Part shown: piece by piece, positions 1 to 36,240 of the stretch
How positions within the stretch are numbered: the stretch's first letter is position 1
Layout of the letters: each line of letters starts with the position of its first letter
Assembly: GCA_965649595.1 (NCBI GenBank)
Contig: CBFGLP010001568.1
Location: 1 to 36,240 of the forward strand
Direction: 5' to 3'
Length of the DNA stretch: 36,240 nt
Source of the DNA: an uncultured Myxococcales bacterium
GTDB lineage: Bacteria; Myxococcota_A; Polyangia; Nannocystales; Nannocystaceae
The notes under the pieces: generated by a model
Seen by the model: the letters and a program-made list of their open reading frames with translations, nothing else
Databases searched by the model: none
Told to the model about the DNA's origin: nothing
Made by a program: the position numbers and the translations under genes

Positions 1-11
1 CAGGAGCGGAC

Positions 12-1415
12 TTACCCGATCGGGCTGGCCGAGCCAGCGCGATGGGTGGGAGCCCGACGCATCGATTTGGAGAGCAGCGCGGTCGCGCACGGCCAGATCA
101 GCTGCTGCAATCCATCCAGCTCGACGCGCCGCCGCTCGTCCGCGGGTAGGCACCCATGCGCTCGCAGCAAGCGTCGCTGCTCGGCATCGAGGCACTCGGC
201 CTCTTGCTCGCGCACGTGCAGGGACGCAAACACGTCCAGCACCTTCGTCCGCAGCTCGGGCTGTTGCCCGAGCGCCCACTGGACGAAGCGCCAAGCCAGC
301 CCCGCGTGGCGAGCCTCGTCGTCGGCGATCGATCGCAGCAGCGCTGCGAGCTTCGGGTCCTCGCAATGCGCGGCCGCTGTGGCGATCTCGAGCGCCGCGA
401 TCGTCTCGCCGATGCAACCCTCGCGCACGCACGCGAGCAGCATCGCCTCGAGGTCCTGCGTCGCTCCAGCTCCGCGCACGTCGAGGGCAGCGAAGCCGAG
501 CGGTCCACCAACTAATTTAGACGCGAGCGCTAGCGCTGCCTCGGCGTGGCGGGCCTCGTCCGCCGCAGCCGCGAGCGCGTCACGGATCAGCTCGGGCGGC
601 GCAGCGATCGCGAGCAAGCGCGACGCGAGCTGAGCGAAGCTGGCGATCGAGGCGTGCTCGGCCGCGGCGACACGAGCCCAGTGCGCGGCGAGGTGCTCGC
701 GCAAGGCTGGGGATAGATCGGCGAAGCGGGGCTCGTCGTCAGTGCGGGGTGCTCGAGCGATCCGCTCGAGCGTCGCATGACGCGGGGCGCCATCGACCAC
801 GAAGGGCCGCCCATCACTGCCACACACCAACGACCCCTCGGCGATCGAGCAACACTGGCCATTGATCTCGTAGGGCCCGCACACGTTGGCCGGGGGCTCC
901 CAGACCGGGTCGCCCATGCAGTTGGTCCAGTCGGCGATGCAGTCGCCCTCCGGACACAGGGACTCGCAGGTTTGGCCCTCCTCGAGGTCGACGCAGCCGA
1001 GATAGATGTCGTTCCAGCAGTTTCCTTCATCGGGCACGATCGGGCAGTCGGGGTGCTGTGCGAGGATCGAGGAGTCGGAGAGGGTGGTCGTGCAGTCACC
1101 GAGCGGGGGCAAGTCGGGCTCCGAAGGCAGGTCGAGCTTGGGCTCGGGTAGATCGTCGGCTTCGCCCTCGCTGTCGGTCTCGTCGTCGGTGCTGGTGCTG
1201 GTGGTCGTCGGGTCCGAGTCGTCCGACGAGCTGTCATCGCCGAGCTCGTCGTTCGCGTCGTCGCTCGAGCTTCCGCTACTGCTCGGATCCGTGGTCACGC
1301 CCGCCTCATCTGCCGACGGCACCGCGCTCCCACACGCCGTCATGACCGAGGGGATCGCGAGCCCCAAGCTCGTCAGCAACTGGCTTCGTAACCGCTCGAG
1401 CGTCGTGGTGGGCAT
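12..1415 (-). CDS. Ferritin-like (diiron four-helix) domain protein with lipoprotein-type N-terminus, acidic Ser/Thr linker and Cys-rich region
   Basis: The N-terminus is LLTSLGLAIPSVMTAC (lipobox-like Cys), followed by a D/S/T-rich linker and a Cys-rich segment ending CGSDGRP. The C-terminal part has EHASIASF, DEARH, EGCIGETIAA and a second DEARH, the E...ExxH / E...ExxH pattern of ferritin-like diiron proteins. Confidence 0.8.
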   Translation of the reverse strand: MPTTTLERLRSQLLTSLGLAIPSVMTACGSAVPSADEAGVTTDPSSSGSSSDDANDELGDDSSSDDSDPTTTSTSTDDETDSEGEADDLPEPKLDLPSEPDLPPLGDCTTTLSDSSILAQHPDCPIVPDEGNCWNDIYLGCVDLEEGQTCESLCPEGDCIADWTNCMGDPVWEPPANVCGPYEINGQCCSIAEGSLVCGSDGRPFVVDGAPRHATLERIARAPRTDDEPRFADLSPALREHLAAHWARVAAAEHASIASFAQLASRLLAIAAPPELIRDALAAAADEARHAEAALALASKLVGGPLGFAALDVRGAGATQDLEAMLLACVREGCIGETIAALEIATAAAHCEDPKLAALLRSIADDEARHAGLAWRFVQWALGQQPELRTKVLDVFASLHVREQEAECLDAEQRRLLRAHGCLPADERRRVELDGLQQLIWPCATALLSKSMRRAPTHRAGSASPIG

Positions 1416-2017
1416 GGCGCATCGTACCCCGAGCGAAAGCGAGCGCGGTTAGCGAGCGGTGGAGGGGCTCAGAACGGGTCGTTCTGGCCACGCCGACCCG
1501 CGGCTCCCGTCCCCGTCGAGGGGTCGAGGAGCGGGCGAAGACGAAGTGGCCAGTCGCGAGCACTAGCTCCACGGGGCCGAGGTGCACCGCGCGTTGTGTA
1601 ACGATTGGGCGCCATGATCGCACGGTATGCCGAGTGGACCTACTTGGTTGTAGCGAGCGACTCCCGCAGCGTGCGTGCTCACCGATGGGTGAGGGCAGAT
1701 ATGTGGATCAGCCGATGCGGAGTTCGTACGTGTCGGCGATGCATGAATGCGGTCCTCCCGCTCTACGGGGCGATGTTGAGACTGGCAAAGTTGTGCCTGC
1801 GCAGATGGTCGTAATGGCAATAGCCATTTTCGAAGGGCGAATCTTGGGCCATCGCTGCGTATGTCGAAAGGTCGGTTCGATCCCGAAAATGCAATACTCA
1901 AAGTGTAGAATCACTCACGTCTGTGTTGAGTGGGTCTGGTCGCTCGAATTGAGCGAGGAAACGAGGCGATACGAATTTGTGTGTAGGACGGCTCGACGAC
2001 GTGCTAGCGTCTAGAGC

Positions 2018-2581
2018 ATGTACACCAATACCCGCATCGTGGTCATGGGGGCCCTGTTGGCCCTCGCTTTCATCCCCTCTGCGCATGCTACGGATCCGAC
2101 CCCGCCCGACCTTTGTGTCGAGCCGCTTCGCGGGGTTACCGGCGAAGCCTACGTGGATCTGCAGGGTGACTTCGTGTCTCGCTTCTGCGATCCGCGAATC
2201 AATCCGCCGGTGCTCGATCTCGAGGTCTGCTGCTCGATTGGTGAAACCGCGTCGTGCAAGCTGCCTGACGCGGTTGGCCGCTGCTCGACCGGAATGAAGT
2301 TCTGGTGCGAGTACGGAGTGGTCGCCGGAACCACCGTGGCCTGCTTCCAGCCCGGTCCGGGCACTTGCGCGGAGGGCCACTGCAGCGGCGTCCCGGGGCC
2401 CGGGACGATCTTCGACGATTCGAGCTGGGTCTGCTGCAGCGACGATGACGAGTGCGTCTACGTCGGCGAATCGGGCGATAATCCGCCGGAGAACGTGTCC
2501 TGTGCCGGTGACCTGACGATCTGCAACTGGGGCAGCTTGAACGAGGACAATACCGTCACTTGCGGTAATAGTAATCCATGA
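2018..2581 (+). CDS. Secreted cysteine-rich protein (16 Cys, internal two-fold repeat)
   Basis: Signal peptide MYTNTRIVVMGALLALAFIPSAHA; 16 Cys; two VCCS...C...C...CxxG...TVxC units. Confidence 0.75.
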   Translation: MYTNTRIVVMGALLALAFIPSAHATDPTPPDLCVEPLRGVTGEAYVDLQGDFVSRFCDPRINPPVLDLEVCCSIGETASCKLPDAVGRCSTGMKFWCEYGVVAGTTVACFQPGPGTCAEGHCSGVPGPGTIFDDSSWVCCSDDDECVYVGESGDNPPENVSCAGDLTICNWGSLNEDNTVTCGNSNP

Positions 2582-3854
2582 TCTTGCGCGAGCTCGCTCG
2601 CACTCGTTGAGCGCGCTCGCGGCTGACTGCATCGCCTTCGTCCTTGGCCAGCATGGATGCACGACGGGCGATCCGACCAGCGATCAGACCTGCGTCTTCC
2701 CGATCTTCGGGGGGACGCCCCTCGGCCGATTGAAGCACGAGCTCGGCGAGCTCCACAGCATCCTTGGCGCTGACCATTGCTAGCTCGTCGGCCCGCCGAA
2801 ACTCCGACCAGGCAGCAATTGGGTCACCCGCCTTTGCGTATTCCATGGCACGCTCGAAAGTCGGCGGCTGTGGCTGTTCAGCCTCGGGGTTGATGAAAGT
2901 TGCAGCCAGGTGTCCCGAGCTGGCGGCGACCAGCAGCAGCCCGCCAAACAAGGCAGCGCGTCGACGATCACGTCGAGTATCGCGCTGCTGTTGGGGCCGG
3001 TCGCGCAGCTCGTTGAGCGCGTCGAGTAGCTCGGTCATGGTCGGCCGCAGCTCGGGCAGCGGTGCGCAGCCGCGCTCGAGCAGGCGCTGCAGGTCTGCTT
3101 CGAGCTCGCCCGGCACCTCACGGCACAGCCCGACGCAGTACGTGAGCGTGAAGGCGAACGAGAACACGTCACCGGCTGGCTCCCACTGGCCGCCAAAGCG
3201 CTCTGGTGGCATGAAAGGCGGCGTGCCGGCGGCCTCACCGGAGCGGGTGCTGCGGCGCGCGAGGCCGAAGTCGGCTAGCTTGGCGCGGCTGTCCTGAATG
3301 AGGATGTTGGTTGGTTTGACGTCACCATGCACGACGTCGCTGGCGTGCAAGTGCTCGAGCGCGCGGCCAACCTCGATCGCGCGGTCGAGCAGATCGAGGA
3401 GCGGATAGAGCCGCGCGTAGCTGGCCAGGTTGCCCTCCGGGCACCACTCCATCACCGTGCAGATGAGGCCTTCGATGGTCTCGACGCCGTGCACGACGAC
3501 GATGTTGGGGTGCGCGAGGCTGGCGAGCAGGCGCGGCTCGGGCTCGACGCTGCGGCGCGAGACCTTGAGGACGACGTGACGATCGAGGGCGCGATCGATC
3601 GCGACATAGACGCTGGCCCAGCGGGTGGTGCTGACATGCTCGCAGACGAGGAAGCGCCGGACTGGTTGACCGGCGAGCAGCTCGAGGCGCTCGCGGTCAA
3701 CTCGTGCACCACCGATTGCTTCGAGCAATTCGTCGACGTTGCACGTCTCGCCAAGCTCCGGGCCCCACCAAGCCGGTAGCTCCTGCAACGACGCTATCGG
3801 AGCTGGCGGCTCGTTGGGGCCCGGAGGTAGCGGGGCATTGGCGGCAATCTCCAT
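2556..3854 (-). CDS. Ser/Thr protein kinase (Hanks type) with one TM helix and a helical C-terminal domain
   Basis: Motifs VVLK, HPNIV, HGDVKPTN, DFG, GTPPFMPPE and DVFSF; TM segment AALFGGLLLVAASSG. The Gly-rich loop is degenerate. The 3' end overlaps the convergent Cys-rich gene by 26 nt. Confidence 0.88.
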   Translation of the reverse strand: MEIAANAPLPPGPNEPPAPIASLQELPAWWGPELGETCNVDELLEAIGGARVDRERLELLAGQPVRRFLVCEHVSTTRWASVYVAIDRALDRHVVLKVSRRSVEPEPRLLASLAHPNIVVVHGVETIEGLICTVMEWCPEGNLASYARLYPLLDLLDRAIEVGRALEHLHASDVVHGDVKPTNILIQDSRAKLADFGLARRSTRSGEAAGTPPFMPPERFGGQWEPAGDVFSFAFTLTYCVGLCREVPGELEADLQRLLERGCAPLPELRPTMTELLDALNELRDRPQQQRDTRRDRRRAALFGGLLLVAASSGHLAATFINPEAEQPQPPTFERAMEYAKAGDPIAAWSEFRRADELAMVSAKDAVELAELVLQSAEGRPPEDREDAGLIAGRIARRASMLAKDEGDAVSRERAQRVRASSRKIMDYYYRK

Positions 3855-4014
3855 GGGTACAAGCCTACACGGTCAGAGGGATACTGGCCCTGTCCCGACG
3901 GACAAGCCTTGCAGAATCACCCTGTGAGAAATTAGAGGGATGAAAATGAGGGTGGCGCATTTTGTCAGGTGAACGGCGGTCGTGGTGCTTCGAATGGGTA
4001 TAGTGGCGCCAGGC

Positions 4015-4043
4015 TTGACCCGGCTGGATCGGACGGACATAGT
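4015..4043 (+). promoter_or_regulatory. Putative sigma70-type promoter of the ECF gene (TTGACC-N17-CATAGT)
   Basis: TTGACC at 4015-4020, a 17-bp spacer and CATAGT at 4038-4043. The ATG at 4053 lies about 3 nt after the expected start site, implying a near-leaderless transcript. Confidence 0.5.
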
Positions 4044-4052
4044 CCTGCCGCA

Positions 4053-4535
4053 ATGGGTGCTGGCTATCCGGATTCCGCGGCCCTGCGAGCGCTCGAGCTC
4101 GAACTGCTGAGGTACTTCCGCAACCGGGTACCAGCGCATGTCGACCCGCGTGACCTGGTCGCGGAGGTCTGGGTGGCAATGGCCGACTATCGGGGTGAGG
4201 CAAGCCATCGAACCTACGCCTTTCGGGTTGCTCGGCTGCGATTGGCAGACTTCTATCGCTACCGCAAGGACATCGAGCCGCTGCCGACGACGGGCAGCAC
4301 GGCCGATCCCCAGCCGGGGCCCTCGACCTGGTTCGAGTGGTTGCGGGACCATAGCTCGCTGCAGCGCACGGTGGACAAGCTGCCTCCGCCCTTCCGGGAC
4401 GTCGCGCGCTTGTACTTGCAAGGGGCGGACAACTTCGAGATCGCCGAGCAGTTGGGCCTTCACTATAACACCGCGCGTTCACGGCTGTCGCGGGCGTTAG
4501 CCAAGATTCGAGCGGAGCTCTCGAAGCTCGGCTAG
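4053..4535 (+). CDS. ECF-type RNA polymerase sigma factor
   Basis: Region 2 features LLRYFRNRV...DLVAEVW...YRGEASHRTYAFRVAR; region 4 LPPPFRDV...EIAEQLGLHYNTARSRLSRA. ATG 4053 is preferred over GTG 3969 because of the promoter position. Confidence 0.88.
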   Translation: MGAGYPDSAALRALELELLRYFRNRVPAHVDPRDLVAEVWVAMADYRGEASHRTYAFRVARLRLADFYRYRKDIEPLPTTGSTADPQPGPSTWFEWLRDHSSLQRTVDKLPPPFRDVARLYLQGADNFEIAEQLGLHYNTARSRLSRALAKIRAELSKLG

Positions 4536-4949
4536 CCGAGCTCGCGTGCGGCGGTGTCGCGAATCACGCGCCACGCTCGCGACAAGTGCGCGGAATATAT
4601 TCGACTGTCAAGCTCTATTCGCGGCACGTTTCCGAGGTCTCGACCGGCAGCACTGATCGCATGTATAGTGATGAGGCGCTGTTTGGCTCTGGGAGCGAGG
4701 CAAAAAAACTTCGATCGACGGGATCAAGTCGGAACGTTTCGCGACAATCATAGACGAGCCTATTTTTTAATATAATATTGAGATTGCGGATTCGCGCGGT
4801 TGTATCAGCGTGCTTTACCGCGGATGTCGCGAAATTGATCTTCATCAGCCCTATTGGTGAGCCGGATGGGGGTTCGCGGATCGCGAACAGCCATTAATGT
4901 GCTCCTAATTATCTAAATTAGTATTCGCGACCGCCACATTGGCGCTTCG

Positions 4950-6542
4950 CTATTGCTGCTGGGGAGCAGGCGATTGCGAGTCGTCGGCCGGCATTGGTGC
5001 AGGCACAGCGGCGTTCGCCGCTGGGCTCGGACCGACCTTCTCTTCGAGCGCGAGCAGCAGGTTGCGAGTAAGCCGGACTTCACCATGCAAACCTGCCTGC
5101 TCGCCCCCGCGTGGACCTTGGGTTGGGTCCGCATCACTCGCAGGGACGAGGACGCCAACGGGCGGCGTCCCCAGGGTCATGACGGGGATCGACGCGCGCA
5201 GGTAGGGGGCGAGCGAGGGTAACGTGAGTTGATTCCCAAACAGGAGATCTCGCCCATCACGTTTCGCGACTCGCGCAGCTAGCTCGGCGATGCGGGCATC
5301 GAAGGCCCCGCTGAGCAGCAGGGCCGGGTGCAGGCTGTCGGGGTCGACGCGGTCGAACGCGAGGACGCTGGTCGGCTGGACGCCCGCTGTCGCGGTCCAA
5401 CGCGCGTGCGCGAGCTGGCCAGCTCCGAAGCCAGCGTCGACAGCAAACAGCGCGAACAGCGACCTCCGAGGACGGGTACCCCGACGCTGCCAGTCGGCGA
5501 GCTGGGCGAGCACGCCGAGGCTGGCGAGCAAGCGATGGCTAGCGAGCTGCTCGTCGTCGTGGCTAGGAGTGTCCCATGCACAGACGAGCACGGCGGCCTC
5601 GCTCGGAAGCTCGCGGCCCGGCAGTCGAGCGGCGACGTTGTGGCTGGTGAGCCGCCGCTCGTGCAGGCCGAGGTCGATGTCGAGCAGCCAGGGCTGGTCA
5701 TCGACGAGCGCGGCCTGCAAGCCATCGCGGCCCCCTGCGTCCAGGACACCTTCGATCAGCAGCGGGTCGGTCTCGCTGCTGCCGATCGGGTGGTACTGCC
5801 GACGCCAGCGCTCGCGCAGGGGTTCGAGGGCGGCATCGTCGAAGCCGGTGAGGACCAGGCAGCCGAGCGCTCCGCTCTCGCGCGCGAGGGCCACGATCGC
5901 GTCGATCCGAGCGGGGGCATCCGAAGCGGCGAGGTCGAGCTCGGGCGGGGCCTCCAAGAGGATGACGCGGCCCGCTACGGCCTCGCGCGGGAGCGCCTCG
6001 CCGAGCTGGCGAATGGGGCTGAGCGAGAGGCCCTCGACGGGGCCCGGTCGCCGCTGCCGAAAGGCGCCGTGCCGAGCCAGATCGATCGCCTCGGCAGGGT
6101 CATCGGTGCGGCCCGGACGAGCGATGACGCGAGGGGGACTCTCGGAGCTGGCTTCGACCAAGCTGAGCTCGACGTCCTGCAGCCAGCCTCCGCGAGGACC
6201 GGCAGCCTCGAACCCGAAGCTGCGCAAGAGCGCGACGAGGTGCGCGGTGGTGCGGGGATCCTCGGGCAGGCGGCGACGTAGCTCGTTGTCGATGTAGGCG
6301 GTCTCACGCTCGAGGAAGGCGTCGAGCGAGGCACGCAGGAGGTCCTCTGCGTCGTCGAGCTGCTCGGGGATCCGTGGCGGGAGATCGGGGAACTCGAGCG
6401 ACTCGGGATCGGGCGGCGGCGGGAGATCGAGGATTGGCTCGATCTTGCAGGCCCCCAGAACGAAGGGAGCCGCGAAGGGACCCGCGAGCGGGCCGAGGCC
6501 GAGCCAGCGGAGAATGCGACGGCGAGAGTGAAGGCGGGTCAC
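4950..6542 (-). CDS. M28 peptidase-like (PA + M28 fold) Tat lipoprotein, probably catalytically inactive
   Basis: GTG at 6542 overlaps the upstream stop (GTGA). The signal is SRRRILRWLGLG...VLGAC (twin-Arg plus lipobox). M28 scaffold motifs: GGWLQDVEL, VAGRVILL, SHNVAARLPG, PRRSLFALF, PYLRASIPVM. The Zn ligands are absent. Confidence 0.65.
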   Translation of the reverse strand: MTRLHSRRRILRWLGLGPLAGPFAAPFVLGACKIEPILDLPPPPDPESLEFPDLPPRIPEQLDDAEDLLRASLDAFLERETAYIDNELRRRLPEDPRTTAHLVALLRSFGFEAAGPRGGWLQDVELSLVEASSESPPRVIARPGRTDDPAEAIDLARHGAFRQRRPGPVEGLSLSPIRQLGEALPREAVAGRVILLEAPPELDLAASDAPARIDAIVALARESGALGCLVLTGFDDAALEPLRERWRRQYHPIGSSETDPLLIEGVLDAGGRDGLQAALVDDQPWLLDIDLGLHERRLTSHNVAARLPGRELPSEAAVLVCAWDTPSHDDEQLASHRLLASLGVLAQLADWQRRGTRPRRSLFALFAVDAGFGAGQLAHARWTATAGVQPTSVLAFDRVDPDSLHPALLLSGAFDARIAELAARVAKRDGRDLLFGNQLTLPSLAPYLRASIPVMTLGTPPVGVLVPASDADPTQGPRGGEQAGLHGEVRLTRNLLLALEEKVGPSPAANAAVPAPMPADDSQSPAPQQQ

Positions 6543-7363
6543 GGCGCGTCCTCGTCTTCGGCAGCCACGGCCGTGGCGACCGGGTTGGTGGCCCGGCGCA
6601 GCAGGTCTCGCAGGTGGCGTTCGAGCTCGGGAGAGCTGCGCTCGGTCCAGGTGTCGATCGCGGCGTCGAGCCGACCGCTCTCGGGATCGTGGCGGAGCCG
6701 CACGTCGGTGCCTGCGCGGCGGAAGGGCGAGAGCCACAAGACTCGGCGCAGCTGCTCGAGCATCGCGTCGTCGATCGCTACGCCAGGCTGAAACGAGACC
6801 TCGACGGGGACCGCCGCCTGCCGGCTGCCGATCGTCAGGGGTAGGCGGTCGAAGTCCGCGGCCGGAACGAGCGTGACGCCGCCTTCGGCGGTGCGCAGGC
6901 GGACGCGCGCGAGGCCGACGTCGCGGATGGTGCCCTCGACATCACCGATGCGCACGAGATCGCCAGGGCGCAGGCGTCCGCGCAGCGCGAGCCCGAGGCC
7001 GGCGGCGAGGTTGCGTAAAGAGGTTGGAGCGATGGCCGAGAGCAACGCGGCGATCAGCAGGGCGCCGGCGATCGTCAGGGTCGGGGCTCGGACGAAGAAG
7101 GGCTGGAGCGCGCCCACGATCGCGACGAGCAGCGCCGAGATGCGAGCGAGGCTCGCCGCGAAGGTCAGGCGGCGCTCGCCGTCGAGCCCGAGCCGCCAAG
7201 CGACGTGGATACCGAGCGGGACCAGCACTCCCAGCGCCCATACGATCACGACGAGCAGGACGAACCAGACGAGCAGACCGATTGAGGTCAGCTCGAGCAG
7301 CGTGGCCAGCTCGGCGGCGAGTCGCTCGGTCAGCGTGGGCGTGGGCTCGGCGAGGATCAGCAT
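6539..7363 (-). CDS. MscS-family small-conductance mechanosensitive channel domain protein
   Basis: Three TM helices, then LRNLAAGL...LRPGDLVRIGDVEGTIRDVGLARVRLRTAEG..TLVP, the MscS TM3b and beta-domain signature. Confidence 0.85.
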   Translation of the reverse strand: MLILAEPTPTLTERLAAELATLLELTSIGLLVWFVLLVVIVWALGVLVPLGIHVAWRLGLDGERRLTFAASLARISALLVAIVGALQPFFVRAPTLTIAGALLIAALLSAIAPTSLRNLAAGLGLALRGRLRPGDLVRIGDVEGTIRDVGLARVRLRTAEGGVTLVPAADFDRLPLTIGSRQAAVPVEVSFQPGVAIDDAMLEQLRRVLWLSPFRRAGTDVRLRHDPESGRLDAAIDTWTERSSPELERHLRDLLRRATNPVATAVAAEDEDAP

Positions 7364-7412
7364 CGCGGGGCGATGGGTTTCGGTGGCCCTTGCGGGCCAA
7401 GCAGGTTGAGCG

Positions 7413-10400
7413 TCAGGGGTGGAAGAGCGCGAGCTCGATCAGCTCGGGGACCAGGAGATCGCGGATCCGGGCGGGGCAGCACGTGCTGCCTTGCTCGTCG
7501 CGCTCGATCAGACCGGCGGTGGCGAGGAAGTGTAGCCAGCGGTTCAACTCGTCGGGCTCGAGCGTGAGCTCGGCCGCGAGCTCGCTCGTGTGGCAGGGGC
7601 CGAAGCGGATCAGCAGCGCGAGCAGGTTGAGCGCGGTCGGGGGGAGCTGGCGGACGAACACGAGCCCGCGCGGGCGGTGAATCGGCGCGAGCGCGAGGGT
7701 CTGGTCGCGCAGCTCGGCGCGTCGGCACCACTCGGCGAGCGTGGCCCGCAGGTTGCCGCGGCCGCTGCGGGCGAGCTGAGCGAAGAACTGCCGCTCCTGC
7801 GAGCGGGTGCGCAGGCCGGGGATCCGAGTCAGGAGGCCGCGCAGGCGCGGCGCGGGCGGATAGGCGAGCGCGAGGCCGCTGATCCGGTGACGGGCGCTGA
7901 TGGTGGTCTCGAGCTCGCTGAGGTCGTGGCTGCCGAGCTCGAGCACGCCGGAGAAGCCGACGCGCAGGGCGAGCAGCGGATCGAGCAGGCGCTGCAGCTC
8001 GCGCTCGACGGCGACCAGCCAGAAGCACGAGCTCGCGGTCGCGGCGATCAGCTCGAGCAAGCGCTGGACTTCGGCGACCGCGGGGGCGCCGAGCGGCAGC
8101 AGGCGCTGAAGATCGTCGATCACGATCACGCGGGGGCGATCGTGGAGGCGGCGGAGCACCAGCTCGGTGCGGGCCGGGCAGCGAAGCTCGCCAGCGAGCG
8201 CGTCGAGCAGCCCGCGGCGGTGGTTGGGCAGCCAGAGGATCTCGCGGGTCGCGAGCTTGAGCTGAGCGACGGAGAGCAACGAGGTCTTGCCGGTTCCGGG
8301 TCCACCGATCACGAGCATCGCGTTGCCGGCCTCGTGATCGATCCAGCGCCGCTCGGCCCGCGTGACGACGCGCAGCGCCTCGCGGTTGGCGACGAAGAAG
8401 CGAGGATCGCGGATCGGCTGATCGGTGAACAGCGCGATGTACTCGCGCGGGAGGTGGCTGGGCGAGCCAGGTAGCAGCTCGGCGATCTCGTTGGCGGACA
8501 GCAGCGAGCGACCGGAGCGGAGCCGATAGTCCTGGCTCAGCGAGGCGGCGGCCGAGCTGACGCGCTGGATCAGGCGAGTGGCGGTCGCCGTGATCCGGTC
8601 GCGCAGCTCGGCTAGCCGGGTGACGATGCGCAGGCGCGCACGATCGGCGCGGCGGGACACCCACTGCGCGGCCTCGTTGGTCTCGGTCGCGTCGCTCAGC
8701 GCGGTCGCGACGTGCTTGGCGACCGCGTCGAAGTCGTCCTGGATCGTCTGGGCGGTCGTGCGCAGCTCGGTGATCGCTCGGTCGTGCAGCTCGCTCGCGC
8801 GGCCGAGGATTCGGTCGAGGCTGGTGCGAAGGGTGTCGAGCTCTGTCTCGCCGGGCTCGCGCGCGCGGTAGACCTCGAGCATCAGCTCGATGTCGCTGAC
8901 CAAGGTCGTGGCGGCCCTGACGGTCTCGTCGATCAGCGCGGCCGCGGCCTCGATGCGGGTCTGCGTGCGGGGGAGCAGACGACCGGAGATCTCGCCGTCG
9001 ATCAGCTCGCGGACATCGACCTCGCGGATGCGTAGGCGAGCAGGGACCGAGGCGGTCGCGACCAGCTCGGTGGCGGCGAGCGGGCGCGGGCCGGCTTCGC
9101 GGGCGAACAACTCGCGGACGGCCTGGCGGATCGCTCGCAGCTCGGCGACCCGACCGAGGCGCTGATCGAGCTGACGCAGGCGCTTGGCGGCGGGCTTGGG
9201 CAGGAGGCCGCGGCAGCGCATGCCGAGGCTCGTGAGCAGGGCGTCGAGCTGCTCGGGCGAGGGTGGGGCAGGGGACGAGCCGTCGTCGGAGCGGGGGGTG
9301 AGCTGCTCGCGGAGCTCGGCGAGCCGACGCTGATACACGCCGAGCTCCTCGTCGATCGCCTCGCATGCGCGCTCGAGCTCGCCGACGGTCGAGCGCCCGC
9401 CCGCGAGCTGAGCGTGGAGGACCTGGACGCGAGCCGTGACGGCGATCGATTGCCAGCAGGCGTCGAGCACGGTCGGCCAAGCCTCGGCTTCCTGCTGCAA
9501 GGTCGCGAGCTCGCGCTCGATCGCGCTGGCGACCTCGCTGAAGTCGAGCGCGCGGATCGGCATCGCTGGCGAGTCGATCCGGTCGAGGGTGATCCGCAGC
9601 GCTCGATCGGCGGAGGTCAACGCGGCGGTAGGCAGCGCGCGCGCGCTGGACTCGAAGTCGTCGAGCAAGGCGGCGACGCTCGGGTGGAGGTCCTCGGGCG
9701 CGAGCCCGCCGACCAGGCGCTTGCGCATCAGCTCGGCTAGCTGGGCGTCGCAGCGGCACGCGGCTCGGAACAGCTCGAGCATCGCGGTCGCGAGTCGCGG
9801 CTCGTAGGCGGTGCGGGCTGCGAGGCGCAGAGGGACGCGGCGACGGGCAGCCCGACGCCGACCGAGCCGGATGGCGAGCCGACGCAGCACCCGACGGGCT
9901 CGCTGCCACGCGGCCTCGTCGGGCCGCGGCTCCGACCAGCGAGGCTCGAGCGGGACGTCGCGCGAGAGCTCGAGCGCCTCGAGCCGGGCGGCCGCGAGCT
10001 CGAACGCGGTGGCGAGCGTGCGCGCGAACGCGAGGGCGTCCGCGGGCGGGTGGGTCTCGGCCGCGTCGGCGTAGAGCGTGGGCTCGGCGTCGACGGGCAG
10101 CCGAGCGAGCAGCCTGCGACGCTGCTGCAACCAAGGCTGAAGGAAGCGGACGAGCGCCAGGTCGAGCTCGCGGCCGAGCGTGCGTCGGAGCTCGCGGGTG
10201 CGGGCCTCGAGCTGGGCGTCGGCGAGGGTGATCGCGTCGCTATCGTCGGTGGCGTCGGCCGAAGCTGCGCTCGATTCGGCAGCGGCGGTCGTGTCGGGGA
10301 GCTCTCCAGCGCGCCGCAAGGCCGTACGCAGCAGCACCGGCCCGAGCAGCAGGTTGATCGCCACGATTGGCATGCCGAGCGCTTGGATCTGCTCGCCCAG

Positions 10401-11576
10401 CTCGGGCAGCTGAGCAACCGCGATGCCAACCAGCCCGAGCGTCACTCCGGCTTGCGGCAGGTACGCGTACCAGGCGTTCGCGCGGACGGCTTCGGACTCG
10501 CCACCGAAGCGATTGCCGAGCCCGGCCGCGAGCCAATAGGACAGCGCGCGGACGGCCACGAGCGCGAGCGCGACGGGCAACAGCGCCAGCGTGGCGCCGA
10601 GATCGACGCCCGCACCGGCGTTGGTGAAGAACACCACGAACACGGGCAGCGACACGAGCTGCAGCGGCGGCAGCAGATCGTGCTCGTAGTCCGAGAAGTT
10701 GCGGACGACGAAGCCCGCGGCGATGCAGACCAAGAGCAGCTCGAGGTGAAACGCGGCGGACAGCTCGGCGACGACCAGCACGAGCGCCGCCACGAAGAGC
10801 AGCATCTCGGCCTTGATCCAGCGGATGTAGGCGATCAGCAGGCCACCGATCGCGGCGCCGACGACCAGCGAGAGGCCGAGCTCGGCAGCAACGTGGAGCA
10901 CGACGCTGGCTTCGATCGCTTCACCCCCGACGAGCGCGTGTGCGATCGCGACGCAGAGCGCGAGCGTCACGACCACGACGAGGTCCTTGAGCACGGCGGC
11001 GCCGAGGACCAGATCGGCGAGCCGTCCCTTGGCGCGGCTCTCGGCGATGATCGCCAGCGAGATCGAGGGCGAGGTCCCGAGCGCCAGCGCTCCGAACACG
11101 AGCCCGAGCCCGATCACGAGGTTCAGGTCGCTCAGCCCCAAGGGGTGAAAGGTCAGCTCGATGCCGATCAGTGCGCCGGCGACCAGCGGGACGCTGAGCA
11201 CGAGCTTGGCGAGCGTGGTGGTGCCGAGCGTGGCGAAGAGCCGACGCAGGCTGGTCAGCTCGAGCTCGAGCCCCGCGGTCAGGGCGATCAGCCCGAGCGC
11301 GAGGGTGTTGAACATCCGCATCTCGTCGACGACCGCGAGCGAGAGCACGTTGGCCGCATAGGGGCCCAGCAGCACACCGGACAGGATGTAGCCGGTGACC
11401 TTGGGTAGGCCGGCGCGGGCGAGCAGCTCGGCGATCGCGAACGCAGCGAGGATCACGAAGCCGATCGCGGCGAGCGTGAGCGGATCGGACGCGCCGGGCT
11501 GCGTGGCGCTGGTCTCGAGCGCGCGCAGGCCCAGCATCAGGAAGAGCAGGCCGACGACGACGAAGATCCGTTTCAT
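7413..11576 (-). CDS. Cation:proton antiporter (CPA-like) fused to a long helical region, P-loop NTPase and C-terminal winged helix (1387 aa)
   Basis: The true start is ATG 11576 (ATGA overlap with the trkH stop); the 1822-aa ORF extension upstream is shadow. The first ~430 aa form a multi-TM CPA domain (LPKVTGYILSGVLLGP, TSPS, PQAGVTLGL). Walker A is GGPGTGKTS, Walker B is VIVIDD, and the end is wHTH-like (GPCHTSELAAEL...LHFLATAGLI). Confidence 0.8.
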   Translation of the reverse strand: MKRIFVVVGLLFLMLGLRALETSATQPGASDPLTLAAIGFVILAAFAIAELLARAGLPKVTGYILSGVLLGPYAANVLSLAVVDEMRMFNTLALGLIALTAGLELELTSLRRLFATLGTTTLAKLVLSVPLVAGALIGIELTFHPLGLSDLNLVIGLGLVFGALALGTSPSISLAIIAESRAKGRLADLVLGAAVLKDLVVVVTLALCVAIAHALVGGEAIEASVVLHVAAELGLSLVVGAAIGGLLIAYIRWIKAEMLLFVAALVLVVAELSAAFHLELLLVCIAAGFVVRNFSDYEHDLLPPLQLVSLPVFVVFFTNAGAGVDLGATLALLPVALALVAVRALSYWLAAGLGNRFGGESEAVRANAWYAYLPQAGVTLGLVGIAVAQLPELGEQIQALGMPIVAINLLLGPVLLRTALRRAGELPDTTAAAESSAASADATDDSDAITLADAQLEARTRELRRTLGRELDLALVRFLQPWLQQRRRLLARLPVDAEPTLYADAAETHPPADALAFARTLATAFELAAARLEALELSRDVPLEPRWSEPRPDEAAWQRARRVLRRLAIRLGRRRAARRRVPLRLAARTAYEPRLATAMLELFRAACRCDAQLAELMRKRLVGGLAPEDLHPSVAALLDDFESSARALPTAALTSADRALRITLDRIDSPAMPIRALDFSEVASAIERELATLQQEAEAWPTVLDACWQSIAVTARVQVLHAQLAGGRSTVGELERACEAIDEELGVYQRRLAELREQLTPRSDDGSSPAPPSPEQLDALLTSLGMRCRGLLPKPAAKRLRQLDQRLGRVAELRAIRQAVRELFAREAGPRPLAATELVATASVPARLRIREVDVRELIDGEISGRLLPRTQTRIEAAAALIDETVRAATTLVSDIELMLEVYRAREPGETELDTLRTSLDRILGRASELHDRAITELRTTAQTIQDDFDAVAKHVATALSDATETNEAAQWVSRRADRARLRIVTRLAELRDRITATATRLIQRVSSAAASLSQDYRLRSGRSLLSANEIAELLPGSPSHLPREYIALFTDQPIRDPRFFVANREALRVVTRAERRWIDHEAGNAMLVIGGPGTGKTSLLSVAQLKLATREILWLPNHRRGLLDALAGELRCPARTELVLRRLHDRPRVIVIDDLQRLLPLGAPAVAEVQRLLELIAATASSCFWLVAVERELQRLLDPLLALRVGFSGVLELGSHDLSELETTISARHRISGLALAYPPAPRLRGLLTRIPGLRTRSQERQFFAQLARSGRGNLRATLAEWCRRAELRDQTLALAPIHRPRGLVFVRQLPPTALNLLALLIRFGPCHTSELAAELTLEPDELNRWLHFLATAGLIERDEQGSTCCPARIRDLLVPELIELALFHP

Positions 11577-13018
11577 CGGCGCCACAGCTCCCGCGAGAAC
11601 ACGCTGAGCAGCACGAAGATCTCGAGCCGGCCGGCGATCATGCACCCGGACAGGACCAGCTGGCCGAGCGGGGGGACGCTGGCGAAGTTCTGGGTCGGCC
11701 CGACGGTGCCGAGCCCAGGGCCGACACTCGACAGGCACGCGACGGTGCCGGTCATCGCCGAGATCAAGTCGAGCCCGAGCGCGACCAGGATCGTCGACGC
11801 GACCATGAAGATCGCCATGTAGGCGGCGAAGAACACCAGCACGCCCGAGACGATCTGCGGCGGGATCGCTACTCGCCCGAGCTTGATCGTCGCGACCACG
11901 TTGGGGCTGGTCGCGGCCCGGATCTCGCGGCCGATGATCTTGAGCAGCAAGAGCACGCGCACGGCCTTGAGCCCGCCTGCGGTCGAGCCAGCGCAGCCGC
12001 CCATGAACATGCACAGGAAGAGCAGGTAGCGGGCGAGGTCCGGGTAGGTGTCGAAGTCCTCCGTCATGTACCCGCTCGTGCTGGTGATCACGAGCACCTG
12101 AAAGCTGGCGAAGCGCATCGACTCGCCGACGCTCGGGTGGCGGTCCCAGATCGACCAGGCGATGATCACCGAGACCAGCAGGTTGACCGCGAAGAAGAAG
12201 CGCAGCTCGGGGTTGTCCCACAAGTCGCGCCAGCGTCCGCGCAAGGCCATGTAGTAGAGCCCGAAGTTGGACCCGGCGATGAACATGAAGATGATCGTCA
12301 CCCAGTCGATGTACGCACTCTGGTAGTGGCCGATGCTCGCGACCTTGGTCGAGAACCCGCCGGTCCCGAGCGTCGACATCGCGTGACAGATCGCGTCGAA
12401 CACCGGCATGCCGCCCGCGATGTAGAGCAGCGCGCAGAGCAGCGTGATCCCACCGTAGATCCACCACAGCGCGAGCGCGGTCTGCTTGATGCGCGGGCGC
12501 AGGCCCTCCGCCTGGGGACCGGGGACCTCGACCCGAAACAGCTGCTTGGCACCCACGCCGAGCTGCGGGAACACGGCGACGAAGAGCACGACGATGCCCA
12601 TGCCGCCGATGAAGTGCATCTCGCAGCGCCACAGGTTGGTCGCGCGGGTCAGCTTCTCGACGTCGGGGACCACGCTGCCGCCGGAGGTGGTGAAGCCCGA
12701 GACCGCTTCGAAGATCGCCGCGGCTGGCTGGGGGATCGAGCCCTCGATCACGAAGGGCATCCCGCCGAAGATGCCCATCGCGATCCAGATCAGCACGACC
12801 ACTCCGATCGCGTCCTTGCGGTGGAGCTGATCGTCGGCGTTGCGACCGAGCCGACGCAGCAACCAGGCCACCAGCGCGCACGCGAGCATCGAGACCGAGT
12901 AGGCGAACGCGCTGAGCGGCTCGCCGTCGTAGAGCGCGAGCAGGGTCGGCGCGAGCAGGGTCACCGCGACCAGCCCGAGCAGCGGAGCCGACAGACGAGC
13001 GACGGCGTGGAGGTTCAC
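11573..13018 (-). CDS. trkH: Trk system potassium uptake membrane protein TrkH
   Basis: Four pore-loop motifs ([32 protein letters not shown]), plus [20 protein letters not shown] and IAGRLEI. Confidence 0.95.
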
Positions 13019-14343
13019 GAGCCCGACCTCCGTGCGCGCTGCAGCGACTTCTCGAGCAGGGCCATGCGCGCGGATGGGAGCGCGACGATCACGTGCTCGC
13101 CGGTGGTCAGGTTGCTGCGCTGGCGTGCGGAGCGGATCCGCTGTCCGGCGATCGCCAGCGGGACCGAGCCGGGCGGAAGCGGCAGATCGGCGATCCGTTC
13201 AGCCAACCCTTCGGGCCGCAGCTCGACGATCTCGATCCCGAGCTCGGGCAGCGCCGAGCGACCGACCAGCGCCCCGCTCGGCAGCAGCCAGTGGATCACC
13301 TGTGCGATGGTCTCGTGCGGGCTGACGGTCCCCGACACCCCGAGGTGCGAGTACACGCCCGCGTAGCCGGGCCGATGCACGAGCGCGAACACGTGGTCGA
13401 CGCCCAGCTCGCGGGCGAGCAGCGAGGTCATCAGGTTGGCCTCGTCGGAGCCGGTCACGGCCAGCAGCGCGTCGGAGCGGCCGACCTGCTCCTCGCGCAA
13501 GAACGAGAGGTTGGTCCCGTCACCGTGCAGGACCTGGACGCCGTGTAGCTGCTCGGCGAGCGCCCAGCAGCGCTGGCGATCGCGCTCGATCAAGCGATCC
13601 AGCAGATCCTTGGGCCCGAGCAGCTTGGCTAGCTGGGCCCCGACGTCGCCACCTCCGACGATCGTCGTTCGCACGCGGCCCGAGTCCGGCGTGAGATCCT
13701 GGAGGACCTCGAGCACGGTCATCGGCGCGCCGCAAATGATCGCTACGTCGCCGAGCTCGGCGTGCTCGATCTCGGCGACCGAGCGGAGGTGACCGGCTCG
13801 CACGATCGCCGCGATCGGCTCGGGCCAGCTGGTCGAGCGCCCGCGGCTGCGCAGCAAGGGCGAGTCCTCGCCGAGCCGATGCGTGGCCACGTGCACGAGC
13901 CCAGCGGCGGCCGGGACCACGTGCTGGGCTCGCACGCCCGCGAGCATGCGCAGCAGCTCGACGCCGACCAGGCGGCTCGCGCACAGGACCGCGTCGATGC
14001 CGAGCACGCCGCCCTCGAACCCGAGCGGGGTCGCAAAGAAGCTCGGATCGTCGACGCGCGCGACCGTCTGGCGGGCGCCCATGTGCTTGGCCAGCGCCGC
14101 GCAGACGATGTTGAGCGAGTCGTGGGGGGTGACCGCGACCACGAGATCCGCCCGCTCGACCTCGGCCCGCGCGAGCACGTCGCGGTGCGACGCGTCGCCG
14201 GGGAGCGAGAGCGCGTCGATGCCCTCCTCGGCGGCCGCGAGCGCGTTGGCATCGGCGTCGACCAGGATCAGCTCGGCCTCGTGTTGCAGCGAGCGTGCGA
14301 GGTGACGACCGACCTCACCGACGCCGACGATCACCACCCTCAT
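13015..14343 (-). CDS. trkA: Trk system potassium uptake regulatory subunit TrkA (two RCK domains)
   Basis: Two Rossmann motifs (VIVGVGEVG and IVGGGDVG), HGDGT and VTGSDEANL; 4-nt overlaps with both neighbours. Confidence 0.92.
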   Translation of the reverse strand: MRVVIVGVGEVGRHLARSLQHEAELILVDADANALAAAEEGIDALSLPGDASHRDVLARAEVERADLVVAVTPHDSLNIVCAALAKHMGARQTVARVDDPSFFATPLGFEGGVLGIDAVLCASRLVGVELLRMLAGVRAQHVVPAAAGLVHVATHRLGEDSPLLRSRGRSTSWPEPIAAIVRAGHLRSVAEIEHAELGDVAIICGAPMTVLEVLQDLTPDSGRVRTTIVGGGDVGAQLAKLLGPKDLLDRLIERDRQRCWALAEQLHGVQVLHGDGTNLSFLREEQVGRSDALLAVTGSDEANLMTSLLARELGVDHVFALVHRPGYAGVYSHLGVSGTVSPHETIAQVIHWLLPSGALVGRSALPELGIEIVELRPEGLAERIADLPLPPGSVPLAIAGQRIRSARQRSNLTTGEHVIVALPSARMALLEKSLQRARRSGS

Positions 14344-15677
14344 CGCTCGACCTCCTCACCCGCGTCGCGCTCGACTGGCTCTGCCGGCTCGGCTGGCTCG
14401 GCTGCGACCGTCGCGACGGGGGCCGGCGGTCGTGGACGGATCGCTCCGGCGTTGGCGAGCACCCGCCGCAGCGAGCGGAACGAGAACACGTCGAACACCA
14501 ACATCGGGACCAACACCGCGCTCATCACCAGTGGGCTCGTGTCTGGGTGCCGCTGCGCGTAGCTCAGCCCGATCGCGGCCGCGAGCGCGCCTTGCCCGAG
14601 CAGCCCTGCGCCGAGCCGACGGAACTCGGCCCCGTGCACGAAGGTCATGACCGCCCAGTGGGTCGCGACCAGCCGCACGCCCAGGCGCACGAGCAGGTAG
14701 GCCGCAGGCACCAGCCACGCCCAGCCGAGCACCGGCTGCCAGGCGATGCCCGCGAACACCAAGAGCAGGACCGAGACCGGCCGCTTGAGCGGCTCGAGGT
14801 TGACCTGCAGGCGATCGGCGTGGCTCGACGTCCCCGCGACGGTCAGCCCCGCGACCAGGTTGACGAACAGCGAGGAGACCCCGAGCGCAGCTCCGATCCC
14901 GGCCGCGAAGATCACCGCGCCGATCGTCGCGACGTAGAGGCGCACGTCATCCTCGGCGCCGCCGATGAAGATCGTGAACAGCAGGCCCGAGACGGCCCCC
15001 GCGGCGCCGATCAGGAGCGCCCACTCGGCGAGGCTGAGCCCGTGCAGATCCGCGGCCTCGGCCCGATCGCCCGCGAGCGCGAACCCGCAGGCGACGACCG
15101 CCAGCACCTGGCCCGCGCTGGCGAGGTCTCCGAGCAGCTCGACCACGCTGCCCTCCGCGCGCCAGCGCTGCACCCCTTCGGTGATCGCCGACGACGAGGC
15201 GACCGCCGCCGCAGCGCCGAGCGTGAGCGAGAGCCACAGCGCGTCGTCGGCCGCCCAGATTTGATAGAGCCGCTCGCCGTCGGTCCACACCGGGATCTCC
15301 ACGCGCGGATCCGGAGCGCTCAGGTAGCTGGGCTCGAGCCACTGGATCAGCCCCAGGCAGGCGATCGTCACCGCGAGCGCGACGGCCAGGCTCGCCAGCG
15401 AGCCAGCCAAGAAGTGCTCGAAGCGACGCAGGGCCGCGCGTGCGTGCAGCCCGACCATGAAGCCGAGCAAGCCGAGCAGCAGCGTGACCAGCAGATCGAG
15501 CGACACCCAGGTCTGCTCGTCGACGAGGCCGAAGGGGGCGAGCGGTCCGATCAGCACGCCGACGAGCACGTACTCGCTGCCCGACACCATCGCGAGGCGA
15601 TCGGCGTAGCGGTGCAGGAATCGGCTGACGACGAACGCGAAGACGATCAGCGCGACGAGGACGAGGGTGGTGTTCAC
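14340..15677 (-). CDS. Cation:proton antiporter (CPA/Kef-like) membrane protein
   Basis: About 12-13 hydrophobic segments; motifs SGSEYVLVGVLIGP, LLGFMVGL, VSSLFVNLVAG and LLGQGALAAAIGL. First gene of the coupled operon. Confidence 0.72.
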   Translation of the reverse strand: MNTTLVLVALIVFAFVVSRFLHRYADRLAMVSGSEYVLVGVLIGPLAPFGLVDEQTWVSLDLLVTLLLGLLGFMVGLHARAALRRFEHFLAGSLASLAVALAVTIACLGLIQWLEPSYLSAPDPRVEIPVWTDGERLYQIWAADDALWLSLTLGAAAAVASSSAITEGVQRWRAEGSVVELLGDLASAGQVLAVVACGFALAGDRAEAADLHGLSLAEWALLIGAAGAVSGLLFTIFIGGAEDDVRLYVATIGAVIFAAGIGAALGVSSLFVNLVAGLTVAGTSSHADRLQVNLEPLKRPVSVLLLVFAGIAWQPVLGWAWLVPAAYLLVRLGVRLVATHWAVMTFVHGAEFRRLGAGLLGQGALAAAIGLSYAQRHPDTSPLVMSAVLVPMLVFDVFSFRSLRRVLANAGAIRPRPPAPVATVAAEPAEPAEPVERDAGEEVER

Positions 15678-15894
15678 GAGGAGGCGAGCACCATGTTCCC
15701 ACCGGACTGTGCGGACGGATATCTGAACATCGAGCTAGCACCGAGCCCCTCGCGGGGCCGGTATGGTGGAAAGTGGGTCACCGTGGTTACTGATCGCGCA
15801 ACTCACAGATCGACACCTCCGTGTCGTCCAGCCGCTCACCATGGTTCTCCGTCCGAGATCGCGTGGTGAGCGGGACGGTCAGCGGTCGCGCTGC

Positions 15895-16422
15895 TCAGCC
15901 CGACTCGCTGGTGCGGATGCTGATGATGCCGTCTCCGAAGCCCAGCTCGCAGCTCACGATGTATTGGCCGTAGTCGAACTCGGTGAAGTCGTCGAGGCCG
16001 AGGTGCAGGCTCATCGGCCCCAGGTCGTTGGGCGCATCTCGACACTCGACGTCGAACGAGCCGCCGCCGAGCGACACGGAGTAGACGCAGCAGCGGGGCG
16101 GCTGGGTGGGCTCATCATCCGTGTTGTTCACCCGCACCCAGACGTCGTCCAACGTGCCGGTGACCTCGTCGCGCATCAGCGGACAGAAGAAGGTCCGGTA
16201 GTCTCCATTGGTGAACTGCACGACCTCGCGGACGCCGAGCAACGCGCGTGGGTCATCGGGGTCGAAGGCGGGCGTCGGGGCGCAGACCTGCGGCGCGAAG
16301 ATCTTGTCGTCGGCGTTGGCGATCCGAGGCCCCCGCTCGTGTGCGACGATCAACCCCACGAGCAGACCGCAGAGGGTGACGAGCCCGACGACCCGAGGGC
16401 GGCTGTTATTGTAGTGTTTCAT
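15895..16422 (-). CDS. Secreted 6-Cys acidic protein, array family A, copy A1
   Basis: AGGAGA RBS, ATG 16422 and a signal peptide. Family motifs ADDKIFAPQxC, FxCPLxRD, GTLDDVWVRV, PPRCC, DDFTEFDYG, CELG and SIRTSES. Confidence 0.85.
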   Translation of the reverse strand: MKHYNNSRPRVVGLVTLCGLLVGLIVAHERGPRIANADDKIFAPQVCAPTPAFDPDDPRALLGVREVVQFTNGDYRTFFCPLMRDEVTGTLDDVWVRVNNTDDEPTQPPRCCVYSVSLGGGSFDVECRDAPNDLGPMSLHLGLDDFTEFDYGQYIVSCELGFGDGIISIRTSESG

Positions 16423-16457
16423 GGCTGTCTCCTGCGCTCGTTGTCCTGCGTAATCAC

Positions 16458-16991
16458 TCAGGGGGATTCGCTGGTGCGAATGCTGCGGATGCTGTCTTCG
16501 AGGCCTAGCTCGCAAGTCACCGTGTAGTGTCCGTAGTCGAACTCGGTGAAGTCATCGAGCGTCAGGCGCAGGCTCATGTCACCGTCGACGTCGGGTGTAG
16601 CTCGACATTCGAAGTCGTATCCGCTGCCGCCGAGCGATACCGAGTGAACGCAGCAACGCGGTGGCGTGCCCGCCTCGTCCTCCTGGCTCTCATTGCTCAC
16701 CCGCACCCAGACGTCGTCGAGCGTGCCGGTGACCGCGTCGCGCACCAGCGGACAAATGAAGGTCTGGTAGGCCAAGCTCTCGGTCTGCTCGAACCCTACA
16801 GATCCGATCCCCGCGTTCCCGAACCCACCAGTATCGGGGTCGATCGGAACGCAGTACTGGATAGCGAAGATCTTGTCGTCGGCCGCGGCGGTCGGCAGCC
16901 CGTGCTCGCGCGCGACGACGAGCCCGAGGGCCAGGCCCGAGAGGGCGAGGAATCCAGCGACGAATCGAGGGTGTTGCTCGTGGTATTTCAT
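16458..16991 (-). CDS. Secreted 6-Cys acidic protein, family A, copy A2
   Basis: GAGGAGGG RBS; ATG 16991 (MKYHEQHPRF); same family motifs. Confidence 0.85.
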   Translation of the reverse strand: MKYHEQHPRFVAGFLALSGLALGLVVAREHGLPTAAADDKIFAIQYCVPIDPDTGGFGNAGIGSVGFEQTESLAYQTFICPLVRDAVTGTLDDVWVRVSNESQEDEAGTPPRCCVHSVSLGGSGYDFECRATPDVDGDMSLRLTLDDFTEFDYGHYTVTCELGLEDSIRSIRTSESP

Positions 16992-17001
16992 GGCTCCCTC
17001 C

Positions 17002-17541
17002 TCACGGAGACTCGCTGGTGCGGATGCCGATGATGGTGTCGCCATCGCCCAGATCACAATCGACGGTATAGTGGCCGTAGTCGAACTCGGTGAAATCACT
17101 CAAGGTGAAGTGGAGGCTCAGCTGACCCTCGACATCGGGCGCGGTCCGGCACTCGAAGTCGGACATGCTGGCGCCGATCGATATCGAGTTCACGCAGCAA
17201 CGCGGCGGCGTGTCCTCGACGGGGCTATCGTTGAACACACGCACCCAGACATCGTCGAGCGTGCCAGTGACCTCGTCTCGCACCAGCGGGCAGATGAACG
17301 TCTGGTAGCCCTCCACGGTGTTCTGCTCGATATCGTAGAAGTGGATCTCTGCGCGACCGATTCCGCCGACGTCCGGGTCCTCGGGCACGCAGGACTGCGG
17401 CGCGAAGATCTTGTCGTCGGCCGCCATCGCGGTCTGGGCTCCGTGCTCATGGGTCATGAGCCCGCCCAGGACCAGGCCAGAGAAGGTGATGAGCCCGGCG
17501 ACGACTCGAGCGTGGTTCCCGTGGTTCTTCATGGGCTTCAT
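17002..17541 (-). CDS. Secreted 6-Cys acidic protein, family A, copy A3
   Basis: ATG 17541 (MKPMKNHGNH), alternative start 17532; same family motifs. Confidence 0.85.
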   Translation of the reverse strand: MKPMKNHGNHARVVAGLITFSGLVLGGLMTHEHGAQTAMAADDKIFAPQSCVPEDPDVGGIGRAEIHFYDIEQNTVEGYQTFICPLVRDEVTGTLDDVWVRVFNDSPVEDTPPRCCVNSISIGASMSDFECRTAPDVEGQLSLHFTLSDFTEFDYGHYTVDCDLGDGDTIIGIRTSESP

Positions 17542-17640
17542 GGCTGTTTCACGTCTGACTGTTTCGTGCCCTGCTGGTTCGTGTTCGGTTGTTTTTCGTT
17601 CTGCCCTGCTCGACTCAGCGTGGCAGCGAGTGTCCGTCGC
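17401..17640 (-). repeat. Inverted repeat copy (B 3' end + 73-bp spacer + A 5' end); partner at ~23264-23503
   Basis: The spacers have the same length and share an identical 25-mer (17560-17584 vs 23320-23344). About 8 mismatches in the first 141 coding nt of A3 vs A6 (manual count). Confidence 0.85.
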
Positions 17641-18214
17641 GAGCGAGGTAAGCGATAGTTCGAGCGGCCCTGTCTGGCGTGGGGTCGTGATGCACGACGA
17701 AGCCGCGCGATGAGCTGAGGATCGCTCGCCAGTCCAATGGCCCATCGCCGTCGCTGCCTCGCGCGTGCTCGATTTCGGCTACGCAGATGGTGCGCTTGCA
17801 GCTCGCGGAGAGCAGCTTCGCACCAGCCGGACCGTGGATGGCGAAACCACTCGCGATTTGCTGCTCCATGGCAGGCGCCCAGTCGAGATCCACGGCCTCG
17901 CGCTCCGCTACGGCGAGGAGCAGCGAGGCCCGACGCTCGCTGATCTCTCGCTCGCGAGCGATGAGCACCGCTAGGTCTTGCTCTTCGTGAGCCTCGGCAG
18001 CGTCGCCCTGCGATTGCTGGTCTCGTTCGGCCATCATTCCGCGCAAGCGCGCGACCTCGCTGGCCAAGGCCTCGAGCTCCTCTCTCTCGGCCGCTGGTGC
18101 GGGGTGCCGTGCATGGTCCTGAAGCTCGTCCGAGGAGTCGCGGATGAGCGTTCCGAGCACGACTCCCGCACCGCTGGCGAGCACGAACAACGAGACATGC
18201 ACGATCCGATTCAT
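17615..18214 (-). CDS. Membrane-anchored protein, array family B, copy B1 (199 aa)
   Basis: N-terminal hydrophobic anchor MNRIVHVSLFVL, coiled-coil LASEVARLRG, then EAVDxDWA, CKRTIC and AYLARDGHSLPR. Confidence 0.85.
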   Translation of the reverse strand: MNRIVHVSLFVLASGAGVVLGTLIRDSSDELQDHARHPAPAAEREELEALASEVARLRGMMAERDQQSQGDAAEAHEEQDLAVLIAREREISERRASLLLAVAEREAVDLDWAPAMEQQIASGFAIHGPAGAKLLSASCKRTICVAEIEHARGSDGDGPLDWRAILSSSRGFVVHHDPTPDRAARTIAYLARDGHSLPR

Positions 18215-18236
18215 CTTTGATTCCCCATCGAGGTGT

Positions 18237-18264
18237 TCGATGCCTAGCAGGGTGCGGAAGGCAG
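18237..18264 (-). promoter_or_regulatory. Weaker copy of the B-gene upstream motif (CTGCCT-N16-CATCGA)
   Basis: Same 16-bp spacing as the three + strand copies; ends 22 nt upstream of the B1 ATG. Confidence 0.3.
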
Positions 18265-18553
18265 GGAGCAGGTCGCGGTTGCGAGCCCCGAGACCGAGGA
18301 TGAACGTGGACCCCTCGGGGGCAAGCGGTGGGCCGATGCGCCGGCGATTTAGTCGAGTGGCCGAGCCTTTGGTGGCTGTCCCCGGCCAAGTCGATTCGCG
18401 GGAAGGATTCGGCGCTCACGATATAGATGATCAGCGATGCCCTTCGTCGCGGCGCAGCGGGCACGACCTACGTCGGTGTGTTGGCGCTTGTCGATGCGCC
18501 CATCCGCACGCGAGACTGAGCGAGGCGGCTCCCGGAGCCGAGAGGCGAGACGC

Positions 18554-20026
18554 ATGGCATCCGAGCACCAGCAGGTTGGGGACGAGTATCTCGAGCAGCG
18601 CAGCTTGCAGCGCAGCGCGGGCGCGCTGCTGCTGTGGGGCCTCGGGGTCGGCTACGTGATCTCCGGTGACTTCTTCGGCTGGAACTTCGGCCTGGCCGCA
18701 GGCGGCTTCGGCGGCATGGCGATCGCGGTCGTCCTGATGGCCGCGCTCTACCTCGCGATGATCTTCTCGATCGCCGAGTTGGCCACGATGATGCCGGTCG
18801 CGGGAGGACCCTACGCGTTCGCCCGGCGGGCGCTCGGGACCTGGGGTGGGTTCATTACCGGGGTCGCGGTGACGATCGAGTACGTGCTCGCACCGGCCGT
18901 GATCGCGACGGGGATCGGTGGCTACGTGGCGGGGATGTTCACCGCGGCGCCAGACTGGGTCGCCACCTGGGTCCCGATCTTGGCCTATGTCGTGTTCGTC
19001 GGCGTCAACTTGCTGGGCAGCCGCTTCTCGCTCGCGCTGCTGCTCGGGATCACGCTGATCTCGGTCGTGGTCTTGTTGATCTGGGCGGCCGCGATGTTGC
19101 CCCACGTCGACACCCAGAACTGGATCAACGTCGAGCCAGAGCCAGGCCAGTCGCGCTGGCTGCCGCACGGGCCCGCAGGCGTCGTCGCAGCCCTGCCTGC
19201 CGCAGGGTGGTTCTTCCTCGCGGTCGAGGGCGTGCCGCTCGCAGCCGAAGAGACGCGCAATCCCGGGGTCGCCCTGCCGCGGGGAATGATCGCCGCGATG
19301 CTCTCGCTGATCGGCTTCTCGGTGCTCACGCTCACGATCGGGCCCGGCGTCGGTGGGACCGCGACGCTGGCCGAGGCCGCCAACCCCTTGCCTGCCGCGA
19401 CCGAGGCGGCGGTCGGGCGCAGCTGGGTGTATTGGCTAGTGACGGTGATCGGCCTCGCCGGGCTGATCGCCAGCTTCTTCTCGATCATCTTCGCCTACTC
19501 GCGGCAGATCTTCGCGCTCTCGCGGGCGGGCTACCTGCCACGTTGGTTGTCGCGCACGAATCGGCACAAGGCGCCGCATTGGGCGTTGATCGTGCCTGCG
19601 GTGCTCGGCTATGCGGTGATCCGGCTGGTCGACTCGTTCAACGCGGGCGAGGTCGCGACCGGAGACCTGCTCATGCAGATGGCGGTGTTCGCCGCGTTGA
19701 TCTCGTACGCGATGATGCTGATCAGTCACTTCGTGCTCCGCCGTCGGGAGCCTCGCGCTGCCCGGCCCTATCGCACGCCGCTCTATCCATTCACCCCAGC
19801 CCTGGCGTTGCTGCTGGTGATCGTCGCGCTCAGCTCGACGATATTCTATGGTGGAGCGGCCGCGTTCGGGGTGCTGGGCACCGCGACCGTGCTGGTGATC
19901 GGGATTGCCTACTTCGGGCTCCATAGCCGGCACCACTTGATTGCGAGCGCTCCCGAGGAGGAGGCGGCGTTGATCTCGGCGGCCGAGCGAGAGCTCGATA
20001 GCCGCTCGAGCAGCACGGGCGGCTAG
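18554..20026 (+). CDS. eat: Ethanolamine permease (APC superfamily)
   Basis: YLEQRSL...LLWGLGVGYVISGDFFGWNFGL, MPVAGGPY, WFFLAVEGVPLAAEET, GLIASFFSIIFAYSRQ, RPYRTP and APEEE. ATG 18554 is the preferred start. Confidence 0.88.
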   Translation: MASEHQQVGDEYLEQRSLQRSAGALLLWGLGVGYVISGDFFGWNFGLAAGGFGGMAIAVVLMAALYLAMIFSIAELATMMPVAGGPYAFARRALGTWGGFITGVAVTIEYVLAPAVIATGIGGYVAGMFTAAPDWVATWVPILAYVVFVGVNLLGSRFSLALLLGITLISVVVLLIWAAAMLPHVDTQNWINVEPEPGQSRWLPHGPAGVVAALPAAGWFFLAVEGVPLAAEETRNPGVALPRGMIAAMLSLIGFSVLTLTIGPGVGGTATLAEAANPLPAATEAAVGRSWVYWLVTVIGLAGLIASFFSIIFAYSRQIFALSRAGYLPRWLSRTNRHKAPHWALIVPAVLGYAVIRLVDSFNAGEVATGDLLMQMAVFAALISYAMMLISHFVLRRREPRAARPYRTPLYPFTPALALLLVIVALSSTIFYGGAAAFGVLGTATVLVIGIAYFGLHSRHHLIASAPEEEAALISAAERELDSRSSSTGG

Positions 20027-20108
20027 CCGGCTCGACGAAGCTCTCTCCGCCGAACGCCACCAAAACCTTGCCTAGTTGCCCCCTCTCGCGGGCCGGGGGG
20101 TCGTATCG

Positions 20109-20136
20109 TTGCGGTTCGATCGACGATGCCCATCAT
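20109..20136 (+). promoter_or_regulatory. Conserved promoter-like motif upstream of B2 (TTGCGG-N16-CATCAT)
   Basis: Ends 29 nt upstream of ATG 20166; matches the motifs before B3 and B4. Confidence 0.55.
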
Positions 20137-20165
20137 CGACATTGCGATCGAGAGGTGGGGGCGGG

Positions 20166-20723
20166 ATGAATCGCATGGTGCATGTCTCCTTGTTCGTGCT
20201 CGGGAGCCTCGTCGGGGTTTCGATCGACTCGCTCGTCGGGGCGCGAGACACCGATCCAGTCGAGCGTCCAGCAGCCGACCCGTCGGTCGACATTCGAGCG
20301 GAGGGGCCGGCCAGCCTCGGTCTACGCAATGACGGATCCGAGCCTGCCGCCCGCGGCCCGGAGGCCGATCTCGAGCAGCTCGCAGCTCGTGAACGCGAGC
20401 TGGCCGAGCGCCGAGCCGCGGTCATCACTGCAGCGCTCGCCCGCGAGACCGTCGATCCCGACTGGGCTCCGATTACCCAGCGCAAGATCGCCGATGCCTT
20501 CGCCGCTCGGGGGCCGGGCGACGCGAGGCTGGCCTCCGTGGCCTGCGGGGCGAGTCTGTGCATGGCCGAGGTTCGGCTCGCGCGAGGTGACTTCGACAAC
20601 TTCTACTGGTTGGCGATACCCGGCCTCTCGCGTGGCTACGTCGTCCACGACGAGGCCACGCCCGAGGGCACGGCGCGAAGCGTCGCCTACCTCGCGCGGG
20701 TCGGTTACACGCTCCCAAAATGA
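20166..20723 (+). CDS. Membrane-anchored protein, family B, copy B2
   Basis: GAGG RBS region; MNRMVHVSLFVL, ETVDPDWA, CGASLC, GLSRG and AYLARVGYTLPK. Confidence 0.85.
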   Translation: MNRMVHVSLFVLGSLVGVSIDSLVGARDTDPVERPAADPSVDIRAEGPASLGLRNDGSEPAARGPEADLEQLAARERELAERRAAVITAALARETVDPDWAPITQRKIADAFAARGPGDARLASVACGASLCMAEVRLARGDFDNFYWLAIPGLSRGYVVHDEATPEGTARSVAYLARVGYTLPK

Positions 20724-20745
20724 TCACTACGAAAGGATGACAACC

Positions 20746-21276
20746 ATGAGCCATCGCAAGCAACGCAACCGAATCATCGCTGGGCTCGTCACCCTCTGCG
20801 GGACCGGTCTGGGCTGGGTCTTCGCGCCGGAGCTGGCCACACGCAACGCCAAGGCCGGCGACGACAAGATCTTCGGACCGCAGTTTTGCGTGCCGCTCGA
20901 GCCCGCTGGCGTCGGCATCGGCAACGCAGCGTTTCACGCTTACGAGGTCGAGCAGAACACTCAGGACGACTATCAAACCTTCGTCTGTCCGCTCGTGCGC
21001 GACTCGGTCACCGGCACGCTGGAGGGTGTTTGGGTCCGCCTGACCAACCGCAACATCGCCCACGATACTCCGCCGATTTGCTGCATTCACTCGGTCTCGG
21101 TCAGCACCGTACAGCAAGACTTCGAGTGTCAGGCGGTCGTCAACGTCGCTGCGCGGATGAGCCTGAGCTTCGAGCTCGACGACTTCACCGAGTTCGACTA
21201 CGGTCACTATGCGGTGACCTGCAGGCTCGGCGGCGAGGATACGATCATCAGCATCCGCACCAGCGAGTCGTCGTGA
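20746..21276 (+). CDS. Secreted 6-Cys acidic protein, family A, copy A4
   Basis: AAAGGA RBS; ATG 20746; GDDKIFGPQFC, FVCPLVRD, PPICC, DDFTEFDYGHY and SIRTSES. Confidence 0.85.
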   Translation: MSHRKQRNRIIAGLVTLCGTGLGWVFAPELATRNAKAGDDKIFGPQFCVPLEPAGVGIGNAAFHAYEVEQNTQDDYQTFVCPLVRDSVTGTLEGVWVRLTNRNIAHDTPPICCIHSVSVSTVQQDFECQAVVNVAARMSLSFELDDFTEFDYGHYAVTCRLGGEDTIISIRTSESS

Positions 21277-21329
21277 GCCGGCAGGATCCCGCCAAGCATG
21301 GCTCGATCGCCGTCGCACTCGCACGAGAG

Positions 21330-21357
21330 TTGCCATTGCAGTATCCTCATCCATCCT
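21330..21357 (+). promoter_or_regulatory. Conserved promoter-like motif upstream of B3 (TTGCCA-N16-CATCCT)
   Basis: Ends 31 nt upstream of ATG 21389. Confidence 0.55.
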
Positions 21358-21388
21358 CGCTATCGCCACCCGCAGAGCGGAGTCGTGA

Positions 21389-22453
21389 ATGAATCGAATC
21401 GTGCATGTATCCCTCATCGTTCTCGGGAGCTTCTTGGGCTTGTGGTTGGGTGCGGCAACCGATGAATCGGTGAATAACGGTTCCGCGCACGCGCGGGGCC
21501 ACGAGGACATGACCGATCAGCGCGGGCTCGATGACTTGGCGAGCGAGGTCGCTCGCCTGCGCCGGCTGGTCGGCGAGCTCGAGGAGGGAGCGCGCGGTCG
21601 AGGCAGCGACGATCAGGACGAGCCCGACATGGTGGCGCTCGGAGTTCGCGAGCGCGAGCTGAGCAAGCAGCGAGCGGCCACGCTCGCCGCCACGGCCGAG
21701 CGCGAGGCCGTCGACCCGAGCTGGGGTCCGATCACCGAGCGAAAGATCGCCAAGCGCTTCACCAACCGCGCACCGGCGGGCACCAAGCTGCTCTCCGTGG
21801 TCTGCAAGACCACCCTCTGCGTGGCCGAGATCCAGCACTCGAGGCCCCGCAGTGGCAACACGAGCTTGGACTGGCGAGCGATCCTCGGGCTATCGCGGGG
21901 CCTCATCGTGCACGGCGAGCCGACGGCGAGTGGGCGCCGCCACAGCGTGGCCTACCTGGCCCGCGACGGGCACCGCTTGCCGATCTCGTCGGGCCGGGAC
22001 TCGGCCACCGAGCCTGGGCTTCACGCGGCCGAGGCCGTCGACAAGATCTATGCCCCGCAGTCGTGTATGCCGATCGACCCGGACGTCGGCGGCATCGGCG
22101 ACGCGGACATCCGCTTCGACGCGGTCGAGCAGGTCACTCTCCCGGACTACCAGACCTTCATCTGCCCGCTGGTGCGCAGCGATGTCTCCGGTAGGCTCGA
22201 CGATGTGTGGGTGCGGGTGAACAACGCGAACTCCTACGAGGACACGCCTCCGCGTTGCTGCGTTCACTCAGTACCGCTCGGGGCCGGATTCGAGGACTTC
22301 GAGTGCAGGACCGCGCCAGACACCGAGACGCGGACGAGCCTGCACTTTGCGCCGGACGACTTCAGCGAGTTCGATCATGGCCACTATGTGGTGACCTGCG
22401 AGCTCGGCAGTGAGGACGGCATCATCAACATCCGCACTCGCGAGTCGCCCTGA
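21389..22453 (+). CDS. In-frame fusion of family B (B3) and mature family A domain (A5)
   Basis: A complete B domain to AYLARDGHRLP, the linker ISSGRDSATEPGLHAAEA, then VDKIYAPQSC...NIRTRESP. Confidence 0.85.
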   Translation: MNRIVHVSLIVLGSFLGLWLGAATDESVNNGSAHARGHEDMTDQRGLDDLASEVARLRRLVGELEEGARGRGSDDQDEPDMVALGVRERELSKQRAATLAATAEREAVDPSWGPITERKIAKRFTNRAPAGTKLLSVVCKTTLCVAEIQHSRPRSGNTSLDWRAILGLSRGLIVHGEPTASGRRHSVAYLARDGHRLPISSGRDSATEPGLHAAEAVDKIYAPQSCMPIDPDVGGIGDADIRFDAVEQVTLPDYQTFICPLVRSDVSGRLDDVWVRVNNANSYEDTPPRCCVHSVPLGAGFEDFECRTAPDTETRTSLHFAPDDFSEFDHGHYVVTCELGSEDGIINIRTRESP

Positions 22454-22629
22454 GCCGGACAGCCGGTATTCACCCAATTCGCTCGCTCGGCTGTGGGGCC
22501 AGCCCCGGTTTGTCTCCATCGTCATCGGGCGGCTCCTGCGGCTGCTGGGATTCGACGTGTTGGGCGCATTGTACGTGGCCATCAGAACAGGTCTTGGCAC
22601 GCGTTATCGACTTTGATTGGATTCGAGGT

Positions 22630-22657
22630 TTGCCGCGCGGCGATCGGAGTCCATCAT
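22630..22657 (+). promoter_or_regulatory. Conserved promoter-like motif upstream of B4 (TTGCCG-N16-CATCAT)
   Basis: Ends 32 nt upstream of ATG 22690. Confidence 0.55.
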
Positions 22658-22689
22658 TCGATGTAGCGGTGCATGACTAGGAGCCATGA

Positions 22690-23289
22690 ATGAAGCGAGT
22701 GGTGAATGTCTCGCTGTTCGCGATCGGAATCTCCGGAGGGGTGTTGATCGGTGCGCTCATGAGCGACTCGTCGGAGTCGCTCTCGAGTCATGCGCGAGAC
22801 TCCCTCGAGCTGGAGAACCGTCGGGAGATCGACGTATTGGCGAGCGAGGTGGCTCGCCTGCGAGGTGCAATGGCCGAACGAGGAGGTGAGCCGGTCGGCG
22901 CCGCGGTCGAGGACCACGCGGAACCCAACATTGCGGAGATCGCCGCCCGTGAGCGCGAGATGAGCGAGCGTCGAGCAGCGGTGATTGGCGCAGCGGTGAA
23001 TCGCGAGGCCGTAGACCCGGACTGGGCTCGAGCCATGCAGCTGCGCATTGCCAGTGGGGTCGCCGCCCACGGGGCGTCCGGCTCGAGGCTGATCTCCACG
23101 ATCTGCAAGACCACGATCTGCGTGGCAGAGATCGAGCACCCGCCGGGCGACGATGGCACCGGTCATTTGAGCTGGCGGGCAATGTTCGGCCTATCGCGCG
23201 GCTTTGTCGTGCATCACGAGCCGACGTCCGGGGGAGGCCATCGAAGCGTGGCTTACCTCGCGCGCGACGGATACTCGTTGCCGCGCTGA
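22690..23289 (+). CDS. Membrane-anchored protein, family B, copy B4 (199 aa)
   Basis: AGGAG RBS; MKRVVNVSLF, LASEVARLRG, EAVDPDWA, CKTTIC and AYLARDGYSLPR. Confidence 0.85.
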   Translation: MKRVVNVSLFAIGISGGVLIGALMSDSSESLSSHARDSLELENRREIDVLASEVARLRGAMAERGGEPVGAAVEDHAEPNIAEIAAREREMSERRAAVIGAAVNREAVDPDWARAMQLRIASGVAAHGASGSRLISTICKTTICVAEIEHPPGDDGTGHLSWRAMFGLSRGFVVHHEPTSGGGHRSVAYLARDGYSLPR

Positions 23290-23362
23290 GCCGAGCACGG
23301 CAGGACGGAAACCAACCAGACACGAACCAGCAGGGCACGAAACAATTGGATGGGAAACAGCC

Positions 23363-23899
23363 ATGAAGCACATGAAGAACCACGGGAACCACCCTCGAGT
23401 CATCGCCGGGCTCATTACCTTCTCTGGTCTGGTCCTGGGCGGGCTCCTGACCCATGGGCACGGAGCCCAGACCGCGATGGCGGCCGACGACAAGATCTTC
23501 GGGCCGCAGTTCTGCGTGCCCATCGACCCCGACGTCGGTGGGATCGGAAACGCGGATGTCCGTGTCGAGGAGATCGAGCAGACCACTCAGCAGGACTATC
23601 AGACCTTCATCTGCCCGGTGGTGCGTGATGTGGTCACTGGCACCCTCGACGATGTGTGGGTGCGGGTGAACAACGAAAACGACGACGAGGACACCCCTCC
23701 GCGTTGCTGTGTTTACTCCGTATCGCTCAACGGCGCCTTGAGCGATTTCGAGTGCAGGACCACGCCGGACGTCGAGACTCGGATGAGCCTGCACTTCGAC
23801 CTGGATGGCTTCGCCGAGTTCGATCACGGACATTACACGGTGACCTGTGAGCTGGGCACCGAGGACGCCATCGTCAGCTACCGCACCAGCGAGTCTTGA
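23363..23899 (+). CDS. Secreted 6-Cys acidic protein, family A, copy A6
   Basis: ATG 23363 (MKHMKNHGNH); full family motifs. Confidence 0.85.
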   Translation: MKHMKNHGNHPRVIAGLITFSGLVLGGLLTHGHGAQTAMAADDKIFGPQFCVPIDPDVGGIGNADVRVEEIEQTTQQDYQTFICPVVRDVVTGTLDDVWVRVNNENDDEDTPPRCCVYSVSLNGALSDFECRTTPDVETRMSLHFDLDGFAEFDHGHYTVTCELGTEDAIVSYRTSES

Positions 23900-23909
23900 G
23901 GTCCGAGCC

Positions 23910-24251
23910 GTGAAAGACCTCATTCATGACCGAATCGAGCGCACTCGACTGCTCGGCCACGAGCCCCTCGTTCTCTGCGGGCTGGCGCTGGGCTGGGCCC
24001 TGGCGCATGGGCACGCGAGCGGGACCGCGTTGGCGGCCGACGATAAGATCTTCGCGCCCCAGTCATGCCGGCCGTTGGGCTCCGGTCCGGTGTTCGGCGA
24101 GATCAGCCCTGCAGACATCCGCTTCGACGCCGCGGTGGTCTGCCCGCTGGTGCGTGACCAGGTCACCGGCACGCTGAGCGACGTGTGGGTGCGCCTGGAC
24201 GATCTCGACATGAACCGTGCCCAGCTGCGGGTCCGCGCCGCTCTGACTTGA
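23910..24251 (+). pseudogene. Truncated family A copy (A7)
   Basis: GTG 23910. It retains AADDKIFAPQSC and CPLVRDQVTGTLSDVWVRL, but the EQ...YQTF segment is deleted and everything from PPRCC onward is missing. The stop abuts the convergent gene at 24252. Confidence 0.7.
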
Positions 24252-26087
24252 TCAATCGACGATCGTCAGCGAGTCGGGGTACTCGATCTGCACGTACATC
24301 CCCTCGCCGAACTGCGTGCGATCGAACACCGCCTCGCTCCCGTCGCGCCAACGCACGACCAATTCCAGCTCCTCGCAGGGCATGTCGCCGAGGCCGAAGT
24401 GGAGCACCCGGGTGTCCTCGGAATTATAGGTACCTCGGCTCGACTTCTTCTCACGCGTGCGCAGGGTTTCTCCCGAGCGCAGCGTGACCCGGGTGCCGAT
24501 CCCGTCGCGATCGACGGCCTCGCCGTCGCCGACGATCCGCACCGCCAGCCAGCGATTGTCCTGGCCAATGTCGTTGCGAAACAGGAAGTTCGGCCGTCCG
24601 CCGCCCTGGTCGCGTCCACCGACGAGCAGGTCGAGGTCGCCGTCGTGATCGATGTCCGACCAGGCATGATTCTGCGCGCCCTTCATGCGCAGCAGCTCCT
24701 CGGCCGGATCGTTGATCCCGCTCGCAACGCCGAGGCTGGAGAAGCTGCCGTCCTCGCGCTGGTGCATGAGGCCGAACCAGCTCTTTTGCTCGGGGTCGGT
24801 GTAGCCCGACTCGTACTTGCGCTCGCGCGAGAGCGAGATGTCGAGCCGGCCGTCGTTGTCGAAGTCGATCAGCGCCGCGTCGACGTCACCCTCGTTGAAG
24901 GGCAGCCCGCGGGCGAGCCACTGGTTCGTGAACACGAAGCCTTGGCTCGCGCCGCCGTTGATCAGCAGCTGGCTCGGGTCCGACCACTTGCGGTCGTAGT
25001 CGCTGTCGACCGGGTGCGAGATGGTCGCTAGCAGCACGTCGAGGTCGCCGTCGTTGTCGACGTCGCCACAGTCGATACCGAACCCGTTGCTGCCGCGATA
25101 GACACCGAGCGGCGGATCCGGCTCGGGATCGACGCCATGGCCGGTGCTGGCCAGCCAATAGTTGCCGGTGACCTGATAAGCGAAGCCGAGCGCCTCTGCG
25201 TCGTTGACGAACAGCCCGCCGCCTTGATTGTGCCACAGCAGGTTGTGCCCGCCGCCGGTGCTGACCGAGTAGGTCGAGACGAACACGTCGAGCTGGCGGT
25301 CGTCGTCGAAGTCGCAGGTGACCGTGCCGTTGCTCGGTCGCTGCTGGTTGCCCTGCAAAGCGGCGCTGACGTCCTCGAAGCTGCCGTCGCCGAGGCCCCG
25401 GTAGAGCTTGTCGGTGACGGCCGCCGTGGTCCCGCCCATGCCGACGTAGAGATCGAGCAGCGCGTCGCCGTTGAAGTCGGCGAGCACCGCGTTGGCGGCC
25501 GTGGTCGGGGCTGCCTCGACGCCCGCGTCGGGCCGCTCGCTGAAGTGGCCTTCACCGTCGTTGAGCCAGATCGAGCTGGTGAAGGGGTAGCCGTCGAGAT
25601 CCTGGCCCGCGAACAGGTCTTGATCCCCGTCGTTGTCGAGGTCGGCGAACGCGAAGAAGCCCGCCTGCACGTCGCGGAGCCCCGACGCGTCCGACCAGTC
25701 CTCGAAGCTGCCGTCGCCGCGGTTGCGAAACACGAGGTGCTCGAAGGGCACGCCGTTTTGCGGGTTGGGGAACAGGCTGTGGGCGACGAGGTCGTCGAAG
25801 CCGTCGCCGTCGATGTCGGCGAAGGCCAGCCGGCTGTGGTCGTTGATCGCGGTGCCTGGGAGCGGGTCCTCGTAGAAGTTGTCGACCCGGATGCCGCTCT
25901 CGTCGGAGATGTCGGCGAAGAAGTCGGTGGTCGGGACGAGCGGAGGGCGTGGCTCGCAGGCTAGCGGGGTGCCGCCGGTCTCGCTCTCGCTCGTGTCGGT
26001 GCCGAGCTCGTCGGCTGCGTCGTCATCTTCGCTGGGAGCGACGCAAGCGAGCGGGAGCGCGAGGACGAGCGGCAGTCGAGAGCGCAT
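24252..26087 (-). CDS. CRTAC1-family lipoprotein (FG-GAP/VCBS repeats + ASPIC/UnbV domain)
   Basis: Start MRSRLPLVLALPLAC (lipobox). Seven DxDxDGxxD-type repeats (DIDGDGFDD, DLDNDGDQD, DFNGDALLD, DFDDDRQLD, DVDNDGDLD, DFDNDGRLD, DIDHDGDLD); C-terminal DGIGTRV...LHFGLG. Confidence 0.9.
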   Translation of the reverse strand: MRSRLPLVLALPLACVAPSEDDDAADELGTDTSESETGGTPLACEPRPPLVPTTDFFADISDESGIRVDNFYEDPLPGTAINDHSRLAFADIDGDGFDDLVAHSLFPNPQNGVPFEHLVFRNRGDGSFEDWSDASGLRDVQAGFFAFADLDNDGDQDLFAGQDLDGYPFTSSIWLNDGEGHFSERPDAGVEAAPTTAANAVLADFNGDALLDLYVGMGGTTAAVTDKLYRGLGDGSFEDVSAALQGNQQRPSNGTVTCDFDDDRQLDVFVSTYSVSTGGGHNLLWHNQGGGLFVNDAEALGFAYQVTGNYWLASTGHGVDPEPDPPLGVYRGSNGFGIDCGDVDNDGDLDVLLATISHPVDSDYDRKWSDPSQLLINGGASQGFVFTNQWLARGLPFNEGDVDAALIDFDNDGRLDISLSRERKYESGYTDPEQKSWFGLMHQREDGSFSSLGVASGINDPAEELLRMKGAQNHAWSDIDHDGDLDLLVGGRDQGGGRPNFLFRNDIGQDNRWLAVRIVGDGEAVDRDGIGTRVTLRSGETLRTREKKSSRGTYNSEDTRVLHFGLGDMPCEELELVVRWRDGSEAVFDRTQFGEGMYVQIEYPDSLTIVD

Positions 26088-26271
26088 GCGATAGCGTCGC
26101 GGAGGCGCGACGTGGGAGCAAGCGTCATGTCGAGTAGCGTGGTGAGGCTGTCGAGCTCGACTGTCTTTTGATCCGAAAAATGTAATCGATTCATAGTCCT
26201 TTGGGGTAGGTCTAATTCTTGCTTGAGATGTTGACCTGCTGGATCGACGTGCAGTAGGTTGGAGATGCGCC

Positions 26272-26844
26272 ATGACTGAAGTGGAAATGCAAGCCATCGC
26301 TCAAACCTGGACGCGCGCGGATATCGTGCGGATGCGCGACGGGTTCGTTGTCAACCCTCACCACGCTGAGGCGGGGTGGCCGCCTGGAAAGGCGTTGGAG
26401 CACGCATTCATTCGAGCTTTTTAGCTCGATGGGCTCCTCGTGCATTGGCCCTTTCGTGTCCGCGACGGGCGTCCTGGATCCGAGGTCGGCATCGAGCTCG
26501 AGCACGTCGATGGTGCCGTGTCAGATGGTACCACCCTCTTTCTGGTGGAGACCAAGCACTGGGGGGAGAATCTCGACATCGTTCCTATCGTGAAGCTCTT
26601 GGCTCAATTGAATCGGCGTCCTCCAGCCGTGCTGGGGATCGTGCTCTCGTGGCTGGACTTCACCGAGCCGGCGCTGGTGCTCGTTCGACGCCTGCCTCCC
26701 TATCGCGTCCTGCTGTGGTGGGGGAGCGAGCTCGTCTGGGCCGCGCGAGAGAGCGGACGCATGCGATCGCTCCTGGCCGCTAAGCTCGAGTCTGCGGCTC
26801 TGCACGCTGTCCCCGATCACTACGTTGGAGATTTCCCGCAATGA
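26272..26844 (+). pseudogene. PD-(D/E)XK restriction-endonuclease-like (Mrr-type) gene interrupted by an in-frame TAG
   Basis: GGAG RBS and ATG 26272. The frame reads ...GWPPGKALEHAFIRAF*LDGLLVHWPF...EHVDG...LVETK...SWLDFTEPA, with TAG at 26422-26424 (codon 51). The E-helix, D and ExK motifs span the stop. Confidence 0.7.
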
Positions 26845-27296
26845 ACACGTTCATCGTCACTCAATCGAGCCTCGACGCACACATTTTCCGCAAGCTGGTT
26901 CACCGAGATCTCGGTGAATCCGCGACTGTTCGGTATGTAACTGGCCGTGGTCAGAAACGCGCCACGGGGGCAGCTGGTCGAACGCTGCTATTGCAGCATT
27001 CTGACAGCTTCGTGGTCGTGATCTTGGACGGAGGGGACGGCGATCCTGCGTTCGAACGTCGCTGGTTGGCGACGGCACTGGACGAGATTGCTCCACCTTC
27101 GCGCTGGCGATCGTTCGTACTCTTCCCTTCGCTCGACGCAATCGTTCGCAGCGAGCTCCACGAGCCCCCCGACACTGACCTCGGCGCAACGATCGAACGC
27201 GCCTCCGCCGACCAGCTCCGAGCGCTCGCCGAGTCGCCGCAGCTCCAGCCGATCCTCGCGGCGATCCGCGAAGCCGTCGCCGCCGTCGCTGCCTGA
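26841..27296 (+). CDS. Hypothetical protein, degenerate TOPRIM-like fold, coupled to the nuclease gene
   Basis: ATGA overlap. FIVTQSSLD and VVVILDGGD resemble the TOPRIM hhhEGxxD and hhhDxD motifs with substitutions. Confidence 0.55.
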   Translation: MNTFIVTQSSLDAHIFRKLVHRDLGESATVRYVTGRGQKRATGAAGRTLLLQHSDSFVVVILDGGDGDPAFERRWLATALDEIAPPSRWRSFVLFPSLDAIVRSELHEPPDTDLGATIERASADQLRALAESPQLQPILAAIREAVAAVAA

Positions 27297-27299
27297 CCT

Positions 27300-28811
27300 T
27301 CAAGCCCCGAGCATCGCTGGTCGCCGCTCGATCCAGGGCTGCGCCTCCTCGAGCTGCCTCGACAAGCGCAACAACAGCCCTTCATCACCAACTCGCGCCG
27401 CGAATTGCAGCCCGATCGGCAGCCCATCCGCGGTCCAGCAGAGCGGCAACGAGATCGCAGGTTGCCCGGTCATGTTGAACAGCTGCGTGTTCGGGTTCGG
27501 TGCGAGCGGGTTCTCGGCCATCTTGTCGAGCAGGCTCAGCATGACCGCCTTGACCGGCATCGCTCGCACGGCTCGCATGGCCGCGCGCTCCCACGCGGCC
27601 GGCTCGAGCTCGCCGACCTTGACCGGCGGCTGAGCGACGGTCGGGGTGAGTAGGACGTCGTGATCCTCGAAGAACGCGGCGACGTCACGGACGCCACGGC
27701 GGATCACATCGACATTCTGGATGTACTCGCCCGCACCGATCGCCTCGCCGAGCAAGCGCATCATCCACGTGCGCAGCTCGAGCTCTTCGCCGCGTGCCTT
27801 GCGGCCAGCGTGGGCCTCGAGCTCGCGGACCGAGCCGGCCACGCCCGCGGCGACCATGATCAGATAGGCGCGGACCAGCGCGGGCTTGTCGAAGCGCGGG
27901 CAGGCTTCGACGACGCGGTGGCCGAGCTGCTCGCAGAGCTTGGCGCTTTGCTCGACCGCGCGGACGCACTCGGGGTGGGTGGTGTCACCGAACAGCGCCT
28001 TGCTGGTCCAGGCGATCCGCAGCGGAGGGAGCTCGTGCTCGAGCGCGTCGACGAAGCGGTGCGGCGGGCTCGCTGCGGTGTAGTAGTCGCCGAGCGCAGG
28101 GCCGGCGATGCAGTCGAGCGCGAGCGCGCAGTCGCGGACGCTGCGAGTTAGCACGTGCTCGACCACGAAGCCCTCCCAGTGGCCGGACGCGGGGGGCAGG
28201 GGCACTCGTCCGCGGGTGGGCTTGAGCCCGACCACTCCACAGTGGCTCGCGGGGATCCGGATCGATCCGCCCCCGTCACCACCGTGCGCGAGCGGGACCA
28301 TGCGCGCGCCGACGGCCGCCCCCGAGCCACCGCTGCTGCCGCCCGGTGTGTGCTCGGGGTTCCATGGATTTCGGGCGGGTCCGTGCAAGGCAGGCTCGGT
28401 CACGCCGAGGATGCCGAGCTCCGATGCGTTGGTGCGGCCGCATACGATCAGCCCGGCTTGCTTGAAGCGGCGGACCAGCTCGCCATCGTGACTCGCTTGG
28501 TTGTTGCGCAAGAAGCGGGTGCTGCTCGTGCAAGGCTGACCGACGTCCTCGGCCTTGAGGTCCTTGAGCAAGAAAGGCACGCCGAGCAGCGGCGGGGCGG
28601 GACGATCTTCGCGGAGCCGTCGTTCAACCTGCTCGGCCTCGGCCCGCGCACGCTCGGCGCTGCGATGGACCACCGCGTTGAGCTTCGCGTCGTGCTGCTC
28701 GATTCGGCGGAGCGCCTCGTCGACGACCTCCTTCGGGCCAAGCTCGCGGGTGCGGATCAGTCGCGCGAGCTCGGTCGCGTCGAAGTTGTCGTATTCGGCG
28801 ATCGGGGGCAT
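27300..28811 (-). CDS. Amidase (amidase-signature family)
   Basis: GVPFLLKDL, NPWNPEHTPGGSSGGS, GGDGGGSIRIPAS, GLKPTRGR, TGQPAISLP and GLPIGLQ; AGGAG RBS. Confidence 0.95.
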   Translation of the reverse strand: MPPIAEYDNFDATELARLIRTRELGPKEVVDEALRRIEQHDAKLNAVVHRSAERARAEAEQVERRLREDRPAPPLLGVPFLLKDLKAEDVGQPCTSSTRFLRNNQASHDGELVRRFKQAGLIVCGRTNASELGILGVTEPALHGPARNPWNPEHTPGGSSGGSGAAVGARMVPLAHGGDGGGSIRIPASHCGVVGLKPTRGRVPLPPASGHWEGFVVEHVLTRSVRDCALALDCIAGPALGDYYTAASPPHRFVDALEHELPPLRIAWTSKALFGDTTHPECVRAVEQSAKLCEQLGHRVVEACPRFDKPALVRAYLIMVAAGVAGSVRELEAHAGRKARGEELELRTWMMRLLGEAIGAGEYIQNVDVIRRGVRDVAAFFEDHDVLLTPTVAQPPVKVGELEPAAWERAAMRAVRAMPVKAVMLSLLDKMAENPLAPNPNTQLFNMTGQPAISLPLCWTADGLPIGLQFAARVGDEGLLLRLSRQLEEAQPWIERRPAMLGA

Positions 28812-28953
28812 CGCTCATCTCCTTACCCTTGCTGGGCCGGTGGGCAAAGCCCGCGCTCGGTTGGCCGTGCTCACGGCTGCCTCGGTGTCCCTGTGGGCTC
28901 ATTTCTCGGCGTGCCCGGGGCCCTGCGCGAACGAGCCGTGGTAGATCTCGGAC

Positions 28954-29607
28954 GTGAGCGTGGCCGGTGGGAGCGAGGCCGCCAAGCGAGCGCTTCGTCA
29001 GCGCCTGCTCGCGCAGCGTCGGGCGCTCGTCGACGAGGATCGGCTCGCGCGATCGCTGCAGCTGCAAGAGCACCTGCTCGCGGAGCCGCTCTGGGCTCGG
29101 GCGCGGGGGATCGCGGCCTTTGTCGGGGTCGGGGGCGAGCCGGACACGCGGCTCTTGCTCGAGCGCACGCTGGCGGCTTGCAAGCGGCTGTGGTTGCCGC
29201 GGGTGCTCGGTCGTGGGCAGATGCGCTTTTGGACCTGCGACGCGATCGAGCAGCTCGAGCGCAGCTCGTGGGGCCTGCTCGAGCCACCGGCGATCGGAGC
29301 CGGCCTCGCCGCGCCGGGGCCCGAGCACGGCGTGGATCTGGTGCTGGTACCGGGGCTCGGGTTCGGGACCGACGGCGCGCGGCTCGGCTTCGGTGCGGGC
29401 CACTACGATCGCGCGTTCGGGCAGCGTCGCAGCGCGGGTCTGCCAATGCCGATTCTCGTCGGTGTCTGCCTCGCGGAGTTTCTCCTGCCGAGCCCGCACG
29501 AGATCCCGATGCTGAGCCACGATCTACCGATGGACTTCGTCGTCAGCGAGCTCGGTATCGAGCGTTGTCATGTCGTGCGGCCGAACGATGGTGCACGAGC
29601 GAAATGA
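28954..29607 (+). CDS. ygfA: 5-formyltetrahydrofolate cyclo-ligase
   Basis: KRALRQRL, GEPDT, WGLLEP, DLVLVPGLGF..DGARLGFGAGHYDR and HDLPMD. Confidence 0.93.
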   Translation: MSVAGGSEAAKRALRQRLLAQRRALVDEDRLARSLQLQEHLLAEPLWARARGIAAFVGVGGEPDTRLLLERTLAACKRLWLPRVLGRGQMRFWTCDAIEQLERSSWGLLEPPAIGAGLAAPGPEHGVDLVLVPGLGFGTDGARLGFGAGHYDRAFGQRRSAGLPMPILVGVCLAEFLLPSPHEIPMLSHDLPMDFVVSELGIERCHVVRPNDGARAK

Positions 29608-29770
29608 CATTCCAAGGTCCGCGCATCGCTGCCGTGAAGGAGAGGGCGGGAGCGCGACTGCTGATCTCGGTAGCGATTAGGGCAGCACTGGGGCAGCAAA
29701 AGCCGCCAAGCGCGGCGACCCAAGTGGAGTCTGCGAGTGGAAAAGCGGTGATGCATCAGACGGGACGAGG

Positions 29771-31387
29771 TTGACTTCCCCGCCGCTCAGTGAATGCCTA
29801 GAACATTTGGAACCACTGGGCCCATATTCCCTAGTTCGTCGGCTGGCCTCGGGGGGCATGGCCGAGGTCTGGATGGCGCGCCGCTCGGCGATGGGGGCGA
29901 GCAAGACCGTGGCGGTCAAGCTGCTCGGCTCGAGCATGGCCGATAATCCATTGTTCCGACGCATGTTCATCGACGAGGTTCGGCTCTCGATGATGCTGAA
30001 TCACTCGAACCTCGTGCAGGTGTTCGACGTCGGCATCAACGACGGCCGCTTCTATCTAGTCATGGAGTGGGTCGACGGGCTCGACCTCGGGCGCCTCGCC
30101 GCATATATGCGCGACGCTGGCGAGCGGCTGTCGACCACGACGGTCGCCTACGTGGTCGGCGAGGTGCTCCGCGGGCTCGCGTACCTGCACGGGCTCGGAG
30201 CGAGGGATGAGCAGACGATCGTTCACCGCGACATCTCGCCCCAAAACGTGCTGGTCTCGGTCAGCGGCGAAGTGAAGATCGGCGACTTCGGTGTCGCGCG
30301 GATGTCGAACGAGGAGACCTCGGGGACGCACGTGCGAGGCAAGCTGCGCTACATGCCACCCGAGCAGATCCGCGGGGAATCGAAGCACCCCACGCTCGAT
30401 CTGTTCGCGGTCGGAGCCCTGCTGCAAGAGCTGCTCGACGGTGTGATCTTCCGAGGTGGGCTCGCGCGGGATCACCTCTTTGGTGCGGTCCTGGTCGGCG
30501 AGGTGCCGCCGGTGCTCCGCACCGACGTCCCCGAAGTGCTGCTGGAGCTACGGAACCGGCTCTTGGCCGCCGATCCGACCCTGCGCTTGCAGAGCGCTCG
30601 CGAGGCGCTCGAGCTGCTGCGAAGTTGGTCGGGTTATCGCGACGTCAGCGACGAGCTGGCCGAGGTGGTCCGCCGAGCGATCGCAGTCGTCGGCGCTGGC
30701 GCTCGCGATGGCACGCACGACGACGTGACGGTGCCCGAGCCGCGGCCGAACCCCGCTGGCGACCCGAGCTCGCGCGGGCACGATGCGAGCTCGGGCAGCA
30801 CGCCCACGCTGCATACCGGGCTCGACCGCACGAAGCTTCGGGCCGTCGCCAAGCGTCGCGCGGTGTGGGCTCAGCGACTCGCCGTGCTCGCGGTCAGCGG
30901 GCTGCTCGGCTTCGGCGGCGCATGGGTCAGCGGCCTCAGCGAGGCGGCGAGCCCGGTGTGGTCGATGCAGCCGCTCCAGGTCGTTCACGAGCGCTCGGCC
31001 AGGGCGAGCGACGAGGTGCCGACGAGCGAGCGACAGGTGCCGAGCCCCGAGATCGCAGAGCCACCCCCACTGGTCGTGATTGGACCCGCGCCGGCGTCGG
31101 GCGGCTCTGACGAGCCCACACCACACAAGCCCAAGCGGACCCCGAGTCGGGTTGCGTTCTCGGCGGGGCCATACGTGTTTGCCTGGATCCGGGTCAATGG
31201 TCGCGAGCTCGCCCTGACCCCCCGCGCAGAGCTCGAGCTACCGCCGGGCAGCCATACCGTGCAACTGCGCGCTCGCAGGGATCAACCCTGGATTCGGGCG
31301 GGACGGATCCGCGTCGAGGCAGGCAAGCGCTACCGGATCAAGCTCGATAAGCCCGCCGGGCTCGTCGTGCAAGCGGTGAGCGACTAG
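29771..31387 (+). CDS. Membrane Ser/Thr protein kinase with C-terminal beta-rich (PEGA-like) domain
   Basis: LASGGMAEV, VAVK, HRDISPQN, DFG and GKLRYMPPE; a TM helix; a C-terminal beta domain. The start may be TTG 29807 by alignment to the paralog. Confidence 0.93.
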   Translation: MTSPPLSECLEHLEPLGPYSLVRRLASGGMAEVWMARRSAMGASKTVAVKLLGSSMADNPLFRRMFIDEVRLSMMLNHSNLVQVFDVGINDGRFYLVMEWVDGLDLGRLAAYMRDAGERLSTTTVAYVVGEVLRGLAYLHGLGARDEQTIVHRDISPQNVLVSVSGEVKIGDFGVARMSNEETSGTHVRGKLRYMPPEQIRGESKHPTLDLFAVGALLQELLDGVIFRGGLARDHLFGAVLVGEVPPVLRTDVPEVLLELRNRLLAADPTLRLQSAREALELLRSWSGYRDVSDELAEVVRRAIAVVGAGARDGTHDDVTVPEPRPNPAGDPSSRGHDASSGSTPTLHTGLDRTKLRAVAKRRAVWAQRLAVLAVSGLLGFGGAWVSGLSEAASPVWSMQPLQVVHERSARASDEVPTSERQVPSPEIAEPPPLVVIGPAPASGGSDEPTPHKPKRTPSRVAFSAGPYVFAWIRVNGRELALTPRAELELPPGSHTVQLRARRDQPWIRAGRIRVEAGKRYRIKLDKPAGLVVQAVSD

Positions 31388-31863
31388 CAAGCTTCGAGGC
31401 ATTGCTCGTCGGCGCAGGTGAGCAAGGGTGGCAGCTCGGGCACGTCGGAGGGCTTGGGTCCGCACTCGGACTTGCAATTGTTGCTGGATCCGCCCGCGAG
31501 CAGGCACGCTGCCAGGCACATGCACTCCTCGACCGAGGCGCACAGCTCGAGCGCGAGGCAGCATGCGTCCGCGAGGCAGCCGCCACACGCGACCGTCAGC
31601 TCGGCTGGTTGCTCGCAGCTCGGGCCCTCGTCGGCCGACTCTTGCTCCGCCGAGTCGTCGGTCGGGTCATCGTCGAGATCGGGCGGGAGATCGTCGGGGT
31701 TCTCGTCGGAGTCGCCGTCGTCGGATTCTCCATCATCGGACTCGCCGTCATCGGCCAATTCTGCGACCAGCGGGTTGGGCTTCATGCACCCGAGACCAAT
31801 CTGCGCGAACACGAGCGCGATCACCATGGATCGGATTCCGCAGCTTTGGTGAAAGTCGAACAT
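31384..31863 (-). CDS. Cys-rich acidic lipoprotein
   Basis: MVIALVFAQIGLGC lipobox, DDGES-DDGES-DDGDS repeats, and a C-terminal domain with 14 Cys. Start at 31863 or 31827. Confidence 0.7.
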   Translation of the reverse strand: MFDFHQSCGIRSMVIALVFAQIGLGCMKPNPLVAELADDGESDDGESDDGDSDENPDDLPPDLDDDPTDDSAEQESADEGPSCEQPAELTVACGGCLADACCLALELCASVEECMCLAACLLAGGSSNNCKSECGPKPSDVPELPPLLTCADEQCLEAC

Positions 31864-31874
31864 TTCGTGAGATC

Positions 31875-32963
31875 TCAGAATTGCAGCGTGGCTCCGATCC
31901 ACGTGACCCGAGCCGAGCGCCGCGCCCGAGCTTCGTCGAAGATCAGCAAGCTCGCGCCAGTGAGCAACGCCGCTGCGCCCGCTGTCACGAGCACGATGCC
32001 TGCGGTGCGGGTGTCGTATAGCTCGGGGCAAGCCTCGATGTCGTGGGGATCGACTCCTCCGGGGCACTTGCTGTCGATCGCCCAAAGTGTCGACCCGGCG
32101 ATCAGCCCGGCGCTGCCACTGCCGAGCAAGGCGAGCTCGGCCCAGCGTGGCATCACGCGCTTGCTCGGTTTCGAGCTGTGGTCCGGCGTGTCGGCGCCTG
32201 GCATGCCGGGCTCCGCGGGCAAGCGAGGCGGCGGAGCCTCGGTCGGTGGATAACTGAGCGTGATGCCGGCCTCGTCGAGCTCGAGGGTCGCGCGTAGGGG
32301 GTCGTGAGCCGCATCTTCGCTGGCGATCCAGACACGATGGCGACCGAGCAAGAGCGTCGCCTCGATCACGGGCTGGTCGTCGTCCGCCAGCGGGCGCTCG
32401 TCGACGTAGGCTCGACAAGCGACCGCACATTCGATCCGCAGTGATGCGGTCCCAATTTCGCGCAGGGCCGCGCGACGTTGCTCGTAGAGCTGCGTCAGCG
32501 AGGGGCCCATCCCCGCGGTTGGGAGGGTCGGATCGGCCAGCTCGCGCAAGGCCGCGTCCATGCTCTCTGCGGCCCCGATCTCGTCTCCGCGCGCGAGCTT
32601 GGCCCGAGCCAAGGTGAGCTGGGCGAGCGTGCGGCGTGCCAGCGCGTCGGGATCGGCCGCGAGCAGCGGCGCGAATTGATGAAGAGCGGCGAGCGCCCGG
32701 CTCAGCGCGACGATGCCCGGCTCCGGATCGGTGTTTGCGAGCACCGTGGCCTCCTCGAGGGCCACGAGCGCGCGCTGGTAGGCATCCCCTTCAGGTTTGG
32801 CCGGTGCCTCTCGATCCTCGGAGGGTCGCTCTGTCGAGGCGAGATACATACCCACATTCGGCACACGATTCACAATGCTCGGGTACCCGAATGGCACGAA
32901 TTGAAATCCGTACAGATGGGCAGTGATTGTGCCGAGCAGGGGTAATGTGGAGCCGATACCCAT
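31875..32963 (-). CDS. Hypothetical membrane protein (helical/TPR-like region, PEGA-like beta domain, C-terminal hydrophobic hairpin)
   Basis: Ala/Leu-rich helices, LRIECAVACRAYVDE...LLLGRHRVWI, a Pro-rich linker, and two hydrophobic segments flanking a Cys pair. Start uncertain. Confidence 0.65.
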   Translation of the reverse strand: MGIGSTLPLLGTITAHLYGFQFVPFGYPSIVNRVPNVGMYLASTERPSEDREAPAKPEGDAYQRALVALEEATVLANTDPEPGIVALSRALAALHQFAPLLAADPDALARRTLAQLTLARAKLARGDEIGAAESMDAALRELADPTLPTAGMGPSLTQLYEQRRAALREIGTASLRIECAVACRAYVDERPLADDDQPVIEATLLLGRHRVWIASEDAAHDPLRATLELDEAGITLSYPPTEAPPPRLPAEPGMPGADTPDHSSKPSKRVMPRWAELALLGSGSAGLIAGSTLWAIDSKCPGGVDPHDIEACPELYDTRTAGIVLVTAGAAALLTGASLLIFDEARARRSARVTWIGATLQF

Positions 32964-33352
32964 GTGGATTTTTGACGCTGTCGACGTGACCTCCTGCCGC
33001 GCCGTTCCAGGAGTGTCGACTACGCTTCGCTAGGGTTCAGAAATGTCGCGGTCAGGTCGCTCAGTTGCAGAACAGCGTATATCCACTGAAAGTGCGACGC
33101 CTGATGCGCGCGTCGAGATCGTGCTCACGGCTGGAGAATCCTTCAGTCCTGAAACCCATGGTACCAAATCGAAACGATCGGTGCGTTAGCTAGATGACGG
33201 TCAGACCAATGTTGAGAGTGGGGCGCTACAAAGCTGCTTGACTTTGTGGTCAATCCGTTCAATGCATCATATCGGGTCTGGCGAACGACGAGTGTCGTAA
33301 GCGCTACGTCTACACTGTATGCCCCAGCCGCATCGCGGCCGGTGAGGTCAGG

Positions 33353-35062
33353 TTGCAGCAACTCGGCACATATTCGCTGGTCCGTCGGTTGGCCGCGGGG
33401 GGCATGGCCGAGGTCTGGATCGCTCGGCGCTCGGCGATGGGCGGAGCGAGCAAGACGGTCGCGATCAAGCTGCTCGCAGCTCACCTCGCGGAGAACCCGG
33501 TCTACCGACGGATGTTCGTCGACGAGGCCCGGCTCTCGATGATGTTGACCCACTCGAACCTCGTGCAGGTGTTCGACGTGGGCGAGCACGCGGGCCGCAG
33601 CTATCTGGTGATGGAGTGGGTCGACGGCCTCGATCTCGCGCGGCTCGGCTCGGCCCTGCGAGACGCTGGTGAGGTCCTGCCGATCCACGTGATCGCGCAC
33701 GTGATCGGCGAGGTGCTGCGCGGGCTCGCCTACGTGCACGAGCTCGGCGCGACCAACACGACGATCGTGCATCGCGACATCTCGCCTCACAACGTGCTCG
33801 TCTCGGTTAGCGGCGAGGTCAAAATCAGCGATTTCGGTGTCGCGCGGCTGGCCAGCGAGGAGACCTCCGGTCTGCATGTCCGCGGCAAGCTGCGCTACAT
33901 GCCGCCCGAGCAGGTCCGCGGCGACTCCAAGGAGGCGACCATCGACCTGTTCGCCGTCGGTGCGCTGCTGCAAGAGCTGCTCGATGGAGTTCGCTTCCGG
34001 GCAGGGCTCGAGCGCGACGCGCTGTTTGGCATGGTCTTGACCGGCGAGGTCCCACCCTTGCGCCGCGCGGACGTGCCCGCCGAGCTGCTCGAGCTCCGCG
34101 ACCGGCTGCTCGCGCCCGATCGTCACCTGCGGATCCAGAGCGCCCGCGAGGCGCTCGCGCTGCTGCGCCGCTGGCCTGGCTATCGCAACACGAGCGACGA
34201 GCTCGCCGAGCTGGCCCGTCGCTTCGTGGGCGTGGCCGCCCCCCGCAGCGGCCTCGAGGTCGAGTGCAGCGACGAGGAGCTCGAGGTCCGCGATGAGCCG
34301 ACGGTCGTCGAGGGCCACACACGCCCCAGCACCTCAGACCTGGCCACGCGGACGCTCCAGGCGACCGACGAGAAGGGCTCGGACACCACGCCCGCGCTCG
34401 GGACCAAGTCGCTTCCGATTCGGCGGGCGCCCCGGTTCCTGCGCTGGGGCGCCGTGGCTGCGTGTGCAGTGATCGGGATGCTGCTGGGGCTCGGGGGCGT
34501 GCACGTCGATGAAGACGGGCGGGATCTCGCCGACTCCCTACTCGCCGAGTTGGTCGCACAGGATGGTGAGATCGAGCCCCTGGTGCTCGACGAGGGGGAG
34601 CAGAGCGTCGACACCGAGGCGCCGATGGCCGGGCCATCGAGTCAGTCGCCCGCGAGCGATCTAGCGAGCCAGCCGCCCGCCAGCGAGCCATCGGCTCCCG
34701 CCTTGGTGGTTGCTGCCCCACCACCACAGGGCGAGCGTCCGCGTCGGCCAACAGACGTCCGCGCTGCCGACGAGACGGGCGAGAGCGTGGCGGATCCCGC
34801 CAAGGTCGAGTTCGCGGCGCATCAGTTCTTCTTCGCGTGGGTCAAGGTTGGTAGCCGGGTGCTCGCGCTCGAGCCGGTCGGCAAGCTCGACCTTCGGCCA
34901 GGTAGCCACACCGTGTATCTGCGCGAGCGCGACGATCAGCCCTGGGTGAAGGCTGGGAAGATCCGGGTCGAGGCGGGCCAGCGATACCGCGTGAAGCTCG
35001 AGCGGTCCGGTCGCCCGTCCTCGGGCGAGATCGCTGCCAAGCTGGTCGTGCAAAAGCTCTGA
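33353..35062 (+). CDS. Membrane Ser/Thr protein kinase, paralog of 29771-31387
   Basis: TTG start with GAGG RBS; LAAGGMAEV, HRDISPHN, DFG and GKLRYMPPE; TM helix; same C-terminal beta domain. Confidence 0.93.
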   Translation: MQQLGTYSLVRRLAAGGMAEVWIARRSAMGGASKTVAIKLLAAHLAENPVYRRMFVDEARLSMMLTHSNLVQVFDVGEHAGRSYLVMEWVDGLDLARLGSALRDAGEVLPIHVIAHVIGEVLRGLAYVHELGATNTTIVHRDISPHNVLVSVSGEVKISDFGVARLASEETSGLHVRGKLRYMPPEQVRGDSKEATIDLFAVGALLQELLDGVRFRAGLERDALFGMVLTGEVPPLRRADVPAELLELRDRLLAPDRHLRIQSAREALALLRRWPGYRNTSDELAELARRFVGVAAPRSGLEVECSDEELEVRDEPTVVEGHTRPSTSDLATRTLQATDEKGSDTTPALGTKSLPIRRAPRFLRWGAVAACAVIGMLLGLGGVHVDEDGRDLADSLLAELVAQDGEIEPLVLDEGEQSVDTEAPMAGPSSQSPASDLASQPPASEPSAPALVVAAPPPQGERPRRPTDVRAADETGESVADPAKVEFAAHQFFFAWVKVGSRVLALEPVGKLDLRPGSHTVYLRERDDQPWVKAGKIRVEAGQRYRVKLERSGRPSSGEIAAKLVVQKL

Positions 35063-35141
35063 GCGGGGCCAAGCGTCCTGCGCCGCGAGGGTGTCTGTAC
35101 AAGCAGGGCGATGGAGGCGATGCCGACGATGGTTAGCGACG

Positions 35142-36177
35142 TCAGCATGCCCTCGCGTTGGCCTGCTCGCGCAGCGCCGCGCGGCGGATCTTGCCGGTCT
35201 CGGTGCGCGGCAGCTCGGCCGCGAACTCGAGCCGCCGGGGGGCCTTGAACGCGGCGATCACCTTGCGGCAGTGGGCGATGATCTCGCTCGCCAGCGCGTC
35301 GCCGGCCTCGAACCCGGCGTTGAGCTCGACGAAGGCCATGGTCTTCTCGAGCCCGTGCTCGTCGCGGTACCCGACCACACCGGCCTCGCGCACGGCTGGG
35401 TGACCGATCAGCGCGTTCTCGACCTCGACCGGGGACACGTACACGCCCGAGCACTTGAGCATGTCGTCACCGCGGCCGCAGTACCAGAAGTAGCCGTCGG
35501 CATCGACCATGAACTTGTCGCCGCCGACGACCGCGTCGCCCTTGAAGGTCGCGCGGCTGCGGTCGCGCATGCGCCAGTAGCCGATCCCAGCCGAGGGCCC
35601 CTCGATGACCAGCGTACCAATGTCACCAGGCCCGACCTCGCGGCCCTCGTCGTCGATCAGTCGATGGGAGTAGCCCTCGACGATGCGCCCGAGGCTGCCT
35701 TCCTTCACGTCGCCGGGCCGGTTGGTCACGTAGACATGGAACATTTCGGCTGAGCCGATCCCGTCGTAGATCTCGGCGGTGAAGCGCTTGCGCCAGTCGC
35801 GATAGAGCTGCGGAGGCAGGGCCTCGCCCGCGCTGATCAGCGAGTGCAGGGCCGAGAGGTCGTGGCCCTCGGCCGCGCCTTCGGCCGCGGCCTCGAGCAG
35901 CTTGGCGATCGTCGTCGGCACGGTCACGAACTGGGTCGCGCGGTAGCGGGCGAGCAGCTCGAAGTACTGGGCCGGCTCGACGCGATCGGGCACCAGCACG
36001 CAGCTGGCCCCGACCGAGAAGGGGAACAGCAGGTTGCTGCCGAGCGCGTAGCCGAAGAACAGCTTCGGGGCCGAGAGCGTGATGTCGTCGCGCTGGAGCC
36101 CGAGCGTGCGTTGGGCGTAGGCGATCGTGTTCCACACGAAGTCGTGGTGCATGTGCACGACGCACTTCGGCTTGCCG
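35142..36177 (-). CDS. Benzoate-CoA ligase family acyl-CoA synthetase (5' partial)
   Basis: GKPKCVVHMH, PKLFFGYALG, SAGEALP, DGIGSAEMFH, GRGDDMLK, VSPVEVE and LPRTETGKIRR. The 5' part is cut by the inversion at 36178. Confidence 0.9.
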
Positions 36178-36240
36178 ACCTACCGCGACGACTTCGCCAC
36201 CTGGCTGTCGTCGTCGGGCTCGACCGGCAAGCCGAAGTGC
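36162..36240. repeat. Fold-back inverted repeat at the window end (16-bp arms, 47-nt loop)
   Basis: GCACTTCGGCTTGCCG (36162-36177) is the reverse complement of CGGCAAGCCGAAGTGC (36225-36240). Confidence 0.9.

What the first reader, a model, noticed from the sequence alone, without database searches (positions are those of the whole stretch)
7413..11576. Cation:proton antiporter fused to a ~950-aa cytoplasmic region with P-loop NTPase and winged helix
Seen: a CPA-like membrane domain, ~600 aa of helical/coiled-coil sequence, intact Walker A (GGPGTGKTS) and Walker B (VIVIDD), GRGNLR, and a wHTH-like end. Established: CPA regulatory tails are usually RCK/KTN, USP, CBS or cNMP domains. Inference: the NTPase-helical-wHTH arrangement resembles AAA+/STAND-like switches, so this could be a nucleotide-gated or oligomerising ion transporter or sensor.
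Basis: partly seen in the sequence, partly recalled or inferred. Interest (0 to 1): 0.75.

Follow-up and report, generated by a model that had tools for sequence, protein, structure and literature searches.

The report
Antiporter fused to MscS-partnered AAA+ module
This bacterial gene joins an ion exchanger to a long helical arm and an ATPase-shaped module that is almost always encoded next to its own kind of pressure-sensing (MscS-type) membrane protein, and wherever the exchanger is attached that partner has lost the usual pore signature, so the pair likely forms an undescribed machine that ties ion transport to cell turgor.

Summary
Confirmed. Window 11576-7413 (-) is one intact 1387-aa frame: a CPA antiporter domain, two predicted helical-bundle repeats without a solved match, and a Cdc6/ORC-like AAA+ fold with a winged helix. 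The fusion is conserved in many myxobacterial relatives. The constant partner of the AAA+ module is not the antiporter but an MscS-like gene directly downstream (190 of 200 loci), which forms its own subfamily. The module comes in three builds: soluble; behind a signal peptide plus membrane block; or fused to a transporter (CPA or K-Cl-cotransporter-like). Only in the transporter build has the MscS partner lost the Gly/Ala pore motif (37 of 38; 147 of 148 others keep it), and Walker A is often decayed (canonical in 11 of 35). This may be one ancient event. Best reading: the module likely docks on an MscS-like heptamer that serves here as anchor or tension sensor for the antiporter, in K+/turgor control. 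Binding is untested; co-folding was unavailable. Seven paper searches found no description.

The parts
7413..11576 (-). Whole gene: CPA-B antiporter + helical repeats + AAA+-like domain + winged helix, 1387 aa
10305..11576 (-). CPA membrane domain (residues 1-424); motif G-T-S-P, K197-D198, R343, E104
   Evidence: PF00999 E 3.8e-21; T168, S169, K197, R343, E104, Q375 in 94 of 94 and D198 in 93 of 94
9417..10217 (-). Helical repeat 1 (about residues 454-720), with a conserved polybasic hairpin at 551-590
   Evidence: AlphaFold; repeat test; net charge +4 to +5 per 20 residues, at least +3 in 82-94% of homologues
8682..9416 (-). Helical repeat 2 (about residues 721-965)
   Evidence: profile match to repeat 1, E 3e-5; reversed control E 0.06
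8514..8663 (-). Basic linker helix (residues 972-1021), lower confidence; candidate lipid-facing helix (inferred)
7677..8459 (-). AAA+-like P-loop domain and lid: Walker A 8280-8306, Walker B 8112-8129, invariant R1229 7890-7892, G-N-L-R 7746-7757
7416..7664 (-). C-terminal winged helix
6539..7363 (-). MscS-like partner, 274 aa; pore-helix motif lost (0 of 5); carries the subfamily S-P-aromatic motif
   Evidence: PF00924 E 1e-9
14340..15677 (-). CPA-A: second, tail-less and diverged CPA-like gene; Gln at the transport-Asp position in this copy
   Evidence: no Pfam hit; homologues match the CPA-B profile and some carry PF00999; present in 27 of 31 CPA-fused loci
13015..14343 (-). trkA, stop/start overlaps with both neighbours
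11573..13018 (-). trkH, its stop overlaps the start of the fusion gene; present in 19 of 31 CPA-fused loci

Best explanation
The gene encodes a cation/proton antiporter fused to a helical arm and an AAA+-like/winged-helix module that likely docks on the MscS-like protein encoded next to it, so that this partner, which here has lost the usual pore motif, would act as a membrane anchor or tension sensor controlling the antiporter in potassium and turgor balance. Shown: the architecture, the gene coupling, the partner subfamily, the pore-motif loss, the conserved transport Asp. Inferred steps: (1) the module binds the cytoplasmic cage of the MscS-like heptamer, possibly at its S-P-aromatic motif; (2) its polybasic helices lie on anionic lipid; (3) the P-loop binds ATP/ADP as a switch or is only structural, and is not a motor; (4) the helical arm passes the state to CPA-B, which likely pairs with CPA-A and would be electroneutral; (5) the ion is likely K+, from the Trk neighbours only.
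For: MscS-like gene directly downstream in 190 of 200 loci, 4 more at contig ends, whatever the N-terminal part. The partners separate from ordinary MscS in the tree (SH-aLRT 99) and share an S/C/T-x-aromatic motif (145 of 146 and 31 of 38, against 0 of 26 ordinary). AAA and partner distances correlate within classes (rho 0.56 and 0.62; permutation maxima 0.14 and 0.22). The same module is fused to a second, unrelated ion transporter, KCC-like (E 8e-84 to KCC4; 4 loci). Pore score at most 2 of 5 in 37 of 38 transporter-class partners; at least 3 in 38 of 39 membrane-block-class, 109 of 109 soluble-class, 25 of 25 ordinary neighbours and 5 of 5 ordinary MscS of this genome. G104, A106 and G108 are critical for EcMscS gating (PMC6261518, passage). 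The same loss is seen in a 32% GC genome outside the phylum (L236). In 40 loci the module follows a signal peptide, coiled coil and membrane block, a layout recalling MscK/MscM, and the partner profile scores MscM/MscK cores highest among solved structures (113 bits against 105 for MscS). D198 and R343 are conserved while the tail has drifted to 25-30% identity.
Against: No physical contact is shown; all evidence is genomic or predicted. The transporter-class partners form one group, so pore decay plus fusion may be one event, and long branches may inflate its support; monophyly of the matching AAA domains has support 58 only. These partners are diverged everywhere (beta domain 28% identity against 70-81%), not only in the pore, which also fits general relaxation. 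MscS homologues with bulky pore helices can conduct (MSL10, PMC6261518 passages). The pore score was devised after seeing the alignment, and five loci were put in the transporter class by hand. The MscK likeness of the membrane block is a lead only: Atlas score 0.78-0.81, but Pfam, PDB and profile-profile tests were negative. Lys at CPA motif position 6 is not among the variants in the passages read of PMC6181914, so antiport itself is unproven. Six loci lack the downstream partner. CPA-A keeps an acidic residue in 13 of 29 copies, so it is not uniformly dead.
Confidence: 0.45

Rival explanations
1. The partner is still a working channel. The AAA+-like module is its accessory gate or clamp, and the CPA fusion only parks an antiporter beside the channel and TrkAH, without allosteric control of the antiporter.
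For: In 160 of 200 loci the module has no transporter and the partner has a canonical pore. The window's partner keeps TM3b and beta-domain glycines. Non-canonical pore helices can conduct (PMC6261518).
Against: Does not explain why pore conservation collapses exactly in the transporter class (TM3a identity 18% against 58-68%; lower partner identity at equal AAA divergence), nor fusion to two different transporter families.
Confidence: 0.22
2. One reading: the tail is a self-contained ATP/ADP-sensing or oligomerising regulator of the antiporter, as RCK is for KefC; the mscS-like gene is only co-regulated.
For: Walker A is canonical in this copy; R1229 and the lid Gly are almost invariant; 3 loci with room downstream and one CPA-fused locus show no partner.
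Against: The module mostly occurs without a transporter but with the partner; the partner is a dedicated, co-diverging subfamily; Walker A Lys is lost in half of the fused homologues.
Confidence: 0.18
3. The winged helix binds DNA: a membrane-tethered transcription or chromosome-anchoring factor of Cdc6/ORC type that reads transport or turgor state.
For: Top structural matches are DNA-binding initiators and TnsC; weak MarR/ArsR HTH hits.
Against: Conserved winged-helix positions are mostly hydrophobic core; archaeal ATPases 2qen and 2fna match over more residues (289, 280); no regulated-gene pattern among neighbours.
Confidence: 0.07
4. The helical repeats are dynamin-stalk-like and the protein shapes or repairs membrane around the MscS-like ring.
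For: A bacterial dynamin-like trunk is among the best natural matches (5owv, Z 11.2, rmsd 4.0, 222 aligned), Mx stalks lower; polybasic helices.
Against: Z under about 13 is common for helical bundles and designed bundles score higher; no Foldseek hit under E 0.001; 40 loci have the module without these repeats.
Confidence: 0.05
5. A STAND-type anti-phage sensor with a membrane effector (antiporter or channel) that collapses the ion gradient on infection.
For: STAND-like features: GxP in 37 of 40 membrane-block-class domains, weak nSTAND Pfam hits, Avs and NLR structures in the lower ranks.
Against: No PADLOC match beyond P-loop/HTH noise; no sensor repeats; embedded in trkAH; recurring neighbours are ion and osmolyte genes; near-universal in some families (17 of 17, 22 of 23).
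Confidence: 0.03

Closest known systems
KefC/KefB K+/H+ exchangers (CPA2 with C-terminal KTN/RCK) and other CPAs with ligand-binding tails
   Same: CPA membrane domain with a C-terminal cytoplasmic regulator; potassium-gene context; databases name the homologues KefB.
   Different: No RCK; 960-aa helical + AAA+ tail; TIGR00932 score 48 against cut-off 238; motif GTSP/K6-D7/R8 against Kef L-S-S-T with polar residue 6 and K8 (PMC6181914 passages); dedicated MscS-like and CPA-A partner genes.
Cdc6/Orc1, TnsC and archaeal ATPases Paby2304 (2qen) and SSO1545 (2fna)
   Same: AAA+ core, lid and winged helix in the same order (Z 13.5-15.5).
   Different: About 13-16% identity; no conserved arginine finger; DD or EE Walker B; attached to membrane transport parts rather than to DNA replication or transposition.
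STAND NTPases (NB-ARC, NACHT, nSTAND; features recalled)
   Same: N-terminal partner domain, P-loop, GxP-like lid motif in one class, winged helix.
   Different: No C-terminal TPR/WD40/LRR sensor; GxP Pro in only 17 of 94 fused homologues; no defence context.
MscK/MscM and MscS channels
   Same: The partner is an MscS-fold protein whose family profile scores MscM/MscK highest; the membrane-block build plus partner has the order signal peptide, coiled coil, extra helices, core.
   Different: No known MscS-type channel has an AAA+-like accessory subunit (recalled; not found in searches); homology of the membrane block to MscS_TM not confirmed; the window's partner lacks the pore motif.
TC 2.A.37.6.1 (Myxococcus xanthus Q1D5P4, 432 aa, distant CPA2; PMC3924187 passages)
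   Same: A distant, uncharacterised myxobacterial CPA2 of the size of CPA-A.
   Different: Relation not tested; the passages read mention no ATPase fusion or MscS link.

Membership tests
CPA superfamily | Na_H_Exchanger profile above cut-off | tested here: met
   75.8 bits against 26.2
CPA superfamily | Asp at motif position 7 and Arg/Lys at position 8 | tested here: met
   D198 93 of 94, R343 94 of 94; positions assigned by spacing and alignment with CPA1/CPA2 rows
CPA superfamily | Measured cation/proton exchange | not testable with these tools
   needs vesicle assay
CPA1 | Glu at position 5 with Arg at position 8 | tested here: not met
   position 5 is Ala/Ile/Met/Ser (residue 193)
Kef-type CPA2 | C-terminal KTN/RCK domain | tested here: not met
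   no TrkA_N hit in the fusion; AAA+ fold instead
Kef-type CPA2 | L-S-S-T at positions 1-4, polar residue at 6, Lys at 8 | tested here: not met
   G-T-S-P, Lys, Arg (PMC6181914 passages)
Electrogenic CPA2 (NhaA/NapA/GerN) | Asp at 6 and Lys at 8 | tested here: not met
   K197 94 of 94, R343 94 of 94
AAA+ (Cdc6/ORC-like) | P-loop core + helical lid + winged helix fold | tested here: met
AAA+ (active ring ATPase) | Walker A Lys | tested here: inconclusive
   present in this copy; Lys 45 and Arg 46 of 94 homologues
AAA+ (active ring ATPase) | Walker B catalytic Glu (hhhhDE) | tested here: not met
   DD here and in 75 of 94; DnaA-type DD can be active (recalled)
AAA+ (active ring ATPase) | Conserved arginine finger before strand 5 | tested here: not met
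   Arg in 31 of 94 at residue 1205, not conserved in any class
STAND NTPases | GxP motif in the helical domain (recalled) | tested here: inconclusive
   G-N-L here; Pro in 37 of 40 membrane-block, 10 of 40 transporter, not among the four commonest residues in the soluble class
STAND NTPases | C-terminal sensor repeats (recalled) | tested here: not met
   protein ends with the winged helix
MscS family (partner) | Beta-domain profile and TM3b/beta/alpha-beta order | tested here: met
   PF00924 in 87 of 88
MscS family (partner) | Gly/Ala-rich pore helix TM3a | tested here: not met
   0 of 5 in the window; at most 2 in 37 of 38 transporter-class partners
MscS family (partner) | Tension-gated conductance | not testable with these tools
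   needs patch clamp
MscK/MscM N-terminal part (membrane-block class) | Homology to MscS_TM / MscS_porin | tested here: inconclusive
   Atlas features 0.78-0.81; no HMM, PDB or profile hit (template of 4 rows only)

The most novel reading that the evidence does not exclude
MscS-fold proteins have an unrecognised AAA+-like accessory subunit that assembles under the heptameric cage. In myxobacteria this pair was turned from a channel into a mechanosensor for secondary transporters: a pore-less MscS ring reads membrane tension and, through the AAA+ module and helical arm, switches a fused cation/proton antiporter or K-Cl cotransporter. This would be a tension-gated secondary transporter and a non-conducting bacterial MscS.
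Probability: 0.25. Interest if true: 0.9.

Novelty: categorically new. Interest (0 to 1): 0.72.

Why it matters
How bacteria couple turgor or membrane tension to K+ transporters is a long-standing open question (established knowledge). This system offers a concrete, clonable candidate: a two-gene module present in 104 of 251 genomes of the phylum and in Acidobacteriota, Gemmatimonadota, KSB1 and Calditrichota records, with natural builds that act as controls for each other (channel-like partner without transporter, pore-decayed partner with transporter). It would add a first ATPase-like subunit to the MscS family, a possible non-conducting MscS in bacteria, a CPA subfamily with an unusual Lys-Asp-Arg site, and bacterial KCC-like proteins with a giant regulatory tail.

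Tried and rejected
Reads: 8 DNA holders, no RNA holder listed; contigs of 4 runs gave no listed piece across the CPA-tail junction: no evidence either way. Frameshift or chimera: rejected on homologues. No solved CPA matched the membrane domain by sequence, so the CPA clade was judged by motif only. Helical region: no Foldseek hit under E 0.001; VIA rows covered mainly repeat 2 and were generic bundles; repeat 1 was not searched alone, so a new fold is not claimed. MscK homology of the membrane block: not confirmed. Defence system: no support. A regex count of the CPA motif was faulty and was replaced by the alignment count. The careful trees did not finish; quick trees are quoted. Paper searches for the architecture returned nothing that describes it in the listings: 0 papers; 2; 11; 1; 383, 10 listed, none naming the genus; most subscription papers are not in the library and no supplements were read. 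The CPA-A search did not show whether TC 2.A.37.6.1 belongs to it.
Full report
Observation. The frame 11576-7413 on the minus strand gives 1387 residues without a stop. Pfam places a cation/proton antiporter domain at 42-389 and weak AAA_22 and MarR-type hits at the end. The quoted motifs are present. The gene lies in a tight minus-strand run: CPA-A, trkA, trkH, the fusion, an mscS-like gene; the first three junctions overlap stop and start codons and the last gap is 50 bases. The nearest named homologues come from Enhygromyxa and Pseudenhygromyxa, so the host is likely a myxobacterium (inference). 36 of 37 other close homologues carry both parts. The tail finds 1029 clusters at 50% identity (the best 150 were examined).

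Anatomy of the tail. The last 355 residues fold with confidence (pLDDT 89) as an AAA+ core, lid and winged helix; the best matches are ORC/Cdc6, NSF-D2, TnsC and two archaeal ATPases, all within about 2 Z units. Among 94 full-length fused proteins, the P-loop glycines, D1154 (91), R1229 (94) and G1274 (92) are kept, but the Walker A lysine is Arg in 46, Walker B is DD in 75, and no arginine finger is conserved. This fits a nucleotide-binding switch or a pseudo-ATPase better than a motor (inference). Residues 451-1048 fold as long helices (pLDDT 92) in two related halves (E 3e-5 against 0.06 for a reversed control), with no clear solved match. Two polybasic stretches, one in repeat 1 and one before the AAA domain, recur in the fused, Acidobacteriota-type and KSB1-type alignments.

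The antiporter. The membrane domain is far better conserved (mostly 45-65% identity) than the tail (25-30%). It keeps the transport Asp (D198) and R343, with an invariant Lys beside the Asp and an invariant Glu104. By the CPA motif of PMC6181914 (passages and part 1 of the Results read) this is neither CPA1, Kef-type nor electrogenic; K6-D7-R8 is not among the variants in what I read. More distant fused subgroups have other pairs (Asp or Glu at position 7 in 25 of 33). CPA-A lies in 27 of 31 CPA-fused loci and trkH in 19, against 1 and 0 of 161 loci of the other builds. CPA-A has Gln at position 7 here and an acid in 13 of 29 copies. A CPA-A/CPA-B heterodimer is inferred, not tested.

The constant partner. 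The module was found in 104 of 251 genomes of the phylum. I examined 200 loci: 82 from the own phylum (80 regions that I chose from the matches, plus the window and contig C1027), the 80 kept of 154, and 38 of 41. An mscS-like gene follows directly in 190; 4 end at a contig edge; in 6 it does not follow (one directly upstream, one divergent, four not found). No other neighbour recurs widely; those that do are ion and osmolyte genes (labels partly recalled). The partners separate from ordinary MscS in trees, mirror the AAA tree (kinship of hosts contributes), and share an S/C/T-x-aromatic motif in the cage domain.

Three builds. Soluble: helical repeats plus AAA, 120 loci, mostly Acidobacteriota, Gemmatimonadota and metagenome contigs. 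Membrane-block: signal peptide, coiled coil, about six or seven hydrophobic segments, AAA, 40 loci, without the helical repeats. Transporter: 40 loci, of which 31 CPA-fused, 4 fused to a KCC-like domain and 5 assigned by hand (two split KCC fusions, two decayed CPA-like fusions, one short copy in this genome). I noted the MscK/MscM-like layout of the second build before the Atlas returned MscS_TM clusters as its best family hits (0.78-0.81), and the partner profile ranks MscM and MscK first. Direct homology tests failed, so this stays a lead.

Pore decay. Scoring five positions equivalent to EcMscS G104, A106, G108, A110 and Q112 (score devised after seeing the alignment; four truncated rows left out), transporter-class partners score at most 2 in 37 of 38, the others at least 3 in 147 of 148. 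Ordinary MscS score at least 3 in 25 of 25 (one misframed row left out) and at least 4 in 5 of 5 in this genome, so the cell has other release valves. At equal AAA divergence the transporter-class partners are 12-25 points less alike. A canonical Walker A is found in 11 of 35 transporter, 29 of 40 membrane-block and 100 of 116 soluble copies. Against over-reading: the class may be one clade, hence one event; the whole protein has diverged; and MSL10 conducts with a Phe-rich pore helix while also having a non-conducting role (PMC6261518, passages). Passages of bioRxiv 10.64898/2026.09.02.748947 show that MscS homologues can gate in other ways.

Mechanism. Most likely (0.45) the module binds the cage of the MscS-like heptamer. 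With a canonical partner it would regulate a channel; in the transporter build the ring would serve as anchor or tension sensor, and the arm would relay this to the antiporter, next to TrkAH uptake. Binding, nucleotide use, ion and direction of control are all inferred. Rivals: working channel with a merely tethered antiporter (0.22), stand-alone nucleotide regulator (0.18), DNA-binding role (0.07), membrane remodelling (0.05), defence (0.03).

Known and new. All parts belong to known families; the combination matches no system that I recall, and seven searches (listings only) showed no description. PMC3924187 (passages) lists a distant M. xanthus CPA2 without mention of this fusion. Six earlier notes of this scan describe the same family on other genomes; two gave me leads (duplicated helical domain, K-Cl fusion) that I tested and confirmed. 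They are not independent evidence. Verdict: real, conserved, undescribed; interest 0.72.

Noticed in passing
G000:C1027:746-7004 (L241) and G000:C70:1036-10430 (L235): Two more copies in this genome: CPA-A / 1526-aa CPA-AAA / mscS-like without trk, and a 689-aa single-repeat AAA gene divergent from an mscS-like gene, between two CPA2-USP genes and an HTH-PTS EIIA gene. The contig ends share 294 bases at 94% in CPA-A: likely one ion-homeostasis island or near-duplicates.
   Followed up: partly
L197:6902-10324, L178, L053, L202, L242 and 36 more: Membrane-block build: signal peptide, coiled coil, several membrane helices, then AAA+/winged helix, before a canonical MscS-like gene; looks like an MscK/MscM split around an ATPase module. 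No family hit for the N-terminal 700 residues.
   Followed up: partly
L188:4932-10130, L206, L208, L225: Bacterial KCC/SLC12-like transporter fused to the same helical + AAA module, with a pore-decayed MscS-like gene downstream.
   Followed up: partly
L236 (G253:C9:5011-11729): The CPA-A / CPA-AAA / MscS-like operon in a 32% GC genome outside the own phylum, which also holds a soluble-class copy (L087); its record label (Clostridia) sits oddly with Acidobacteriota-like relatives.
   Followed up: partly
window 4950-6542 (-): Gene overlapping the mscS-like stop; begins with a twin-arginine-like and lipobox-like signal and resembles an M28 peptidase without its metal His (resemblance recalled); no Pfam, NCBIfam or PDB hit; not seen in the related loci.
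   Followed up: partly
window 18437-20026 (+): APC-family permease on the other strand, 2.8 kb from the operon.
   Followed up: no
window 2556-3854 (-), 29771-31387 (+), 33353-35062 (+): Three Ser/Thr protein kinases in the window.
   Followed up: no
window 12-1415 (-) and 26440-26844 (+): Weak ferritin-like/diiron hits and a weak Mrr-type nuclease hit, all under cut-off.
   Followed up: no
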